A stretch of 63,991 bases of DNA, counting the filler, from Barthelona sp. PAP020 (lineage: Eukaryota): the NCBI GenBank assembly GCA_040182905.1. It is 39 parts of 39 records of this genome, joined end to end, with 100 filler letters (N's around TTAATTAATTAA, not from the genome) between each part and the next. Parts side by side here need not be neighbours in the genome. Positions count along the whole stretch, not along the records: positions 27,803 to 29,361 come from JARQWU010000944.1; 38 more parts are not named here. One strand, written 5' to 3'. Shown here in pieces: positions 1 to 63,991 of the stretch (within the stretch, counting starts at the first letter, position 1; each line of letters starts with the position of its first letter). The position numbers and the translations under genes are program-made. Below the pieces are notes generated by a model. That model did not search any database. It had not been told where the DNA came from and saw only the letters and a list, made by a program, of their open reading frames with translations.

Positions 1-1
1 T

Positions 2-100
2 GGAATCGGTCTTGAAAGATTAACTATGTTATATCTTGGTCTTGATAATATCAGAAAGACTTCATTATTCCCTCGTGATCCTCATCGTTTGTCTCCTTAG
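2..100 (+). CDS. DARS1: Cytosolic aspartyl-tRNA synthetase, C-terminal fragment
   Basis: Own translation [32 protein letters not shown]: class II motif 3 plus the eukaryotic AspRS FPRDP tail. Confidence 0.9.
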
Positions 101-274
101 GTAGAATTGTTTTTAAATTGTGTTTTTTTTTCATAAATGCTTCATTTGGTCTTTACTTTTATTGTGTATTTTATTTATTCTTTTTTTTTTTCCATAATTT
201 CGCCAAAAGAAAGTTTTTGTAAACTGTTTAAAGAATAAGTTTTTTTTATCATTTAAATATATATTGTACATTAA

Positions 275-1108
275 ATGACTGAAATTCCAATTTCTTTAAA
301 TGAAAATGAACTTCAACCAACATTATTAATTTTTCCTCATTTAAAGAATGAAAATAATTTGGATTTATATGAAAATTGCACTCTTAACATCAATGAAAAT
401 ACTCAAGTGATTAAAGATTATCAAAATAATGAAATAGCAAAAGCAATTCAAATGGATAAACCAAAGAAAAAACAATTCATTCTTCAAATAGATTATGAAA
501 AAGATGGAAAACCTTTACGTGGTTATTTAGTACCTGTTAGACAATATTATGAGGCAGAAAAATCAAAAATAAACATTGATAGTTCCATTTCACATCTAAA
601 CAAAAAAATTAATTTACAATTTGACAAAGTTAAAACTGAAAATTTAAAGGTTGAGACAGAAGAAGATGAGTTTATGAGAACGGTTAACGATTTAGATTTT
701 GAAGATGCCAGATCAGATGATGAAGAATTTCCTGAAGCTTATAAAGATAAAGAGGTTGAAAAAGATATTGATGAACGGATAGTGATTATGGATTTAAAAG
801 AGGGTTTGACTGCAGAAGAACAAGAAGAATCATTAGAGACATTAAGACCAGAACATCCCAGACCTGATGTGATTTCAGCCAATGAAGTTAAAAAGGCTCC
901 TGAAATTAGTGAGTGCAGTACTCTTGAGGAACATGTTATTCACATTTTCCGCGATTATTTGAAGGTTGATCTGAAGGAAATGAAAAGACTTTTAACTTCA
1001 AGAAAAGTTTCATTTCAAAATACAGATCTTAAAAATGTGATAATTCGAGTTGCCAAGCAAAAGAAAAAAGGCGGAAAATTTTATTTGAAAGATGCCTATT
1101 TAAATTGA
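275..1108 (+). CDS. Possible TFIIF alpha (RAP74/Tfg1)-like subunit
   Basis: LVPVRQYY segment, acidic DFED..SDDEE tract and basic winged-helix-like C-terminus ending KFYLK. Confidence 0.45.
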   Translation: MTEIPISLNENELQPTLLIFPHLKNENNLDLYENCTLNINENTQVIKDYQNNEIAKAIQMDKPKKKQFILQIDYEKDGKPLRGYLVPVRQYYEAEKSKINIDSSISHLNKKINLQFDKVKTENLKVETEEDEFMRTVNDLDFEDARSDDEEFPEAYKDKEVEKDIDERIVIMDLKEGLTAEEQEESLETLRPEHPRPDVISANEVKKAPEISECSTLEEHVIHIFRDYLKVDLKEMKRLLTSRKVSFQNTDLKNVIIRVAKQKKKGGKFYLKDAYLN

Positions 1109-1344
1109 TTTTGATCACTTTTGTATATGGTCCTTTTATTAGTTTTACCTCATCGATCTTTTTTTATTAGCTTAAGATAAAATGGTATGTTGGTTTTTTT
1201 TTTCAAAAATATGTGTAATTTGGTCTTTTTATCAAACAAGTATATTCATTTAGAACATAAAATGCTCATTTAAATAAATTTCTATCAATGCTTGAAGATG
1301 AAGTGGAATTTAAGAAAGTGAAGCTAATAATTAAATAGTTTAGC

Positions 1345-1525
1345 TTTTATTAGATATTTATGAGGTATGAGTTGTTCAGTGAACAACGAAACGAGTTAGC
1401 TTAAGGTTTGGGAAAGAACTCACGTGGATTCAGATGCCCAAGTAACTTAAAAAATTGGACAAGTGACATTTTATGACCTCTTTATATCTCCAATAAATTC
1501 CGTTCATTGAGCATGAACTTCCACA
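1345..1525 (-). repeat. Repeat family B copy
   Basis: Near-identical to 5424-5523, 24588-24684 and 34840-35045; contains the GTTGTTCAnTGAACAAC palindrome. Confidence 0.9.
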
Positions 1526-1596
1526 CTAGTGTAAAAATAAGGAACAAATTTATTGTTCTTGCTTTTTGTTTTTAACCAAACTAAAATTTCAAAATT

Positions 1597-1714
1597 AATT
1601 TCCAAGCCAAGAAGTACTGTGCGTATGAGTGAATAAGAAAGAATAGTGTTTATTTGGTTAAAGGCTTTCGAGGCCCGATTGATCTGTTGAAAAACTTTAG
1701 ATTTTCTAAGGTAA
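1597..1714 (+). repeat. Repeat family A, 5' part (cut by contig end)
   Basis: TTTCCAAGCCAAGAAG...AAAGGCTTTCGAGGCCCGATTGATC shared with the other A copies. Confidence 0.9.
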
Positions 1715-1814
1715 NNNNNNNNNNNNNNNNNNNNNNNNNNNNNNNNNNNNNNNNNNNNTTAATTAATTAANNNNNNNNNNNNNNNNNNNNNNNNNNNNNN
1801 NNNNNNNNNNNNNN
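1715..1814. other. Artificial contig spacer (N44-TTAATTAATTAA-N44); first of 38
   Basis: The same 100-nt spacer, with stops in all six frames, recurs about every 1.5-1.8 kb, and contig lengths fall monotonically. Confidence 0.98.
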
Positions 1815-1890
1815 TGCAAGACTCCTCCCTCGTTTTTTCTTTTCTTTCTGTTAAAATTTTGATACCTGTGTTGAGTTAAGTGACAATTTG

Positions 1891-3063
1891 ATGAGGAAAA
1901 CAATTTACGATATGTTTCCTCCCAAAATTGATGAAAAGAGTGTGAGAGAAATTAAAAGTGTTTCTGATACTATGAATTACAGTCAATACTTACCGGACGG
2001 TAAATATTTGATGGTTCGTGACAATGAATTTTTTTATGTGATTGATATAGAAGCTGGGAAACTGGATCATACTTTAAAAGATCTTTTAAAGCACGTTTAT
2101 GACGTTGCCATTTCACTCGATGGCCAAAAGTTGGCAACATGTTCCACTGATAAGTCTGTTATTGTTTACAACCTTCCAGATTTTTCCATGTTGTGTACAT
2201 TTACTCTCGGCAAGATTGTTCGGACAATTTGTTTTTCACATTGTTCCAATTACTTATATATTGGTGATGATATTGGAAACCTTCAGAAGTGGGATATAAG
2301 TCATTGTAACTTTGTTTTGAATGAAAGAATTCACTCCTCTTTTATTTGGAGATTAGAACTTTCGTTTGATGACAAGTATCTTTTGATTGGTTGTAGTGAT
2401 ACTGTCAAGTTGGTCGATGCGGACAATTTCTGTGTTGTTCGTGAATTCAATCAAGGTCAGTATACGATTGATATCAAATTTCACCCAACTGAAAGAATGA
2501 TCGCTGTCAGTGATCAGTTGAAAGTAAAACTTTGGAACACAGACGATGGATCTCTAATTCATACATTTGAGATGGGTGATGAAGCTTTGTATCTTCATTT
2601 CCTTACACCCAGTGTTTTGCTTGTTATGTCTAGAGATGGCTATATTACATCATATAATGTGGAAACCTATCAGGAGATTCAAAAGGTGCACTGTGATTGT
2701 GAACCATATTTCTCTTCCTTTGCCATATCACCTGATAAGAAACAGTTGGTATGCGGAAAATGTAAAGGTGATATCATCAAAATCTATTCAATTGTGCCTG
2801 GCTATGATCCCTCACATGAATCGGAACTTATTCAATTGTCAAAGGATGGTGGCCATGTGTTGTCGAATCTTATTGATTTGAATATGGATACTCAAGTCAT
2901 AAGACAATTGGTAGTGGCAGGGATGTACGTGAATGAAGAGGAGTATAGCATGATCGTTGACACATGCTGGGATTTGATTGACGTCAATGAAATGAATGGT
3001 GGCAATATGCACTTATTTATGAATGAACAAAGTGATCATACTGATGATAAAGATGCTGATTAG
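1891..3063 (+). CDS. WD40-repeat protein of an expanded family with a CWDLIDxNExNGGNM C-terminal motif
   Basis: Several WD-like repeats (LATCSTDKSVIVYN, LQKWD, VKLWN); paralogs at 27812-28817 and 56448-56561. Confidence 0.85.
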   Translation: MRKTIYDMFPPKIDEKSVREIKSVSDTMNYSQYLPDGKYLMVRDNEFFYVIDIEAGKLDHTLKDLLKHVYDVAISLDGQKLATCSTDKSVIVYNLPDFSMLCTFTLGKIVRTICFSHCSNYLYIGDDIGNLQKWDISHCNFVLNERIHSSFIWRLELSFDDKYLLIGCSDTVKLVDADNFCVVREFNQGQYTIDIKFHPTERMIAVSDQLKVKLWNTDDGSLIHTFEMGDEALYLHFLTPSVLLVMSRDGYITSYNVETYQEIQKVHCDCEPYFSSFAISPDKKQLVCGKCKGDIIKIYSIVPGYDPSHESELIQLSKDGGHVLSNLIDLNMDTQVIRQLVVAGMYVNEEEYSMIVDTCWDLIDVNEMNGGNMHLFMNEQSDHTDDKDAD

Positions 3064-3627
3064 TTAGTAGAATTGTATGAAGCGTTGTCAAGATAGATCG
3101 CCTACTTTGAGGTCTAAACAATTATTCCTTTCATTTTCAGGTGGTCTTTGACATTCTTTCATTGTTCTTTTCACTGAGTTTCAATCCAATAGTGTTTGTT
3201 TCCATCAAACAATTTGTCAAATTGTTGTGTATTGGTCAGTGCAATGAAGACCCTTTTTGGAGTTTTTCTTCAACCATAATCAACCATGTTATGCCTTGAT
3301 GATCTCATGGCCTTATACCTTGTGTGAAGTGTAAATTATGTTGTTTTATCTGTTTTTCTTTTGTGATGTTTTCAGAATTTGAGATTCAATAAGAGTTTGA
3401 AGAAATGGGAGATAAGTGAAGTGGAAAAGGTAAATACATTTGCCAACAGAATCAAGCAAACAGCATGAGTCAATCAAGTTTTATTGGCAAAAATGAGGTG
3501 TTTCAGACTGTTAAATTGAAGCGAAACNNNNNNNNNNNNNNNNNNNNNNNNNNNNNNNNNNNNNNNNNNNNTTAATTAATTAANNNNNNNNNNNNNNNNN
3601 NNNNNNNNNNNNNNNNNNNNNNNNNNN

Positions 3628-3723
3628 ACCAAAACAGCAAAGATACCATGGAGTAATTTCCCCAACCCCAGTTAGTAAATATAAATTAAAGCCTTTAATT
3701 TTGCCCTTTCGTCTAACGTGAAA
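3628..3723 (-). repeat. tRNA-downstream modules C1+C2
   Basis: TTTCACGTTAGACGAAAGGGC...ACTAACTGGGGTTGGGG..., near-identical to 17860-17968. Confidence 0.9.
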
Positions 3724-3737
3724 CTATTCAATGTTGC

Positions 3738-3750
3738 AGACTCGATCCTC
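3738..3750 (-). promoter_or_regulatory. Extra downstream B-box-like motif GAGGATCGAGTCT
   Basis: Fits GWTCRANNC; 26 nt 3' of tRNA-Asn. Confidence 0.75.
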
Positions 3751-3776
3751 TTTCCCCATTTTGGGAAGACAAAACT

Positions 3777-3849
3777 CGGTTCCGATGGGGCTCGAACCCA
3801 TGACCTTTGGATTAACAGTCCAATGCACTACCGACTGTGCTACGGAACC
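3777..3849 (-). tRNA. tRNA-Asn(GTT)
   Basis: GGTTCCG/CGGAACC acceptor stem, TTGGA-CTGTTAA-TCCAA anticodon arm, GGTTCGAG T-loop. Confidence 0.97.
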
Positions 3850-4083
3850 TCACGAATAACAAAAATAATGATACTTTTATAAAATTAAGAAATCTAAATA
3901 GTTTAATAAAATGGACAATTTAACAATTTAAAAATAAATTCCAGACATCTTTAAGACAATAAATATCTAATTGTATTAAACAAATTACTGTTTTCTTATT
4001 TCCAGCTCAAAAAGCAAAGAGTATATTAGTGAATATAGGAGAACAATAATTATTTAGTTGATGATTTTTAAAAATTAATTAAT

Positions 4084-4380
4084 TTGGTCAAGTTTTGAAA
4101 CAAAATTATTAATTTTCAAAGAAAGAGCAACAAAGAAAACTCATTTCTTTAAATCGCAGCCATAGAAAACGTAAGGCTGCAATTGAATCTTGGTCATCAA
4201 GTATGAAAATTTTGAAAAATTATCCATCCCTTTTTTCTATATTTTTGCAAAACCAAAATTTTAAATTTTATATTTTACCTGGGAAAATCTAAAGTTTGCA
4301 ACAGATCAATTGGACCTCGAAAGCTTTTAACCAAATAAACACCATTCCTTATTATTCACTAATACACATCTTCTTGGCCT
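4084..4380 (-). repeat. Repeat family A, diverged near-full copy, 234 nt upstream of tRNA-Asn
   Basis: Aligns by eye along its length with 21707-22018. Confidence 0.85.
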
Positions 4381-4527
4381 AGAGTTGAAATGGATAGGTG
4401 AAGGCAAAGTGATTCATTGTAAAAATAATTCTTCGAAGGAATAGAAATAAAGACCTGTTATTTATTTATCATTTGAGATGCTGTTTTCAATTTTTGGGAA
4501 GTTTGGTATCATTAAAAAAAAAAATGA

Positions 4528-4602
4528 GTTCACAAGCCATTTATTTTTGGCGAATCGAAAATTTCCGATTCTTCCTTTTTCCCTCAAGGTACAGAACTTT
4601 TT
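4528..4602 (+). repeat. Repeat family D (part shared with 40884-40959)
   Basis: About 75 nt near-identical to the reverse complement of 40884-40959. Confidence 0.85.
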
Positions 4603-5086
4603 CTTAACCTACCCCAAATTTTTCACCTGTTACGGTGAATGCATGAAAACTTGCACAATTAAAATTAATTTTAAAAAAATATCGGAGCGTTAAGCTCTTT
4701 TGAGCAATTAGTAATGCAATATTTCACACCCTGCATTGGGCATAGTTCTCCTATGACAGCCTATGAAAGAATAGGTCTCAAAAAGAGAGGTTCCTTTCTC
4801 GAACGCTGGACCCCCGAAAAGAATAAAGATTAAGGTTTATTATTTATTAGTCAACTAAGTTTTCCCAGTCTCTGATTTGGGAAAGTTCTGCAAAAGGTTC
4901 GTACAAGAAGAAAAATAAAATATCTGAAAAATAAGTTATCATTCTATTCTAATTTATAGTTTCTTATTCCAAGTATTAATCCCCAGTTGACTTGAGGAAT
5001 GACACAGATTTCCAAGGTTTGATTTTGGATTTTGCAATGGAAATATAGTAAATATGTAAATGCAAAGTGCCACTATTTGACTAATT

Positions 5087-5323
5087 CTAATTCGTTTCAA
5101 CTTGTTTCTTGCCATTATCATCTTCATATTCAATTTCAATGATAGGTTCTGTTCTTTCCAAATGAATTTTTTCTGTTTCGTATTCATCCTCATCATCCTC
5201 ACTGTCAAAATCGATATCATCATCACCCATATCATCATCAACAACAAAGGGTAAGTCATTGAGATCGAATACTGGTTCTTTTTCTTCCTCTAAATCCTCA
5301 ATTTCCATTTGATCAACTGATTG
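5087..5323 (-). CDS. Acidic C-terminal fragment, possibly Mak16
   Basis: D/E-rich tract followed by IEIEYE; 5' end cut by the contig. Confidence 0.4.
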   Translation of the reverse strand, partial: QSVDQMEIEDLEEEKEPVFDLNDLPFVVDDDMGDDDIDFDSEDDEDEYETEKIHLERTEPIIEIEYEDDNGKKQVETN

Positions 5324-5423
5324 NNNNNNNNNNNNNNNNNNNNNNNNNNNNNNNNNNNNNNNNNNNNTTAATTAATTAANNNNNNNNNNNNNNNNNNNNN
5401 NNNNNNNNNNNNNNNNNNNNNNN

Positions 5424-5523
5424 TACTTGGGCATCTGAATCCACGTGAGTTTTTTCCCAAACCTTAAGCTAACTCGTTTCGTTGTTCACTGAACAACTCA
5501 TACCTCATAAATATCTAATAAAT
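5424..5523 (+). repeat. Repeat family B copy
   Basis: TACTTGGGCATCTGAATCCACGTGAG...AATATCTAATAAA. Confidence 0.9.
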
Positions 5524-5737
5524 TAAAATAAATTAAAATAAATTTTCTTTTAAATTGGTGTCAAAAAAAAAAAAAAGCATTTCACACAAAAATTTGAAGC
5601 ACATTTATTTTTTTAAGGAAAATAAATTTAACACATGAAAAGGGAATTGGGAAAAAAAAAAAAGGGGAGGGGGGATGGGAAAATGGAGATACTGCTTAAA
5701 ATCTCTTTTAATCTTTTTTTAATAAGCACCAATTGAC

Positions 5738-6679
5738 ATGAAAGTTTTATTAATTTATTACAGTACCACAGGAAATACCGATTTCATTGCGAAAGAAATC
5801 AGAAAAATCATGATAAAAAAAAATCATGAAGTTGACCTTTTCAATTTTAGGGCTGAAAATCGAAAAATTCTTCAAGGAAAATCCATTGATTATGAACTAT
5901 GGAAAAATTACGAATTATTTGGTTTTCTATCACCAACTTGGGGTTTTCAGCCTGTTGACTTTTTTGATAAATTTATTAAGTCAATTCCTGATGAAGTTTT
6001 CATTGAAAAATATTTCTTTAGTGTAGCGTTACATGCTGGAAACCCAGGTAGAACTAATAAAGACATCTTCTTTTCCATTATGAACAAAAATATGGGTTCT
6101 AAATTTGTAGGACAAACTCATGTTTTTGGACCTTCTAATTTTATTCAAGGAGGAAGACTGGAAGAAAATAGATATAAATATGTTTGGTCAAGGAAGCATT
6201 TCAGACATTTGCCTGATTTTGTGCAAAAAATATTTGAAAACATTGATAACAATAATATTATTGATGGAAAAATGGATGGTTTATTCAGTGGATTGTTTGG
6301 AAAAATTATTCCTAGAAGTCTGATGGGAGGTAGCATTAGATTTAGTCCTGAAACTTGTACTGGTTGTCAACGTTGTGTGAAATATTGTCCAACTCAAGCT
6401 ATTAAGTCAATTAAGAAAGACGAAAATGGTACTCTTATTATTGACTATGATGATAACATTTGCATTGGATGTAGTGGATGTGTGCAATATTGTCCCACTC
6501 ATTCTTTAAATATTGGTCGTTCTGTAGGCAAAGAGAGATATTATTTCAAGAAGAACATCGTTGTTGACACTGACTTCGATCCTTATTTTGTTAGAAATGA
6601 CCGTGCCAGTGAAATATTTGGCGATCTTGATACGAAAGAGGAAATTGCAAAGGAAAATGTTTCAGATGAAGAATTTTGA
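5738..6679 (+). CDS. EFR1-type flavodoxin / 2x[4Fe-4S] ferredoxin fusion
   Basis: N-terminal YYSTTGNT flavodoxin loop; CTGCQRCVKYCP and CIGCSGCVQYCP motifs. Confidence 0.9.
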   Translation: MKVLLIYYSTTGNTDFIAKEIRKIMIKKNHEVDLFNFRAENRKILQGKSIDYELWKNYELFGFLSPTWGFQPVDFFDKFIKSIPDEVFIEKYFFSVALHAGNPGRTNKDIFFSIMNKNMGSKFVGQTHVFGPSNFIQGGRLEENRYKYVWSRKHFRHLPDFVQKIFENIDNNNIIDGKMDGLFSGLFGKIIPRSLMGGSIRFSPETCTGCQRCVKYCPTQAIKSIKKDENGTLIIDYDDNICIGCSGCVQYCPTHSLNIGRSVGKERYYFKKNIVVDTDFDPYFVRNDRASEIFGDLDTKEEIAKENVSDEEF

Positions 6680-6940
6680 TTGTTTTCAACTTTGTGAATG
6701 TGAACTTGGAAATAAACATTGAATTGGGTGGGATATTTTTTTTTGTCAAGCTGAAAAGAATCAAGGTAAAAACTCAAAAGCCTGATGGAATTGCTGGAAA
6801 GAAATGTCAAACTGATTATTTGGCTTTGAAAAAAAAAAAAAATTAATTTTCCTTTACATCTTTAAACTTTTACATTTTAAGGACACACAAAACAATCTCA
6901 GCCCAGACACAGTTTAGGCAACATAAAAAATCTAACAGAA

Positions 6941-7114
6941 CTACCTAAAAATGTTTTTATTCCGTAAACTTCTACGAGCATTGTTCAAGTCTCTTTCAAT
7001 TAGACTCTTTTCATACTGGAATCTACGATCTGTTTCCAAACGACTTTGTTGAATCTCCTCATCAATATCACGATCCCTCCTTTTTTCCTCTTCATATCTT
7101 CTTTGCTTCTCCGC
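6941..7114 (-). CDS. Coiled-coil protein, 3' fragment
   Basis: Open frame AEKQRRYEEEKRRDRDIDEEIQQ...KNIFR* running from the contig end. Confidence 0.55.
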   Translation of the reverse strand, partial: AEKQRRYEEEKRRDRDIDEEIQQSRLETDRRFQYEKSLIERDLNNARRSLRNKNIFR

Positions 7115-7216
7115 ANNNNNNNNNNNNNNNNNNNNNNNNNNNNNNNNNNNNNNNNNNNNTTAATTAATTAANNNNNNNNNNNNNNNNNNNNNNNNNNNNN
7201 NNNNNNNNNNNNNNNG

Positions 7217-8869
7217 GAAGATCTTGATAATATTGTTACAATAACGTTAACGGAAACAGATACGTGTATTTTATTTAACATGCCTAGTATTGCATATTCT
7301 GTGCAAAACGAAGAGCTCTCTAGAGAAGTTATTGCAGCAAACGATAGATATACTTCACAAAGATCAAAATATGCCGAAACTGGTGGTGACTTAGTCACTG
7401 AAATGGCTATTCAAACATTTAAACCACCAAATAAAACCAAATCAACTTTAACCCATAGAACTGCATTTAAATCTGCAAATATTCAAGTATCTCCTGCAGA
7501 CTTGTATGAATTCGAAAACAAAGATATCTCTAATTTCCTAGAAAGTGACACTTTACCTTCAAATGAAAAAGATGAGAATCCTATGCAAGGGAAAACCTTA
7601 TTATTCTTTGAAAAGGTCATTTCAACAAATCTTCATGCTAATTTATTGAGAAATATGTTTATATTTGAGACTCATTATCTAAACTCCAGTGGTGAAGTCG
7701 TTTCCACTTTAAAAGCTCAACATATTTTGTCTATCTCCAGTAAGCGAGTTCCTGGCGTTAGTTCTGATTTATCTGTTGTTGGAATCAAATGTCACCCTGT
7801 AAACCCTTTGATCTTTGCTGTTGCATATGGTCATCTCGAGTATGATGGTATTTATCACCCAGGATTCATTACATTATGGCATTTTACTAATTTAATGGTA
7901 CCGGCTGGTGTTATTGAAGTGCCTGCAACACCAACTGCAATTGTATGGTCTAAACTATCAATGAATACTTTAGCTGTTGGGTTAAGAAATGGAGATACAT
8001 ATTTCCTCGATTGTTCTGCTTCACCAATATCAATTATTTCTTCAACTAATTTTGATAGTGGTAGACACCTAGCTGCAATTTGGGCTATGGATTTTGTTGA
8101 TGCTTATGGACCGTCTGGTCAAATTGATGAAGGCTTGGTAACTGCTGGTGTTGATGGGCAAGTTCGTCTTCATATGCCTCAACATTCTCGTGTTTCTTCT
8201 TTGATGAAGTTAAAGAATGTCAGAAATACTGTGAGAGCTGAGCCAGTTACAGAACCATTTATTACTCGTCATGCTATGGCTTTATCTTTAGATTTTAATC
8301 CTGATGATACGTTGAACTATATTGTAGGTACTGCAGGTGGTCCAATTATCAGATGTTCACGAACCTATAGTGAACAGTATCTTCAACTATATCAAGGTCA
8401 TTCTGAAGCTGTTTATCAAACACGTTATTCTCCACATGCAAGCAACGTTTTTCTTTCATGTTCTGAAGATTGGACTATACGTGTGTGGTCTGAAGAATCT
8501 GCGGAACCTTTAATGACTCTGTTTGTACCAACTAGAAAAGAGGCCATATATGATGTTGCGTGGTGTCCATTTAAGTCAACTGCTTTGATTGGAGCAGGTG
8601 GAGTAAACAATGATATTTCGGTGGAATTGTGGGATTTAGCAAAAAGTACTGCTTCTCCTATGGATACTCTTTCTTTGGAGGGGGGAAATGTCACTAGATT
8701 AGAATTTTCAAAAAAATATCCATTTTTTATTGCTGGAACACAAGATGGCAGCATTCATTTTGTCAAAGTTCGAGGAATTGAGGAATATACCCCAACTGAA
8801 GAAAATAAAAATGAACAAGCCAAGCTTCTCACAAACACTTTGCACAGTGTGACTCAAAGTTTTGATTAA
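7217..8869 (+). CDS. DNAI4: Axonemal dynein intermediate chain, WDR78/IC138-like (5' partial)
   Basis: Frame is open to the contig start (TITLTETDT); motifs FAVAYG, YIVGTAGGPIIRCSRTYSEQYL and FLSCSEDWTIRVW. Confidence 0.85.
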   Translation, partial: EDLDNIVTITLTETDTCILFNMPSIAYSVQNEELSREVIAANDRYTSQRSKYAETGGDLVTEMAIQTFKPPNKTKSTLTHRTAFKSANIQVSPADLYEFENKDISNFLESDTLPSNEKDENPMQGKTLLFFEKVISTNLHANLLRNMFIFETHYLNSSGEVVSTLKAQHILSISSKRVPGVSSDLSVVGIKCHPVNPLIFAVAYGHLEYDGIYHPGFITLWHFTNLMVPAGVIEVPATPTAIVWSKLSMNTLAVGLRNGDTYFLDCSASPISIISSTNFDSGRHLAAIWAMDFVDAYGPSGQIDEGLVTAGVDGQVRLHMPQHSRVSSLMKLKNVRNTVRAEPVTEPFITRHAMALSLDFNPDDTLNYIVGTAGGPIIRCSRTYSEQYLQLYQGHSEAVYQTRYSPHASNVFLSCSEDWTIRVWSEESAEPLMTLFVPTRKEAIYDVAWCPFKSTALIGAGGVNNDISVELWDLAKSTASPMDTLSLEGGNVTRLEFSKKYPFFIAGTQDGSIHFVKVRGIEEYTPTEENKNEQAKLLTNTLHSVTQSFD

Positions 8870-9002
8870 ATAGTGCGTTCTTTGTAAATCTTGTGTTTTA
8901 TTNNNNNNNNNNNNNNNNNNNNNNNNNNNNNNNNNNNNNNNNNNNNTTAATTAATTAANNNNNNNNNNNNNNNNNNNNNNNNNNNNNNNNNNNNNNNNNN
9001 NN

Positions 9003-9100
9003 GCAGCCACTCATTTTCTGTGGCTGAGATTTAATGAAATGAGTTTTCTCTGATTACTTTTTCTTTGTAAATAAATATAGTTGTTTCACAACTTGACCAA
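9003..9100 (+). repeat. Repeat family A 3' end, 237 nt upstream of tRNA-Phe
   Basis: GCAGCCACTCATTTTCTGTGGCTG...CACAACTTGACCAA. Confidence 0.9.
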
Positions 9101-9337
9101 AATATTGAAATTGAATTAACTACAATCTTATTGTTTTTCAATATAATTAATTTTTTATTCATAAATAATTAATTTAAATAAAAATTTATTCTTAATTAAT
9201 ATTAAAATATAATATGATTAATAAAAATCTCTTTAATTTCCCTATCAAAATTTGAAATAACTCAGATGTCTAAACATAATAAATCAAAAACAATTCAACC
9301 CATTCATGTTGTTTCCAAACTTTAGCTTTTTTTCAAC

Positions 9338-9412
9338 GCGTCTTTAGCTCAGTTGGTAGTTAGCGTTAGACTGAAGATCTAAAGGTCCCGAGTTCAATCC
9401 TCGGAAGACGCA
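9338..9412 (+). tRNA. tRNA-Phe(GAA)
   Basis: GCGTCTT/AAGACGC acceptor stem, TTAGA-CTGAAGA-TCTAA anticodon arm, followed by a T5 terminator. Confidence 0.96.
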
Positions 9413-9437
9413 ATTTTTCTAAAGAATTCTTTGAGAT

Positions 9438-9450
9438 GAGGATCGAGTCT
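9438..9450 (+). promoter_or_regulatory. Extra downstream B-box-like motif GAGGATCGAGTCT
   Basis: 25 nt 3' of tRNA-Phe. Confidence 0.75.
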
Positions 9451-9464
9451 GGCAATTAGGGAAT

Positions 9465-9662
9465 TTCAACAATGGAGAAGACAATTCACGTTAGACGAAA
9501 GGGCAAAATTAAAGGCTTTAATTTATATTTAGGTGTGTTATTGAAATGAGTAGTTGGGAAAGCCTTGAATTTGAATCCTGGCTGTTTGAAATGACTTAGT
9601 TCCGATTGAAAGATTGGACGATATTGAATCCCTAAAAAAAAGAAATGACTTCAATAACTTTG
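9465..9662 (+). repeat. tRNA-downstream modules (TTCAACAAT stub, C1, body of C3)
   Basis: Matches 3675-3723, 13957-14132 and 17682-17827. Confidence 0.9.
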
Positions 9663-9897
9663 GATGGAAAATTTGATTAAGGAAATTGAGACAATGGTTG
9701 AAATTTTGGGAAAATTTCTTTTGTAATCTTTCAAGATTCTTTATCAGCCAGTAACATTAGATTCTTCTTTGTCTTAAGCTCAACTAGTTGTTTTATTATT
9801 TGATAAATTCTGAAATACGAGAAATTTTGCTTGATTCAAATTCTGGCGCATTTCTTCACGCTTTTCTTTTTCCCTCCTTGTGAAATGCCCGCTGCGC

Positions 9898-10153
9898 TTC
9901 ACAATAATACTAAATGTTTATAAAGACCTTTTTTGTTCTCGGTTAGAGTTTGGGGGTACTTGCAGCTGGGTCGTTTTGCATGGATGGTTCAGAACACTCT
10001 TAAAAAGAAAGAAATACTTTTGGTTTAGATGGGACGGGTCTCTAAATAAAAGTGTAATCCTATCCTTTGTCCCCCTTTTGATTCACTTTAAATGTCTCCA
10101 CTTACGTTCTCTTTGTAACACTTTGATATTCTTTGCTTTGTTGACCTGTTTTA
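9898..10153 (+). repeat. Module C4 copy
   Basis: TTCACAATAATACTAAATGTTTATAAAG...CGGTTAGAGTTTGGGGGTACTTGC; matches 21082-21184 and 44175-44574. Confidence 0.85.
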
Positions 10154-10767
10154 ACAAACTCCACACTTAACAACCAAAACGAAAGGGATTAAAAAGGGAA
10201 GGTGCAACTTAAATCTTTAGAATGTATGTCATAAGATGAAAACATTCCTTTCATCATTAACCACTACATTTTTATCAACCATTGACTATCCACAATCAAT
10301 TATACAACCTGAAAACATTTCTCCAATTTGTTTGATACTCCTTTCATCAATTCTAAGAGAAAGCAAAGCAAAAATAGATTTCTTCTTTATTTCTTCCTTT
10401 TACTCCATATACATGAACTCAAGCAGAAAATAACAACCATTTAGTCAAATATTTGCTGCAATTTTTCAATCATGTTTGATTGAAAATTCAAACCATTTTA
10501 TTTGCATCTTTCAACACTGCCAACATGATTCTCTTTACTTTTGTTAATATAAGTTTTTTTATATCATTTTTCAATTCAATGGATAACACATTGCTTTTAT
10601 TGATTTTGATTTGTTACACTTTATATGATTTTTCAAGAAAACTAATTTAACAAATTTTTCTTTTTGNNNNNNNNNNNNNNNNNNNNNNNNNNNNNNNNNN
10701 NNNNNNNNNNTTAATTAATTAANNNNNNNNNNNNNNNNNNNNNNNNNNNNNNNNNNNNNNNNNNNNT

Positions 10768-12399
10768 TTGAATAATTTTTCAAGTGGAAAATCTTTCTCC
10801 ATTTCAGTACTCCCTGATGATGTTTCCAAGACAATAATCAAGCATATAGTTAATATGGGAAAAAATCTGCAATCAACCCAAAATCTACAAATGAATGAAC
10901 AGTCCAAAATGGACACTTTAGAACGTAAGAATAAGATGGAAAAGGTACAGCATAAAGTCAATGAAGTTGAAAATAGGCGTTTAAATTCAGATTTTGACAT
11001 TCCCATTATCGATTATAAGGCACTAAATATTTCAACAGTATTAGGATCAGGTGGATATGGTACAGTTAGCAAAGGAACATATCAACATGCTGATATTGCT
11101 GTTGAGTTAACATTTGATTCAACTGAAGAAAAAGTCAAAGATGAATGCATTGCAACGGCATTTCCTCATCAATTTATATGTAAAGTGTATGGTATCATGT
11201 AGGGAAATCGATCGTACAATTCAGTGGGGTTTTGTGATGGAATATTGTTCATACACACTGAGTAGAAGGATGCATGAAATGACTGTTCTTGAGAGATTAA
11301 TTAGTATGTTACAACTGGCTTCTGCACTTGAGTTTTGTCATAACAAGGGTGTGATTCATCGAGATGTCAATCCAAAGAATGTTTTGATCAGAAATGATGG
11401 AACAACTGCTCTTTGTAATTTTGGGCTTGTTCGTTGTTTTGAAAGAAATAGTAGGTTATCTACTGTGGGAACGATTTGTTATATGCCTCCTGAATTGGTA
11501 AACAATGAAATTTTTGCTCATCCTGGCATTGATTGCTGGGCATTTGCAACAACTTACTTTGAAGTGATGACAATGTTTAAGCCTTTTAAAGGAATTTCTG
11601 ATCGTACAAGTCCTCTAAAATTAAAGAAGGGTAAATTGCCTTTTAAACGTGAAGAATTAGAATTAGCCATTGGATATAATTTTATATCTCAGTGTTTTTA
11701 TCCTGACCCTAATAAAAGACCAATGTTTTCAGAAATAGTTGAGTATCTCGATGGGTTGATTGTGGATTTGAAAAAATGTGTTTCCCTCATTATTCGTGAT
11801 TATTTTAAGAAACATAATTTGGAAGAAAATAACGGAAAAGAAAAGAAAAGAGTTGAGTTCACTATTTGTGATTCTTATGAGAAACATAAATTGTATGAAG
11901 TTGTTGTCCCGGATAATTTTTCCAAATATTGCAATACAGAGACAATACACCATTATGTACGAAATGGAAATTTACAAGCAGTCAAACAATGGATAAAGAC
12001 TGGAAATGAAGGAGAAACGGCTCTTTGGGAGGCTTCTTCTTATGGGAACAGTGCTATTGTTAAGTTTGTGTTGGATTTTGAGGTTGATGTGAACTTTTGT
12101 ATGAATACTAGTGTCTCTTCATTATTTGCTGGTTGTGAAAATCAGCATAGTTATGTGTTTCGAACTCTTTTAGACAAAGAAACTGATACTAACTATTGTA
12201 AGATCAATGGAGTTTCTTCGTTGTGTATCAGTTGTTCAAAGGGATATTTGAATATTGCTAAAATGCTCTTAGATCACGGGGTTGATATCAGTTTGTGCAA
12301 TAATGATGGTGTTTCTCCATTGTTTGTTGGTTGTTACAATGGTCATTTTGATATTGCCAAAATACTTCTTGATTATGGAGCTGACGTTGATTTATGTAG
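10768..12399 (+). pseudogene. Frameshifted TKL-like kinase + ankyrin-repeat gene
   Basis: GSGGYGTV and VYGI lie in one frame, GFVMEY/HRD in another (shift near 11197); VAVK appears as IAVE and DFG as NFG; intact-looking paralog at 58200-59624. Confidence 0.8.
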
Positions 12400-12651
12400 N
12401 NNNNNNNNNNNNNNNNNNNNNNNNNNNNNNNNNNNNNNNNNNNTTAATTAATTAANNNNNNNNNNNNNNNNNNNNNNNNNNNNNNNNNNNNNNNNNNNNA
12501 AATGGCTGTTGCAAAAGTCGCAAAGAAAGATACGAAGAATGTTTCTTACATGAAAATGGTTATGTAAATGTGTGTTTTTTATAAATAATTTGTTTATTAT
12601 TTGTTTTGTTTTTAATAAATAAAAAACAGCTTTTTTTTTCAATATTTATGA

Positions 12652-13524
12652 ATGGATTTTTGGAACAACTTGTTTAAAGGACTAAATTTTTTACCAGATG
12701 AAATAATATTTGGATTATTAAAAAAATATGATTTACCAAGAATTGAGTTTGGTGAAACCAAGAAACAAAGAATAGAAAGATTTATTAATCATTATAAAGA
12801 GCCTTTAAATTATCCATCTTTATTGTCAAACAAAGAAAATTCATCATATTTACCACCAAACATTTTTCCAAAAGGTTTAAACCGAAAAAATTTTCCTTTA
12901 CATCACCCAAATCAGGAAATTCACTTCGTTAATGATTTTGAAAGTTCAACTAATGAAAAATTATTTGACATAAAAGAAGATTTCTTTGATATTACGATAT
13001 CTGATGACATCACGATTGAATTGAAAAAATATTATATTAATTTATGTATAAAAACTTTATTAAATAAATTTTTTGAACATTTAAAAGGAGTAGATTATTC
13101 GAATTTTGAAGAAAGAAAAAAGAAGTTTTTTTTCAATGATGTATGTGACACTCTAAAAAAGTTTATGAATCAAATTGAACTATTTAATACAAATGATATT
13201 GAAACGAATGACTCTAAATTGATAGAACAGATTGCAACCAATAAGTTAATTGTTGATTCAACATTTGAAATGTGTAATTGTATTTTTCAAAGGAATTTTC
13301 AAGCTTTCTATCAAGTATACAATAATTTTACCATTGGTTCGCAAAATTGGTTGTTTGGGATAACCAAAGATATTTCACACCATGAAATGATTGGACGAGA
13401 TCGAATCAATCAAAGTAAGATTGTTCACATATTTAATGATCCAATTTTAAGAAGTTACATGCATAGTTTCTATTCGTTGGTGAAATGTTTTGAATGTGAA
13501 TGGAATATATTTGATCATTCATGA
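12652..13524 (+). CDS. Hypothetical protein (290 aa)
   Basis: Long ATG-initiated ORF in AT-rich DNA; no motif recognised. Confidence 0.65.
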   Translation: MDFWNNLFKGLNFLPDEIIFGLLKKYDLPRIEFGETKKQRIERFINHYKEPLNYPSLLSNKENSSYLPPNIFPKGLNRKNFPLHHPNQEIHFVNDFESSTNEKLFDIKEDFFDITISDDITIELKKYYINLCIKTLLNKFFEHLKGVDYSNFEERKKKFFFNDVCDTLKKFMNQIELFNTNDIETNDSKLIEQIATNKLIVDSTFEMCNCIFQRNFQAFYQVYNNFTIGSQNWLFGITKDISHHEMIGRDRINQSKIVHIFNDPILRSYMHSFYSLVKCFECEWNIFDHS

Positions 13525-13956
13525 GAATTCATTGTTATGGTAATGAATTCTCATAAGGTTTTTGCTTCAAAATAAATGCAACCCATGTTCATTATCATTC
13601 TTTGTTGCGTGGACATTTTTTGCGGTGAAAAAAAATGAAAATTTCGTAAAAACGCAAAAAAAAAGCTATACTGATAACTAATGTCCTATATGTAGGTTAT
13701 ATATGTCTTCTTTATGAAAATGTTTGTAAAATCTTTTACCTTTTATTTTCATAATTTTTAAAGACTTTTATTTTTTATGTTAACCCATTACGTTGGGTTT
13801 GGTATAGTTAGAAGTTTTTTGATGGGATGTTCGACGCCAAAATGTTTTGGTATACACATACCATTTGGATAAAAAATTTTACTTTTCATTTTGTTATCCC
13901 TTGGATTTTTATTTTTACAAGCCTAAGTTCTTGATGTGCATGTAAATTCCAAGAAA

Positions 13957-14132
13957 TTCACGTTAGGTACAAGAAAAGGTATACGAAAGCTTTTATATAC
14001 GGTGTGTTATTGAAATGAGAAGTTGGGAAAGCCTTGAATTTGAATCCTGGCTGTTTGAAATGACTTAGTTCTGATTGAAAGATTGAACGATATTGAATCC
14101 CTAAAAAAAAAGAAATGACTTCAATAACTTTG
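13957..14132 (+). repeat. Module C3 copy
   Basis: TTCACGTTAGGTACAAGAAAAGGTATACG...GAATCCCTAAAA; matches 17682-17827 and 29263-29361. Confidence 0.9.
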
Positions 14133-14233
14133 NNNNNNNNNNNNNNNNNNNNNNNNNNNNNNNNNNNNNNNNNNNNTTAATTAATTAANNNNNNNNNNNN
14201 NNNNNNNNNNNNNNNNNNNNNNNNNNNNNNNNA

Positions 14234-14668
14234 CAGAGTCATGATCGAAATTACACACCAAGTGTTGATATGTGGTCATTAGGTTGTGTTTTAGTTGAAT
14301 TATATATAGGTAAACCTTTGTTTCCAGGTAAGACAAACGCACAGATGATGCAACTATTTGTTTCTGTTTTGGGACACCCACCACAAACTCTATTGAACAA
14401 ATCCAAAAAATTTGATCAATTTTACAACAAAGACTTCACACCAACTTTTGAGCTTTTTCCTTCAAAGAGTTTAAAAGACATTTTAAAAGTTTCTCCTGCA
14501 ACTTCTGACAATACAGATCTAATTTTCTTTTACAACATGGTTACAGATTTATTGCAATTTGAACCTTCAGAAAGAATCACTCCTGATGATTGTTTAGTCA
14601 AATACTTCAATAGTACTCCCCCTGTTCCAACTATAACTTCTATAAATCAAGTTGTGAATTTTGGCTGA
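14234..14668 (+). CDS. CMGC (DYRK/Yak1-like) kinase, C-terminal fragment
   Basis: DMWSLGCVLVELYIGKPLFPG; LLQFEPSERITP. Confidence 0.85.
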   Translation, partial: QSHDRNYTPSVDMWSLGCVLVELYIGKPLFPGKTNAQMMQLFVSVLGHPPQTLLNKSKKFDQFYNKDFTPTFELFPSKSLKDILKVSPATSDNTDLIFFYNMVTDLLQFEPSERITPDDCLVKYFNSTPPVPTITSINQVVNFG

Positions 14669-15053
14669 AAATTTTGAGAAGCATTTACTTTTGGTTATGT
14701 TTTTGGTTTTATTTCTTTTTTTGAACATATCTTTAACCCTTAAAAGGTTTTTAAATTAATAAAAGCATGTATTGTTGATATGTGTTTTGTGAACTCAATA
14801 CAGTTCTTTGTGAATGATGGATGATTATTTTTGTCCTATTCGTTATTAGTTTGTATACGTGTAAATATGTGTTGTTTTTTATTCATTATATTTATTTATT
14901 TATAGACTTTGTGATTCGTCTATTGTGTTAATAAACTAAAAGAACTTTCATATTTATTGACTTTGAGAGTAATTGACGCCATTATTGATGATAGATAGAT
15001 TGTCGAGAATCTTTTGTTATTATTATTGTTTATTATTAATATTCACTTTAATT

Positions 15054-15317
15054 ATGATTTCTGACTTTTTGATTTCGTTATATTACAAAACGGTAATCGT
15101 TAAAATGAAAGATGGAAGATTATTGAGAGGGACTTTCGTTTCTTGTGATTATTTAGGTAATATTCTTTTAACTGCAGCAAAAGAATCAAAAATTGACATC
15201 AATGATGATATTGATGATAAATTGGATAGTTTAGAGTGGAGGGAAATGAAGTCAGTTTGTATTCCTCATATCGATTTCAGTATGATTTATTGTGTTGAAG
15301 AAGAAGAGTTTTTATAA
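15054..15317 (+). CDS. Sm/LSm-fold protein (NAA38/LSMD1-like)
   Basis: Sm1 motif VIVKMKDGRLLRGTFVSCDYLGNILL; likely start MISDF. Confidence 0.75.
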   Translation: MISDFLISLYYKTVIVKMKDGRLLRGTFVSCDYLGNILLTAAKESKIDINDDIDDKLDSLEWREMKSVCIPHIDFSMIYCVEEEEFL

Positions 15318-15725
15318 CTTTGATTCATTTTTTTGTATATTTTTCATATGTTTTTCAAAACTTTTTTTATTTGTGCATTTTTTAGTTCTTGTTTTTTCTT
15401 TTTTTTATGTAAATAGTCTATTAAATCTTTCTTGTTGTTATTTCTGATTGAAATAAAAATATAGATTGAAAAAAAACATAAACAAAATTTTTACCTTTTT
15501 TGCTTCTGTCAGGGATTTATATTTTTTTAAATGATGAAGTAAAGTTAATGAATTCTTTCCCTTTAAATTTCAATTGTCGATAATGGTTCTAAAAACAAAA
15601 ATCCTTTGGCGAATCGGATGAAATTTAAGCATTTTGCACATAAAAAAATCATTAAATTAATTCAGTTGAACTGATACTTTAATGAGAATTTGATATTTAA
15701 AGAGAACATGTTTTTGATTTTTTAA

Positions 15726-15857
15726 ATGACACCTCCTACTCAGAAGGTAGTTTATTTAGCTGATTTATCTCAAGTACAAAAAGAGCGATATTATAATTTA
15801 TTGTTGAAAAACAACATTCAATTTGTTCAAAATGATTCTGGCGAATATGTTGCCACA
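15726..15857 (+). CDS. N-terminal fragment of an unknown protein (BRCT-like start possible)
   Basis: MTPPTQKVVYLADLSQVQKERYYNLL...EYVAT, open to the contig end. Confidence 0.4.
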
Positions 15858-15957
15858 NNNNNNNNNNNNNNNNNNNNNNNNNNNNNNNNNNNNNNNNNNN
15901 NTTAATTAATTAANNNNNNNNNNNNNNNNNNNNNNNNNNNNNNNNNNNNNNNNNNNN

Positions 15958-16323
15958 ATTCTTTTGTAAATCTATTTGTAATTGAGCCCCTAAAAGAATA
16001 GTAATATCTGATTTTTCATCTAAAAAAGAATTACAAGTCAAGTAAGCAATACGTTTGGCGAACAAATTATTGATTGAAGTGCCAGATAAAACATGACTGA
16101 AAGCAAAGGAAACATCGTGCCCATGTAACCAACAAAATATTAATCTAAACATAATTTCATTTTGTTGAACAGGTGTTAAATCAGTTCTTTCAATGTTCTT
16201 TCTTAGAAATTCATATTCTGAATCCAACATTCTTTTTTCCACAATTGGATTCTGGGCATTAGCTAATCTTTGAACATATTCGTAATATTGCTCAGAAAAA
16301 TGCAATTCGACAGGTGTTGTCAT
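15958..16323 (-). CDS. AP4E1: Adaptin large subunit, AP-4 epsilon-like (3' partial)
   Basis: RLIFCWLHGHDVSFAFSH...KRIAYL...LQIDLQ, Adaptin_N pattern. Confidence 0.7.
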
Positions 16324-16593
16324 TAAAGAAAAAAATAAAGGGACTTCTTTCTTCCTTTTATTTTATTTCATAAAGCACAAAGGCATTAAGGAATTTTTAT
16401 TTGAATAAAACTGTATACTTTTTAACTTTCTGAAAAAGAAAAACATGGAATTCTACCATTGTTTCAAACGGTTTTTGTCGCATTTGAAGATCCCAAATGG
16501 TAATAATTGGTACCTTACCCCCAACAAATCCTCAAATTGATAGAAACAAAAGTTTATTGAAAAAATTAATGAAAAAACACACAAAGTACATCT

Positions 16594-17409
16594 TTACATA
16601 TTCATACTATTTGATTTGGTGTATGGAGACACAGGTCTACGAGCGGAGGCAGAAGCATTTCCATTTGTTTGATTAGGTGAAAGCATTTTGGTTTGATTAA
16701 AACCAATGTCTTTTTGTTCACTGGTATGTTTGTTTCTTAGGGTTGTTGTCTCATTTTTGAACTTCAATTTCAATCTGTTCAATTCTTTATTCTTATTCTT
16801 GGTTAGTTCAGACTTTTGCAAAAATGCTTTTTGAACTTTGGCATCGAATTCCACTTTTTGCTTTTTAATCAATTGTTTCATCTTTATCTTCAAAAGATTT
16901 TCCATTCTAGCAATGTGAGCGTTTTCTTCTTGCTCCAACTTGGCTTCTGCTTTTACTTTGGCATTATGAGCTTCTTTGAAACGTTTTTGGGTTGCTAACA
17001 TGGATTCAATTCGTTTTAAGTTTAAATATTCAGCAGAAGGTTTGATTTTTGGTCTATCCTTTTCAAAATCTTCGATAAGCGCACGACGTTCAGTTTCATG
17101 CTTTTCAATTAATTCTCGTTTCATACTCTCAGTATTTGTTTCAAATTGACGGAAATCTTCATCCCATTTCGTGTTGAATTCATCTTTTATACGTAATTGA
17201 GTATCATGTAAATCATCAGCTTCAATTTTTTGCTTATCAGCCAATATTTGACGATTTTTAGAACTTTCTTTGGCTTTTAAAGAATCTAAACGTCTTTTTG
17301 CAACTTGAGCCTCAATATAGTCTCCATTCTTTTCACATTCATTCATTCTGTCAGTCAATTGACTTATCGACTCTTCTAATGACAATGGTGCAACGTCAGG
17401 ATTTGACAT
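16594..17409 (-). CDS. Coiled-coil protein (271 aa)
   Basis: Likely start MSNPDV; CEKNGDYIEAQ and PSAEYLNLKRIE segments, K/E-rich heptads. Confidence 0.8.
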   Translation of the reverse strand: MSNPDVAPLSLEESISQLTDRMNECEKNGDYIEAQVAKRRLDSLKAKESSKNRQILADKQKIEADDLHDTQLRIKDEFNTKWDEDFRQFETNTESMKRELIEKHETERRALIEDFEKDRPKIKPSAEYLNLKRIESMLATQKRFKEAHNAKVKAEAKLEQEENAHIARMENLLKIKMKQLIKKQKVEFDAKVQKAFLQKSELTKNKNKELNRLKLKFKNETTTLRNKHTSEQKDIGFNQTKMLSPNQTNGNASASARRPVSPYTKSNSMNM

Positions 17410-17681
17410 TATATTTAAAAAATAAAACAAATAATTTTCTCCCACATTTTCCCTTTTGATTTTTGGGATTGAGTTAAATATTAGACTCAAATCACTCGTC
17501 AATGGGAGACAAAGAGAAGCATCAGTGAAGTGAAGAGGTTTTGTTGAAATTTTACTCCTTGAACAACAAACGAAGTACATGNNNNNNNNNNNNNNNNNNN
17601 NNNNNNNNNNNNNNNNNNNNNNNNNTTAATTAATTAANNNNNNNNNNNNNNNNNNNNNNNNNNNNNNNNNNNNNNNNNNNN

Positions 17682-17968
17682 GGGATTCAATATCGTCCAA
17701 TCTTTCAATCAGAACTAAGTCATTTCAAACAGCCAGGATTCAAATTCAAGGCTTTCCCAACTACTCATTTCAATAACACACCGTATATAAAAGCTTTCGT
17801 ATACTCTTTCTTGTACCTAACGTGAAATTTGTAAGCATATGCTATTGTTGTCGTGTGAATTCTGAATCGGTTGACCAAAACAGCAAAGATACCATGGAGT
17901 AATTTCCCCAACCCCAGTTAGTAAATATTAATTAAAGCCTTTAATTTTGCCCTTTCGTCTAACGTGAA
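17682..17968 (-). repeat. tRNA-downstream module stack C1-C2-(TTCACACGAC stub)-C3
   Basis: Three TTCA-headed junctions, at 17968, 17859 and 17826. Confidence 0.9.
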
Positions 17969-17974
17969 CTTTGG

Positions 17975-17987
17975 AGACTCGATCCTA
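17975..17987 (-). promoter_or_regulatory. Extra downstream B-box-like motif TAGGATCGAGTCT
   Basis: 25 nt 3' of tRNA-Ala. Confidence 0.75.
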
Positions 17988-18012
17988 CTTCTTTGTTTTT
18001 GTGTTAAAAAAA

Positions 18013-18085
18013 TGGACTATCAGGGCGTCGATCCCCGTGCCTCCCGCATGCTAAGCGGGTGCTCTACCAGGTGAGCTAATAGCCC
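18013..18085 (-). tRNA. tRNA-Ala(AGC)
   Basis: G3:U70 pair, CCCGC-TTAGCAT-GCGGG anticodon arm, GATCGA T-loop as in eukaryotic tRNA-Ala, T-run terminator. Confidence 0.97.
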
Positions 18086-18349
18086 ATAAAGAAACGAAAA
18101 ATCTATGATATATAAAATAAAATGGTTAATGTTTCAAAATTATATGTTGATGACAGTTTTCTCTTTTTCAGATCCACAAAGAGCAAATCTTTTCTTTTCT
18201 TAAAACAATTTCTAATCATTACAAATAAAATTTATTGGAGCTGAAGTATTTTGTTAAATATGCCGTTTGTGCAGATTTAATTTTCTCTTTCAATTCAATC
18301 AACCATCATATAAACCTAATTTTTACAACGCCAAAACAAGAATTCTTGC

Positions 18350-18400
18350 ATTCTTTTTTATTCACTCATACCCACAGTGCTTCTTAGCTTGGAAATAATT
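18350..18400 (-). repeat. Repeat family A stub, about 265 nt upstream of tRNA-Ala
   Basis: TTCACTCATACCCACAGTGCTTCTTAGCTTGGAAATAATT. Confidence 0.8.
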
Positions 18401-18695
18401 AATTATTTCATTTTCAGTTTACTCTTTCAAAGATAAAAAGAATCAAGAAATGGCATATTTCCATGAAAACTTGAACATTATTCTTTGGAGGTGTTAGGAA
18501 AGCTTGCATTGAAATATATTTTCTAAGCACCTCATAAAAAGGCCCAACACAACAAAACAAAATACAAATTGAAGAAAAACAAACTATTTACAAATACATT
18601 ACTCAAATCCAAATCCAAATTTCAACCAAATTTTAAAACAACCAAAGATTAATTCGAACCATAACTATTACTCTAAACAACATGAAAGTGCTAAA

Positions 18696-19133
18696 TTATA
18701 TATTCACATCAAACAATGAAAAACTATTCACAACTATGAAAATTTGAGAAAATTCCCTTAATAATGAGTCAATTCTTTCCGTTTCCATTTTATCTACCAT
18801 AAAATTTAAGTCATAAAAAGTGATATAAGTAAAATCATCTTCTAATCTGTTTATTCTTTCCGGGATCAAATAAAATGCATCGTCAACCTTTGAAATTTTC
18901 GGTTTAATATTAATATTATTGTTATATACGCCTTTAATATCAACAATATCAACATTACATTCAACATGAAATGGTTCATCAAGATATTCTTTCATATTAT
19001 TGATGTTATTGATGAATAATTTGCCAAACAGAACAATATTGGGAAAATTAACCATTTTAAAATGGCATAACACAAATGAATTTTCGTTTGAGTCAAAGGA
19101 GGAAGTTAGGAATTCAATAATTTGAATTTTCAT
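18696..19133 (-). CDS. Hypothetical protein
   Basis: 145-aa ATG ORF with globular composition. Confidence 0.5.
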   Translation of the reverse strand: MKIQIIEFLTSSFDSNENSFVLCHFKMVNFPNIVLFGKLFINNINNMKEYLDEPFHVECNVDIVDIKGVYNNNINIKPKISKVDDAFYLIPERINRLEDDFTYITFYDLNFMVDKMETERIDSLLREFSQIFIVVNSFSLFDVNI

Positions 19134-19389
19134 TTGAAAGTTTTCACAAAATCGTCAATAATTGGTTACTTACCTTTCAGTAAAAAAAGAAGCTTCAAAC
19201 AATTTTTCCTTTTTGCAAACACAAATCTTCTCCTTTTTTCAATTTTTTATCTTAATTTGCTCAACAATTCACAAAAAAAAAAAAAAAANNNNNNNNNNNN
19301 NNNNNNNNNNNNNNNNNNNNNNNNNNNNNNNNTTAATTAATTAANNNNNNNNNNNNNNNNNNNNNNNNNNNNNNNNNNNNNNNNNNNNC

Positions 19390-20691
19390 AGTCAAGTAGA
19401 TGAAAATGAGGACAGAGGACTCGATGAAAAAGAAGAAAATGCTGAAACATTGTTGGATGGTGGATTTGATCTTGGTAGTTTGGATTCTGATTCTGATGAT
19501 TCTGATGGACCTTTGATTGTTGAATCCACAGTTAAGGAATCAACAACTAATGAGTTACTTGATATGTTGAATGATTTTGGTACGGCAAATGATATCAACA
19601 TTGATTTGGAATCTGATGATGAACCATCTGAAGATGAAGAAATGCAAAATTTCTTGATGGAATCTCTTGATCTTATTGAGCGTATTTCAGTTGCTTACAA
19701 CAACACTGAAGAAATTGAATTGACAACTCAACAAACAGAAAGAGCTTCATTATTATTATCTACACTGCTTCCTTCAAATCTTAAGGAAATTGATGTTGAA
19801 ATTTTCAACAAAATTAAAGAAGCAGCCAAAGAAAATGCAAGTATTGTTTTATCACCCACTGAATTAATTTCTTTAGAAAAGTATTTACATGTGGTGGAAG
19901 ATGAAATGTCAACCACAACAATTGCTAGAGACCCTGTTGCTGCAAAATTGTCCAATGGTTTAGCGTTCTCCGCCAAATCTGGTATGGATTTGACTTCATT
20001 AACTTTAACTGAAGCTGAATGTGCAATACAGAATATTAATACATTGCCTCTTTACAAATTGGGTCCTGCAGATTTGGATGCAGCATTAAAGATTGTTGAA
20101 TCAGTTAACACAGGTAGAACATTGACTTTGAATAATGATGAAGCCTTGGTTGTTGTTGATTTACTCCATAGAGCAAAGATGCCTCAATACAAGCCTTCTG
20201 ATAGTGCCATCAAACGTGTTGCCGCAGAACTCAAATCTGCCGCAAAATCCAGTCAAAAGCATACAATGACAGCTGGTGAAGTTGAACGTGTTGCCATTTG
20301 TTTGACCAAGATTCCAATATTTGTGATGAAACCTAAAGAAGCTTTTGCTGTTGCAGAATTAATTGACCAAAGAAAGTTTGGTACTGCAATATGTGTTGTT
20401 CCCAGTAAAGCTTGGAAAATTGGTGATGTGCTTTCCAATGCTGAAGAACTAATAGCTCAAGCCCAACAACGATTGAAAAGACCCAGTGGAACTAAGACTC
20501 AACCTGAGCGCACAACTGTGAATCGTCCACGTGTTTCTAGCTTTAATGAAGCCAAATCAAACACTTCTCAATCTCCTCTTGCCAGATTATCCGTACAATC
20601 AAAGAACTTAAAAGTCCTTTCAGCTTCGGAATCCAAAAAGAGATTGTTTAATCCTTTAATTGCAAGTCAAACTTATTCAAAAAATGAATAA
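19390..20691 (+). CDS. Hypothetical protein, acidic N-part plus internally repeated helical domain (5' partial)
   Basis: Frame open from the contig start; host-like codon usage. Confidence 0.75.
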   Translation, partial: SQVDENEDRGLDEKEENAETLLDGGFDLGSLDSDSDDSDGPLIVESTVKESTTNELLDMLNDFGTANDINIDLESDDEPSEDEEMQNFLMESLDLIERISVAYNNTEEIELTTQQTERASLLLSTLLPSNLKEIDVEIFNKIKEAAKENASIVLSPTELISLEKYLHVVEDEMSTTTIARDPVAAKLSNGLAFSAKSGMDLTSLTLTEAECAIQNINTLPLYKLGPADLDAALKIVESVNTGRTLTLNNDEALVVVDLLHRAKMPQYKPSDSAIKRVAAELKSAAKSSQKHTMTAGEVERVAICLTKIPIFVMKPKEAFAVAELIDQRKFGTAICVVPSKAWKIGDVLSNAEELIAQAQQRLKRPSGTKTQPERTTVNRPRVSSFNEAKSNTSQSPLARLSVQSKNLKVLSASESKKRLFNPLIASQTYSKNE

Positions 20692-20870
20692 TTAAAAGTG
20701 GTTTAAAGTTTATTATAAAATGTATTCATTGAATTTTATTTTTTTACAAATTAGAACAAAAGAGAGAGAGCATTCAAAACAGAAAATTTGAACAGAAGGA
20801 AGATAAAATTTGTCAAAATAAAGTTGGAGCATGTATAAAAAGAGAAAAAACATTTAATTTTTTATTTTAA

Positions 20871-20981
20871 ATGGTTGATACTCAATTACTTGAATTGTTC
20901 GAAGGCTTATTCAAGCGTTTGGATACACTTGAAAACAGACTTTCTGCTCTTGAAGGTGGAAAAGTTGTTCAACAAGAAAAG
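20871..20981 (+). CDS. N-terminal fragment, possibly adenylyl cyclase-associated protein (CAP/Srv2)
   Basis: MVDTQLLELFEGLFKRLDTLENRLSALEGG resembles the RLE-motif N-terminus of CAP. Confidence 0.45.
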
Positions 20982-21081
20982 NNNNNNNNNNNNNNNNNNN
21001 NNNNNNNNNNNNNNNNNNNNNNNNNTTAATTAATTAANNNNNNNNNNNNNNNNNNNNNNNNNNNNNNNNNNNNNNNNNNNN

Positions 21082-21184
21082 CGACAATAATAATAAATGT
21101 TTATAAAGATCTTTATTGTTCTCGGTTAGAGTTTGGGGGTACTTGCAACTGAGTCGTTTTGCGTGGATGGTTCAGAACACTCTT
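21082..21184 (+). repeat. Module C4 copy
   Basis: CGACAATAATAATAAATGTTTATAAAGATC...GGTTCAGAACACTCTT. Confidence 0.9.
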
Positions 21185-21706
21185 TCATGATGCAAAACAG
21201 AAAATGATTATAAAAGCTTTTACAAGGATTATAGGATGAGAAGGTTGGCTAGTTAGTGTTTGTCAATTCTTGATCTGAGTTTAGTTCGTGAACTGAATGC
21301 CCTTTATAAAAAAAAAGAATCAACCTTTAGTTGATCTGCCATATTTAAAATTTTGATTTAATTTGATAACATATTCCAATTTTGAAATTCCAACTTGCTC
21401 AGAAATGGCGGGAAAGTTTTTCCTGCACCGGAAAACATTCTTTTCTCTTTTCCCGCAAAGTTCTTGCTCCAGGCTGAAACTTTGTAGGATTAATATCTGA
21501 TACTGGTTGATCTAGTGTAGGGAAACAAGCTAGCATATTGTGGGTTTTGCTTGACTCACACAAACGCATGCATGTTTATGGTTGAGACTGCGATTCTTCA
21601 CAGTTGAATGTGATTATTCTGTTCCTTCCCACGCATCAATTTATGAATTTTTTACATCGTTTCAAAGATAAAACAGAGTTAGTCTTTGCTACTTAATATC
21701 TTTAAG

Positions 21707-22018
21707 TTATTTCCAAGCCAAGAAGCACTGTGCGTATAAGTGAATAAAAAAGAATGGTGTTTATTTGGTTAAAGGCTTTCGAGGGCCGATTGATCTCTTG
21801 AAAAACATAGATTTTCTAAGGTAAAGTTTAAACTTTAAAATTTTGCTTTTGCAAAAATAGAAAAAAATAGGAATGAAGAATTTTTCCAAAATTTTCATAC
21901 TTGATAAGCAAGATTCAATTGCAGCCACTCATTTTCTGTGGCTGACATTTAATGAAATGAGTTTTCTCTGATCACTTTTTCTTTGTAAATAAATAAAGTT
22001 GTTTCACAACTTGACCAA
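21707..22018 (+). mobile_element. Repeat family A, full-length (~310 bp) non-coding element
   Basis: Reference copy with defined ends TTATTTCCAAGCC...CTTGACCAA; about 10 full or partial copies in the window. Confidence 0.75.
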
Positions 22019-22362
22019 AATTTTCAAATAGTTTGAAGATGTCCCATCATAAATTTTTAATATGAATAGAAATCACAAATTGTAGAGATCAAAGAAACCA
22101 TGTTTATTATCATTGTCGCACTTTGTTTGAAATAAATCTGCTTCATGAAAAAGAAACAAGAAACTAACTTGTTTTAAGTTTGAATAAGTTTCAATTATCT
22201 GGTAAAACTCCTTAAATGAACCAAATTCTTTAATTTCTATTGTCTTAAAACAGTACAGAGACTGGAGTGAAAAATAGAAGACAACTGTAAATTTTTAGAA
22301 TTGTTTTCACCCCCCCAACAACCTCAGTAAATTTGAAGATAATTACTCTTTTTTCCAGAGGA

Positions 22363-22593
22363 ATGCTCTCAAAATTGCGTGAAAGCGGTCGGACCGCAAA
22401 AGTTAATACAGGTGTTGCATTTTCTCAAGTGGGAGAAAAAATGGGTAATTTTGGGAGATTTATTGCTTCCAAATCAAAACAGTTTGCAAAATCATCAAAA
22501 CAATGGTATGATGAAAGGATGAAAAAAGATTCAGATAAAGATTTATTGCCTCAAGAAAACGGAGGTATTGGTTTCCACAACGAAACTGTTTGA
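22363..22593 (+). CDS. Small basic hypothetical protein
   Basis: 76-aa ATG ORF MLSKLRESG... Confidence 0.4.
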   Translation: MLSKLRESGRTAKVNTGVAFSQVGEKMGNFGRFIASKSKQFAKSSKQWYDERMKKDSDKDLLPQENGGIGFHNETV

Positions 22594-23014
22594 AGTGAAA
22601 TTTTAAACAATTTGAGGGTTCAAAAAAAAAAAAAAAAAAAAAAATATAAAAAAATAAAAAAAAAAAAAAAAAANNNNNNNNNNNNNNNNNNNNNNNNNNN
22701 NNNNNNNNNNNNNNNNNTTAATTAATTAANNNNNNNNNNNNNNNNNNNNNNNNNNNNNNNNNNNNNNNNNNNNACTCGCATTACGTTAAAGAAGAGATTA
22801 AGTGCAGCAGGTGTTAATTTTAAAAAACAACACACAGTGGAGGAATTTCTTCAGAAAAAATGATTTTTTTTTTTTGCTTTGATTCTGGATTTCTTCTGTA
22901 AATAGATTTTAGTTTTTTTTGTATGAACCAAATCATGTTTTTTTCTTTGTGATTTCTTTTTCCTTGATTCATTGGGCATTTTGACATTTTTTTTTGTTGA
23001 AGAAATTTGATGAA

Positions 23015-24356
23015 AATGAGTGTTGAACCTTTTGAAATTTTGCGTAGTGCATATCAAAATATTCAACAATTGACTATGATGGCTGAAACCGGACGAAAAA
23101 GAGATATTACCATTTTAATCAGAAATCAAGTTGACATTGGCGAAAAATTAATTGATTTTATAAAATCAATAAACATAAACATTGTTAATTTGAAATGTTG
23201 TCATCAAAGGATTGAATATTTTGACATAGGTGTAGAAATTGCATTTTATTGTTTTTCAATTTTGCATCCTTCATCTTTAAATCAATATTATGAGAGTATT
23301 GATAATATTTTTTCCTATCAATTAAAGTTACAAAATATTTGTTCTCAATTAATTTTTCTTTGCATTCATTCATTCAATTTAATTCTTGGAACTTATCCTA
23401 ATATTGATATTAGCTATGCTCAAACATATGCATTGGACATTGTAAACAGTTTGTTTTCCATGGGACGAATCAGAGTAATTTTATCGTTATATCATTTGAT
23501 TTCTACTGATCAAACACTTTCAGAAATTAATGTTAATGAGTTATTTCAAAAAATATTGATACAATGTTTCTTTTGTTCTTTTTTAGTTGGTTTTAATTTT
23601 CATGATTTTGAACTTGATAATGTTTGGACGCTATTGATTTTAGAAGATAATAATGTTAAAGAACAATTAGAAGAAGCATTTGTAGATTATTTAAGGGATG
23701 TTAAAAGCATGTGTATTGAAGAATCGTTACCGTCTGTTCAAGAAGATTCCTTTATTGATAGAGAAATGTTAAAAGATAATAAATTTTGTGAAGAAAATGT
23801 TAATAATTCTTTTAAAAGTGCTGGATTAGATTTAAAGAAAATTTTGGCTTTGAATATTACAAAAGATCAAGTTATATCACCGAAGAAAATTACTTCACAG
23901 AGGTTGAATGTAGAAACTTGCTATTTAGATTTTTTTAAAAACATTGATGATTCTTACAATTCGTTAAATTCTAGTTCTTTGAACGAAGCGTTAGATAGGC
24001 TTCCGATAAAAAAAAATAAGCAAAATGTTGTTTTACCATTTTCCAAATATGTTACTTTGATGTGTTGTTTAACTTCTTCTCTAACTGATTTTAAGTGGTT
24101 TAATATTGTTTTAGATCCTCTAAAAGATGATTTTTCAAAGATAACAATTCAATGGTATTTGGAAAAAATTAAAGAGAGAATTGGGAATGAAATTACTGTG
24201 GAACTAAGTGATTTAATATTTCCTACAACAAAATTGGATATTATTGATGGTAAACAACGTGTATTTATATTTCCTTGTTGTTATAAACCATTTGATGAAG
24301 AATTTCATGTGTATTTTGAGCAACAACATCCACTTCTTGTATATTTTGATACTTTT
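23015..24356 (+). CDS. Hypothetical protein (3' partial)
   Basis: More than 440 codons open to the contig end. Confidence 0.75.
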
Positions 24357-24456
24357 NNNNNNNNNNNNNNNNNNNNNNNNNNNNNNNNNNNNNNNNNNNN
24401 TTAATTAATTAANNNNNNNNNNNNNNNNNNNNNNNNNNNNNNNNNNNNNNNNNNNN

Positions 24457-24684
24457 AAAGTTTAAACTTTACCTTAGAAAATCTAAAGTTTTTCAACAGA
24501 TCAATCGGGCCTCGAAAGCCTTTAACCAAATAAACACTATTCTTTTTTATTCACTTATACGCACAGTGCTTCTTGGCTTGGAAATAATTGGGCATCTGAA
24601 TCCACGTAAGTTTTTTCCCAAACCTTAAGCTAACTCGTTTCGTTGTTCATTGAACAACTCATACCTCATAAATATCTAATAAAA
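24457..24684. repeat. Family A (minus) abutting family B (plus)
   Basis: Junction GGAAATAA-TTGGGCATCTG near 24588. Confidence 0.9.
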
Positions 24685-26399
24685 AATTCAATTCCTCAGT
24701 GTTCATCTTTGTTTTTTCAAATTGATTTTCAATACTTAAATTTCTTCAGACGCATTTTGGTTCAAATTTACTTAATAAAATCATGGGTTCATTTTCTCTG
24801 GATAAATTGGTTGATTCACGACAAACCCAAAATTTCCATGTTTAGTCATTACGATTGAATCTCAGCAACGGTGTTCTACAATTGATATAATATTTTTACT
24901 GTTTAACAAACTTGACTTCACAAAATACCAGCCAATTGATTAATTTTCACGAAAAAATGACACTCAAAAACACCCAACTCTGTATCACAGCTTTCTATTC
25001 ATATTTTAAATTTGTAGTATTTGGATTAAAGTGTTACCCACATTTTATGAACCCTTCAATTTTTTTGTTGATAATTAAGCAGTGAACTTGCGAAGCGCAC
25101 TTTCTTTACTCCAGCCAAAAGTAGAAGCTCTCTAACCAACTAACTAAGCCTTACCTTGTTTGATTCCAATACATACTTGGGTTAAATGGATCAGTAATGC
25201 ATAACAAATATTTGAATATATATTTCTGATTCCTGTTGCTTTCAATCAAAGGCAGTTATATGTGATGAATGAATACTTTGGGTTGATTTTCATTTTTTTT
25301 CTGACTTTTTTAAAAAAAAATTACAAAAAACTCTGGGATAGAATTATTGTTCTAAACAAAGTCCAAATCCCTGAGTTTCTTGTTTATAAACATTTTGATT
25401 ACCAAATGAACAAGAAACAATAATTTTTATTTGGCTAAAAGCTTTTCTGTCAAATTGATCTTTTGATATTATTAATTTCTCTAACCTGGAAGTTAAAACT
25501 TCAATATTTTGCTTTTCCTAAAAAGAACAAATATTTTTTTTTTCTTTTTTCAGTGTCTTTCCTTCACTGTGGTTGAAATTTATCTTGATGAGTTTTAGGG
25601 GTTAATTCTCTTGATAAATAAATATAACTGTTTCATGAATTTAGAAACATCTCCATAATAAATATAGAAGTATATAATCATCGCAAATGCACAAACTCAA
25701 ATGGGTCTATGATCAATCATTTGACGAATCATTGTTTTCAAAGGTAAACAGGGTTAAATCATCACCTAAAGTGTGATCCACTTGAATATTCTATTTGTTT
25801 TGAAATCTAACAAAAAAAAATAAAATTAAAAATGATCCTTCCAAACAAGCCAGGTTCTTTTCAGTCACTTAAAAATCTTTTGCTTCGTTTTCACCAATTT
25901 ACCCCTTAATTGTTGACTTTTCGAAATTTTAAAAAAATAATTGAAAATAATATCATACCAAAATTCATTTGTTCTGTTCATCAATGCTCAATATTGAAAA
26001 AAAAAAAAAAAAAAAAAACAAAAAAAAACTAAAAAAANNNNNNNNNNNNNNNNNNNNNNNNNNNNNNNNNNNNNNNNNNNNTTAATTAATTAANNNNNNN
26101 NNNNNNNNNNNNNNNNNNNNNNNNNNNNNNNNNNNNNGGAAGCTGAAAAAGATGATGAACAAAGACGTTTAGATGAAGAAGCAAGAGCTGTTGCCGAAGA
26201 AAATGCTCAATCAATGGAACCTTCTCGTAATACTGGATTCTAAAACCTGCTTTTAAGATGGAATACATTGTTCTTTGTAAATGTTTGTGGCTTGTTTTTT
26301 TTTTTTTTATATCTTAAACATATTCTTGAAAACATTTTTTCAGAGTGAATCATTTTCAAAACAAAATGAAATAAAAATTGATTTTTTATTTATTTCGAC

Positions 26400-27392
26400 A
26401 TGACACCAAAATTAGTAATAGCCATGGCAGGGCCTGTTGAATTGCATGATTCGATTGCAGAACTTACTTCTGTATTTTGTGAGACAGAAATTTTTCACAA
26501 AAATTCAAACCCAGAATTCTTTATTGAAGCGCTTTCTGAAGCTACATATGCTATTCTTGATGGTAAAATTTTTGACATGGAGGTTTACATTAGAGCTATC
26601 GAACAAAATTCAACTTTGAAAATGATTCAATGTCCTTGGGCAGGTATTCAGCCATTTGTAAGCATATTAGAAAATAGAAAAGATATAATATTATGTAATA
26701 ATCATTCAAACAGTTTGCATGTCAGTCAACATGCTATTTCCATGCTTTTTTCATTGTTGTATGGTACAGTGTTACCTTTTCCTGTTCTACCTTTTCATAA
26801 AACTTTAAATTCATTAAATTTGAGAATAGGAATGATGGGTACTGGATCGATAGCTAGTAAAATTCTTCAATTTTTGGCACCTTTTCCTTTTGAGTTTATT
26901 GGACTGCGAAGAACCAAACAAAATGACGATTTCTATTCAGAAATGTATGATTTTACTGAAATAGATATGTTTATGTCGAAATGTGACATATTAATGGTAT
27001 CATTACCCAAAACCGAATTGACAGAAGGAATGCTAAATAGAGATCGTTTGGAAGCATTTACCATTAATTCTCGTTTAGGAGGTGTTATTGTATCTGTTGG
27101 GAGATCTGCTGTTTTCAAAGAAAAAGACTTATTCGATATGTTGAAAGAGAAAAAGCTAAAAGCCTTCTCTTCTGATGTTTGGTGGAGAGAGACCAATTTG
27201 AAAGAATTTGATGACGGAAAATATCCTTTCAACGAGCCTTTTCATTTGTTGGATAATGTTCTGTTTTCTCCACACAGAGCTGATAGTCCAACATTTGATT
27301 TATCGTTATTTAAACCAATTATTGATAATATTGAAGCTTTTATGAAAGGTGATGAATATATTTGGAAAGTTAATCTTGAGCATGGATATTGA
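26400..27392 (+). CDS. D-isomer-specific 2-hydroxyacid dehydrogenase
   Basis: GMMGTGSIA Rossmann motif, SLPKTELTEGML, VSVGR, SDVW, SPHRA. Confidence 0.9.
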   Translation: MTPKLVIAMAGPVELHDSIAELTSVFCETEIFHKNSNPEFFIEALSEATYAILDGKIFDMEVYIRAIEQNSTLKMIQCPWAGIQPFVSILENRKDIILCNNHSNSLHVSQHAISMLFSLLYGTVLPFPVLPFHKTLNSLNLRIGMMGTGSIASKILQFLAPFPFEFIGLRRTKQNDDFYSEMYDFTEIDMFMSKCDILMVSLPKTELTEGMLNRDRLEAFTINSRLGGVIVSVGRSAVFKEKDLFDMLKEKKLKAFSSDVWWRETNLKEFDDGKYPFNEPFHLLDNVLFSPHRADSPTFDLSLFKPIIDNIEAFMKGDEYIWKVNLEHGY

Positions 27393-27811
27393 TCATATGT
27401 AAATTTATTTTTTTTATTTTTTAAAAGAATTCAGTCAATTTCATGAATTTCTGTTCAATTTTTTTTATTTTTTGAAATATTTGCACAATTTGATTGAATA
27501 CAGTAAGCTTTTTGATTAATTGATTTTGAAATGTTTGGAAGAAAGACACCCAAGAAATCTCAAAGAGAATCCATTAAGAATTCCATTTTGATGAAAAAAA
27601 AAAAAAAAAAAAAAAACAGCAACTTTTATTCCAAACTACTCAAAAACAAATTTAAAAATCGAACACATCCTCTTTATTGACTTCAGGTTCTATTTTTTCA
27701 GANNNNNNNNNNNNNNNNNNNNNNNNNNNNNNNNNNNNNNNNNNNNTTAATTAATTAANNNNNNNNNNNNNNNNNNNNNNNNNNNNNNNNNNNNNNNNNN
27801 NNTTTCCAGAT

Positions 27812-28817
27812 TTAAAATTTTCTTTCTTGTGGGATTATTAGCTTTATATGCAGGAGTATTTTGGTTAGTTCTTCCTTTGCGTCTTCTTTCGGTGAAATTT
27901 TTGTTGTTGCCAAATTAATTTTATATCCAACTCTTTTTTTTATCAAATGAAATGTTGAAATTGACAGGAAATGAGTCACAATCACGATGAACTTTTTGAA
28001 TCTCCTGAAAGCTACTAATATCAAAAGAAGTAAATATAACCATTACTTGACATAACCATACCAATAGGTGTCAAGAAATGAAGTGCCCACACTTCACCAC
28101 CAATATTGAATGTGTGAAGAAGTAATCCATCACCCGTATTTCAGAACTTCAATTTGTTTGAACAATCACCAACCGCAACTATTGGTCCATTAGGATGGAA
28201 TTCAACAGCTTTAACTTCATGTTCATGATTGAAAACACAAATTACAGACAAGCTCTCTGATCATATCAATTTAACAGTATAATCATTGCAGTTAAGCCAT
28301 TTTGAATGTGACGATAATTGAATCTCCCAAATACTTTGGGAATGAATCTTTTTGTTTTGAACAACTTCAAGACTATCCAAGTTCCATTTGTGAAGATACC
28401 CATTGTTGTTTATTGAATATAAAAACGAAGAACAATGCGAAAAACAAGCCCCAAAAAGAAAAATGTCATAATACAAAACATCCAAATAATAAAAATCATG
28501 TTTAAGGTCATAAGTACAAATGGAATAATCATTGGAACAAGTTGCTAAATATTTTCCATCCGATGAAATAGCAACACATACACAAAGTCAGTATACTCTC
28601 GCAAAATATGCTTCAGTTGATGTGTTTCTGTTTCAAAAACATACGCTGTTTTCATTGAATAAATGACAAAATGCTTCCCATTTGGTGAATATTTACAATC
28701 ATAAATATAATTGTTAATTGCTCCTTCAATTGCTGTTACATTCTTTTTATCAATTTTTAAAGGGAGATTATTTCTGATTTTCATCATCAAGACCTTTTTT
28801 TTTGTTTCACTGTACAT
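27812..28817 (-). pseudogene. WD40 pseudogene, paralog of 1891-3063
   Basis: Collinear similarity (KIHSQSIWEIQLS; EFHP; KF*NTGDGLLLHTF; LHFLTP; FQEIQKVH) broken by stops and frameshifts. Confidence 0.85.
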
Positions 28818-29153
28818 GCAAAAAGATCTTTTAAAAATATTTTCTTTTTTTTGAAATTATTTGTAAATTCTTATATAGTTTAATTTCAGTTTTTAAAAAA
28901 TTGTAATGTGTTCATGAAGGAGTAATGTTAGTATTATAATTTAAATTATTAATAATGTTTGAGATATTTAGTTGTGTATCCGTTTTTATGTTCAAATATT
29001 TGATGTTTTGATGCTAAGAGAATTTTGATATTTAAAATATATGAAATCTTTTTATTTTTTGATAAAATTTGAATGACTGTAAAAAAATTCCATACAAAAA
29101 AAATTCATTTAATTTCCTTTTTTAAAATAAAAAGGTATTTGTTTTCTCCTGTA

Positions 29154-29244
29154 ACCAACGTGGTGTAATTAGTAGCACACTTGTCGTTTATTGAATTCAT
29201 TGCTTCGTTATTGAGGGGTCCTCGTGCAATTCGAGGCGTTGGTA
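29154..29244 (+). ncRNA. Atypical tRNA-like gene (91 nt), anticodon undetermined
   Basis: Perfect acceptor stem ACCAACG/CGTTGGT+A, D stem GTGT/GCAC, T stem CCTCG/CGAGG and T8 terminator; 36-nt irregular anticodon region. Confidence 0.75.
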
Positions 29245-29250
29245 TTTTTT

Positions 29251-29361
29251 TTCACTCGACATTTCACGTTAGGTACAAGAAAAGGTATACGAAAGCTTTT
29301 ATATACGGTGTGTTATTGAAATGAGTAGTTGGGAAAGCCTTGAATTTGAATCCTGGCTGTT
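29251..29361 (+). repeat. TTCACTCGACA stub plus module C3, directly after the tRNA-like gene
   Basis: Near-identical to the C4' head (40673) and to C3 (13957). Confidence 0.9.
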
Positions 29362-29778
29362 NNNNNNNNNNNNNNNNNNNNNNNNNNNNNNNNNNNNNNN
29401 NNNNNTTAATTAATTAANNNNNNNNNNNNNNNNNNNNNNNNNNNNNNNNNNNNNNNNNNNNGAACAAAGATCGTGTTCCTATGGTATTAGAACAATCCCA
29501 GTTGGTAAAAACGAAACATTCTGAAATTTTCAAACGTTTAAAATATTCAAAGGCAATCATTCAATCTCTAGTCTCTTCTAAATAAATAAACATGTTACAA
29601 ATTTTTATTTTTTTTGACTGACATACAAATGTTTCCATTTGATTAATAATAATTGAAAATCAAAAACAATTCCTTTCAGTCAAAAGAAATTTTCGAAAAA
29701 ATAATTAAAAAAAATTCAAAATCTTAAAGAATTTATTTTATATCGTATCTTTCAAAAATTAGGGAAAAAACAAAGGAA

Positions 29779-31017
29779 TTATTGCAAAGATATAGAATTA
29801 ACCCCTCTGGGAATCATACCACCAGAGTAATGACCACGTTTCTTTTTGGTTTTGGCTGCTTTCCAAGATTTTCCTCGTGTAGGTCTCATTTCCATTTCAG
29901 CTCTTTTATCAAATTCTGAAATCTTGTGGTCCCGTCTGAAATGATGCGTAAAATTGACGTCGTCAACATTGAATCTTGTCCTAAATTGTCCTGGTGCACG
30001 TTTTTTGTTGGGATTATATTTATTTGCTCTATCATCATCATTATGTCTATCATTAGCTTCTTTATTGAAGTTTTTCTTCTCAGACTCACTCTCTGATTCA
30101 CTCTCTGATTCTTCCTTTTCAGGCTCACTTTCAGAATCATCTTTTTCTTCTTTCTTCTCTTCTTCTTTTTCAGATTCGCTCTCAGATTCAGACTCAGATT
30201 CATTTTCGGACTCGGATTCAGATTCAGATTCAGATTCTTCCTTCTCTTCTTCCTTTTCAGATTCGCTTTCGGATTCGGATTCGGACTCAGACTCAGACTC
30301 TTCCTTTTCTTCTTCCTTTTCTGATTCACTTTCACTTTCGGATTCAGATGCAGACTCTTCCTTCTCTTCCTCCTTTTCTGATTCACTTTCGGATTCAGAC
30401 TCAGATTCAGACTCAGATTCTTCCTTCTCAGATTCAGACTCAGATTCTTCCTTCTCAGATTCAGACTCAGATTCTTCCTTCTCGGATTCCTTCTCTTCTT
30501 CCTTTTCTGATTCACTTTCACTTTCGGATTCGGACTCTGATTCAGATTCAGATTCAGATTCAGACTCTTCCTTCTTTTCAGATTCACTTTCGGATTCAGA
30601 CTCAGACTCAGATTCTTCCTTCTCGGATTCCTCAGATTCAGACTCTTCCTTTTCTTCTTCCTTTTCAGATTCACTTTCAGACTCAGATTCGGATTCAGAC
30701 TCTTCCTTCTCTTCCTCCTTTTCAGATTCACTTTCGGATTCAGACTCAGACTCAGATTCTTCCTTCTCGGATTCCTTCTCAGATTCATTTTCGGATTCTG
30801 ATTCTGATTCTGATTCTGATTCAGATTCAGACTCTTCCTTTTCTTCTTCCTTTTCAGATTCACTTTCAGACTCAGATTCGGATTCAGACTCTTCCTTCTC
30901 TTCTTCCTTTTCTGATTCACTTTCGGACTCGGATTCAGACTCAGATTCAGATTCAGATTCAGATTCAGATTCTTCCTTTTCTTCTTCCTTTTCACTTTCA
31001 GATTCAGACTCGGACTC
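29779..31017 (-). CDS. NOLC1: Nopp140/Srp40 nucleolar phosphoprotein (5' partial); this frame is missing from the ORF track
   Basis: (SE)n/EKEEEKEE repeats ending in [33 protein letters not shown], the SRP40 C-terminal domain. Confidence 0.9.
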
Positions 31018-31119
31018 ANNNNNNNNNNNNNNNNNNNNNNNNNNNNNNNNNNNNNNNNNNNNTTAATTAATTAANNNNNNNNNNNNNNNNNNNNNNNNNN
31101 NNNNNNNNNNNNNNNNNNG

Positions 31120-31446
31120 TCTTCTTTAACCACATGTTCGATTTGCCCTTTGGGATATTATTCATCTGCAGGATCCAAAAGTTGTACCCGTTGTTCTTTC
31201 TTTCATGCATGTGACAGTACCCCTCTAGGAAAACCAAAACTTTTGCACATGTATTTTGTTGCCCCAATTTTATGTTTAGTATTTATCAGTTTTATTGGAC
31301 ATGTATTAATTATGTTTTATGAATCTAAAATACCTGTAAAAGAAACTGACACTGATAATGATGGTTTTGAACAAAAAGATGAGATTTCTGACACATTTAA
31401 CATTTCTTCTGATGATGAAAAAGATGAACCTTTGATTGAAACATGA
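31120..31446 (+). CDS. Cys-rich single-pass membrane protein, C-terminal fragment
   Basis: TCSICPLGYYSSAGSKSCTRC (GCC2/GCC3-like repeat), a hydrophobic TM segment and an acidic tail. Confidence 0.7.
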   Translation, partial: SSLTTCSICPLGYYSSAGSKSCTRCSFFHACDSTPLGKPKLLHMYFVAPILCLVFISFIGHVLIMFYESKIPVKETDTDNDGFEQKDEISDTFNISSDDEKDEPLIET

Positions 31447-31555
31447 TAAATAAATAAAAAGAATTTTTTTTTTGTGAATTTTATTGCTTTAATTTTCGCG
31501 GCGTTTTTAACAAAAAACAGCATAATTTTATTCCTCTAAACACTGAACAAAGGAT

Positions 31556-32440
31556 TTAGTGTAAATTAGTTTTCTTTGAATATATGTGATATTTGGGTTC
31601 ACGAACATCACCTCCTAAAATTAATAAGGAATTTGAAACACAAAAAGCTTCAGAACCAAAACTATCAACACTTTGAATCAATGTTTTGTCAACAATACTC
31701 CATATTGAAACAATATTTTTTTCTTGCAAAGCAATTAAAATGTCATTTTGACAAAAATCAAAATCAATAACGGAAACTCCATCGTTTAATGAGAGGATTC
31801 TTTTCATTTTTTCAATATCCCATATTTCTACACCTCTATCATAACTGCTTATTGCAATTTGACTGTAATCAAAATTAAATTTGACACAAGTAACTTGCTT
31901 TTCATATTGAAAAGTCTTTTCGATATTAAATGAATCATCTAATAATTTAGCTTTACCATCATATGAACCAGTTATAATAAATCTATCATTCAAAGAAACA
32001 TCCAAACGCCAAATAGGTTTTGAATGAACTTTTTTTCTTTTAACTAATCTTCCAGTTAAACAATCAAATTCAGACAAATATCCATTATTCCCACCAACAA
32101 AAATATGAGAAGAAACTTTTGAAAACGCACAGCAACAACAACCACCAGTGCTTTCTAAAGTTCTGGTCAAATGCCAATCATTAGTATTGTAGAGATTTAT
32201 CGTGCGATCCCAAGAAGCAGTTGCCAAAGTATTTCCAGAAGAGGAAAATGCTACATGATGTACTTGATGTTTATGGTCATCTAAATCAATTATTAGTGAC
32301 ATAGAATCAACATCCCATACTTCAACGGTCATATCTTCACTCGCACTGGCAAAAAATTTTCGATTTGGTGAAAAACACATGGAAACAACAATTTCTGAAT
32401 GATCATTCTCAATTTCATAACTCTCTTTTTCTAAAAACAT
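31556..32440 (-). CDS. WD40-repeat protein
   Basis: ASASEDMTVEVWD, ATASWDRTINLYN, ITGSYDGKAKL. Confidence 0.9.
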   Translation of the reverse strand: MFLEKESYEIENDHSEIVVSMCFSPNRKFFASASEDMTVEVWDVDSMSLIIDLDDHKHQVHHVAFSSSGNTLATASWDRTINLYNTNDWHLTRTLESTGGCCCCAFSKVSSHIFVGGNNGYLSEFDCLTGRLVKRKKVHSKPIWRLDVSLNDRFIITGSYDGKAKLLDDSFNIEKTFQYEKQVTCVKFNFDYSQIAISSYDRGVEIWDIEKMKRILSLNDGVSVIDFDFCQNDILIALQEKNIVSIWSIVDKTLIQSVDSFGSEAFCVSNSLLILGGDVREPKYHIYSKKTNLH

Positions 32441-32769
32441 GATGATTTGTTGAACAAAATGATAAAATCAAAATGGGTGGAAAAAAAAAATCATTTTATT
32501 TGCATGCGGAAAAATATGAAATTTCCAAAAAAAAACATATATGAACAAGCACATTTTACAAAAATTGTGTCAAGAAAACTATATTTGAAAAGCTTAGAAA
32601 TACTTGGATAATTCGATGCAAAGATCAATGACACGGTTGGAATAACCAGCTTCATTATCATACCAAGNNNNNNNNNNNNNNNNNNNNNNNNNNNNNNNNN
32701 NNNNNNNNNNNTTAATTAATTAANNNNNNNNNNNNNNNNNNNNNNNNNNNNNNNNNNNNNNNNNNNNAT

Positions 32770-34304
32770 ATGACTGCACACAATGATTATTACGGAGGAG
32801 ATGATCGATATTTTGGAATTGGTGAATCTGAAGAAGAAGCCGAATTGGTGGAACAAGATTTGATTGATAATGAGGTACGTCGTCATTATGAGGAAGTGGA
32901 TGAAGATGATTTTATTGGAGATGAAGATTCTGATGATGATGTTGAAGTTACAATTGTTCCCAAAGTTCAAAAGGTTGTTTCTTCGAAGATTAAGAAAAAT
33001 GATGAAGAAGAGGATATATTTTTGAAAGATATGGATAGTCTTGAATTAACTCTCAAACAATACACTGAATCAATGGATGTGGCTAAAAATCAATTAAAAC
33101 CCATTCTTAATGAAATGAAAGAGAATAATTTAGATCATACACAAGGATATTCGTTATTAGAAACCAAATATAATTTGATGTTGAACTATTGTATGAATCT
33201 TACATATTTTGCATATTTAAAAAGTAAACAGGTTAGAATCAAGGATCATCCTGTTGTTAGTCAACTAGTCGAATTAAAAGTAATGTTAGAAAGATTAAAA
33301 CCATTGGAAGATAAGGTTCAACATCAGTTTAAGACTGGTACCACATCTGTTACTGCTAATTTGGATCAGTTAATTTCTGATGATGAGGAAAATGAAGAAG
33401 ATGATGATGACATGAGTGAGGAAGAAGAAGAAGATTCTGTGTATCAGAATCCCGGTATTCAACCCGTATATTTGGATTCTGAAGATGAAGAAGAAAATAA
33501 GCCAGATAAAAGATTCGAATCAGAATTTATGCGTGATTTGTACGCGGAAACAACAGATGCTCCTGCTGTTCAAAGTGGTCAAGCTGGTTTGACTGAACAT
33601 CAAAAGAAATTATTGGCTGTTGAAAAAGAACGCGAAGAATATGAAGAACGAACAATGACAAGACTTCAAGTTACAAAGAAGGACAGAAAAAGGTTAGCTG
33701 AATTGAATCAAATTGGAAATATTACAGAATTGGAAGAATTTGATCGTTTTGATGAAGGAATGCATATTGCTGAACGTTTTAGCAAACAAATCAACAATGA
33801 AGATTCCTCCGCCAATCTTTTGGGAGGTTTGGATCAAAGATTTACAAATCAAACAAAAAAACATATTGGTGGAGATGATGATTTTAGCAGTACCTACAAA
33901 AAACGTGTCAGAAAAGTTGCTGATCTTGATAAAATTGATTTGAATGATGATTATTTCGATACAAATGAAAATTATGAATCGGAACAAGAAATCGATGAAG
34001 ATTATTACATGAATGAAGCAGAAAAGAAACGTATAAATCAAGAAGAATTCCAAAGAAGACAAAGTGATTTCAAGGTTCAAAAGACTGAAGGTAAAAACAG
34101 ATTGGCAACCTATGAAATGGATAAGAATCGTGGTATCAATAGATATCGAAAGAAAGAAGGTTCTTCACGTGTTAGGAACAGAAGAAAAGCAGAAAAAGCT
34201 AAATTAAAGAGCAGTTTTATGAGGCAAGGAGAAAGAGAAACAAAATTCCGTTATTCTGGCGAAAAGAAAATTGATCCTAGTATTGTTAGGTCAAAGAGTT
34301 TGAA
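32770..34304 (+). CDS. UTP3: Sas10/Utp3 SSU processome protein
   Basis: Central LLETKYNLMLNYCMNL...DHPVVSQLVELK domain and Sas10 C-terminus KNRGINRYRKK...YSGEK. Confidence 0.88.
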
Positions 34305-34679
34305 NNNNNNNNNNNNNNNNNNNNNNNNNNNNNNNNNNNNNNNNNNNNTTAATTAATTAANNNNNNNNNNNNNNNNNNNNNNNNNNNNNNNNNNNNNNNN
34401 NNNNTTTGTCACAAGCCCTTCAAAGTGATAACGAAATCTCAACAATGTCAGGCGACTTGAGTGATTTCATATAGCAATTGTAGTGTAAAGTGTTGTATTC
34501 TCTATTTTATCACAAATCTATGACAATATTTTGATCCAATGGAAAAAAAAAAAAAAAAAAATAAATAAATAAATAAACAACAATTTTTTTCAATTTAAAA
34601 GTTTCACATTTTTAGTTCAAGTGATTCAGTATGTTTTAAATCAATGCTGCAATCCAAACATCAAAAATGCATTGTTTTT

Positions 34680-35241
34680 TTTCCAAGCCAAAAGACACTG
34701 AGTGTCTAAGTGAACGAAGAAGAATTATTTCCAAGCCAAGAAGCACTGTGTGTATGAGTGAATTAAAAGAATACTGTTTATTTGGTTAAAGGCTTTCGAG
34801 GCCCGATTGATCTGTTGAACTATAGATTTTTTAAGGTAATGTGGAAGTTCCTGCTCAATGAACAAAATTTATTGGAGATATTAAGAGGTCATCAAATATC
34901 ACTTCCATTATTAATTGTTGCTTGACCACCTTTAGGTCCAATTCTTTAAGTTACTTGGGCATCTGAATCCACGTGAGTTTTTCCCAAACCTTAAGCTAAC
35001 TCGTTTCGTTGTTCACTGAACAACTCATACCTCAAAAATATCTAAGAAAGTTTAAACTTTAAAATTTTGCTTTTGCAAAAATCAAAAGAATGGGAATGGA
35101 AAATTTTTCCAAAATTTTCATACTTGATGATTAAGATTCAATTGCAGCCCCTCATTTTCTGTGGTTGAGATTTAATGAAATGAGTTTTTTCTGATTGCTT
35201 TCTCTTTGTAAATAAATATAGTTGTTTCACAACTAGACCAA
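34680..35241 (+). mobile_element. Family A copy with a duplicated head and family B inserted (34840-35045)
   Basis: A sequence is split at AAGGTAA/AGTTTAAAC by a B copy. Confidence 0.85.
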
Positions 35242-35651
35242 TAGAATTCATTTGGTGAAAAACTTTTGAGGACTCACATATCTGCTTTCATTTCACTTCA
35301 ATGTAAACACAAGATGAGGCGATATATATCATTTTTCCAATTTAATCGTAAAAATTGTTTCATTCCTTTTAAGGCTTGTTTCTAAAATTTACTGGATTGA
35401 GACTTCTGCGTTTACTTTCTTTTCAACGAAATACAGTTGTTTCAAAAATGGACCAATTTCTTCTTAGTCATTTGGTTCTTTGAATAATTTTCTGAAACCT
35501 CAAACTTTCCTTTGTCTTTGTCTTTGCAGTTGCAATATTCAACAGATTGAAAGAAACAGATAGCCTCTTCAACAATCTTCTTTGTTTTTCATTGACTCAA
35601 AATTTTGTGAAAAATAATGAAAATCTTAAAAATTTACACATCGATAATAAT

Positions 35652-35940
35652 TTAATAAATAGTGTCTCTGCCAGAAGCTTCTACTTTACTGCGGATCTTG
35701 TTAATCAATGCACGATTCTTTTCAAGATCTTCAATTGAAATATGAAGCCTGTACCTCCAATAATGTTTTTGAATTGCAGGAATATTGATCATTTCCTCTT
35801 CAGGTTCTCCATTAAAACGTGTATCATTATTTAAATACAACAAATCTTGTAATGGGAATATTGTCCACATAGAAGGTCCAAACAAATGCATATCCAAAAC
35901 TCTCTCGGTAAGTTGTTTAATTTCTTGATCGTTCTTTGCA
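35652..35940 (-). CDS. 3' fragment of an unknown protein
   Basis: Open frame from the contig end to a TAA. Confidence 0.5.
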
Positions 35941-36040
35941 NNNNNNNNNNNNNNNNNNNNNNNNNNNNNNNNNNNNNNNNNNNNTTAATTAATTAANNNN
36001 NNNNNNNNNNNNNNNNNNNNNNNNNNNNNNNNNNNNNNNN

Positions 36041-37557
36041 CTAGCTAAAGAGAAAATAAAGGATTCCTTTGAGGGATCTGCTCTGGCATCATTTAAAATA
36101 GTCCATGAAACAGGTGTATATGCTCCAAAGATAGCACCATTAGGTGTAAATACTAAAGTAACAGTTGGTCCTTTATTATCACAATTAGTGTGGAAATCAG
36201 AAGAACCAAATCCATGAGTTTTTGCATCAAAGATCAACTTCCATTCTCTTTCAGCTCCCAACCACATCATCAATTGTGAGGCATGTTCACCAGATAAAGA
36301 TTCAAAAGAATGAGGTTTTGCAATTCCAAATTTAACAAGCGTAGCATTCAGTTGCGCACTTCCTGTTTGATAGGCCAAGATTTCTTGAACGAGATTTTGA
36401 CTGTCTAATCTGGCTGGAACATCAGTGGATGTTTCAGGTTTCGCCATAGATACGTCCTTAATGATCTCTCGAATAATTTCTCCTTTAACAACGCCTTCTC
36501 CAACCGATAACCCTTGAAGACATTCATTTAAAATTGTAAAACCATAAACAAAATTGAAAAAATCTCCAGCACGTCTGCGCTCATTTGCTACACGACTTGC
36601 CTGTAAAGCAGAAGTAATTAATGTCAAATTACCCAAATATTGATTGAACTCATGATCATTTGTCTTGTATCTTCCAAATACATCATGTTGCAATTCAGCC
36701 AACAATTCAGCTTCCCTGAAAGTTAACAAAAGTCTCAAACGTTCGATATCCTTGCGAATCGATTGAGTTCTCGTGATCAATTGATTGTCCAATTCATGCT
36801 CAATGTCCATTAATTGCCTAAGATATCTTCGAACACTAATATTTAAATTTTCAACAGAAATCAACTGTTCTTTGAATTCTTCAATGATGACATTAGATGC
36901 ACTTACAATATCCATACAATTATGCTGAGAATGTTCTTCTTTGATACATTCAGAACACACTAATAAACAACACCTGGGACAATAATAAGCAAGAGAGCAT
37001 TCAGGATGTTTTTTACATGTTCTGTCAGCCATGTAATCATGAAGATGAAAGGTAGATAAGTCTTTTTCTATTTCGGGTGACAACAATAAATCATCAACAA
37101 CTGGATCTAACTGATATTCTTCATTCAAGCTGACGTCAACAGGAGAAAATTGATGACCTCGGAATACACGCATGGAATGAATTTTTTCATGGCAAGGTTT
37201 GCATAAAAATGATTGACAATCATTACAATAAATGAAAGCTGGGTTTCCACATTCCCCACATACCATTTCTTTTTGGGTCTCTTTTTCTTCTTCATCCTTA
37301 TTCATCATTCTGGCACGAATACGATCAACAACAGCTAACAAATGCTCATTAACAAGGTTTTCTTTCAAAGGTAAGAATGAATCTTCACAGAGTGGACATT
37401 TTATCAATGAAAATTCAGAATCAATATTAATTATGCATTTATCAATGCATTCACTACCACATACACAATGATTACACTTTGTAAAAGAAACAGGATCAGT
37501 GGATAAATGATGACAAACAGCACAAACTGATTTTTGCGCTACAGGGTCAAGTTCAAG
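36041..37557 (-). CDS. TRIM-like RING - 2 B-box - coiled coil - TLDc protein (partial at both ends)
   Basis: Own translation upstream of the track ORF gives CAVC..CNHCVC..C..CPLC; B-boxes CGEC..CNDC..CHEKIH and CKKH..CPRC..C..EH..H; TLDc HGFGSSDFHTNCDNKGPTV..FGAYT. Confidence 0.85.
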
Positions 37558-37660
37558 TCNNNNNNNNNNNNNNNNNNNNNNNNNNNNNNNNNNNNNNNNN
37601 NNNTTAATTAATTAANNNNNNNNNNNNNNNNNNNNNNNNNNNNNNNNNNNNNNNNNNNNA

Positions 37661-39176
37661 TTGAAAACAATTGTTGAAAGACATCAACAAGAATTAACAC
37701 GTGTAGAAGTTGAATATAAGACCAAAGTCAATCAGTCAGAAGCAGAATATCGTGGAAAAATAGATGAAATTACTAAATTACAAACTGCTCATGAATCAAG
37801 TATAAATCAATTAAGTCGTTCATTTGATTCTCGCGTTGCTGAAATTTACAATTCACATAGTAATGAAAGAGATCGTCTTATTGAAGATTATGAAGATCGA
37901 TTGGATTCTTTGAGAAAGAGATGGTCCGAAGAATTGCAATCTGTCAAGCAAACACACAATGAAGAGATTTCTAAACTTAAAAATCAAATTGTTGCGATGG
38001 AACTTTCTGAAGAAAAGTCACGTAATGAACATAACAATATGCGTGCTCAATACACATATTATGAAAAACTGAGTACTGAATTAATTAATGAAAATACCAA
38101 ACTGAAGACCGATCTTCAATTACATTTAAGATTTGTCAATAGTTTATTACCAACATTCAGACGTCTTAACACTGAATTTAATGCAATTGAAGGTGAAACT
38201 AATGATTTGGAAAGTGTTTGTGTTCAATTAAAAAAATTACAAGGATTCTTCAGTTTGATTAAAGAAAATGAAGGATATATTGGTGTTGGAAAGGATGATA
38301 GATCAAACATTAATTCTCCTGCACGTAGTGTTTATAAAGGATCAGCATATGATCCTTTGTTTGCTGATATTGAAGGTGTTGCAATTTTATTAGGTTTAAA
38401 AACTAATAATGATGCCACACGTATGATATATGATATTAGTAAAGAAGTTGAATTATTGTTAGAACAAAATCATTTGGCTGAAATTGATTCTAATTTAGTT
38501 GGATCAATGAGAACTAAACTTACTGATAGTATAAAGAATGAAGGAAAATTAAAGCAACAATTGATGATAGTTGAACAAGAGAATGATAAATTAAACAATT
38601 CTATTCAGAGTCTTCAAAATGAAATAGTTTTATTGAAGGAAAATGAACAGTCTAAGATGGAAATGGATGCAGTAAACACAATGCAAAAGTTACAAAATTA
38701 CAAAGAAGAGATCAGTCAACTTAAAACAAAAGTTCTTGAAATGACTTTGGAAATTAGCAATTTGAATGAGAAATTAAATGAAATAAACAAAGAAAATTCT
38801 GAATTACATCAAATAAACAGTGAATTTATGGAAAAGAAAATCATTTCAGACAATCAAAGTTATGATGAGTTGACAATGAAACCTTCTGATTCATCAAAAT
38901 ATACTTTTAAAGAATTATGTGGTATAAGTAAAGAATTGTATGAATTGTTGATGAATGCACCATTCATTATTCCTGAAAAAAGTTCAGAATTAGAATTTAC
39001 ACCTGGTTCCCCTTCAAAAGGTCAATTGGATTTATTTTCTATTGATGAAGAACAGAAAAAACTAGATATCTTTTGGGATTATGCTTATTTAATCAATGAA
39101 CATTATTCTAGCTTGTTGTTCAATGAAAGTATTGATAAGACTGTCAATTTATTGGATCATAAATCTGAATTGGATA
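37661..39176 (+). CDS. Long coiled-coil protein fragment
   Basis: Open across the whole contig; heptad-rich. Confidence 0.8.
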
Positions 39177-39337
39177 NNNNNNNNNNNNNNNNNNNNNNNN
39201 NNNNNNNNNNNNNNNNNNNNTTAATTAATTAANNNNNNNNNNNNNNNNNNNNNNNNNNNNNNNNNNNNNNNNNNNNATATAAGAGGGAAAGAAAGATCAC
39301 GCTGCTAACATCTCAACCACAACCCCCCACACCTAAG

Positions 39338-39470
39338 AGTTGGATATAAACTGTTCAGAATTTATTGTTGAAATTTATAAACATTTATTATTATTGTCGT
39401 GTGAAAAAGCTTTTATTAAATGTTTATTATTTTGTCGAGTGAATGAGCCAGTAGATGATGTGTTGTTGAA
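39338..39470 (-). repeat. Stack of four TTCA-headed module stubs downstream of tRNA-Glu
   Basis: TTCA at 39470, 39443, 39405 and 39372; the last three match the heads of C4', C4 and C7. Confidence 0.85.
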
Positions 39471-39507
39471 AGTTATTCAAATTTCCAAAGATATAATTGG
39501 TTTTTCC

Positions 39508-39520
39508 AAACTCGATCCTC
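39508..39520 (-). promoter_or_regulatory. Extra downstream B-box-like motif GAGGATCGAGTTT
   Basis: 28 nt 3' of tRNA-Glu; one mismatch to the other copies. Confidence 0.7.
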
Positions 39521-39548
39521 ACTCTTCTTTAATCTTTAATAAAACCAA

Positions 39549-39621
39549 CTCCGATACCGGGATTCGAACCCGGTTCTGCGGGGTGAAAACCCACTATCCT
39601 AACCAAGTAGACTATATCGGA
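39549..39621 (-). tRNA. tRNA-Glu(TTC)
   Basis: TCCGATA/TATCGGA acceptor stem, GTGGG-TTTTCAC-CCCGC anticodon arm, GGTTCGAATCC. Confidence 0.96.
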
Positions 39622-39801
39622 CATGAAAAAAAGCAAATAAATGCATTTGCATAAATGTTCACATACAACCAAATACTATTACTTTGATAGAATAACTTGC
39701 TATTGACAATGGTTATAAACATATTATATGTAGTTTATTTTGATGTAATTAGGTCTACACATATTCCAGCAAGTTAAGAAGAAAGAATGTTTATACTCGT
39801 A

Positions 39802-40124
39802 ATTATTTCCAGGCCAAGAAGCATTGTGCGTATGAGTGAATAAGAAAGAATAGTGTTTATTTGGTTAAAGGCTTTCGAGGCCCGATTGATCTGTTGAAAA
39901 ACTTTAGATTTTCTGAGGTAAAGTTCAAACTTTAAAATTTTGCTTTTGCAAAAATACAAAAAAATAGGAATGAAGAATTTCTCCAAAATTCTCCTAATTG
40001 ATCGTTCCAATTACATCTCAGTCCCTCAATTCCCCTCCTGGGATTTTGACTAAAATTTGCTAGAATGAGTTTTCTGAGTTTACTTTCTTTGTAAATAAAT
40101 ATAGTTGTTTCACAAATAGACCAA
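39802..40124 (+). repeat. Family A (subfamily A2), about 180 nt upstream of tRNA-Glu, inverted relative to the other loci
   Basis: A termini, with a variant middle shared with 55866-56015. Confidence 0.85.
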
Positions 40125-40294
40125 TAAAGGACAAATTTTAAGCAAAAAGATAATTTAACGTGTTTAAAATTTCTTCTTGTGATTGTTAAAGAAAAATTGC
40201 AGCAAAGAATCAAACTATTTGCAATAAGAACGGTTTAACTGTACAAAGTAGTAGGTTGGTACGGAATTGCAGGATTTTATCAAGGAAACCCATA

Positions 40295-40783
40295 GAGAAC
40301 AATCAAAAATTTACCAGTAGGAAAAAAGAAGGATTGGCATTCTTATATTCAGATAATCGCCCCATCCACACCTGAAGAATTTCTTTTTTTTAAAGAGTGC
40401 TCCAAACCATCCATGCAAAACGACTCAGTTGCAAGCACCACCAAACTCTAACCGAGAACAATAAAGATCTTTATAAACATTTATTATTATTGTTGTGTGA
40501 CAGCTCTATATCACTATTTTGTTTAAGTTTCGCCCTGGGAAAGAACCTTCCTTTTTTTTTATATAGGAGAGTTCTGAACCAATCTACGCACAACAGACCA
40601 GTGAAAAGTAACCCAAACTCTAACCTTGAACAGTAAAAGCTTTTATCAAATGTTTATTATTTTGTCGAGTGAATTTCGTCTAACGTGAAGTGTTCGTAGC
40701 AAAGCGGACGGATTTCACCCAAAAGACAAAATAAACATTGTTCTAGGTTCTATTCTTGCACTTCTGATTGTTAAATATGATCC
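40295..40783 (-). repeat. Module stack C6 - C1 stub - C4' - C4
   Basis: Segments match 43618-43710, 3700-3723, 43875-43972 and 21082-21184. Confidence 0.85.
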
Positions 40784-40883
40784 NNNNNNNNNNNNNNNNN
40801 NNNNNNNNNNNNNNNNNNNNNNNNNNNTTAATTAATTAANNNNNNNNNNNNNNNNNNNNNNNNNNNNNNNNNNNNNNNNNNNN

Positions 40884-40959
40884 GGAAAAGTTCCGTACCT
40901 CGAGGGAAAAAGGAAGAATCGGAAAATTTCGATTCGCCAAAAATAATAGGCTTGTGAAC
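40884..40959 (-). repeat. Repeat family D copy
   Basis: Reverse complement of 4528-4602. Confidence 0.85.
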
Positions 40960-41159
40960 AACCCTCATTTTTTTTTTTTTTTTTTTTTTTCAATGTTTTC
41001 CAATAAAGTTTTCATGAGTGTTCTTTGTAAAAGAAGGTCAATTCTCTTCAGCATTTTGATATGTAACATTCACTAATTTAAAGAAATACAATATCCCTTT
41101 GGTGCATTAAACAGAAAGAATTAATTGATTGAATCAAAAAGAAAAAAAATAGTTCACAT

Positions 41160-42050
41160 TTATTCATACTTTTCAAGAATTTCCAACATTTCAGCAATAT
41201 TTTCACGTGATTCAACAAGATCATGTCTTCCAATAGCAGCTGTAGTATATTTACATAATTTTTGAATAGCTTGAACATCTGATGGAGACACATTGGAAGT
41301 TTTTCCCAAAACATAGACAGAATTATCTTTTGATGCTGTTTGGGGAGTTTTGGAAGAATTATTGTCCATTACAGGTTGTGGCTTTTTAGAATTCGATTTT
41401 TGAGTGGTGTCCTCAACTTCAGGTTCATATACATATGGTTTTGTAGGAACAGTTGAGTCTTGAGATACAACTTCATTTTCCAAACGCTCTTCTTCAACAT
41501 CCAATTGGGCTTCCAATTTTTTATCAAATGCAGCTAATTCAAATAAAGGAGGATCAGGACAAACCTCATTTGCTTTCAAAGATCGATGGATAAGACCACA
41601 TCTCTTTTTAGCAAACAATTGAATTTCTCTGATCTTTGCAGTATCATATGTTATTTCAAATAAATCCAACAATACATCAACTAATTTGACAAAAGAAAAA
41701 TAACTCGCTGATATCTTAAAATCACGTTGACCACCCAAATCTTTTTGATAACAATTTTTAAATAAAGATAAAACAAATATAGAAAACCCTTCTGCATCGT
41801 TTTCAATGTTAAACGAATATTTTTTCTTTAATTCTTCTAATTCTGTCATTGAAGTGTTCAAATAAGTATTACCTTCGTCAGTTAATTTAACTTTTCCTTG
41901 TTTTACAGAACTGAATGCTATTTTTAAGCAATAATATTTGATATACATGGCATACCTGGGTTGAGTCCTTTCAATTTCATATGCCCTTAATAAATAGGGT
42001 TTAATCTCTTTTAGTTCTTGTGGGACATTATTCATTGGTCGAATGTTCAT
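41160..42050 (-). CDS. VTA1: Vta1/LIP5 (ESCRT Vps4 cofactor)
   Basis: VPQELKEIKPYLLRAYEIE MIT start; C-terminal VSL domain IQKLCKYTTAAI. Confidence 0.85.
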   Translation of the reverse strand: MNIRPMNNVPQELKEIKPYLLRAYEIERTQPRYAMYIKYYCLKIAFSSVKQGKVKLTDEGNTYLNTSMTELEELKKKYSFNIENDAEGFSIFVLSLFKNCYQKDLGGQRDFKISASYFSFVKLVDVLLDLFEITYDTAKIREIQLFAKKRCGLIHRSLKANEVCPDPPLFELAAFDKKLEAQLDVEEERLENEVVSQDSTVPTKPYVYEPEVEDTTQKSNSKKPQPVMDNNSSKTPQTASKDNSVYVLGKTSNVSPSDVQAIQKLCKYTTAAIGRHDLVESRENIAEMLEILEKYE

Positions 42051-42244
42051 CAAAAACGAGTTTATAATAAAAAAAATAATTGAGACATATACTTGGAAAC
42101 AGCTTGATAGCTTTTTTGAAAAGTGTTGTTCTCTCGGATTTGGTTTTTTTTTTTGAAGCACCTGATATTTTTTTTGGGAAGAATCAATAAAAGAATCCAT
42201 TGACTTAACCAGAAAATATTGTCTGTTTTTTTTTTCTCACAAAA

Positions 42245-42382
42245 ATGACTTCTCCTCTTCAAAGATTTTTTGATGCAAAGTCCTACATGATTGTTGGTGC
42301 ATCCACTAAGGAAAATACTCCTGGTTTTGTTATGGCCAAGCGTTTTACTGGATTTTTTGAAGGTGAAACTTATTTGGTCAAC
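42245..42382 (+). CDS. Acetate-CoA ligase (ADP-forming), N-terminal fragment
   Basis: LQRFFDAKSYMIVGASTKENTPG...YLVN, CoA-binding domain start. Confidence 0.8.
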
Positions 42383-43465
42383 NNNNNNNNNNNNNNNNNN
42401 NNNNNNNNNNNNNNNNNNNNNNNNNNTTAATTAATTAANNNNNNNNNNNNNNNNNNNNNNNNNNNNNNNNNNNNNNNNNNNNAGCTGCAAAAATCGAGGA
42501 AGAAGATATCATATTGTATGGTCAAAAGTTAATAAATGAAAGAAAGGAAAAAGGATATGACACAAGAGATTTAGAGCGTCACTTAGCTGTCATTTCAAAC
42601 AAATGACCGTTTTATTTTTGTATCTTGTTTCTTGTTTGTATAGTAAAGGTAGATTTGATTTTGTTGTTATTTTGTGAAAAATTATCGTTTGTTCAACAGG
42701 TAGGATATGCGCTTTGTCCCTTTATACACAAACAATTAACTCTTTGTTGCAAATTGAAAATCGCTAACCAAGACTGAGTGTTGATTTTTCCTCTTTTTTA
42801 GAACTAGGCGACAATGCTTCAAAAAATTTAATGTCAAAAGTCTAGGTAAAAGAGGATGTTGTTGTTGCCAAAATGAAATACAGTGACCTAACATTTGACA
42901 TTTCATCTCCAGTTAGCACCAACAAGTGTTAGAAAGCTAATGTGATGAATCTTTGCATTCAAAGTGTCCATTTGATTTTTGAAAATATATCTTGAATTTC
43001 CAACCATGAACAATGGAGGTCTTTATAAGCATTTGTTATTCTTATTTGGTAAAAGAACTACACATGCTAATCAACTTCTTATCTTGACCGTATTCATAGC
43101 AAAGCGAACGAATTTCACCGAAAAAGACAACAATAAAATGAAAAGATTTTTCCAACATTTTCATAAATAAGACATGTATGACTCACGCAAAAGATATTAG
43201 ACGAGAAAGGAGCATCAAATGAAACGTCGAACAAAAGTAGGGAAAAGTCGAGAAACTAATCTCAAACACAGATAAGGCCAGCTCATATCCAACTTACTTC
43301 CAGAAGTTTTCAATTTAATCCTCGTGGTCACATTCCTTTTTTGCGGCAGATAACGTCCCAGAATCTCCTTCCTCGAAATTTTCTAATCATCGTACATCCC
43401 AACGTAATTGGTCAACAAAAAGAAATAAAAGTCTTTTAAAATTAATCAAACAAATGTGTTCAAGG

Positions 43466-43972
43466 TTTTTTGTTGCAATTTCTGATATTAATGGGTGTCT
43501 AAATTGAAAAGTTAGCAAAAACACGGAATCTTATGAATTCTAAGATTAAAGATACAAGAAGATAAAACAGGTCAACCAAGAATATTCAAGTGTTACCAGA
43601 GAACATACGTAGAGACGTGTTCGTAGCAAAGCGGACGGATTTCACGTAAAAGACAATATAAATGCGTTTAAGGTTCTATTCTTGCACTTATGATTGTTAA
43701 ATATGATCCAATACATATATAATAATTTATAATAGGAAATATTAACGTTAAATAAGCTATTAGTAAAGCAAAAATTAGTTTCCAATCAGAAATATCTTAA
43801 TTCGGAACACAATGAAAGAAAGTGAATTTATCTGACTGATAAATGAGGTCAAGTAAACAATATTCTAAATAGTTCTATATCACTATTTTGTTTAAGTTTC
43901 GCCCTGGGAAAGAACCTTCCTTTTTTTTTTATAGGAGAGTTCTGAACCAATCTACGCACAACAGACCAGTGA
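43466..43972 (-). repeat. C4' element interrupted by C6-containing sequence
   Basis: 43466-43617 matches 44414-44574; 43618-43710 matches 40690-40783; 43875-43972 matches 40507-40603. Confidence 0.8.
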
Positions 43973-44174
43973 NNNNNNNNNNNNNNNNNNNNNNNNNNNN
44001 NNNNNNNNNNNNNNNNTTAATTAATTAANNNNNNNNNNNNNNNNNNNNNNNNNNNNNNNNNNNNNNNNNNNNGATGGAGCTCTGATGTAAACTGTTACAT
44101 ACTTCCGTACAAGTATTGAAACCTGTACGAGTTGGATATGTTCAGATGTTGAAAATTTCGCTGTACCAGCTCAA

Positions 44175-44574
44175 AAATGTTTACAAAGATCTTTATTGTT
44201 CTCGATTAGAGTTTGGCGGTACTTACAACTGAGTCGTTTTGCGTGGATGGTTCAGAACACTCTTAAAAAAAAAAGAAATACTTTAGGTGTGGATGGGGCG
44301 ATTATCTAAATAAAAGTTAAATAATCTTTTCCCTTCTTATCAATAAATTGTGATTGTTCTTCTGTGCTAAAGGAAAGTATCACACTTTTCTTTAAACATT
44401 TGACTTGCTTTATATGTCTCCACTTTTGTTCTCTTTGTAACGCTTTGACATTTGTTGTTGACCTGTTTTATCTACTTGTATCCTTAATCATACGGTTCTC
44501 AAGATTCCGTGTTGTTGCTTGAGCTTTTTTCGATGTTGATGCCCATTAAGGTAAAAGATTGTAAAAAAAAAAAA
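44175..44574 (+). mobile_element. C4 element, ~400 bp, ending in A12 (SINE-like)
   Basis: 5' part matches 9898-10153; 3' part matches 43466-43617; A-tail at 44563-44574. Confidence 0.6.
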
Positions 44575-44721
44575 TAAACTACAAAAATATTTATGTTGTC
44601 TTCAGCATGAAATCCATTGGCTTTGTTACGAACTCAATTATCGACAATTTATATTTTTGATATCTAAAGAATTGCATTTCTTTCAAGATATCAAACAAGG
44701 TGGATGTAAGAACAAAAAAAG

Positions 44722-45192
44722 TCATGATTTGTCCATACAGCTCTTTAAAGCACTTGAAAAATCCCCATAAGGTATCATACCATCCTTGTCTTTGTCATAA
44801 AAATCAAAAATTTTGTCAACAAATTCATCCGAAACGGTAGGCATGAACTCTTTAATGACTTCTTGAAATTTCTGAAAAGATACAAAATTATCCTGTTTTG
44901 TATCAAATATTTCAAACAATCTGCGGATTTCTTCCTCAATATCAATAAAGGATTGTAAACGATTACAATATCTTACAAATGTATCAATATTAATATTTTC
45001 CATGCCATGTACTTGAAATACTCTATTTAATTCATCTTGTTCAATATCATACCCTAAAGCTGCTAAAAAAGCGAAAGAAAATTCTTCTTTATTTAAAAAA
45101 CCTTTTCTATTTTCATCAAATTCTCGAAAACATCGTTTTAGGTATCTGACATTTGATTTTCCATCTTCGATAAAATCATACACATTGGACAT
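44722..45192 (-). CDS. EF-hand protein (EFCAB11-like)
   Basis: DENRKGFLNKEEF, DTKQDNFVSFQKF, DKDKDGMIPYGDF. Confidence 0.85.
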   Translation of the reverse strand: MSNVYDFIEDGKSNVRYLKRCFREFDENRKGFLNKEEFSFAFLAALGYDIEQDELNRVFQVHGMENINIDTFVRYCNRLQSFIDIEEEIRRLFEIFDTKQDNFVSFQKFQEVIKEFMPTVSDEFVDKIFDFYDKDKDGMIPYGDFSSALKSCMDKS

Positions 45193-45241
45193 GAGGAAGA
45201 AATAAAAATGATTTTAGTTACTTTTTTTTTAACACCGAAAA

Positions 45242-45559
45242 ATGGCACCATTAACAATTCCATTGGTTTATTCAAATGATTTTGAAATTAAAAAGGCAAT
45301 TGCAAGAGGTGCTGATTGGTTTTTGATTCCCACCAAAAATAATAAGTCTGAATTGTGTGTTTTTGGTCATGGACATGAAGATTACAGTGAAAAGAAAACA
45401 AGACTATCAGAACGAACCGATTTAATCACCCCAAAATTAAGACTTTCTAATTTGAGACCTAAACAAGATCATGAAAGCACATATATGTTATCTAATTCAA
45501 AACCTTTTCCTCAACAGGAATTGATATTTACAAAATTACCGAAAAAATCAAAAATTTAT
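45242..45559 (+). CDS. Hypothetical protein, N-terminal fragment
   Basis: ATG ORF open to the contig end, divergent from the EF-hand gene. Confidence 0.6.
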
Positions 45560-45659
45560 NNNNNNNNNNNNNNNNNNNNNNNNNNNNNNNNNNNNNNNNN
45601 NNNTTAATTAATTAANNNNNNNNNNNNNNNNNNNNNNNNNNNNNNNNNNNNNNNNNNNN

Positions 45660-45878
45660 ATAATTCAACAAACTGTTGTTGATCACAAATTTTAATGACG
45701 ACTTATCAATAGGCTTATCGTCATATTCAGTATTCACATAAACATCAATGCATTGCTCATTGAAATATTGCGATGTTTCTTCAATAAATTGTAACAGATT
45801 TTGATATATCTTTGTTGCTGGATTACAATATAATACAATTATATCCACTGCAGGTTTTTTAATTCGGAAACCACCCAT
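45660..45878 (-). CDS. Hypothetical protein, N-terminal fragment
   Basis: ATG ORF open to the contig end. Confidence 0.45.
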
Positions 45879-46801
45879 TAATATTCCATAGAAATGAAAA
45901 ATAAAATATTTTTTGAAAATGGTTTTTTCCTTCCTTTTCTTTGACTTTTTCTCTCATTGACATTTCTTTTATTATTGTTTAAATGTTGAATAAATGTTGT
46001 CACAAGACTTGCCAATTCATTTCTTTTCTTTTGAAACCCATTTTTTTATCAATGATAAAAAAAAAAAACTCAACAAAATTACTTATTTTATGACACAAAA
46101 ATTTGAAGCAATCATTGTAAATTTTCTTCAATTTCAATAATGAATCAAATAATCTCATTTCATACAGACAGATGTATTCTTAGAAAAAACAAAAACACCA
46201 TAATAAATGATGCTGTAACTAATGTTATTTTGAAATTAAGTGTTATTCAAAATGATTCTCACCTAAAAAATGAAAAAAATTTGATTTTGTTCTCAAAAAC
46301 TCATATGTTGAACAAAATTAAATTGAATCTCGAAATTGTACAACGAAAATAATGATAATGGGTTTCACTCAACAATTCACCAATTTATTCTCCAATAAAA
46401 ATTTCTAGTAGATACCATAATATTGATAAAAGCAAATAATTCTTCAATATTCTATGAAAATCAGTTCATTGTTTTCAGATCTACACTAATAATTCAATAA
46501 CAGGCTTGAAAAAATTACAATTTTTGGAAATAAAAGATGTTTTCATCACTCAAACCTTTGTTTATATAAAAACAAGCTAACTTGAATTAAATTCATTCCG
46601 AATTTATAATGCTTTTTCAAATTTGCCCAAATTTTTTTCAACACAGTGGCATTTGAATTAACATACGTTTAATTTTTCTTTCAATTGTCAAAAGAGATGA
46701 ATATTCATGAAATCATGTGTGAAAATATTGGAAAAATTCAACCAAATTCCAAAAGGTCATTCATTTTATTTAATTTTATTTCACTTTTCTTTAACTATTT
46801 C

Positions 46802-47142
46802 ATGAAGATTAGTTTATTTTTGTGCAGTATTTTTGCTATTTTTGTTGTTTCAATAGCGTCTGATGTTACTCATCTTCATTGTGTTGCTGATTCTACTGGT
46901 GTTATTAGTTTGGTTACAACCCCTTCTGCTAATGTCAAAGTCATCGCTTGGGCTACTTTTGAAGATACTCTTTTTACTGAAGGTTTTAGAAAATTGCATG
47001 TCCATATTATTGAAGGATCTGCTGCACCTAGAACTCAAATGTATTGTGCTGGTCAATTAGAAGGTTATCTTTCACAAGGACCAATTGATCAACATCGTGA
47101 AACTTTATGGACTTTAATGGATATTGATGCCAAGCGCCATAA
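46802..47142 (+). CDS. Phospholipase B-like protein, N-terminus (joins 53537-54998)
   Basis: Signal peptide MKISLFLCSIFAIFVVSIAS; MYCAGQLEGYLS; last ~99 nt are identical to the end of contig 53537-54999. Confidence 0.9.
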
Positions 47143-47244
47143 NNNNNNNNNNNNNNNNNNNNNNNNNNNNNNNNNNNNNNNNNNNNTTAATTAATTAANN
47201 NNNNNNNNNNNNNNNNNNNNNNNNNNNNNNNNNNNNNNNNNNGC

Positions 47245-48724
47245 GATTTTGACATCATTAAAGATGATTCCACTTTTTCTGATTTATTTACAATATTAAA
47301 ATGGTTAGAAAATATATTTGCCAAAGATTTTACATATGAAGATGTTAAAAAATCCAGTTTAGAGATCAAAAATGAAACTGATATTTATGAAATAATATTT
47401 AAATGTTTAAAAACCGGACAAATTGAGACTGGGTTAGAATTTTTAAAGAATTGTAATAAAAGTTGGAAATCATTTTTGTTGACTGGTCATTTAAAGCCTA
47501 TTTTCAAAGATGGTATTTTAAAGAATAATCAAGATCATTTATTGTTTCGCAATATTTGTAAACAAGTTGGTGATGATATGATTTCATCGAGTTTAGGAGC
47601 TGTTGAAAAATGCAATGAATATTTTATTGCCATTTTGGGGTTATTTTCCTGTGAGCCATCGAAAGTTTTTCCCGTATGTAAAACTTTTTATGATTATTTA
47701 TTTGTGTGCGTATTTTGTGCTATAAATGAGCAACTAGATAGATACATCATTGAGAATTCTAATTCAACTCATTCTTTCTATTATAGTATAACAAAAGCTT
47801 CAATCCCTTTGAGTATTTCCGATATATTGGAAGATTTAAGAGGGAAAAGATCTGAACTATGGAAAGTTTCCAAAAACAAAGGGAAAGAGCATGAATGGGT
47901 TGTTATTCAGACTTTATTAATGTTAGACCAGATTGATCTTTTGTTGAAGGAGATTCGTAGATGGGTTAATAGTGGTGTTGAAGTTTCAATAGAAGTTTTG
48001 TCATTTGTAACACAGATTGTGTGTGATGTGAAGGATCATGGTTGGAAAATCAATGAAGATGAAATTGTTGAACTTAAGGATTTAGATTTGATGGATGAAG
48101 TCATTATTCATTATTTGGCTTGGCTTGTAGACAATGAAAAGTATGGACAAATAATACAACAATCAGCAATGATTATTAATAAGCAAGTAAGATTTGAGTT
48201 TGTTGCTGATTTCTTGATGCTATTTGAAGACAAAAGTGAGATTATGCTCATGTTTGGACAATTGACTGATGAATTTTCAAAAGAAGATTGTTCTCGAATT
48301 ATTTTGTTTTTGTTAGAATTGTTAATTGATGTTGGAGATGATTTACTTGAAAAACATTACTGCTTGGCTTTATCTTGGTTAGAAATATCTTCAAATGTGG
48401 GAATTTTACTGGAAACATATTTGGAATATTGTAATAGATTTTTACGTTATATTTTATTGAGAAAGAATATCATGAATGTCGAAGTCTTTGAATTAGTGAA
48501 TGAATATGTCGCCAAGGATCTTTTGGGAAGATTTTTGGATGAAATTCCTGAATTTATGGAATGGGAATTCATATGCCATCAAACGTTACTGGATTGTCTT
48601 TACATCATTCAATTATATTTGATTAATTCATACAATCAACAGAATAACATCATTATTTCATCTAACCTGCAAAACGATGTTGTTGCTGCAATTGTTGATT
48701 TGCTGAATTTCGAAGGAGGATTGT
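47245..48724 (+). CDS. NUP107: Nucleoporin Nup107/Nup84-like (internal fragment)
   Basis: KWLE...IFKCLKTGQIETGLEFLKNCNKSWKSFLLTG; CKTFYDYLF. Confidence 0.65.
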
Positions 48725-50401
48725 ANNNNNNNNNNNNNNNNNNNNNNNNNNNNNNNNNNNNNNNNNNNNTTAATTAATTAANNNNNNNNNNNNNNNNNNN
48801 NNNNNNNNNNNNNNNNNNNNNNNNNACTTGAAAAAAAACACAAGACAAGGAAAAGAGAGAATAGAAGTAGCAGACTCTAAAAATTTTCGATGAAAAAACG
48901 TGCGAAAACCTATGATTTTGGTGACATTCTTGAGTATACTGTATTAAGAAGGCAAGCTTGAATGTGTGAATAATGCGACAAGATTATAGATGAATGTATC
49001 AAAGTGAGTCTAATGCACACAGTATGTTATAGATACACAGATCAATATGCAGACAATACAAATATGTTTACATAATACAATTATACACAAGTATAGACAA
49101 GATATGAGTCATTGTATTTATTTTCCGGATTTAGATAGTATCCGGTGAAGGCATTTCATCCTTTCCATTTCCCATGCTTTCCCCGTGTCCATGTTCTTGT
49201 CTCTGACTCGCCTGAATGACGANNNNNNNNNNNNNNNNNNNNNNNNNNNNNNNNNNNNNNNNNNNNNNNNNNNNNNNNNNNNNNNNNNNNNNNNNNNNNN
49301 NNNNNNNNNNNNNNNNNNNNNNNNNNNNNNNNNNNNNNNNNNNNNNNNNNNNNNNNNNNNNNNNNNNNNNNNNNNNNNNNNNNNNNNNNNNNNNNNNNNN
49401 NNNNNNNNNNNNNNNNNNNNNNNNNNNNNNNNNNNNNNNNNNNNNNNNNNNNNNNNNNNNNNNNNNNNNNNNNNNNNNNNNNNNNNNNNNNNNNNNNNNN
49501 NNNNNNNNNNNNNNNNNNNNNNNNNNNNNNNNNNNNNNNNNNNNNNNNNNNNNNNNNNNNNNNNNNNNNNNNNNNNNNNNNNNNNNNNNNNNNNNNNNNN
49601 NNNNNNNNNNNNNNNNNNNNNNNNNNNNNNNNNNNNNNNNNNNNNNNNNNNNNNNNNNNNNNNNNNNNNNNNNNNNNNNNNNNNNNNNNNNNNTATATGT
49701 GTTTTGTTTCTTCAATTGAGTGATTTTCCCTATCATTTTTTCCAGAGATCCCTTTCTTTCCTTATTTGTATATATGTAAAAGGAAATATGGGTTGATATA
49801 TTGCATTGTGACATCAATTATTGATTTTACATTGTTTCAATATGATTATCTTATTTCTATTCCACATGCCATTCTTTCCTTTTGTTTTCATTATGTTTTC
49901 ATGTCTCTTCAATTTCACTCAATACATATTTCTAATGCAACATAACATGGTTAATATCCTTGAATATTGTATGATTTATGTTCAACATAGCTTTACTAAT
50001 TGGATTCTTAATTTCTATCTTAGATTCAGAGACATATTCTCAAATTATTGTGTCAAAAAATTCGAATGAATTTTTTTGGTATCGATACCAAAAAATTAGA
50101 ATGAGAATATCTCAATTGTTTTTCAATATCCATTTTATTATACAAAAGGAATAAACAATGTATCTATTCTGATTCATTGATGGCCAATAAATTATCGTGT
50201 CTATTTCTTGTTTTATTACTATTACCATATGCATTGAAATATGAATAAATAGATCTTCAAAAAAGTATCGTGTCCAGGTTTTGAGATCCAAAAAATACTN
50301 NNNNNNNNNNNNNNNNNNNNNNNNNNNNNNNNNNNNNNNNNNNTTAATTAATTAANNNNNNNNNNNNNNNNNNNNNNNNNNNNNNNNNNNNNNNNNNNNG
50401 T

Positions 50402-50536
50402 TTGGCTGATAATATTGTTAAAATTAGTCAATTAGCCTCTCTTTATCCTGAAATTAAGGAAATTGATGCCAACCCCATCATTTTCTATGAAAACGGTTTT
50501 GCTGCTGTCGATGCCAGAATCATTTTAAATCAATGA
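50402..50536 (+). CDS. Acetate-CoA ligase (ADP-forming), C-terminal ATP-grasp fragment
   Basis: Own translation IVKISQLASLYPEIKEIDANPIIFYENGFAAVDARIILNQ*. Confidence 0.85.
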   Translation: MADNIVKISQLASLYPEIKEIDANPIIFYENGFAAVDARIILNQ

Positions 50537-50718
50537 TTGTGTTTTTGAAGTTTTTGTCATTGTTTAGTGAGATTGAAAAAAATTATAAATTAAAAGATGA
50601 TGTTTATTTTTGGTCAAGTTTTTCATTTTGGTTTGGATTAGTTTTGAATGTGATTTTCTTCGTCCACTTCTTCGTTCTTTTTTTTTCAATTTTTTTATTT
50701 TGAATCAGAAATTTTATA

Positions 50719-51447
50719 ATGTCCCAAGACGCATTTTCAACAGGAATGGCTTTAGTTTCAAGAGCATATAGGGAAAAAGTTGATGAATTGACACAAGACA
50801 ATAATCAATTAAAATTTCATATTCGCGAATTATCCGACGATTTAAATGTGGCAAACGATAAGATTGCTGAATTAGAAAACAAATTGAAGGATACATTGGC
50901 TGAATTAAAGTCAGTTAGTGCAATGAAAAATGGTATCAGTTCAAGATATTCTACTTTGCGTAAAAAAATTGCTGATTTATCCAGTGAAAGTGACAATTCT
51001 TCATTTTCTCCCAATAGAACTGAAATTTTCACCCCTGGACATGATGACACGTTTTCCAATTTATTATCAAATGATACAGGTTATAAACAATCATCTTATG
51101 GAAACCAAACAAGTTATAGGGCACAAACTCAACCTTTAAAAGATAATCAACCCAAATTACAACCTGTTGAACCTTCATTCACTCAAACCCAACCAATTCG
51201 CACTCCCACAAAAGATTTAAAGGAAAAGACTGAATATATTGATCCCCAAGCGTTTTATAAACAAGTAAAACAAAGCTTGCTACCAGAAGATTACAACAAA
51301 TTTGCTGAAATAGTTCAAGCTTTCAATAATCAAAAAAAAGATGTTGCAACTACTATTCGTGAGGTTAAAGAATTATTTGGTGTTTTAAGACCTTTTCTTT
51401 GCAATCAATTTGAAGCTTTAATTCATCAAATAATGAATGTTAAATGA
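50719..51447 (+). CDS. Coiled-coil protein with PAH-like C-terminus (At4g15545-like)
   Basis: DPQAFYKQVKQSL..YNKFAEIVQAFN...VKELFG. Confidence 0.7.
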   Translation: MSQDAFSTGMALVSRAYREKVDELTQDNNQLKFHIRELSDDLNVANDKIAELENKLKDTLAELKSVSAMKNGISSRYSTLRKKIADLSSESDNSSFSPNRTEIFTPGHDDTFSNLLSNDTGYKQSSYGNQTSYRAQTQPLKDNQPKLQPVEPSFTQTQPIRTPTKDLKEKTEYIDPQAFYKQVKQSLLPEDYNKFAEIVQAFNNQKKDVATTIREVKELFGVLRPFLCNQFEALIHQIMNVK

Positions 51448-51971
51448 TAGAAAAGGCTAAAAGAAATTATTTGTAAAACTGACAGTGAAAATCCTTTTTT
51501 TTTGTAAAAAAAAATAAAAAATTGTTGTTTATTTACTCTTGAATAAATTTGAAACAAAATTGAAAAAAAGAGAAAAGAGTTTTGTAACAAAACAAAAATC
51601 TGATTATTTAATCGTCAAGTGTTTGCAGAAACGAAATATTTCAATTTTCCCCTTCATTTCAAATAGAATGACTGTTTTTCTGGGTTTATTTCAAATAAAC
51701 ATCTTAAATACCAACTGTGGGGTGAATTTGTTCCATTCTCCTGAAAAAAACTTAGGATTTTCACAATGTACGAAAAAACAACAACATAAAAATCACATAT
51801 TTATTGGTTTATTTATTTAAGTTAACAACTTTTGTAGTAATGCTGTTAACACTTCTCTTTCATCTGAAGAANNNNNNNNNNNNNNNNNNNNNNNNNNNNN
51901 NNNNNNNNNNNNNNNTTAATTAATTAANNNNNNNNNNNNNNNNNNNNNNNNNNNNNNNNNNNNNNNNNNNN

Positions 51972-53432
51972 ATGAGAAGGATCAACATCCTTATCAGTGA
52001 GAGGATAGATCCAAAGAGCAAGAACTAATTCAATCAATAAGGCGACACTCATTGTATAAATAACAGGATAATATTGTCTTTCGACATAAGCACGTCCGGT
52101 GAGATCATGAACAGAGTTCTTCCATGCAGAAAGACCAATGGGACCAACAACACCAGCCAAAGACCAAGCGGTTAAAATGACACCATGAATGGCTCCAACG
52201 TTTTTAGAACCGAAAATATCGGCCAAGAAAGCGGGAATACAAGCAAAACCACCACCGTACATGGTATAAGTAATAGCAACAACAATGTAGAACAAATCAT
52301 AAGCCATTCCATTGGGATCATTGGTATACATATTGGAAAGAACTGTAATTAAATAGAAACAAACAGCACCAAGACCACCAAAAATACCAAAAACAGTACG
52401 ACGACCAAGATAATCTGAGGCAGCAGCCCAAAGGAAACGACCAAGGGCATTAAAAATAGATGCGAATGAAACTAATTGTGCAGCGGCATCATCATCCTTG
52501 TCGAATAAGGCAGCAGTCAAAGGTGACAATTTGGAAATAACACCAATACCAGCAGCAATATTAATAAAAAGCATGAACCACATCATATAGAATTGTTTGG
52601 TCTTTAAAGCTTCTTTAAGTGAAATGTGTCCATGAACAAATTGAGCTCCTTTAGGTTTGCAACAAGTAACTTGTTCATTAGAGCACCAGGCACGATCAAT
52701 ATGTGTTGCATTTTCTTGTCCCTTTGGCTTTTCAATGTATGGAGGCCAGAAATCGTATCTCTTTGGAACATAAAGGAAAAGGGAGGCAACAACAAGCAAA
52801 ACACCATAGACAATACCATGTACAAGCATTGAAACACCAACATCGTATCTACTAATAAGTGATCTTTGAGTAATAGATGCAATAGATGCACCACCACCAA
52901 AACCCATAACAGCAAGTCCTGTAGCAAGTCCACGGCGATCGGGGAACCACTTAACAAGAGTTGAAACCGGGGAAATGTAAGCCAAACCAAGACCACAACC
53001 ACCTAAAAGACCAATACCCAGAACGATAACATATTGATTTTTGAGATGATAACCGAGGGCACCAATGCATAAACCAATACCCCAACAGAATCCAGCAATC
53101 AATGAAGTGACATTAGGTCCAACAATTTCCATCCAAGCACCAGCAAATGATGCAGAAAGTCCTAAAAGAGCAATAGCACAGGGGAAAGTATATGTTCCAG
53201 CAAAGGAACCTTCGCCAAAATTGTATGATTTGGAAAGTTCTTTGTCATAAACAGACCATGCATAAATAGATCCAACACAAAGGTGGACAATAACTGCAGC
53301 AATAGCAACCATCCAACGATTATGTTGATCATCCTTTGCAATTCTCTTTTGGGGAAGCAATTTGTAATCATGAAGCTTAACAACAAGTTCATCTTCAGTC
53401 ATATTTGAAGTGTCTATCTCATGTCCTCCCAT
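51972..53432 (-). CDS. MFS transporter, oxalate:formate antiporter (OFA) family (3' partial)
   Basis: GSIYAWS, YISPVSTLVKWFPDRRGLATGLAVMGFGGGA, YGGGFACIPAFLADIFG. Confidence 0.92.
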
Positions 53433-53536
53433 TTTTNNNNNNNNNNNNNNNNNNNNNNNNNNNNNNNNNNNNNNNNNNNNTTAATTAATTAANNNNNNNN
53501 NNNNNNNNNNNNNNNNNNNNNNNNNNNNNNNNNNNN

Positions 53537-54998
53537 TGATCACCAGCAACACATTTGTTTGCCTTACCACACCAACCACATTTTTCATTAAGGAAACATT
53601 CATCTTGTGACAACTTGGGGCAAACAGTGGGGTCAAAGAAAGGAACCCAATCAAAAGTTTCCAATTGGGCTTTAGTGGGAATACCAGTCTTGGGATAATC
53701 AGCAAATTCAGGTCTAGTTAAATCAACCATGTCATAATGAGAATTACCACTACCAGTTGTGGGACGACCAATAGCTCTCATCCATTGATTTTCAGCATAT
53801 CTAGAAGAAGTATATTTGGTATCAAGACAACCAAAAGCTAAAGGAGTTTTTCTTAAATCGTAACGAGAGGCAATGGCAGAACCAGGATCATTTCTTTGAT
53901 CAGGATCAGTAACATCATTATAACGCATCAAATCTTCGAATTGTTTTTCCTTGTCAACATTAGGGGCTTGATGTTCAAAGATCCAATGACGAGAGCAATT
54001 GTAATAGTCCCAATATCCAGGATCATTGTGCTCTTTAGCCCATTCAGCAACCTTTTCAGGATATCCAGAACGATTAGAAATTTCAGGGAAATAAGGGATG
54101 TTATAAGAAGGCCAGTAACCCCAATCCAATAATTTATCTGTTAAATCATCATAAACAATTTTACCAGGGGTTTGTTCTAAAACATATAAAGTTTCGGCAG
54201 AAGGTTTTTTTCCATTGCTGAACTTCTTGAAGTCCACAATAACCCATTGATTATTATAAGTACCAGAGTTATACATGGAGAAAATATCGGCCCATTCCTT
54301 ACCAGAAGAAGCATATCTATTGGCAACAGTAACACGCATCCATTCTAAAACAGATTGAGGCTTGATGAACTTGAATAAAGAATCATTGAAAACACCAAAA
54401 GTAGTTTCAAGCATGGACATCTTTTGATCAGTAACATAGAAATCATCAAATGAATATAAAAGACCAGGATAAGATGAAAAAACAATCTTTTGAGTGGAAG
54501 TATGAGCAGCAGTTCCAATGGGGAAATCATATTCTTTGAGGAAACGATTCATGGCAGAATAATAATACCAAGCATCTTGTCCAATGAAAATGTCGGAATA
54601 ATCATCCAAAAGACGGACCAAACCGGAACAATGTTCAGCACCAGTGTGATCAGTGGTCTTGTTAATAATTCCAGCCAAATCAACGAGATCTCCAATAGCT
54701 TCATATTCCCAAAAATCAGCAAGTTCAAGTTTTCCACCAGCTTTTTGATAACCATCATGAAGTCCTAAGAATTGATTGTATGTCAAATCGACATGATACC
54801 AATATGTGCTCAAAGTACGATAATTTTTAGTGTTTTCAACAATGAATTCACGGTTAGTTTTAAGGAATTCATGCAACTTATCCCAGTTGATTGGTTCATT
54901 ATGGCGCTTGGCATCAATATCCATTAAAGTCCATAAAGTTTCACGATGTTGATCAATTGGTCCTTGTGAAAGATAACCTTCTAATTGACCAGCACAAT
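53537..54998 (-). CDS. Phospholipase B-like (PLBD, Ntn-hydrolase) with a C-terminal PSI-like domain
   Basis: HCSGL autocleavage site, FSSYPG, NSGTYNNQW, YWPSYNIP, MRYND; ends ECFLNEKCGWCGKANKCVAG. Confidence 0.92.
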
Positions 54999-55099
54999 TN
55001 NNNNNNNNNNNNNNNNNNNNNNNNNNNNNNNNNNNNNNNNNNNTTAATTAATTAANNNNNNNNNNNNNNNNNNNNNNNNNNNNNNNNNNNNNNNNNNNN

Positions 55100-55135
55100 A
55101 GTTGGATATAAACTGTTCAGAATTTATTGTTGAAA
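55100..55135 (-). repeat. Module C7 head
   Basis: TTTCAACAATAAATTCTGAACAGTTTATATCCAACT, identical to 39338-39373. Confidence 0.9.
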
Positions 55136-55147
55136 TTTCAGATTCAG

Positions 55148-55160
55148 AGACTCGATCCTC
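55148..55160 (-). promoter_or_regulatory. Extra downstream B-box-like motif GAGGATCGAGTCT
   Basis: 26 nt 3' of tRNA-Asp. Confidence 0.75.
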
Positions 55161-55186
55161 CATCCTGATTCTTTCTATTGAAAACA

Positions 55187-55258
55187 CTCTCTCGCGGGGA
55201 ATCGAACCCCGGTCCCAAGCGTGACAGGCTTGAATGATGACCACTACACTACGAAAGA
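55187..55258 (-). tRNA. tRNA-Asp(GTC)
   Basis: TCTTTCG/CGAGAGA acceptor stem, CAAGC-CTGTCAC-GCTTG anticodon arm, GGTTCGATTCC. Confidence 0.96.
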
Positions 55259-55535
55259 ACTGAAAGTTATTTTTTACACATAATCAAACCAAAATAGTTT
55301 GATTAAAACTAATGGTTATATGGTAAATTTTAATTTTTAACCGACTTTTTTTAACATTTTTTTCCTTCTAATAAATAATTAATCTAAAATAACCAATAAA
55401 AATTAATAATAATCACAATGAAGTTGACTATAATATCTTTTTAGAAATTTTCTATTGTTAAATATTATTCATTTCAAATATTTAATTGAATGTTTTTAAA
55501 AAATCATTGAAAGAATAGATCCAATTATGAGATAA

Positions 55536-56015
55536 TTGGTCAAGTTGTGAAACAACTATATTTATTTACAAAGAAAAAGCAATCAGAAAAAACTCATTTC
55601 ATTAAATCTCAGCCACAGAAAATGAGTGGGTGCAATTGAATCTTAATCATCAAGAATGAAAATTTTGTAAAAATTTTCCATTCCCTTTTTTTTGTATTTT
55701 TGAAAAAGCAAAATATTAAAGTCTAAACTTTACCTTAGAAAATCTAAAGTTTTTCAACAGATCAATCATTGGGCCTTAAAAGCCTTTAACCAGACAAAAA
55801 CCATTCTTCTTTATTCACTCATACGCACAGTGCTTCTTGGCTTGGAAATAATTGCCATAAAATAAATTCAAAATACTCACTTTGATGAATTTTAGTCAGT
55901 ACCAAAACGGAGAATTAAAGGACTGAAATGTAACTTCGATGATCAAGTGGGAAAATTTGGTGAAAATTTCTTGTCCCTGTTCTTTGTATTTTTGCAAAAG
56001 CAAAATTTTAAAGTT
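55536..56015 (-). repeat. Full family A copy (55536-55853; 277 nt upstream of tRNA-Asp) plus a partial A2 copy
   Basis: Aligns with 21707-22018 and 39930-40080. Confidence 0.88.
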
Positions 56016-56447
56016 CTGACTTAGTTTTTTGAAAATTAAAAATTGAAGAGGGAAGCATAGAAATATTGGTTTTGATCACTCTAAAAGAGATTTGTAGCAC
56101 ATTACCTTTGTTATTAAATAGCAAAACGAAAATTTCATGATGAAATCTTTAACAATTACAAAACAATACAATAAAGCAATTGCTCTTTTGCTTTTATAAA
56201 GTATTGTCCAACAAGGTATATTCTGTTTCTTAGACAAAGAATCTGAGTTTTCTATTGAATGAAAGAGGAAGCTCTATGTGAAGTTAAAGCTCCCCAAATG
56301 AAACATTCCAAGCCCTCTTCAAATCACTCATAGTAACAAACCTTTCTCAGAGACTATATCAAAAAAAGAATAAACTATTATTTATATGTGAAGAAAATAT
56401 CCACAAAACATAAATGGAATAAACATGTTACCACAAAAAAGACCTTT

Positions 56448-56561
56448 TTAATCTTCATTGTCATCACTGTCATCTTCCATCTCTTTATCAATATACTGAC
56501 GCATATTACCACCATTCCTTTCATTAATGTCAATCAAATCCCAACATAAGTTGATTGACAT
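56448..56561 (-). CDS. 3' end of another member of the WD40/CWDLID family
   Basis: Own translation LCWDLIDINERNGGNMRQYIDKEMEDDSDDNED*. Confidence 0.8.
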   Translation of the reverse strand: MSINLCWDLIDINERNGGNMRQYIDKEMEDDSDDNED

Positions 56562-56712
56562 GNNNNNNNNNNNNNNNNNNNNNNNNNNNNNNNNNNNNNN
56601 NNNNNNTTAATTAATTAANNNNNNNNNNNNNNNNNNNNNNNNNNNNNNNNNNNNNNNNNNNNTATGTTGAAGACTATAATAAACTTGATAGATAATGTGA
56701 AATTCCTTCTTT

Positions 56713-57405
56713 TTAAAAGGAATAGAATTTTCTTTGTTTTCTGTGATTACGTACCCTTTCTTTGTCTTTTTCAAATCTTTTACGAATTTCTTCCAATTGT
56801 TTTTCTTGTTGCTCCTTTCTTTGATGTGCATAAAAATTATTATACAATTGAGGTTCTTTTTTCTTTGATTTCTGGTCTTCATCTTGATATCTGGGTCTAT
56901 GAACGAATTTCATCCATCCATCTTCATAATAAATTACACCACCGTTCTTTCTGCTTTCAGTGACTTCAGCATCAAAAGTTTCAAGATAAGATCGAACGGA
57001 TTCTTGTAGTTCGTCAACGTTGGGAGTTTGTTTTTTATATTCATCCAAATATTTATCTAAGCCTGTCTTCAACAACGGTGGTTGAATTTCGGAATCGACT
57101 GATTGATCATTTAAAAAAGATTTCATAGTTTTTCTGTCTGGATATATCAAATGCACCAAAAAATTATCATTGTCTGATTTCATTGGATGATAAAGAGTTC
57201 TTTCAACTTTTCCATGCTTTTCAAAATGTGTTTCGAATTGACTTGGTAAAAAGCCTGACAAATTCACACCGAAAACGGTTGAATCTTCACTAAGTAAAGC
57301 TTGCATTTCGTCTTGAGAATTGTCCCTAAATTCATGTTCTTTAACAAATAGTTGAACAGTTGCAAAACTATCTGGAATTTTGACACGATGTTCAGTCAGA
57401 TTCAT
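56713..57405 (-). CDS. RRP7: Ribosomal RNA-processing protein 7
   Basis: LFVKEH, RRM-like core, EDGWMKF, NFYAHQRKEQ...FEKDKERV. Confidence 0.88.
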   Translation of the reverse strand: MNLTEHRVKIPDSFATVQLFVKEHEFRDNSQDEMQALLSEDSTVFGVNLSGFLPSQFETHFEKHGKVERTLYHPMKSDNDNFLVHLIYPDRKTMKSFLNDQSVDSEIQPPLLKTGLDKYLDEYKKQTPNVDELQESVRSYLETFDAEVTESRKNGGVIYYEDGWMKFVHRPRYQDEDQKSKKKEPQLYNNFYAHQRKEQQEKQLEEIRKRFEKDKERVRNHRKQRKFYSF

Positions 57406-57437
57406 AAAAAAAATGTAAATCATTTCTTTTCTCTCTT

Positions 57438-58099
57438 ATGATGTCAAAATTTGTTTTTCCGGGCGAAATAATTAGTGGAGTTGGTGATGAAACAATATTT
57501 ATAGACAAAGGAATTATTCAAGAAAATAATACCCTTATTTCGACAAAAGTAGGATTTGTTACTGAGAAGAATGAAGATAGTCCAATGTTTGTAACCACAT
57601 TAAGACAAAAACGTTACATCCCCACAGTTAATGATATTATTATAGGTACAGTGATCAATTCAGTTGCTGGAAAATTCAATATTCAAATATATTCACCACA
57701 TGTTGGTTCATTGGATCATTTGGCATTTGTTGGTGTCACCAAAGCACATAGACCTCAAATAGAACCAGGAGATCTTATTTTGTGTCGTGTAGAAGCATGT
57801 TGTGCCGATGGATCTTTTCCTATTTTAAGTTGTGCTGGTGAATTTGATGAAATGATTCATTTAGGTAAATTAGAAGGGGGACTATTGACTCAATGTGATT
57901 CTCTGTTGATATCCAGATTGAATCATCGTTTTATTAAAAAAAAGAATCTTTTACGTCTATTAGGCACACAAATACCTTATGAAATAGCTCTTGGTGACAA
58001 TGGTTTCTTTTGGCTTAAAAGTGATGTTTTAGACAACACCATTCTGTTAAAAAGATTGTTAGAAAAATCTTTAACAATGACTGATGCAGAAATTGAAGG
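57438..58099 (+). CDS. EXOSC3: Exosome subunit Rrp40 (3' partial)
   Basis: KRYIPTVNDIIIG, LAFVGVTKAHRPQIEPGDLI, EIALGDNGFFW. Confidence 0.9.
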
Positions 58100-58199
58100 N
58101 NNNNNNNNNNNNNNNNNNNNNNNNNNNNNNNNNNNNNNNNNNNTTAATTAATTAANNNNNNNNNNNNNNNNNNNNNNNNNNNNNNNNNNNNNNNNNNNN

Positions 58200-59624
58200 A
58201 CAGCCATCATTCATACATAAATTAATATTGGCCCCATGATCTAAGAGCATTTTAGCAACATCAAGATGACCCTTTTCACAACTGATGTACAATGGAGAAG
58301 CACCTTTATTATTGCACAAATTAACATCAGCCCCATGATCCAAGAGCATTCTGGCAACATCAAGATGACTATAATAACAACTGATGTGCAATGGAGAAAA
58401 TCCCTCATTCTCACACAAATTAACATCAGCTCCATGATCCAAGAGTATTCTGGCACCATCAAGATGACCTTTTTTACAACTGATGTACAATGAAGAAGCA
58501 CCATTATTCTTACACAAATTAACGTTTGCTCCATGATCCAAGAGCATTTTGGCAACATCAAGATAACCTTCTTGACAACTGATGTACAATGGAGAAATAC
58601 CATCATCAGGACACAAATTAACATGAGCGCCATAATCTAAGAGCATTCTGGCAACATCAAGATGACCTTTTTCACAACTAATCCACAATGGAGAAGCATC
58701 ATCATCCCTACACAAATTAACATCAGCTCCATAATCCAAGAGAATTTTGGCAACATCAAGATGACCCTTTTGACAACTAATGTATAATGGAGAAGTACCA
58801 TTGTGATTGCACAAATTGATATCAGCCCCATAATCCAAGAGCATTTTGGCAACATCAAGATGACCATTATAAGAACTGATGTACAATGGAGAAGTACCAT
58901 CATTCACAGTCAAATTAACATGAGCGCCAAAATCCAACAAAAATTCAACAACCATGATATGCCCATCAAAAGCAGCTCCCCAAAGCGATGTCCTTCCTTC
59001 CTTGCCCTGTTTGTTCACATCAACGCCAGCTTTGATACACTGCTTGACAACATCAAGATTACCTTCAAGCGCTGCAAAATAGATCTTCTTTGGGCGACCA
59101 TTATCTTCAAATCCATCCACATCGAACCCATTTGGAACAACAACTTGATCCATGTTATACTTAACATGAGGATCAACTTCCTCTTCAATACCTGTCTCTT
59201 CAACCACAGTATCGATAAGCATCTTCAGATAATCAGCAATCAACTCGAACGACGGACGCTCGGTAGGGTTTTCATCGAAACACAGCTTTACAATACCATG
59301 GCCAGGAATCGAATCAATCATCTCATCGGAGTATGGCAATTTCCCATTAAGCAAATACCTGTACGCTTTACGATCATCAATGCCCTCAAAAGGACGAACG
59401 CCTGTCATTACATAAATCATCATCACAGCAAACGCCCACACATCGATAGCCTTTCGATTAATTTCATCCTCATTTTCCCAAACAAGTATTTCAGGAGCAA
59501 TGTATGCAATAGCTCCTACCATAGAAACCATTGAAAAACTGTTGGCATCTTTCACAGTTCCAAAATCGCTCAAAGCAGGAATAAACTTTCCACTTACCTT
59601 CCTCAAAAGAACATTGTTGGGTTT
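58200..59624 (-). CDS. TKL-like kinase plus tandem ankyrin repeats (partial at both ends)
   Basis: KPNNVLL, DFG, APE, DVWAF; about 9 repeats SPLYISCxxGHLDVAKMLLDYGADVN. Confidence 0.92.
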
Positions 59625-59775
59625 CNNNNNNNNNNNNNNNNNNNNNNNNNNNNNNNNNNNNNNNNNNNNTTAATTAATTAANNNNNNNNNNNNNNNNNNN
59701 NNNNNNNNNNNNNNNNNNNNNNNNNATCAAAAAAACTCAATTTTCATTTGAAAAAAAAAATTTGAAAAAACTGAT

Positions 59776-60843
59776 TTACAATGCAGTGGAAGAAGCTTCC
59801 ATGAACTCTTCAAAAACTCTTTGTTTATTAACATCAATATTTTGTGTGCTAACTGTGCCTCTTTTCCAATATCCGTTCAAAGGAACATTCTTCAGATTTG
59901 CAGCATCACATATTTTTTGTTTTATTCTTTCCGCAAATTCAGCTGGACTTTCATTTTCATTAATAGTTTCAATCTTTAAAACCTGTATATTGACAACCCA
60001 ACACCATTCATGCATCATGCGCAACATATATGCCACAAACCCTTCATTAGGTTTTTGATAAAAATGTGAAAATCGAAAATCGTAGTTAATTGCAATAGGA
60101 ACGATTGGAACACCTAAACCAAAGACACTACGTTTAAACTGAACACAATGAGTGTTATTGGTTGTTGTACCTTCGGGAAAAATCAAAAGGGGAGCACCAT
60201 AATTATTTTTAACTCTCAAGTCTAAAGCTTTCTTCACATAGTTTCGATCTTTTGAATTGGACCTCTCAAACCAAATACAATTTAAACAATCTAACACAAA
60301 TTTTTGCATAAACCCAACAAAACCACCATGACTTTGTCCCAAAATAGCAAAAGGCTGAATGTGATTCAAAGGTGTAATGTCTAACATTGAAGTATGGTTA
60401 GCCACAAAAATCATGTTTTGACAATCTTTTGGAAATGCTCCTTTTACAGTAATATTGGCTGTATAAACAAAACAAAACATTCCTGAAATTATTTTAACCA
60501 ACCAAGCTGACATCTTTTCACGATATATTCCAGTTGGAAGTAAACTCAGACCAATTAAACAATTGATCGAAAATATGGCACATAAAATAGCAATGAATAA
60601 TCGAAACGGAAATAATATACAATAACGAACAAATACTGACAAATATCTGACAGGATACATCCAAAAATCAGTTGACCATTCATCTTGGAATCTAGGACGA
60701 AAACAATCTTGCCTTTCATCAGAAAAAGCTTCTTGAAATCCTTGCATGGCTACTCTAACTGGAAAATCCCAATTCATTTTAAAATCATTAATAAAACTAT
60801 CGTTATTTAATTCTTTGCTATCATTTGTTGAATCTAACATCAT
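59776..60843 (-). CDS. Glycerol-3-phosphate acyltransferase (GPAT3/4, GPAT9-like)
   Basis: NHTSMLD, LIFPEGT, FKRSVF, PIAINY. Confidence 0.9.
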   Translation of the reverse strand: MMLDSTNDSKELNNDSFINDFKMNWDFPVRVAMQGFQEAFSDERQDCFRPRFQDEWSTDFWMYPVRYLSVFVRYCILFPFRLFIAILCAIFSINCLIGLSLLPTGIYREKMSAWLVKIISGMFCFVYTANITVKGAFPKDCQNMIFVANHTSMLDITPLNHIQPFAILGQSHGGFVGFMQKFVLDCLNCIWFERSNSKDRNYVKKALDLRVKNNYGAPLLIFPEGTTTNNTHCVQFKRSVFGLGVPIVPIAINYDFRFSHFYQKPNEGFVAYMLRMMHEWCWVVNIQVLKIETINENESPAEFAERIKQKICDAANLKNVPLNGYWKRGTVSTQNIDVNKQRVFEEFMEASSTAL

Positions 60844-61252
60844 ACTATTCAAAAAAAAAAATGGAATTCACAAAAACAAAAGAAAGAAATTTTTTTTTAA
60901 CTATAAAACCCATAAAAAAATTTGAAATGGTTAACAAAAAAGGAAATTTATAAAATACGTTCACAACAAATGATTAAAATAAAAAAACAATAAGACCATG
61001 TTTATATGAGAGACTAAAAATTGTTTAAAAGTTCAAAATTTTGAATTAGGCATTCAATAATGAGTAAAACTTTTCCGTATCATCAAGAACCACCCTCATT
61101 TCATGCAATAAAGTATCTGTTTTGCTGAAATATTCAGGAGTATTNNNNNNNNNNNNNNNNNNNNNNNNNNNNNNNNNNNNNNNNNNNNTTAATTAATTAA
61201 NNNNNNNNNNNNNNNNNNNNNNNNNNNNNNNNNNNNNNNNNNNNTTTTATAG

Positions 61253-62661
61253 GAAAAGGAAAAAGATGTTAGAATGTCCAATATTAAACAAGCTAAATCT
61301 GTTGCTGATGCAGTACGTACTTCACTTGGCCCAAAAGGTATGGATAAAATGATTGTTGACGAAAATGGAAATGTCACAGTTACAAATGATGGAGCTACCA
61401 TTATGAAATTAATGCAAGTGATGCATCCTGCTGCTAATATGCTTGTAGATATTTCTCATGCCCAAGATATTGAAGCTGGTGATGGTACAACATCTGTTGT
61501 TGTTTTGACTGGAGCTTTATTAGATGCTGCATATGGACTTCTTGAAAGAGGTATCCATTCTTCACAAATTAGTACTGGTTTCCAATATTGTCGTGACAAG
61601 GCCATTGAATATCTGAAGAACATGGCTATTCCTGTCGATTTGGGAAATCAAGAAGTTTTATTGAAGAATGCCAAAACATCTTTAAATTCTAAAATTGTGT
61701 CTCAATATTCAGATCATCTTGCACCACTTGCTGTTGAAGCAGTTACTTCAATCATTGATCCTGCTTTAGGTGAAAATGTTGATTTAAACTATATTCGTAT
61801 TGTGAAGAAAGTTGGTGGTTCAGTCGAAGATACAAATCTTGTTCAAGGATTAGTCTTTTCAAGTGAATCAATTGATGGCGTCGCTGCCACTCGTGTTGCT
61901 ACAGGACCTGCTCGTGTTGAAAATGCAAATATTGGTCTTATTCAATTTGCCCTTTCCTCTCCTAAAACCAATATGGACGGTAACATCGTTATATCTGATG
62001 CTGATGCCATGAAAAGATTGGTTGATGAAGAAAGAAGATATATTTTGAAGATGGTCAAAACAATCAAAAAGTCTGGATGTAATGTCCTCTTAGTTCAAAA
62101 GAATGTCTTGCGTGAAGGTGTTTCTGATCTTGCTTTACACTATCTTAGTAAGGTTAAGATTCTTGTAATCAAGGATGTTGAAAGAAAGGATATTGATTTC
62201 ATCACAAGAACTACTGGTGCCTTACCTATTGCTTCTATTGATCATTTTTCTTCTGAAAAACTTGGTTTTGCCAGACTCGTTCAACAAAGATCACTTGATG
62301 GTGGCAAATTGGTTGAAATTACTGGTTGTGAAGGACCTCGTGTTGAAGGACACACTTGTACTATTTCTGTTCATGGTGCTTCTGAATACATTGTTGACGA
62401 AGTCGAAAGATCAATCCATGATGCCTTGTGTGTTATTAGAGCTCTTGTTAAGGAAAAAGCATTGTTGCCTGGTGGAGGATCACCTGAAATTGAACTTTCA
62501 CACTTATTGTATCAACATTCTCGAGAAGTGTCTGGTGTCAATTCATTGTGTCTTCGTGCCTTTTCTGAAGCATTGGAGATTATTCCCACCACACTTGCTG
62601 AAAACGCTGGTTTAAATCCTGTTGAAACAATTACAAAACTCAGAGCTGCTCACACAAATGG
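61253..62661 (+). CDS. CCT4: Chaperonin CCT delta subunit (partial)
   Basis: [52 protein letters not shown]. Confidence 0.93.
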
Positions 62662-63991
62662 NNNNNNNNNNNNNNNNNNNNNNNNNNNNNNNNNNNNNNN
62701 NNNNNTTAATTAATTAANNNNNNNNNNNNNNNNNNNNNNNNNNNNNNNNNNNNNNNNNNNNGTCCTGTTGAATGGATACAAATCATATAGTGCGATCACT
62801 GTTGATGATTGATGATCTCTTTATATTCTATATCCCTTTTTTTAACTTCATTATTTTAAAACAAGTGTCAAAGATCACGTTGATATCTTTTTCTATACCA
62901 CTTCCTATTCCTTTAATGAATATTCTTATTTCTAATGAGGTATTATTCGTTTGTGTGTGTTTCTTTCATTATAATTTCTGATATAATATCAAATATGTGT
63001 TATAGTTATATATGTTAAATCGGCAAAGACAATTTCATGTCCGTTATTCTAGCAGACATAAAGACAAACATATTCCGTTTTGATAGATTTTACTTGCAAT
63101 CTTCAGGGAATTCTTCTGTATAGAGGGAATTGTGTGTAATTTGTATCTTACCCTTGAGGGTCTCAATGTTATGAATGGAATTGAAATCGACGATTCTAGT
63201 CGTATTTCGTTTTAACCGCTGTGATATTTCTGATATTTTGACTTATGAGTTAAAATTTGAGATTCTATCATTCATTGTCTATTCTTCTTTCTATGATTTA
63301 GTTGCGTTTATTTGTCTGCGTTGACAGTGACGAAAAACGACAAAACATGAATTGTTTCCCTGTTCATCTATACAACATATAAGCCACTGTTAGCATTATT
63401 TTTGATCGTCTTTGTAAAGATGAACGAAAAAACAGTACTTGTTCATTATATTATTTGCAGGTCTTTATATTTGATCATTGTAATACAACAATATCGTAAA
63501 AATACTCTTATAATGATTGGTAATGGGTAAAAAGGAAAAAGGTTCTTGCAAAGAACCCCTTGCTTGATAGTGGATGTATACCTTATTACTTCTCTTTTCC
63601 TTTCTATTTCTACTTGCAATTTTTCCAATTCTTTTTTTGGTGATGTTTCTCTGTGTATATTTTATGTCTGTGATTGTTTCATTTTGGTTGATTCTTGTTA
63701 TTTTCCGGTATTCTTTGTGTTACAATAGTTACATTTTCATTTACAGGATGGTTGTATAAGTTTGTTTTCTGTATATTCTTGTTCGAATTGTTTCATAAAG
63801 TTAATTAATTGACTTAATATCTATTTGTGATTCATTTCCTATACTATATACTTCATTACGTTCAATTTAATACGGTTCTCTATGGTTGTTTGAAATACAA
63901 AGATCGATAAACATGAGCATGTCTATTCCTGTTGTTTTCTTTCCATGTTAACTATTTGTAGGACATTCTTATGCATTATATTTGATATGAT

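What the first reader, a model, noticed from the sequence alone, without database searches (positions are those of the whole stretch)
3628..4380. Stereotyped tRNA-anchored architecture: upstream element A - tRNA - extra B box - TTCA modules (candidate Pol III-targeted mobile-element system)
Seen: five different tRNA genes on five unrelated contigs (Asn 3777, Phe 9338, Ala 18013, Glu 39549, Asp 55187) share one layout. Each has family A 180-280 nt upstream, a 13-nt motif 25-28 nt downstream, and TTCA-headed repeats starting 44-78 nt downstream, always in tRNA-sense orientation. Known: position- and orientation-specific integration near tRNA genes occurs for yeast Ty1/Ty3 and for Dictyostelium TRE5 (upstream) and TRE3 (downstream), the TRE5/Ty3 cases via Pol III factors. 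Inference: this is a two-sided tRNA-targeting system, probably independently evolved, in a gene-dense anaerobic protist. The mobilising enzyme is not in this window.
Basis: partly seen in the sequence, partly recalled or inferred. Interest (0 to 1): 0.88.

Follow-up and report, generated by a model that had tools for sequence, protein, structure and literature searches.

The report
tRNA-anchored repeat stacks in barthelonid protist
In a free-living anaerobic flagellate, five different tRNA genes each carry the same short motif at a fixed distance downstream, likely a second RNA-polymerase-III factor site, followed by stacks of truncated repeats that likely mark a mobile element aimed there; this layout was previously described only in social amoebae, and the enzyme responsible was not found.

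Summary
The window is 40 short contigs of an AT-rich eukaryote whose CCT4 groups with Barthelona (Metamonada). All five canonical tRNA genes carry a 13-nt B-box-like motif 49-52 nt past the internal B box (5 hits, 0.5 expected, none elsewhere). Downstream lie same-strand stacks of repeats with a fixed (T)TC head and variable distal truncation. So the first head lies 16-27 nt past the most distal B box in 5 of 6 loci. Flanks are not collinear. The upstream arm is weaker. Family A is inverted at Glu, a 52-nt stub at Ala, absent at the sixth gene and present on tRNA-free contigs, and its enrichment fades once non-coding space is controlled. No RT, integrase, transposase, recombinase or RepHel ORF was found. 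Best reading: B-box (TFIIIC)-anchored downstream insertion of non-autonomous elements, convergent with Dictyostelium TRE3/Skipper-2 and its external B box. The end structures resemble Helitron-like elements more than TREs, but the class is unproven.

The parts
3777..3849 (-). tRNA-Asn(GTT)
   Evidence: 76 bits
3738..3750 (-). external B-box-like motif, 50 nt past the internal B box
3628..3722 (-). family B1 module, TTCA head at 3722, runs off the contig end
3996..4059 (+). degenerate family A stub, inverted relative to the main copy
   Evidence: about 72% identity, E 2e-4
4072..4383 (-). family A, complete diverged copy, GACCAA end facing the tRNA
9003..9101 (+). family A right end (contig starts inside it)
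9338..9412 (+). tRNA-Phe(GAA)
9438..9450 (+). external B-box-like motif
9465..9662 (+). stack: single-copy 20-nt TTCA stub, 47-nt B1 stub, then B2 body lacking its head
9898..10153 (+). family C copy, same strand, about 490 nt past the tRNA
18013..18085 (-). tRNA-Ala(AGC)
17975..17987 (-). external B-box-like motif (1 mismatch)
17682..17968 (-). stack: B1 (about 110 nt), 33-nt C-type stub, B2 to the contig end
18349..18402 (-). family A left-end stub only (about 52 nt)
29154..29244 (+). sixth, atypical tRNA-like gene (perfect acceptor and T stems, predicted 19-nt intron, G at T-loop position 55); no external motif
   Evidence: absent
29251..29361 (+). stack starting 7 nt after that gene: 11-nt C2 stub, then B2
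39549..39621 (-). tRNA-Glu(TTC)
39508..39520 (-). external motif with the last consensus C changed to T
39277..39470 (-). stack: single-copy 27-nt stub, 38-nt C2 stub, 33-nt C stub, family E to the contig end
39801..40125 (+). family A, complete, inverted relative to the other tRNA loci
40329..40689 (-). stack upstream of tRNA-Glu, not anchored on a visible tRNA: 16-nt B1 stub, 172-nt C2, C; preceded by C2-body sequence
55187..55258 (-). tRNA-Asp(GTC)
55148..55160 (-). external B-box-like motif
55100..55134 (-). family E head to the contig end
55533..55853 (-). family A, complete, flanked by a 7-nt direct repeat
13957..14132 (+). B2 copy with no tRNA on the contig; follows a diverged C-family body fragment
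21082..21253 (+). C stub followed by a further TTCA head (21184) carrying the AAAG/CTTT palindrome
21703..22019 (+). family A, complete, no tRNA on the contig
34723..35243 (+). family A interrupted by family D (about 34840-35048) and preceded by an older 48-nt A stub; no tRNA on the contig

Best explanation
Five tRNA genes of this barthelonid-like protist carry a second, untranscribed B-box-like motif about 50 nt past the internal one, which likely binds TFIIIC, and non-coding mobile elements, likely non-autonomous rolling-circle (Helitron-like) ones, are predicted to insert in one orientation just beyond the most distal B box. Repeated insertion at that edge and into the first tens of bases of earlier copies would leave the observed stacks of short fixed-head stubs. 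The link to the B box would be tethering to the Pol III complex or exposure of single-stranded DNA at a fork paused there; neither is shown. Family A is a dispersed repeat that accumulates in the same intergenic space without a fixed position or orientation. Shown: motif, spacing, stacks, strand bias, non-collinear flanks. Inferred: TFIIIC binding, mobility, targeting, element class. I put B-box-anchored insertion by some mobile element at about 0.65, and the rolling-circle class on top of that at about 0.4.
For: The motif is specific to tRNA 3' flanks (5 of 5 hits) at 49-52 nt from the internal G53, and 4 of 5 copies match GWTCRANNC. T4-T7 runs lie between tRNA and motif, and the spacers on both sides of the motif differ per locus. 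The first head is 25, 24, 16, 47, 23 nt past the external box, and 27 nt past the internal box at the gene lacking one; the 47-nt outlier is the locus whose motif breaks consensus (n=1). B/C/E sequence is on 6 of 6 tRNA contigs against 4 of 17 others with >=300 nt non-coding run (p=0.002; 0.017 and 0.045 at stricter cut-offs). 13 of 20 curated heads are within 200 nt 3' of a tRNA, all sense. All 20 heads contain TC at the boundary, with T before it in 19 of 20; B, C, C2 and the 21184 head share an AAAG/CTTT palindrome about 30 nt in. Stacked 5' stubs of 31-85 nt, TC-or-TTC starts and TNAT targets are described for Fusarium FoHeli Helitron2 elements (PMC5148889, passages). Family D has a 7-bp hairpin (z -2.7, 2 of 200 shuffles) 17 nt before CTAA and sits inside family A with at most a 3-nt repeat. 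Family A ends in a stem-loop plus invariant GACCAA in 7 of 7 copies; Paramecium Helitron right ends are a short stem-loop plus CCAA (PMC13085455, section 14).
Against: No RepHel or any other mobility domain was found in 16 + 85 + 15 ORFs or fragments scanned. Only 1 of 7 head 70-mers folds better than shuffles (B1, z -2.5), so 5' hairpins are not general. The family A end hairpin shows no compensatory change and has z -0.45. Distal ends of B, C and E are not assembled. No headless remainder of an interrupted copy was convincingly found. Family A is flanked by AAT repeats in 3 of 5 complete copies and by a 7-nt repeat in one, which Helitrons should not make. The 9-nt B-box consensus alone is not enriched (24 seen, 27 expected). 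Seven of 20 heads are not tRNA-proximal. Two of the first heads (Phe, Glu) are single-copy and defined only by position. The contigs are short because they break in repeats, so tRNA genes without insertions are under-sampled. No paper found describes Pol III-anchored Helitrons.
Confidence: 0.4

Rival explanations
1. The heads are the 3' ends of a non-LTR retrotransposon that inserts by target-primed reverse transcription downstream of the distal B box, antisense to the tRNA. New, 5'-truncated copies land at the proximal site and form tandems.
For: One fixed and one variable end is the classic TPRT pattern (recalled). Dictyostelium TREs form TRE-TRE tandems at tRNA genes without inserting into each other (PMC5391098, passages), and TRE3 targets downstream of the internal or external B box (PMC5911963, passages). 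Family D ends in a short A-rich tail.
Against: There is no oligo(T) at the heads, whereas TREs end in poly(A) (PMC5006619, passages). Polarity is opposite to TRE3, which lies in tRNA sense. Stubs are as short as 11-16 nt and abut with 0-1 extra bases. No long TSD at the one resolvable empty/filled pair. No RT fragment.
Confidence: 0.22
2. No transposon enzyme is involved: replication forks stall at TFIIIC-bound tRNA loci, and template switching or ectopic repair between tRNA loci copies patches of flank from one locus to another.
For: Mosaic junctions such as the B1 head joined to the B2 body across a short TATAT overlap at Phe; no coding element is visible.
Against: Several distinct families share one precise head boundary. 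Copies are also found inside other repeats away from tRNAs. Most stub junctions show no microhomology with the interrupted sequence (read by eye).
Confidence: 0.13
3. Tyrosine-recombinase elements (Crypton- or DIRS-like) integrate through a short A/T-rich core near tRNA genes.
For: No terminal inverted repeats; family A is flanked by AAT in 3 of 5 complete copies and by 7 nt at Asp; AAT or AATT often precedes heads.
Against: A 3-nt repeat in 70% AT DNA is weak evidence. Variable distal truncation is not expected from conservative recombination (recalled). No recombinase ORF.
Confidence: 0.1
4. There is no targeting: repeats are purged from genes and survive in the little intergenic space, and a fragmented assembly enriches tRNA-plus-repeat contigs. 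The motif is only a host tRNA cis-element.
For: This explains family A well (p=0.088-0.12 after control). Contigs break in repeats (99-nt overlaps). Seven of 20 heads lie elsewhere.
Against: It does not explain one strand, one side and a 16-27 nt distance in 5 of 6 loci. By hand's 24,319 non-coding nt, six of about ten stacks starting within 110 nt sense-downstream of a tRNA has a chance of roughly 1e-9 (stacks were curated by eye).
Confidence: 0.1

Closest known systems
Dictyostelium tRNA-gene external B box with TRE3 non-LTR retrotransposons
   Same: A second B box 3' of most tRNA genes (about 41 bp downstream of 66% of genes, PMC3159450, passages); insertions downstream, measured from the internal or external box (PMC5911963, passages); tandem build-up; compact genome.
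   Different: Here the motif starts 25-28 nt downstream and has A at position 54; insertions lie closer (16-27 nt past the box); the tRNA-facing end is the fixed one; no poly(A) and no APE-RT ORF seen; the host is a metamonad, not an amoebozoan.
Skipper-2 LTR retrotransposons of dictyostelids
   Same: Insertion just downstream of tRNA genes (8-23 bp in D. discoideum, 7-133 bp in D. purpureum; PMC5006619, passages).
   Different: No TG...CA termini, no consistent 4-6 nt TSD, no integrase or chromodomain ORF.
Helitron2 FoHeli1/2 of Fusarium oxysporum and other non-canonical Helitrons
   Same: TC or TTC start after T, AT-rich target, several short 5' termini stacked head to tail (PMC5148889, passages); stem-loop plus CCAA or CTRR right ends in families A and D.
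   Different: No asymmetric terminal inverted repeat found; most heads lack a 5' hairpin; no RepHel seen; no tRNA-gene targeting appears in the FoHeli passages read.
Dada DNA transposons
   Same: DNA elements tied to tRNA and other small-RNA genes, also in a protist (PMC8869645, passages).
   Different: Dada inserts inside the gene by primary sequence, with TSDs; here the tRNA genes are intact and the repeats lie outside.

Membership tests
External B box (Dictyostelium type) | B-box consensus at a fixed distance 3' of many tRNA genes, beyond the terminator | tested here: met
   5 of 5 canonical tRNAs, 49-52 nt spacing, 4 of 5 match GWTCRANNC; absent at the sixth, atypical gene
External B box (Dictyostelium type) | Bound by TFIIIC | not testable with these tools
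   needs ChIP, footprinting or EMSA
TRE3 non-LTR retrotransposon | Position downstream of tRNA genes relative to the internal or external B box | tested here: met
   6 of 6 loci downstream; 16-27 nt in 5 of 6
TRE3 non-LTR retrotransposon | APE-RT-zinc finger ORF2 | tested here: inconclusive
   none in 116 ORFs or fragments of the window; the rest of the genome is not held
TRE3 non-LTR retrotransposon | tRNA-sense copy with variable 5' end proximal and fixed poly(A) end distal | tested here: not met
   the proximal end is the fixed one and the distal end varies; no A or T tail at heads
Skipper-2 / LTR retrotransposon | TG...CA LTR ends with 4-6 nt TSD | tested here: not met
   heads start (T)TC; family A ends TTTCC...GACCAA; a direct repeat over 3 nt in 1 of 5 complete A copies
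Helitron1 | 5' TC terminus inserted between A and T | tested here: not met
   TC in 20 of 20 heads but preceded by T in 19 of 20
Helitron1 | 3' hairpin followed by CTRR | tested here: inconclusive
   family D: hairpin z -2.7 and CTAA; family A: stem-loop plus CCAA without covariation; B/C/E ends unassembled
Helitron2 / FoHeli type | TC or TTC start after T; multiple stacked 5' termini | tested here: met
   compared with PMC5148889 passages
Helitron2 / FoHeli type | Asymmetric terminal inverted repeat of 12-16 nt and terminal hairpins | tested here: inconclusive
   none seen by eye between family A ends; 1 of 7 heads folds significantly; other right ends unknown
Helitron (any) | RepHel transposase in an autonomous partner | not testable with these tools
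   not in the window; no genome or reads held
tRNA-derived SINE | One tRNA-like head shared by all copies and transcribed into the body | tested here: not met
   five different intact isotypes (50-76 bits), each with its own T-run before the repeats
Entamoeba-type tRNA-STR arrays (features recalled) | Tandem tRNA units separated by short tandem repeats | tested here: not met
   no tandem array at any tRNA locus
Dada | Insertion inside the tRNA gene | tested here: not met
   the five canonical tRNA genes are uninterrupted

The most novel reading that the evidence does not exclude
A metamonad has independently evolved both a Dictyostelium-like external B box at its tRNA genes and a family of rolling-circle (HUH, Helitron-like) transposons that use the distal edge of the TFIIIC site as an orientation-specific landing pad. 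This would be a non-retroelement positioned by the Pol III machinery, outside fungi and amoebae.
Probability: 0.22. Interest if true: 0.85.

Novelty: new variant of a known kind. Interest (0 to 1): 0.58.

Why it matters
A 2018 review states that insertion downstream of tRNA genes is found only in dictyostelids, not in budding yeast (PMC5911963, passages). In my searches the external B box turned up only in Dictyostelium papers. A second lineage, in another eukaryotic supergroup, with both features would be a clean case of convergence in compact genomes. It would allow a test of what external B boxes are for: a decoy that keeps insertions off the gene, a boundary, or a fork barrier. If the enzyme is an HUH transposase, it would be a new route to safe-harbour, factor-guided integration.

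Tried and rejected
No whole genome is held. No sequencing run was listed for 3628-10666 ('none was listed', no evidence either way). The B1 head had 0 hits in viral contigs, and a family A word had 0 hits in metagenome contigs. A generic B-box-gap-motif pattern gave 33 metagenome loci. ARAGORN placed a tRNA over the match in 1 of 33 (L026, 54% GC), and none showed the repeats; treated as chance. No earlier scan findings were returned. Rfam gave only the five tRNAs above the gathering score, plus one weak sRNA hit at E 0.17, so family A is not a known SRP/RNase P-type RNA. Segmental duplication was rejected: the spacers between family A and the tRNA show no cross-homology beyond low-complexity hits. 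An inverted partner for family E at 44073-44160 scored 35 against a background of 32 and 30; rejected as evidence for TIRs. The apparently headless C at 44175 is better read as a variant head at the usual position, so it is no proof of nested insertion. An integron attC reading (GTTRRRY after the B heads, motif recalled) was rejected because no inverse core is present. The TTCA-N17-26-AAAG/CTTT scan gave 22 hits against 3.05 +/- 1.9 in 60 shuffles, but the pattern was built from the heads and the hits are multi-copy, so it is not independent support. The Atlas look-up of the orphan ORF near tRNA-Ala gave no result. Not Pfam-scanned: the ORFs at 28261-28856, 29779-31062, 31556-32467, 53485-55047 and 58152-59669, which read by eye as WD40, low-complexity, phospholipase B and ankyrin-kinase genes.

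Full report
Context. The window is 40 size-sorted contigs of about 0.4-1.7 kb joined by artificial spacers, about 30% GC, with ordinary eukaryotic genes and a flavodoxin/4Fe-4S protein. CCT4 has a 100% match among transcriptome proteins (P0001). Its closest named hit by identity is Barthelona sp. PCE at 60%. In a tree of 30 of the 120 listed proteins it pairs with Barthelona (98/96) and then with two TZLM isolates (100/99); branches are long and the outgroups mostly opisthokonts. I read the host as a barthelonid-like metamonad. Genomes of 10-34 Mb are reported for that clade. The main text of that paper has no occurrence of 'tRNA' or 'retro', and its searchable supplements none of 'Helitron', 'transposase' or 'reverse transcriptase'; one scanned supplement could not be searched (PMC11316075; passages, section 6, supplements).

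The motif. Five tRNA genes are confirmed. The 13-mer GAGGATCGAGTCT has exactly 5 matches at up to two mismatches, one 3' of each tRNA; 0 of 100 shuffles reach 5. Its core lies 50, 49, 49, 52 and 50 nt from the internal G53, beyond a T4-T7 run, with unrelated spacers on both sides. It is therefore a positioned host motif, not part of the repeats. Four of five copies fit the B-box consensus GWTCRANNC; the Glu copy does not. That 9-mer alone occurs at chance frequency (24 against 27), so the B-box identity rests on position plus precedent. Dictyostelium has external B boxes about 41 bp downstream of 66% of tRNA genes (PMC3159450, passages).

The downstream stacks. Homology among contigs defines families B1, B2, C/C2 and E, whose shared sequence starts abruptly at TTCA. 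Of 20 curated heads, all have TC at the boundary, 19 with a T before it; two are single-copy and defined by position only. Modules are cut distally at 11 to about 430 nt and abut the next head. Thirteen of 20 heads lie within 200 nt 3' of a tRNA, all on the tRNA strand. ARAGORN with introns finds a sixth, atypical tRNA-like gene at 29154-29244, missed by Rfam. It has no external motif, and its stack starts at +7. Measured from the most distal B box, first heads lie at 25, 24, 16, 47, 23 and 27 nt. B/C/E sequence is on 6 of 6 tRNA contigs against 4 of 17, 4 of 11, and (5 of 5 against) 2 of 6 control contigs at rising non-coding thresholds (p 0.002, 0.017, 0.045). Against this, seven heads lie elsewhere, mostly next to other repeat bodies. 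One of them (13957) is on a contig with no tRNA in 1.4 kb upstream; a lone B-box 9-mer lies 127 nt before it. Contigs break in repeats, so empty tRNA loci are under-sampled.

Family A. A non-coding repeat of about 310 nt on 9 of 40 contigs, with sharp ends and no visible TIR or LTR ends. It lies 180-275 nt upstream of five tRNAs. It is inverted at Glu, a stub at Ala, doubled in both orientations at Asn, absent at the sixth gene, and complete on two tRNA-free contigs. Controlling for non-coding space leaves p=0.018-0.12. It does not behave like TRE5 or DGLT-A, which keep narrow windows (PMC5006619 and PMC5911963, passages). Flanks are not collinear, so segmental duplication is excluded.

Mechanism. 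No RT, integrase, transposase, recombinase or RepHel domain appears in 16 + 85 + 15 translated ORFs and fragments. The class must be read from the ends. For rolling circle: (T)TC starts after T and stacked short stubs as in FoHeli 'multiple 5' termini' (PMC5148889, passages; HLE2 inserts between T and T, PMC11417382, passages). Family D has a significant hairpin before CTAA and is inserted into family A with at most a 3-nt repeat. Family A ends in a stem-loop plus CCAA, like Paramecium Helitrons (PMC13085455, passages and section 14). Against: 6 of 7 heads do not fold better than shuffles; the A hairpin has no covariation; AAT or 7-nt flanking repeats occur at A; and the polarity of the elements is unknown. 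A strand-biased insertion at paused forks is known for IS200/IS605 HUH elements (PMC5371812, passages); that tRNA genes pause forks is recalled. The TPRT rival fits the one-fixed-end pattern and TRE tandems (PMC5391098, passages) but needs the reverse of TRE3 polarity and no poly(A). Recombinase, enzyme-free template switching and no-targeting readings remain open at lower odds.

Novelty. tRNA-anchored insertion is a known kind. Downstream targeting was described as dictyostelid-only. Ten library searches listed no report of external B boxes or tRNA-flank elements in metamonads, nor of Pol III-anchored Helitrons. The nearest items were Helitron marks inside Arabidopsis tRNA-Cys clusters (PMC10701932, abstract and outline only), Dada (PMC8869645, passages), and cryptophyte PLVs with no tRNA genes near insertion sites (PMC12220804, passages). 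The library omits most subscription papers. Verdict: a real, probably unreported convergent variant, supported by six loci and sequence alone; the enzyme and the binding are unknown. Interest 0.58.

Noticed in passing
window 29154-29244 (+): Atypical tRNA-like gene: A1-T72 acceptor pair, perfect acceptor and T stems, T-loop with G at position 55, predicted 19-nt intron at non-canonical position 32/33 (called Thr-CGT by ARAGORN). It may be a real divergent tRNA, another Pol III RNA or a pseudogene.
   Followed up: partly
window 1329-1537, 5424-5522, 24585-24684, 34840-35048: Family D, a 200-240 nt repeat with a terminal hairpin and A-rich end; found inside, abutting or 55 nt from family A on three contigs.
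   Followed up: partly
window 42990-43972 (-): About 1 kb non-coding C2-family body with internal diverged duplications and a second old C-like head; the longest piece of a TTCA family in the window, with no ORF or Pfam hit.
   Followed up: partly
window 4514-4601 and 40886-40978: A further two-copy repeat of about 90 nt next to a poly(A/T) run.
   Followed up: no
window 5726-6679 (+): Flavodoxin plus 4Fe-4S dicluster protein, of a type common in anaerobic prokaryotes (recalled); possible lateral transfer.
   Followed up: no
window 11111-12399 (+) and 58200-59625 (-): Two paralogous protein kinase-ankyrin repeat genes; with several WD40 paralogues they point to expanded gene families.
   Followed up: no
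window 18696-19154 (-): Orphan ORF of about 145 aa upstream of tRNA-Ala with no Pfam hit.
   Followed up: partly
many contig ends, e.g. 47043-47142 with 54899-54998: Contig ends share about 99-100 nt overlaps and often coincide with repeat boundaries, so the assembly breaks at these repeats.
   Followed up: yes

Follow-up and report, generated by a model that had tools for sequence, protein, structure and literature searches.

The internal B box of a tRNA gene is also the T-loop of the tRNA, so its conservation is silent on transcription factors, whereas conservation of an extragenic B box is informative about them. The general B-box pattern is GWTCRANNC. External B boxes (exB) have been reported approximately 41 bp behind 66% of the tRNA genes of Dictyostelium discoideum (PMC3159450), and a further account places them at approximately 80% of Dictyostelium tRNA genes, around 100 bp from the internal box, where they are said to widen the window of the retroelement TRE3 (PMC5911963). 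In yeast, a downstream B block has been reported as essential for the U6 gene (PMC5855946).

No external or downstream B box at metamonad tRNA genes was found in the freely accessible literature searched, and within that literature such a layout is described only for the unrelated Dictyostelium. The term 'tRNA' is absent from the main text of a paper on barthelonid genomes (PMC11316075), and terms for TFIIIC are absent from its text supplements. Here, a near-identical 12-base copy of a B box is described 3' of all five canonical tRNA genes, representing five isotypes, in one stretch of DNA.

The window and its host

The window, that is, the whole stretch of 63,991 nucleotides that was analysed, is composed of 39 contigs of 1.2-1.7 kb with a G+C content of 20-40%, joined by 38 N-linkers. 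Each linker has the structure N44-TTAATTAATTAA-N44, and the contigs are unrelated to one another and ordered by length. Since 39 short contigs have been joined, the five tRNA loci are separate and neighbourhood across linkers is meaningless. The content is that of eukaryotic genes, many present as long unbroken reading frames.

For the CCT-delta protein encoded at 61253-62659, a protist transcriptome collection contains an identical sequence. Among named entries, the best matches were from a dragonfly (653 bits, 57%, a longer protein) and from Barthelona sp. PCE (608 bits, 60%), and the 120 matches listed include no entry named as a dictyostelid. A tree was built for this one gene from 23 of the best 120 proteins, omitting the dragonfly entry and containing no other metamonad and no amoebozoan. 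The window protein and Barthelona sp. PCE were paired with support of 98/95, the Barthelona branch being flagged as long, and that pair joined two 'Eukaryota sp. TZLM' entries, which we take to be Skoliomonas, with support of 100/99. Because of the pairing with Barthelona sp. PCE, the host is likely a barthelonid metamonad, an anaerobic flagellate, and not a relative of Dictyostelium. Barthelonids and Skoliomonas have been placed as the sister group to Fornicata (PMC13087550; PMC11316075).

Several further genes were noted. The plus-strand frame at 5726-6676 combines a flavodoxin-like domain with a ferredoxin carrying two 4Fe-4S clusters, a fusion that fits an anaerobe. The plus-strand frame at 275-1105 encodes a protein of 277 residues without a Pfam match, for which a protein atlas suggested, as no more than a lead, the large subunit of TFIIF (score 0.87) and, more weakly, RPC5. 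The frames at 46673-47142 (plus strand) and 53539-54999 (minus strand) lie on two contigs with an overlap of 100 identical bases and appear to be a single phospholipase B gene that the assembly has divided in two. A related pair of genes combining a kinase with ankyrin repeats occurs at 11111-12397 (plus strand) and 58200-59624 (minus strand); together with two similar WD40 genes at 1855-3060 and 31559-32467, this pair hints at expanded families.

tRNA genes and the motif behind them

tRNA genes were called using ARAGORN and Rfam, which yielded five canonical genes on five different contigs. Calls made by ARAGORN at low threshold were mostly noise. The five genes, with the position of the T run after each, are as follows.

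9338-9412, plus strand, tRNA-Phe(GAA), internal A and B boxes intact, T5 run at +2
3777-3849, minus strand, tRNA-Asn(GTT), T4 run at +3
18013-18085, minus strand, tRNA-Ala(AGC), T7 run at +1
39549-39621, minus strand, tRNA-Glu(TTC), T4 run at +5
55187-55258, minus strand, tRNA-Asp(GTC), T4 run at +3

Internal B boxes are intact in the canonical genes. A B-box-like motif of 13 nt follows each of the five.

9438-9450, plus strand, motif behind tRNA-Phe, reading GAGGATCGAGTCT
3738-3750, minus strand, motif behind tRNA-Asn
17975-17987, minus strand, motif behind tRNA-Ala
39508-39520, minus strand, motif behind tRNA-Glu, with T for C at the equivalent of tRNA base 61
55148-55160, minus strand, motif behind tRNA-Asp

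Exact occurrences of the pattern AGGATCGAGT in the window number five; each tRNA gene is followed by one on its own strand, and no further site appears in the window when one mismatch is allowed. The earlier note had named, as an outcome that would count against its proposal, a motif equally common away from tRNA genes; within the window this is not the case. Remeasured from the discriminator base, the 13-mer starts after 26 (Asn), 25 (Phe), 25 (Ala), 28 (Glu) and 26 nt (Asp), which reproduces the distance of 25-28 nt given in that note for all five canonical genes. The equivalent of G53 accordingly falls at +30, +29, +29, +32 and +30, in the same order. Measured from G53 to G53, the external box is 49-52 bp past the internal B box, and it is 81-84 bp past the A box.

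Mean pairwise identity reaches 0.94 within the 13-mer and drops to 0.42 in the preceding spacer and 0.41 in the following sequence. The spacer is purine-rich; compared with shuffled spacers, its likeness among genes was not significantly raised (p 0.07 without gaps, 0.17 with gaps), in keeping with the earlier statement that it is not conserved. The longest word common to the five flanks is 10 nt, compared with at most 7 nt for five random 60-mers from the window (20,000 draws), and in leave-one-out scans the held-out sites scored 19.8-24.1 bits versus at most 12.5 bits for any other position. The raw count of five sites with up to one mismatch was matched in 2 of 100 shuffles; it is therefore the position behind tRNA genes, and not the count, that constitutes the significant evidence. 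A weak 3' extension is present, with A at +13 in all five sites and at +14 in four of the five. The motif is a real and highly non-random element. The sample comprises five genes in one window, on short contigs bounded by repeats, and is thus small and biased.

Since the motif resembles a T-loop and T4 terminators can leak, it might act in RNA: it could be a signal carried by the trailer of read-through precursors, or what is left of another tRNA gene or small RNA gene. Against this, a T4-T7 run precedes the motif in all five genes, and no Rfam match was found at the motif at E values up to 5. T-stem pairs number 2-3 of 5 at the external sites versus 5 of 5 at the internal boxes. No fold shared by the flanks was found, which folded no better than shuffled sequences (z 0.02 to 1.62). 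Having neither a T-stem nor a shared fold, the motif behaves as a DNA site and not as an RNA structure, and a role in RNA appears highly improbable. A sharp island of conservation in otherwise unrelated flanks is as expected of a site bound by protein.

Relationship of the motif to the TFIIIC B box

A matrix was derived exclusively from the five internal B boxes and used to rank 118,792 positions. Four of the external sites ranked 8th and the Glu site 52nd, which lends support to the identity as a B box proposed previously. Ranked above the four external sites were four internal boxes, two reverse readings of them and one word at 13829. This last, a B-box-like word, was rejected as a Pol III gene; the sequence around it resembles another repeat. 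The earlier claim that the core fits GWTCRANNC held in full for four of the five external sites and failed for the Glu site, which departs from the pattern at C61. The equivalents of G52, G53, T55, C56, G57 (R57) and A58 are kept in all five external sites and C61 in four; these are B-box positions reported to be contacted by yeast tauB (PMC11724288). The distance from the A box to the external box lies inside the natural A-to-B range of 31-93 bp given in the same source (PMC11724288). We infer that the motif is a second, extragenic B box to which TFIIIC would bind through its tauB part, and assign this reading a probability of roughly 0.68.

Several observations weigh against TFIIIC. Ten bases are invariant among the external sites, including A54, G59 and T60, where the internal boxes vary, and judged from the sequences this invariance is stricter than TFIIIC would need. 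C61 has been reported as important for the binding of tauB (PMC11724288), and the Glu site is without it. The internal B boxes being intact, the need for a spare box is not evident. The motif might instead be the site of a lineage-specific DNA-binding protein other than TFIIIC, such as one that acts at the ends of tRNA genes in termination, as a barrier or in nucleosome positioning, or one that has taken the place of a lost TFIIIC. The near-invariance at bases that vary in the internal boxes would suit such a protein, as would the report that TFIIIC is undetectable in Giardia, a member of Fornicata, while present in Trichomonas (PMC3369914). A downstream helper could also be useful since the terminator is only a T4 run in three of the five genes. 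However, a rank of 8th among 118,792 positions under a matrix made from internal B boxes, in the orientation of the gene, would be surprising for the site of an unrelated factor, and a factor other than TFIIIC is considered unlikely.

Repeats flanking the tRNA genes

Repeats designated family D lie 3' of each box on the strand of the gene. Their heads read TTCAC or TTTCAAC and are stacked and cut short. A profile made from 13 heads gave 16 hits with E below 0.01 on 9 contigs; the copy behind tRNA-Asp was added through identity at 39 of 39 nt to a head in the Glu stack.

9464-9662, plus strand, family D stack behind the Phe box, possible short head at 9464 and firm head at 9485
3628-3722, minus strand, family D behind the Asn box, reaching the contig end
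17682-17968, minus strand, family D behind the Ala box, three stacked heads, reaching the contig end
39277-39471, minus strand, family D stack behind the Glu box, possible short head at 39471 and firm heads at 39443, 39405 and 39373
55100-55135, minus strand, family D head behind the Asp box, cut at the contig end
9897-10153, 13957-14132, 21082-21185, 29251-29361, 40343-40689 and 44175-44470, other family D copies

Family D repeats are short and diverged. They carry a near-palindrome that lies approximately 30 nt into the repeat as well as an internal A-run, and full copies finish with TTGACC. The repeats of a second family, U, measure about 316 bp; each of the five tRNA genes has a copy 178-279 nt upstream, and four further contigs also carry the family.

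55538-55853, minus strand, family U reference copy, nearest edge 279 nt before tRNA-Asp
4084-4378, minus strand, family U copy, 234 nt before tRNA-Asn
9003-9098, plus strand, family U copy truncated at the start of its contig, 238 nt before tRNA-Phe
18349-18400, minus strand, family U fragment, 263 nt before tRNA-Ala
39801-40122, plus strand, family U copy in opposite orientation to the gene, 178 nt before tRNA-Glu
1593-1714, 21707-22016, 24457-24589 and 34723-35239, other family U copies
1345-1444, 5424-5522, 24585-24684 and 34952-35049, a third repeat of about 100 bp, inside or beside family U

In both families the first bases are TTTC(C/A)A or TTCAC, and T(T/A)GACC closes several of the copies; with heads and ends alike, D and U may be one kind of element. 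Among 29 frames of the window scanned against Pfam, none encodes a reverse transcriptase, integrase or transposase. Neither a terminal poly(A) nor a clear target-site duplication was found at the repeats, whose copies are short or cut by contig ends. Family D 20-mers had no match in viral contigs; family U 20-mers had one isolated match of 20 bases, which was read as chance. Family U occurs on 9 and family D on 10 of the 39 contigs, and each occurs on five of the five tRNA contigs (Fisher p 2e-4 and 4e-4, respectively); short contigs are enriched in repeats, so this apparent flanking of tRNA genes is inflated.

With D repeats after and U repeats before all five genes, the motif might be the end or relic of a mobile element that targets tRNA genes, inserted 25-28 nt behind them and later shortened by other repeats. 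A fixed distance from the tRNA has been reported as typical of such elements (PMC5911963), short contigs favour genes hit by repeats, and likeness among the 12 nt past the box slightly exceeds that of shuffled sequence (p 0.0065, noticed after the fact). Opposing this origin, conservation falls sharply on both sides of the motif, from 0.94 to about 0.4. The linkers between box and first head differ in both length and sequence, the heads belong to different D subfamilies, and no box was present in the 70 nt before any of seven D heads inspected away from canonical tRNA genes. It follows that the box is not part of family D, and the motif was found in none of the D or U copies inspected. The earlier note had recognised that its proposal would fall if the motif proved to be the terminus of one transposon, an outcome at odds with this two-sided stop and with the boxless copies. 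Nor does the motif look like a tRNA 3' end displaced by an integrase, the 12 nt from the last base of the box matching the end of the gene at 0-5 of 12 positions, as for other tRNAs. Descent from a mobile element is judged quite improbable.

The idea that the box positions the downstream insertions is compatible with the placing of the D heads. Firm D heads begin 25 (Asn), 16 (Ala) and 22 nt (Asp) after the G of the box, that is, within 16-25 nt in three of the five genes, and 44 (Phe) and 74 nt (Glu) after it in the others, where possible short heads begin after 23 and 46 nt, respectively. The same repeats also occur without a box, and the loci are few. The interval between gene and box is free of insertions in all five boxed genes.

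A sixth, atypical tRNA-like cloverleaf is present at 29154-29244 on the plus strand, followed by a T8 run, and was missed by default ARAGORN and by Rfam. It has an acceptor stem of 7 pairs with A1-U72, a D stem of 4 pairs without the usual GG, an enlarged anticodon arm and a T stem of 5 pairs with the abnormal loop TGCAATT. The T-loop is a poor B box, ranking 958th by the internal-B-box matrix. No external box was found behind the cloverleaf up to the contig end, beyond which one may have been pushed, so that in this biased sample of contigs the box accompanies all five canonical tRNA genes but not the single atypical one. A family D head begins within the T-run of the cloverleaf, 27 nt after its own G53. 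The boxless cloverleaf and the boxed genes fit insertion at the 3' edge of whatever occupies the last B box, the cloverleaf being a single case.

Proposed mode of action and significance

TFIIIC would bind the external box through tauB. As the box is outside the transcribed unit, TFIIIC could remain in place during the passage of Pol III through the internal box, and from there could still reach the A box, favouring loading and reloading of the gene; this pairing with the A box is modelled on the downstream B block of yeast U6 (PMC5855946). The bound factor would shield the terminator region from insertions and would set the landing edge for tRNA-seeking repeats of family D.

If correct, the extragenic B box would provide evidence at the DNA level of a TFIIIC-like binder in the sister group of the lineage of Giardia, and a ready bait with which to catch that factor. 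It would also constitute a second origin of the Dictyostelium layout, in which a downstream B box is combined with mobile elements flanking tRNA genes, so that the two cases could be compared. A more far-reaching and decidedly tentative possibility is that barthelonids, as sister of a lineage in which TFIIIC looks lost, moved their main TFIIIC anchor outside the tRNA genes and independently rebuilt the whole Dictyostelium arrangement: almost all tRNA genes would have a downstream B box, an undescribed family of mobile elements would insert at the border of the bound factor, and a related family would lie upstream.

Comparison with known systems

Collections of other sequences were scanned for a tRNA pattern followed by the box. 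At least 120 metagenome loci and 11 virus loci were returned; among the 131 matches listed, 10 loci, all of 49-69% GC, had the word 3' of a called tRNA. None of these 10 loci showed similarity to the window, and the word was behind 0 of 11 other tRNAs there. A second scan returned at least 120 loci in prokaryote genomes and 9 virus loci, with the word behind 2 of 12 tRNAs among the matches listed and no similarity to the window. The metagenome, virus and prokaryote matches were read as chance, these collections being without relatives as far as seen.

The ETC sites of yeast are likewise stand-alone B boxes, with conservation 3' of the core and a possible role as barriers; they differ in lying away from tRNA genes and in having a 10-base extension, whereas the motif described here is tied to tRNA genes and is extended by at most two A residues (PMC3395662; PMC11724288). 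Neither the location away from Pol III genes nor the 10-base 3' extension that define an ETC site is seen for the motif. SNR6, the U6 gene of Saccharomyces cerevisiae, also has a B box past the transcribed region combined with an intragenic A box. It is described as having no internal B box and a distance near 200 bp from A to B box (PMC5855946), in contrast to the intact internal box and the separation of 81-84 bp at the present tRNA genes.

Among mobile elements, the repeats recall TRE3 and Skipper-2, which insert downstream of tRNA genes, and TRE5, which inserts upstream, in that heads lie 45-90 nt behind the tRNAs, tandem stacks are formed and a second family lies upstream (PMC5006619, PMC5911963, PMC5391098). 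Dictyostelid TRE5 is reported about 50 bp upstream, whereas U copies lie 178-279 nt upstream and in either orientation (PMC5006619, PMC5911963, PMC5391098). TRE3 and TRE5 encode a reverse transcriptase and an endonuclease and have a poly(A) end; no such frame was found among the 29 scanned here, where copies are short or cut. The repeats neighbouring the motif are short and non-coding as far as sequenced, and are not classed as TRE3 or TRE5.

The exB of Dictyostelium discoideum is closest in arrangement, with a B-box-like motif 3' of a tRNA gene whose internal box is intact, in a protist genome that is compact and AT-rich, and with repeats on both the downstream and the upstream side of the gene. 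The host here is likely a metamonad, whereas Dictyostelium is an amoebozoan. The box lies at +29 to +32 after the gene here versus approximately 41 bp in Dictyostelium (PMC3159450), and at 49-52 bp from the internal box versus approximately 100 bp (PMC5911963). It is nearly invariant here, in contrast to exB, and five of the five sites fail the published Dictyostelium consensus GTTCRAnYC, having A in place of T at position 54 (PMC3159450). Compared at the level of sequence, the element resembles exB by anatomy and is set apart from it by spacing and position 54. Because the host is likely a barthelonid, the likeness to exB is probably the result of convergence from an independent origin.

What the first reader, a model, noticed from the sequence alone, without database searches (positions are those of the whole stretch)
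29154..29244. Atypical tRNA-like gene with intact acceptor/D/T stems but a non-canonical elbow and anticodon arm
Seen: perfect 7-bp acceptor stem (A1-U72), 5-bp T stem and T8 terminator. The D loop has AG instead of GG, the T loop is TGCAATT instead of TTCRA, and the anticodon region is 36 nt instead of 17. Removing a canonical 37/38 intron (19 nt) would give anticodon TTT with G33 and a weak G-U-rich stem, which is unconvincing. It lacks the extra B box but is followed immediately by TTCA modules. Inference: preserved stems plus changes at both partners of the 18/55 tertiary contact suggest a selected non-decoding tRNA-like Pol III RNA rather than random decay.
Basis: partly seen in the sequence, partly recalled or inferred. 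Interest (0 to 1): 0.7.

Follow-up and report, generated by a model that had tools for sequence, protein, structure and literature searches.

The report
Protist tRNA with broken anticodon arm
An anaerobic single-celled eukaryote carries a tRNA-shaped gene whose outer frame is perfect and uses a rare swapped corner contact (A18 with G55), but whose intron-bearing anticodon arm is defective, so it likely makes a tRNA mimic that does not read codons, though a fading pseudogene is not excluded.

Summary
29154-29244 folds as a tRNA core (7-bp acceptor, 4-bp D stem, 5-bp T stem, T8 terminator); 0 of 200 shuffles give such a core. The host is a barthelonid-like metamonad. The odd elbow is a matched A18/G55 swap that also occurs in ordinary-looking phage and bacterial tRNAs. 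It shows selection for the L-shape, but not loss of decoding. The 36-nt arm carries the marks of a canonical 37/38 intron (C32, A37, A38, C32:G anticodon-intron pair; about 5e-4 in shuffles). Splicing would give a Lys(UUU)-like loop with G33 on a stem that does not form on its own (+2.3 kcal/mol), and no other single splice rescues it. Best reading: a tRNA-derived, likely Pol III RNA kept for its shape and not for decoding (0.45). Rivals: recent pseudogene (0.27), weak spliced tRNA-Lys (0.2). No homologue was found, and expression could not be tested, so function is inferred. New variant of a known kind.

The parts
29154..29244 (+). tRNA-shaped gene (91 nt, no encoded CCA): acceptor, D and T arms intact, A1-U72, A73
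29161..29178 (+). D arm / internal A box; A18 at 29171 (normally G), G19 at 29172
   Evidence: same D arm in ordinary A18/G55 tRNA-Gln of L011/L013
29180..29215 (+). 36-nt anticodon region: C32 29185, G33 29186, UUU 29187-29189, A37 29190, A38 29210; stem 27-31/39-43 has 2 Watson-Crick pairs, 2 G-U and 1 U-U
29191..29209 (+). predicted 19-nt intron at the canonical 37/38 site; G at 29207 can pair with C32 (anticodon-intron pair), C at 29206 with G33
   Evidence: joint hallmarks 5e-4 in 200,000 shuffles of the arm; splicing itself untested
29220..29236 (+). T arm / variant internal B box (GTGCAATTC); G55 at 29226 (normally U)
29245..29252 (+). T8 run, Pol III terminator-like
29251..29361 (+). 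multicopy TTCA-headed repeat modules, 98-100% identical to stretches downstream of tRNA-Ala and tRNA-Phe and at 13957; run to the contig end
27933..28575 (-). context: broken WD40 gene (2 in-frame stops in the main hit and a frameshift), 43% identical to the ORF at 1891-3063; shows the contig is host nuclear DNA

Best explanation
This is a tRNA-derived gene with an intact acceptor/D/T frame and a matched A18-G55 corner, which is likely transcribed by Pol III and end-processed like a tRNA but is predicted not to decode, and so would act as a tRNA-shaped mimic. Shown: the three stems, the core tertiary partners, the A18/G55 pair, the terminator-like T8, the canonical-position intron marks, and G33 on an unstable anticodon stem. 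Inferred: Pol III reads it from its own A box and variant B box; RNase P, RNase Z and the CCA enzyme treat it as tRNA because they read the elbow and acceptor; it descends from an intron-containing Lys(UUU)-type tRNA. Whether spliced (G33 loop, weak stem) or left unspliced (long bulged stem, favoured by about 9 kcal/mol in the energy model), it would not present a normal anticodon loop. What is kept under selection would be the L-shaped, possibly lysylated, body, used by a partner outside the decoding site, as trypanosome sRNA-85 or the non-proteogenic tRNA-Gly of staphylococci are. The partner is not identified.
For: Departures cluster in the anticodon arm: none in the 32 stem nt of the other three arms against 2-4 of 17 in the spliced arm (Fisher p 0.12, 0.037 or 0.011 for 2, 3 or 4; post hoc). 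The WD40 gene on the same contig is decaying. A18/G55 is a real covarying pair: among 28 distinct tRNAs not matched by my query, 13 are G18/U55, 15 are non-G18 with non-U55, and none is discordant (rows not independent). The spliced hairpin is +2.3 kcal/mol with 2 Watson-Crick pairs, against -0.3 to -8.5 and 4-5 Watson-Crick pairs for the 5 ordinary window tRNAs. No single deletion of 17-20 nt gives a canonical arm. The unspliced minimum-energy fold is a long bulged anticodon stem (-24.2 against -15.2 kcal/mol for the canonical pre-tRNA register), the shape described for sRNA-85 (PMC2800229 section 22). Repeat modules begin 27 nt after its own variant B box, within the 16-47 nt seen after the last B box of the 5 ordinary genes, an indirect hint that TFIIIC binds it. 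10 of 24 metagenome hits with the same D arm and G55 also have odd anticodon loops.
Against: No homologue was found, so there is no covariation on this gene itself. G55 alters a conserved B-box base and the external B box of the other 5 genes is absent, so transcription may be weak or nil. The intron marks argue that it is or was spliced as a real tRNA. An A18/G55 Lys(UUU) tRNA with a weak stem (3 Watson-Crick pairs, -1.0 kcal/mol) exists in L005. The clustering test is not significant if only 2 arm changes are counted. The long-stem fold has low pair probabilities (about 0.5) and uses up the variable loop. An imperfect 10-11-nt direct repeat inside the arm (p 0.025) fits a local duplication accident.
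Confidence: 0.45

Rival explanations
1. Recent pseudogene: a copy of a once-functional intron-containing A18/G55 tRNA whose anticodon arm was damaged (for example by local duplication) and whose external B box was deleted; it is silent or degraded.
For: It lies on a 1.6-kb repeat-ended contig beside a broken WD40 gene. The external B box is missing and the internal B box is variant. There is a direct repeat in the arm, p 0.025. In yeast, anticodon-stem defects make intron-containing pre-tRNAs accumulate and decay (PMC6913130 abstract).
Against: 16 of 16 pairs in the acceptor, D and T stems and all core tertiary partners are intact. No single insertion explains the arm, because removing any 17-20-nt block leaves a poor stem. 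Even on this reading the A18/G55 pair needs a selected ancestor.
Confidence: 0.27
2. Atypical but working intron-containing tRNA-Lys(UUU): spliced at 37/38, charged with lysine, and decoding AAA weakly despite G33 and a wobble-rich stem.
For: C32, A37, A38, the C32:G(-3) pair and at least 4 stem pairs occur together in 5e-4 of arm shuffles and match the geometry in PMC10539383 (passages). The spliced loop differs from a standard Lys(UUU) loop only at 33 (compare L005). A18/G55 occurs in ordinary tRNAs, including one with a predicted 37/38 intron and A1-U72 (L060).
Against: G33 removes the U-turn base (established knowledge, recalled). The stem is +2.3 kcal/mol. Only 2 of the 4 anticodon-intron pairs form. 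AAA is the second commonest codon (61 per 1000 in 14 ORFs), so a weak decoder cannot be the main one. G18 and U55 single changes kill a yeast suppressor tRNA (PMC4117946 passages; the double change is not described in those passages).
Confidence: 0.2
3. tRNA-Thr(CGU) with a non-canonical intron between 32 and 33, as ARAGORN calls it.
For: ARAGORN score 100.6; this splice restores U33.
Against: Same unstable stem (+2.3 kcal/mol), U37 in place of a purine, no bulge-helix-bulge at that site in the folds, and the score is at the threshold.
Confidence: 0.04
4. DNA-level element only: an A/B-box platform that recruits TFIIIC as a promoter for a neighbouring small RNA or as a landing site for the repeats, with no role for the RNA.
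For: Repeat modules sit at the usual distance from its B box.
Against: A DNA element would not need paired stems or a compensated elbow. No known small RNA scores near its gathering threshold on this contig.
Confidence: 0.04

Closest known systems
Trypanosomatid tRNA-like SRP partner sRNA-85 / sRNA-76 (PMC2800229, section 22 and passages read)
   Same: tRNA-shaped nuclear RNA of a protist, longer than a tRNA; described as uncharged with a longer, bulged anticodon stem, which is the predicted unspliced fold here.
   Different: No sequence comparison was possible. No 7SL RNA is in the window and no SRP association or loss of SRP9/14 was tested. This gene has canonical intron marks.
Eukaryotic intron-containing tRNA genes spliced at 37/38 by TSEN (PMC10539383 passages)
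   Same: C32:G anticodon-intron pair, 3-nt 3' bulge ending in A38, oligo-T terminator, no encoded CCA.
   Different: G33, only 2 anticodon-intron pairs, U31-U39 with two G-U pairs in the stem, A18/G55 elbow, variant B box.
A18/G55 tRNAs of phages, tRNA arrays and small-genome prokaryotes (L003/L004/L016, L007/L011/L013/L024, L005, L046, L060; earlier scan notes)
   Same: Same D arm and the same matched A18/G55 elbow.
   Different: Those mostly have sound anticodon arms and lie in prokaryotic or viral DNA; this one is on a eukaryotic nuclear contig, where position 55 is also promoter DNA.
Staphylococcal non-proteogenic tRNA-Gly NP1-3 (PMC7826273 passages)
   Same: TGC in place of TTC in the T loop; tRNA diverted from translation.
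   Different: Those keep a normal anticodon arm, are charged, and serve Fem transferases. No such pathway was shown here.

Membership tests
Canonical eukaryotic decoding tRNA | 7-bp acceptor, 4-bp D stem, 5-bp T stem with U8, A14, R15-Y48, G19-C56, U54-A58, G53-C61 | tested here: met
Canonical eukaryotic decoding tRNA | G18 and U55 | tested here: not met
   A18/G55; a natural covariant elsewhere
Canonical eukaryotic decoding tRNA | stable 5-bp anticodon stem with a 7-nt loop and U33 after splicing | tested here: not met
   no single 17-20-nt deletion gives it; G33 and +2.3 kcal/mol
Canonical eukaryotic decoding tRNA | expressed, CCA-added, aminoacylated, ribosome-bound | not testable with these tools
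   no reads were available to lay on the locus
TSEN substrate (37/38 intron) | Y32, R37, A38 and the C32:G(-3) anticodon-intron pair at ruler distance | tested here: met
   geometry from PMC10539383
TSEN substrate (37/38 intron) | 4-bp anticodon-intron helix stacked on a stable anticodon stem | tested here: inconclusive
   2 of 4 pairs form; this register is 9 kcal/mol above the minimum-energy fold
Eukaryotic initiator tRNA-Met | A1-U72, CAU anticodon, three G-C pairs in the anticodon stem, A54 and A60 (recalled) | tested here: not met
   only A1-U72 is met
tRNA-Sec | 6-bp D stem, long variable arm, UCA in a 7-nt loop (recalled) | tested here: not met
   4-bp D stem; no 5-bp hairpin closes a 7-nt loop in the arm; no Rfam hit
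Trypanosomatid sRNA-85/76 type | tRNA-like body with a long bulged anticodon stem | tested here: inconclusive
   the minimum-energy fold has it, but pair probabilities are about 0.5
Trypanosomatid sRNA-85/76 type | base-pairs with 7SL RNA in an SRP lacking SRP9/14; uncharged | not testable with these tools
   no whole genome is held; no SRP RNA found in the window
tRNA-derived SINE | multicopy tRNA-like head read through into a body and A tail | tested here: not met
   head is single-copy in the window and T8 follows it directly; rest of genome not seen

The most novel reading that the evidence does not exclude
A metamonad has independently evolved a dedicated non-decoding tRNA mimic from an intron-containing tRNA-Lys. 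Its A18-G55 elbow, seen here only in prokaryotic, viral and unassigned metagenome DNA, keeps the L-shape, while a long bulged arm replaces the anticodon. It works as a ribosome- or SRP-bound partner RNA like trypanosome sRNA-85.
Probability: 0.12. Interest if true: 0.78.

Novelty: new variant of a known kind. Interest (0 to 1): 0.42.

Why it matters
If expressed, it would be a nuclear eukaryotic RNA built on the A18-G55 elbow, in a system where base 55 is also Pol III promoter DNA. It would also add a second protist lineage with a non-decoding tRNA-like RNA. It is invisible to Rfam and to ARAGORN without introns, so similar genes may be missed in protist genomes. If it is a pseudogene, it still implies a selected A18/G55 ancestor in or entering this lineage. 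The evidence is one locus with no expression data, which caps the interest.

Tried and rejected
No whole genome is held for the window, so the tRNA gene set, SRP RNA and other copies could not be checked. Sequencing runs: none was listed; this is no evidence on expression. Homologue searches found no orthologue: metagenome pattern, 24 loci; viral patterns, 2, 2, 21 and 1 loci; prokaryote genomes, 7 loci of which 1 is a real tRNA; blastn against phages and plasmids, only 22-41-nt chance matches at E 3-9. None of these is a collection of protist genomes. Viral controls: A18/U55 gave 1 locus, a real tRNA-Trp (L027), so the covariation is not absolute. G18/G55 gave 16 loci, of which 0 is a G18/G55 tRNA: 11 are tRNA-Trp genes matched through a downstream word and 5 are coding repeats or chance. 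Rejected: initiator Met, Sec and SINE head (membership table); stop-codon reassignment (all three stops end ORFs: TAA 7, TGA 6, TAG 1 of 14); two introns (9-10 nt each would be too short, reasoning only); a neighbouring snRNA; further atypical tRNA-like genes in the window (next hit 7.6 bits). Literature: Barthelona + tRNA gave 1 irrelevant paper. A18/G55 searches gave 0 papers or listings with no title on this swap. The barthelonid/Skoliomonas genome paper PMC11316075 has 0 occurrences of 'tRNA' in its main text (supplements not read, and they may hold tRNA annotations). I recall selection experiments on E. coli suppressor tRNAs with purine pairs at 18/55; the paper I tried is not held, so this is recall only. 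The scan's own notes hold nothing for this genome or sequence.

Full report
Setting. The window is 39 pieces of 1.2-1.7 kb joined by N-spacers, mostly 25-35% GC, with long ORFs in the standard code. Its CCT4 is identical to a EukProt protein, and among named hits Barthelona sp. PCE scores near the top (60% identity, third in the list). In a quick tree of 26 CCT4 proteins chosen from the 120 listed, it groups with Barthelona PCE (SH-aLRT 94) and the two TZLM isolates (99) (long branches, sparse protist sampling). I read the host as a barthelonid-like metamonad. The finding lies on piece 27803-29361, which also carries a broken WD40 paralogue of a host gene and repeats shared with host tRNA loci, so it is host nuclear DNA.

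Observation. There is a 7-bp Watson-Crick acceptor with A1-U72 and A73, a 4-bp D stem, and a 5-bp Watson-Crick T stem. The elbow has A18 for G18 and G55 for U55. The anticodon region is 36 nt, and T8 follows the gene. The other core contacts (U8-A14, A15-U48, G19-C56, U54-A58, G53-C61) are all kept. A descriptor of this core matched 0 times in 200 shuffles. A model built from 26 tRNAs gave 38.1 bits, E 1.7e-9 (biased towards this D arm). Rfam misses it. ARAGORN reports it only with introns on, at score 100.6.

The elbow. A pattern of this D arm plus G55 found 24 metagenome loci. In 11 of 24, ARAGORN calls an ordinary tRNA at the match (7 distinct sequences: Gln, Lys, His, Gly). 10 of 24 are cloverleaves with odd anticodon loops or acceptors, and 3 of 24 look like chance. 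Among 28 distinct tRNAs in my loci and the window that the query did not select, 13 are G18/U55, 15 have A or C at 18 with G or A at 55, and none is discordant. Two rows without a readable T loop were dropped, and the 15 come from a few related arrays, so the p-value overstates independence. One A18/U55 tRNA-Trp exists (L027). So A18/G55 is a natural compensated pair. It argues for selection on the L-shape, but tRNAs with sound anticodon arms use it, so it does not argue against decoding. Earlier scan notes report the same swap in phage, small-genome bacterial and archaeal tRNAs; these are unchecked AI notes that my own counts agree with. I found no paper on it. TGC T loops are described for staphylococcal non-proteogenic tRNA-Gly (PMC7826273 passages).

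The anticodon arm. No single deletion of 17-20 nt yields a 5-bp stem with a normal loop. At the fixed canonical positions, however, the arm has C32, A37, A38, a G three bases before the 3' splice site that can pair with C32, and four possible stem pairs. These occur together in 5e-4 of 200,000 shuffles, and without the stem condition in 6e-3 (about twice that if both variable-loop lengths are allowed). This is the geometry of the human TSEN substrate (PMC10539383 passages; PMC10275265 passage). The gene therefore most likely descends from an intron-containing tRNA. Splicing would give anticodon UUU with G33 on a stem of 2 Watson-Crick pairs, 2 G-U and 1 U-U, at +2.3 kcal/mol against -0.3 to -8.5 for the five ordinary tRNAs. 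Unspliced, the energy model prefers a long bulged stem (-24.2 against -15.2 kcal/mol), though with pair probabilities near 0.5. An imperfect direct repeat of 10-11 nt lies in the arm (p 0.025). The departures sit in this arm and not in the 32 stem bases of the other arms (Fisher p 0.011-0.12 by how many changes are counted).

Promoter and flanks. All 5 ordinary tRNA genes have an external B box 28-31 nt after the gene; this one has none, and G55 also changes its internal B box. That counts against strong expression. Multicopy TTCA-headed modules begin 16-47 nt after the last B box in the 5 ordinary genes, and 27 nt after the variant internal box here. In Dictyostelium, TRE3 elements insert downstream of the internal or external B box (PMC5911963 passages). 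By analogy the variant box may be occupied by TFIIIC, but a deletion of the spacer would give the same picture, and 3 of the 12 module heads listed have no tRNA gene in view upstream.

Mechanism. Most likely (0.45) the gene makes a Pol III RNA that is trimmed and CCA-added through its intact elbow and acceptor but cannot present a normal anticodon, and is kept for its shape. It would work like trypanosome sRNA-85, described as uncharged with a longer bulged anticodon stem (PMC2800229 section 22; also passages of PMC9283944 and PMC8230904), or like a non-ribosomal aminoacyl donor. It is not shown to belong to either family. Rivals are a recent pseudogene (0.27; PMC6913130 abstract, shows that such stems trigger pre-tRNA decay in yeast), a weak spliced tRNA-Lys (0.2), ARAGORN's Thr call (0.04) and a DNA-only element (0.04). 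Sequence anatomy and the statistics above are shown; transcription, processing, splicing, charging and any partner are inferred.

Limits and verdict. No orthologue was found in the collections searched, none of which is a collection of protist genomes, and neither the whole genome nor reads were available. The feature is real and odd. It fails the test for a canonical decoding tRNA on the anticodon arm, and it is a new variant of a known kind. Interest 0.42.

Noticed in passing
window: downstream of tRNA-Asn 3777-3849(-), Phe 9338-9412(+), Ala 18013-18085(-), Glu 39549-39621(-), Asp 55187-55258(-): 5 of 5 ordinary tRNA genes carry an external B box (GATCGAGTY) 28-31 nt after the gene, followed 16-47 nt later by nested multicopy TTCA-headed modules, some ending in A runs. 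This resembles the Dictyostelium external B box and TRE3 targeting. PMC5911963 (passage) says downstream insertion is found only in dictyostelids, so a metamonad case may be new and may deserve its own follow-up.
   Followed up: partly
L023:546-623 (-): tRNA-like gene with the same D arm, A18/G55 and a 13-nt anticodon loop with a GAAA hairpin, lying between an intron-containing tRNA-Tyr and two eukaryote-type tRNA-Gly in a 30% GC contig, possibly from a giant virus (origin is my inference). The closest architectural analogue found.
   Followed up: partly
L003/L004/L016 and L007/L011/L013/L024/L046: tRNA arrays in which every ARAGORN-called tRNA examined has A or C at 18 with G or A at 55.
   Followed up: partly
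L060:137-223 (-); G001:C1:35768-35856: A18/G55 tRNA with A1-U72 and a predicted 15-nt 37/38 intron giving Arg(CCU), at the end of a tailed-virus provirus record; possibly the host attachment-site tRNA.
   Followed up: partly
L001/L010/L021, L008/L012/L018/L022, L017/L020: Three further groups of A18/G55 cloverleaves with odd anticodon loops (G33; 8-nt; 13-nt) in metagenome contigs.
   Followed up: no
window 27933-28575 (-): Broken WD40 gene, paralogue of 1891-3063.
   Followed up: yes
window 5738-6679 (+): Flavodoxin plus 4Fe-4S ferredoxin fusion protein, of a kind common in anaerobic bacteria (recalled); possible lateral transfer.
   Followed up: no
window 30049-31018 (-): Long low-complexity Ser/Asp/Glu repeat coding stretch with strong base skew.
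   Followed up: no

Follow-up and report, generated by a model that had tools for sequence, protein, structure and literature searches.

Introduction

Among the retrotransposons of dictyostelids, the non-LTR element TRE3 inserts 40–150 bp and the LTR element Skipper-2 inserts 7–133 bp behind tRNA genes (PMC5006619, PMC5911963), and in D. discoideum an external B box is situated ~41 bp behind 66% of these genes (PMC3159450). TREs are described as forming tandems without entering each other (PMC5391098), and a 2018 review confines insertion downstream of tRNA genes to dictyostelids (PMC5911963). Dada DNA transposons are reported to use tRNA genes as safe targets, at conserved sequences of small-RNA genes and with duplications of 6–7 bp (PMC3706591). 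In the literature covered, which consists of main texts and abstracts with few subscription papers, we found no Helitron-like family targeted behind tRNA genes, the nearest case being one cluster of tRNA-Cys genes in Arabidopsis that contains a putative Helitron (PMC10701932).

Stacks of truncated termini have been described for Helitron-like elements of the Helitron2 type (HLE2), which begin with T and carry asymmetric repeats, the 5' repeat lying 0–2 bp from the end and its 3' partner 20–30 bp inside (PMC3627910). The related HINE/DINE-1 elements have 2–5 terminal Ts that vary between copies and a palindrome beside the 5' repeat (PMC4067079). In Fusarium, the Helitron2 element FoHeli forms stacks of short 5' termini of 31, 65, 73 and 85 bp by self-insertion (PMC5148889), double left termini are reported for an HLE2 of Xenopus (PMC11417382), and Paramecium Helitrons have acquired a bias in site and orientation, in this case at telomeres (PMC13085455). 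Self-insertion stacks and insertion behind tRNA genes are each already known. What appears to be undescribed is their joint occurrence in non-coding elements that carry asymmetric inverted repeats, together with an external B-box-like motif and in a host outside the dictyostelids.

The window and its host

The window analysed here is the whole stretch of 63,991 nt, which consists of 39 contigs of ~1.2–1.7 kb (all <1.8 kb), sorted by length and separated by N-padded spacers, and every count given below is limited to these 39 short contigs. It is AT-rich, and its genes are eukaryotic and mostly uninterrupted, encoding WD40 proteins, kinases, CCT, Prp18, RRP40 and a flavodoxin-ferredoxin protein as identified with Pfam. 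The last of these (5738–6679) is an intronless flavodoxin + 2x[4Fe-4S] protein of a kind common in anaerobes. Two identical stretches of 100 nt (47043–47142 and 54899–54998) are found on contigs that both carry phospholipase B sequence, and this identity is likely to be an assembly overlap of one gene.

A fragment of CCT4 has one identical match, a transcriptome protein, and shows 52–60% identity to the other 119 matches listed. In a tree built from 31 of the 120 proteins listed, the named rows of which include no amoebozoan, it groups with Barthelona sp. PCE with support of 99/96, under a long-branch warning. In contrast to the dictyostelid systems, the present host is not close to any named protein match and groups with Barthelona, and these sequence comparisons indicate that it is likely to be a metamonad. 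The main text of a paper on this group mentions neither Helitrons nor tRNA genes (PMC11316075).

A stack of truncated heads behind tRNA-Glu

The stack lies on the minus strand downstream of tRNA-Glu(TTC), the landmark for landing at this locus (39621–39549; ARAGORN, Rfam 59.4 bits), and past an external B-box-like motif, GAGGATCGAGT (39510–39520, minus strand), the core of which is located 31 nt 3' of the gene. TTCA starts at 39470, 39443, 39405 and 39372, with the spacings of 27, 38 and 33 nt that an earlier note on this DNA had given, and places the heads 79–177 nt 3' of the tRNA. Read away from the gene, stub 1 (39444–39470, 27 nt) is a single-copy head of the TTTCAACAA type, for which no relative was found within the window. 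Stub 2 (39406–39443) comprises the first 38 nt of a family that we term E4 (C4' in the earlier note) and is broken inside the subterminal palindrome. Stub 3 (39373–39405) comprises the first 32 nt of E3 (C4) and one T of the next head, its break position being that of the E3 variant at tRNA-Ala. The outermost unit, E5 (C7; 39277–39372), spans 96 nt until it is cut by the contig end and is likely to be the latest insertion there. All four units are on the minus strand.

The proposal that three of the four units are heads of longer repeats is borne out by matches reaching 40674, 40500 and 21082, and 55138: unit 2 matches 40635–40674 (40 nt, 97.5%), unit 3 matches 40470–40500 (31 nt, 96.8%) and 21082–21107 (26 nt, 100%), and unit 4 matches 55100–55138 (39 nt, 100%). 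Units 2 and 3 diverge from their uninterrupted relatives within 0–1 nt of the next TTCA, as expected if the C4' and C4 heads are cut where the following head begins. We note that the E3 copy at 40500 reads GTCA, and that the 21082 copy begins at a contig edge, where its first bases are missing. The start TTTCAACAA is common to unit 1, unit 4 (E5) and 9464; this 9-mer occurs ten times in the window, four of which are such heads. The other stacks named in the earlier note were also found in place, but the unit length of 27–38 nt does not generalise, with breaks elsewhere at 7, 11, 16, 20, 21, 102, ~108, 172 and ~265 nt. An ORF of 104 codons on the plus strand (39340–39654) spans both the stack and the tRNA gene; it has no Pfam match and is taken as chance.

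TTCA as a boundary of repeat families

At least four TTCA within 102 nt are found in 200 of 5567 windows, which is near chance, and TTCA is not enriched behind tRNAs, where 952 nt contain 15 TTCA and 14 TGAA. The evidence therefore resides in the repeat boundaries, rather than in the 4-mer. In the five families represented by at least two headed copies (E1–E5), identity begins 0–4 nt before the first T of TTCA in all 16 copy pairs, rising from 23% before the boundary to 98% after it, and the view of (T)TTCA as a family boundary is thereby upheld. When all BLAST alignment ends are taken without bias, TTCA is present at 25 of 84 ends compared with a background of 20.6% (p 0.03), a modest enrichment because many of these ends mirror contig ends or fading alignments, and we rely on the per-family boundary test instead. 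The resident sequence can be read at five junctions, and the incoming head contributes 2–3 Ts at four of them and a minimum of one T at the remaining one. P-nucleotides were dropped as a source of these Ts, which are found also where the resident lacks a terminal A-run.

The E elements are non-coding and ~420–480 nt in length. With the first 5 nt removed and 200 shuffles per comparison, the similarities E4–E3, E4–E8, E3–E8 and E2–E8 beat all shuffles, those of E3–E2 (3/200), E2–E1 (2/200) and E4–E1 (5/200) are weaker, and E5 remains at shuffle level against every other family. The families were previously considered otherwise dissimilar, a description that applies to E5 only, since E2, E3, E4 and E8 are related to each other and E1 weakly so. 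A palindrome at about +25 to +40 is common to E1–E4 and E8, and an A8–10 tract at 110–155 is common to E2, E3, E4 and E8, while the copy at 9485 is a chimera with an E1 head on an E2 body.

An exact scan of metagenome contigs with the E1 head gave 0 matches, as did an exact scan of viral contigs with the far end of E4.

Evidence for nested insertion

Insertion of the elements into one another predicts that the remainder of an interrupted resident reappears behind the far end of the newcomer. The Glu contig ends before this point, but such remainders are present at three other loci. On the minus strand, E4 runs from position 70 to its far end (43617–43972) and is followed by an E3-like body from position ~260 (76%, 0/200 shuffles), which belongs to an older E3/E4-type remainder with its own far end at 43090 (43090–43616, minus strand; 76% to E3 ~260–420). 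Within this older remainder, ~300 nt of extra sequence (43160–43466), partly shared with 13678–13797 and 28843–28905, are possibly a further insertion. Behind tRNA-Phe, the stack on the plus strand (9465–10153) consists of a 20-nt stub, the E1/E2 chimera from 9485 to ~9900–9906 and an E3-type remainder, such that E3 continues from position ~15 after the E2 end (9907 onward; 83%, 0/200 shuffles). The third case (44073–44635, plus strand) has a putative E5-type far end extending to ~44175, after which E3 resumes from position ~21 (44176 onward; 89%, 0/200 shuffles) and reaches its far end.

A different arrangement is observed on the minus strand between 40783 and 40330. Here an E4-type far end (40690–40783, inverted head copy at ~40714–40737) is joined without a gap to an E1 stub of 16 nt (40674–40689), forming an exact tail-to-head junction at 40690/40689. 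The stub is followed by the first 172 nt of E4 (40502–40673; 98% over 103 nt to 43871–43972) and by an E3 copy inserted at E4 position 172 (40330–40501). This E3 copy is recognisable for 172 nt and then fades, leaving a borderline trace of the body and no clear remainder. Because E4 is found both before and after E1 between 40783 and 40502, module order is not fixed, as it would be in a single fixed composite. The stack at Ala (17682–17968, minus strand) is composed of 102 nt of E1, a 7-nt piece, 32 nt of an E3 variant and E2 up to the contig end, and at 21082–21350 (plus strand) an E3 of ~108 nt is interrupted at 21185 by its relative E8.

At Glu, Ala, Asn, Asp and 29251, the last element is cut by the end of the contig. 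Both junctions are available at Phe only, where the flanks are compatible with outcomes between the loss of 2 nt and the duplication of 4 nt, according to the position assigned to the E2 end. Target-site duplications, which the earlier note had considered possible, would thus not exceed 4 nt at the one locus with both junctions. Resident elements are broken at 7, 11, 16, 20, 21, 27, 32, 32, 38, 102, ~108, 172 and ~265 nt, and nine of these 13 breaks fall within the initial 40 nt, a distribution that rejects landing at uniform density along the element. Simulated random landing in a window of 7–190 nt places 40–75% of gaps at 40 nt or less, a range that overlaps the observed 9/13, so that tethering to the tRNA is indistinguishable from a preference for the resident head. 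A stack of four heads whose gaps all measure 25–40 nt arises in at most 0.16% of simulations, a figure to be read in the light of this stack having been picked after the fact. Taken together, we consider it very probable that the stacks arose by nested insertion.

Insertion sites behind tRNA genes

The core of the external motif, GGATCGAGT, occurs five times in the window, each time 27–31 nt behind one of the five standard tRNAs, which are also all that Rfam finds in the window at its gathering score. This 9-mer is present nowhere else in the window, where 0.16 occurrences would be expected. From its sequence, the motif resembles a B box and may be described as external B-box-like. Its presence behind five of five tRNAs is solid whatever the class of the elements. 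A search of metagenomes for a B box combined with the external motif returned three loci of 60–70% GC, which are unrelated.

At all six tRNA or tRNA-like genes, the first head is encountered 7–79 nt downstream, and at four of these genes at 44–55 nt, including an E1 head 55 nt behind tRNA-Asn (3628–3722, minus strand) and an E5 head 52 nt behind tRNA-Asp (55100–55134, minus strand), both of which are cut by the contig end. Heads span 7–186 nt from the tRNA overall, a range broader than the narrow insertion window previously envisaged. All 14 heads listed are on the strand of the tRNA, and 11 of them are backed by a second copy. The sixth gene (29154–29244, plus strand) was detected with relaxed ARAGORN, having been called neither by standard ARAGORN nor by Rfam. 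It has a 19-nt insert, an unusual T-loop, a weak anticodon stem and a cloverleaf fold of z -1.67, and no external B box follows it; the gene may represent a tRNA that contains an intron or has decayed. Directly behind its T-run, an 11-nt E4 stub is followed by E2 (29251–29361, plus strand).

E elements are present on all six contigs with tRNA or tRNA-like genes compared with four of the 33 others (Fisher 6e-5), a co-occurrence that is inflated because the contigs in the window are the smallest, repeat-rich ones, which does not account for the common orientation and distance. Three of these four others begin inside an element, and the fourth carries an E2 copy with no tRNA gene in view (13957–14132, plus strand); 128 nt before its head lies a strong isolated B-box-like site at 13829 (13.4 bits; within 13774–13850), which adjoins decayed E-type sequence. 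On balance, active targeting of the elements to tRNA genes is probable.

Asymmetric ends of the E elements

The E3/E4-type far end is represented by four copies (40690, 43617, 43090 and 44635), which are alike up to one point and then differ. The length of E4, ~426 nt, follows from the 103-nt overlap at 98% identity, E3 has ~480 nt and the complete element at Phe ~420 nt. Read inward, an inverted copy of the head starts 22–26 nt inside the far end, giving rise to asymmetric inverted repeats. These are long and imperfect (about 25–35 nt with gaps), and significant in four of six far ends (0–2 of 300 shuffles). The inverted copy at 40690 matches the head of its own family, E4, in a manner equalled by 1/300 shuffles, and the putative E5 end at 44175 matches the E5 head with 0/300; this end is assigned to E5 by the repeat only, as the E5 head is not linked to it on one contig. 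For the older copy at 43090 the repeat was scored against the E3 head (0/300) and for 43617 against the E3 or E1 head (2/300), whereas it is weak in E2 (22/300) and absent in the E3 copy at 44635 (81/300). Among 1386 windows ending in TGAA, the E3/E4 ends rank 5–14 for the inverted copy, and the E5 end ties for first, after its self match, among 1404 windows.

Terminal secondary structure is less consistent. A 3' hairpin is significant in E2 only (z -3.0 and -3.2; 1–2 of 200 shuffles) and no better than shuffles, on either strand, in the four E3/E4 ends and E5, while none of the six heads has a significant 5' hairpin. Internal complementary regions were not detected in E3/E4, with nine of nine tests at shuffle level. 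The far ends read GAACAC, GAATAC and GAACTC. The resident breaks are TTT^T, AAA^G, AAA^G, ACA^A, AAC^T and TTT^A, and one of the six far-end flanks begins with T.

The short motifs at the far end also include one that would not be expected of Helitrons, namely an A box at +8. The A-box pattern has three exact matches in the window, of which two start 8 nt inside E4 far ends (40697–40707, plus strand, for the end at 40690) and the third is tRNA-Asp; with one mismatch allowed, the older copy of E4 as well as E2 and E5 also match in their far ends. With a matrix derived from the window's own tRNAs, far-end A boxes rank 7, 33, 34, 52 and 170 among 113,508 positions, and the decayed E3 end ranks 2942. 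A B-box-like stretch 49–50 nt past the A box in E4 is weak (6.5 bits) and not clear in E2. The ends of a second repeat family, U, fit the A-box pattern as well, so that GC-rich terminal hairpins may account for some of the signal.

Comparison with known elements and a model for the stacks

The end geometry of the E elements resembles that of HLE2, for which the 5' repeat is placed 0–4 nt from the end and its partner 20–30 bp inside (38–60 bp in HINE): here the partner begins 22–26 nt inside, and the element starts with a variable run of 2–3 Ts that belong to it. Like HINE, DINE-1 and FoHeli, the E elements are non-coding, measure a few hundred bases, show no long duplication at the one locus with both junctions and form stacked 5' termini by self-insertion, and their short palindrome at ~+25 to +40 recalls the one beside the 5' repeat of HINE/DINE-1. 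The two differ in that the T-T (or T-C) target of HLE2 is not respected, the E repeat is longer and less perfect than the 8–16 nt of HLE2, the terminal hairpins are weak, and no autonomous partner was seen among the scanned ORFs. Furthermore, the E elements have a strong position and orientation bias behind tRNA genes. We suggest that they work like non-autonomous HLE2 without filing them as such, because the T-T target rule does not hold and RepHel was not seen. Helitron1, with 5' TC, a 3' hairpin followed by CTRR and an A-T target, was rejected on the sequence of the far ends.

With regard to the site of insertion, the elements resemble TRE3 and Skipper-2 in having a landing window behind the tRNA (here 7–186 nt) and an external B box (here 27–31 nt behind five of five genes). 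As described in the sources cited, however, those are coding retrotransposons with poly(A) (APE-RT ORFs) or LTRs (gag-pol), whereas the E elements are non-coding. Dada is similar as a DNA transposon that uses tRNA genes as targets (PMC3706591), yet the E elements are found at variable distances behind intact genes.

In the model that we propose, a transposase encoded elsewhere would read the two asymmetric ends and mobilise the E elements in trans, while being tethered to the TFIIIC/Pol III complex on the tRNA gene, probably with the aid of the external B box. Each newcomer would land in or beside the resident head, such that the first 7–40 nt of the resident stay near the tRNA and the remainder is pushed beyond the newcomer. 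The order of arrival would then run from the tRNA outward, at Glu from stub 1 through E4 and E3 to E5, with the caveat from the Fusarium model that a stub may be carried along by the element behind it, in which case some stubs need not represent an event at that tRNA. Neither a transposase or reverse transcriptase nor a recombinase, RepHel or other mobilising protein was identified with Pfam among the 28 and 13 ORFs of the window that were scanned; two ORFs near the repeats returned nothing relevant in Atlas (scores <0.9). One machinery for all the families, as first proposed, is plausible. The evidence leans slightly towards a rolling-circle class for the E elements, and the full reading of the stacks as tRNA-targeted non-autonomous Helitron-like elements, the best of those considered, appears evenly balanced.

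Alternative explanations

In tRNA-derived SINEs, the 5' end is followed by internal A and B boxes spaced as in tRNAs. The E elements resemble such SINEs in the A box at +8, the B-box-like stretch ~50 nt further on and the short A run at the other end, and could be SINE-like retroelements transcribed from the far end towards the tRNA, in which case the TTCA heads would be 3' tails (..TGAA with 2–3 A), insertion would proceed by target-primed reverse transcription via a TRE3-like tRNA-targeting non-LTR partner, and the stubs would result from nesting or 5' truncation. We regard this as quite unlikely, although A boxes are present at the far ends of E4, E2 and E5, E4 and E2 reach the first T4 run on the far-end strand at 270 and 193 nt, respectively, and the known cases of targeting 3' of tRNAs involve retrotransposons, according to the review cited above (PMC5911963). 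The T4-free stretch has a background chance of 7–12%, and T8–T10 and several T4 runs precede the 3' end in E2, E3 and E4; as T4–T5 is the apparent terminator behind four of six tRNA or tRNA-like genes, a full-length Pol III transcript is unlikely. Nor did three far ends scanned with Rfam give a credible tRNA match, and an inverted copy of the 3' end, which this reading leaves unexplained, lies between the two boxes. There is no poly(A) beyond the 2–3 A of the tail, no non-LTR partner in the window and no long duplication at Phe, and TRE3, as described, is oriented as the tRNA, with TREs forming tandems rather than nests. Also unlikely is a non-autonomous element of another DNA-level system with asymmetric subterminal repeats (a tyrosine or serine recombinase, or an undescribed transposase), combined with the same nesting and tethering. 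This would accommodate the departures from the Helitron2 target and hairpins, and DIRS elements do have inverted repeats with a right extension of 9–75 bp, an NTT start and no duplication (PMC3266345), of which NTT at the head, the extended repeats and, at Phe, the lack of a long duplication are shared by the E elements. DIRS1, however, depends on internal complementary regions, which are at shuffle level in E3/E4, and the E elements have neither RT/YR ORFs nor NTT at the far-end flanks, such that a DIRS1-like element was rejected. Self-insertion is also known for DIRS-1. The symmetric ends of a MITE derived from a DDE transposon are excluded by the 24-nt extension past the inner repeat, which is conserved in four copies with different flanks, and an LTR element was rejected as a TG start combined with a CA end is found on neither strand, in addition to the E elements being non-coding and 420–480 nt long.

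The stacks may instead be one composite repeat, or neighbours trimmed by deletions at an active terminus, without a special landing site and with tRNA islands merely tolerating repeats. Consistent with this, the order E4–E3 is seen at two loci and the order E3–E2 likewise at two, with no young pair reversed; one stack (E3 copy 40330) has no clear remainder, the E1/E2 chimera at 9485 shows recombination between relatives, and the U family also clusters near tRNAs (5/9 contigs, p 0.001). Yet an interrupted element resumes behind three far ends, one and the same pair is broken at 38 in one case and at 172 in another, E4 flanks E1 on either side, and a single orientation is maintained at six of six tRNA loci with the first heads at 44–55 nt in four, which makes this reading very unlikely. 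We consider it extremely unlikely that the stacks are an artefact of short-read assembly across repeats, even with all contigs shorter than 1.8 kb and five of six tRNA contigs ending inside an E element, since a single read is much longer than the stubs, which are anchored in the unique flank of the tRNA gene, the pattern recurs at independent loci, and the junctions share just 0–1 nt, presumably too little for joining graph paths.

In a tentative extension of the Helitron-like reading, to which we assign a low probability, a rolling-circle DNA lineage in a metamonad would integrate under Pol III guidance via a host external B box of an origin independent of that in Dictyostelium, and the A/B-box promoter that its non-autonomous copies carry at the far end would produce an inward RNA of 190–270 nt, bases 22–50 of which match the head of the same element and could serve as a guide, tether or silencing signal. 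If the tRNA-targeted reading proposed above is correct, an external B box and elements landing behind it coexist in a distant protist, the mover being a DNA rolling-circle element, and the convergence on Pol III 'safe harbours' would extend to a third element class. The function of the external B box would then become testable by comparison, and the stacks date the E families relative to one another.

Other repeats in the window

The U repeat is a non-coding sequence of ~320 nt found at 39801–40125 (plus strand), 55535–55853, 9003–9111, 4072–4383 and 18349–18420, as well as on four contigs without a tRNA. It is located 180–276 nt 5' of all five standard tRNA genes (180 nt at Glu), and five of nine U contigs carry a tRNA (p 0.001). 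U starts with AATTATTTCC and has a 6-bp hairpin near the other end (z -2.1 to -2.5), which is 81.5% paired and shows no covariation or compensatory change; its 5' 45 nt are duplicated at 34677–34725. U may be a second Helitron-like family that favours the 5' side.

The W repeat (~200 nt; 34840–35046, 1345–1527, 5424–5522 and 24585–24684) bears a perfect 8-bp hairpin ~20 nt before an end that reads CTAATAAA. At 34840 a W copy is embedded in U, and at 24590 a truncated W adjoins U, indicating that U and W also nest. An ORF at 275–1108 has no Pfam match, and its nearest Atlas clusters are TFIIF-alpha (score 0.87), which we treat as a lead only. A further ORF, at 29886–31018, is a low-complexity repeat with units of 6, 12 and ~60 nt.
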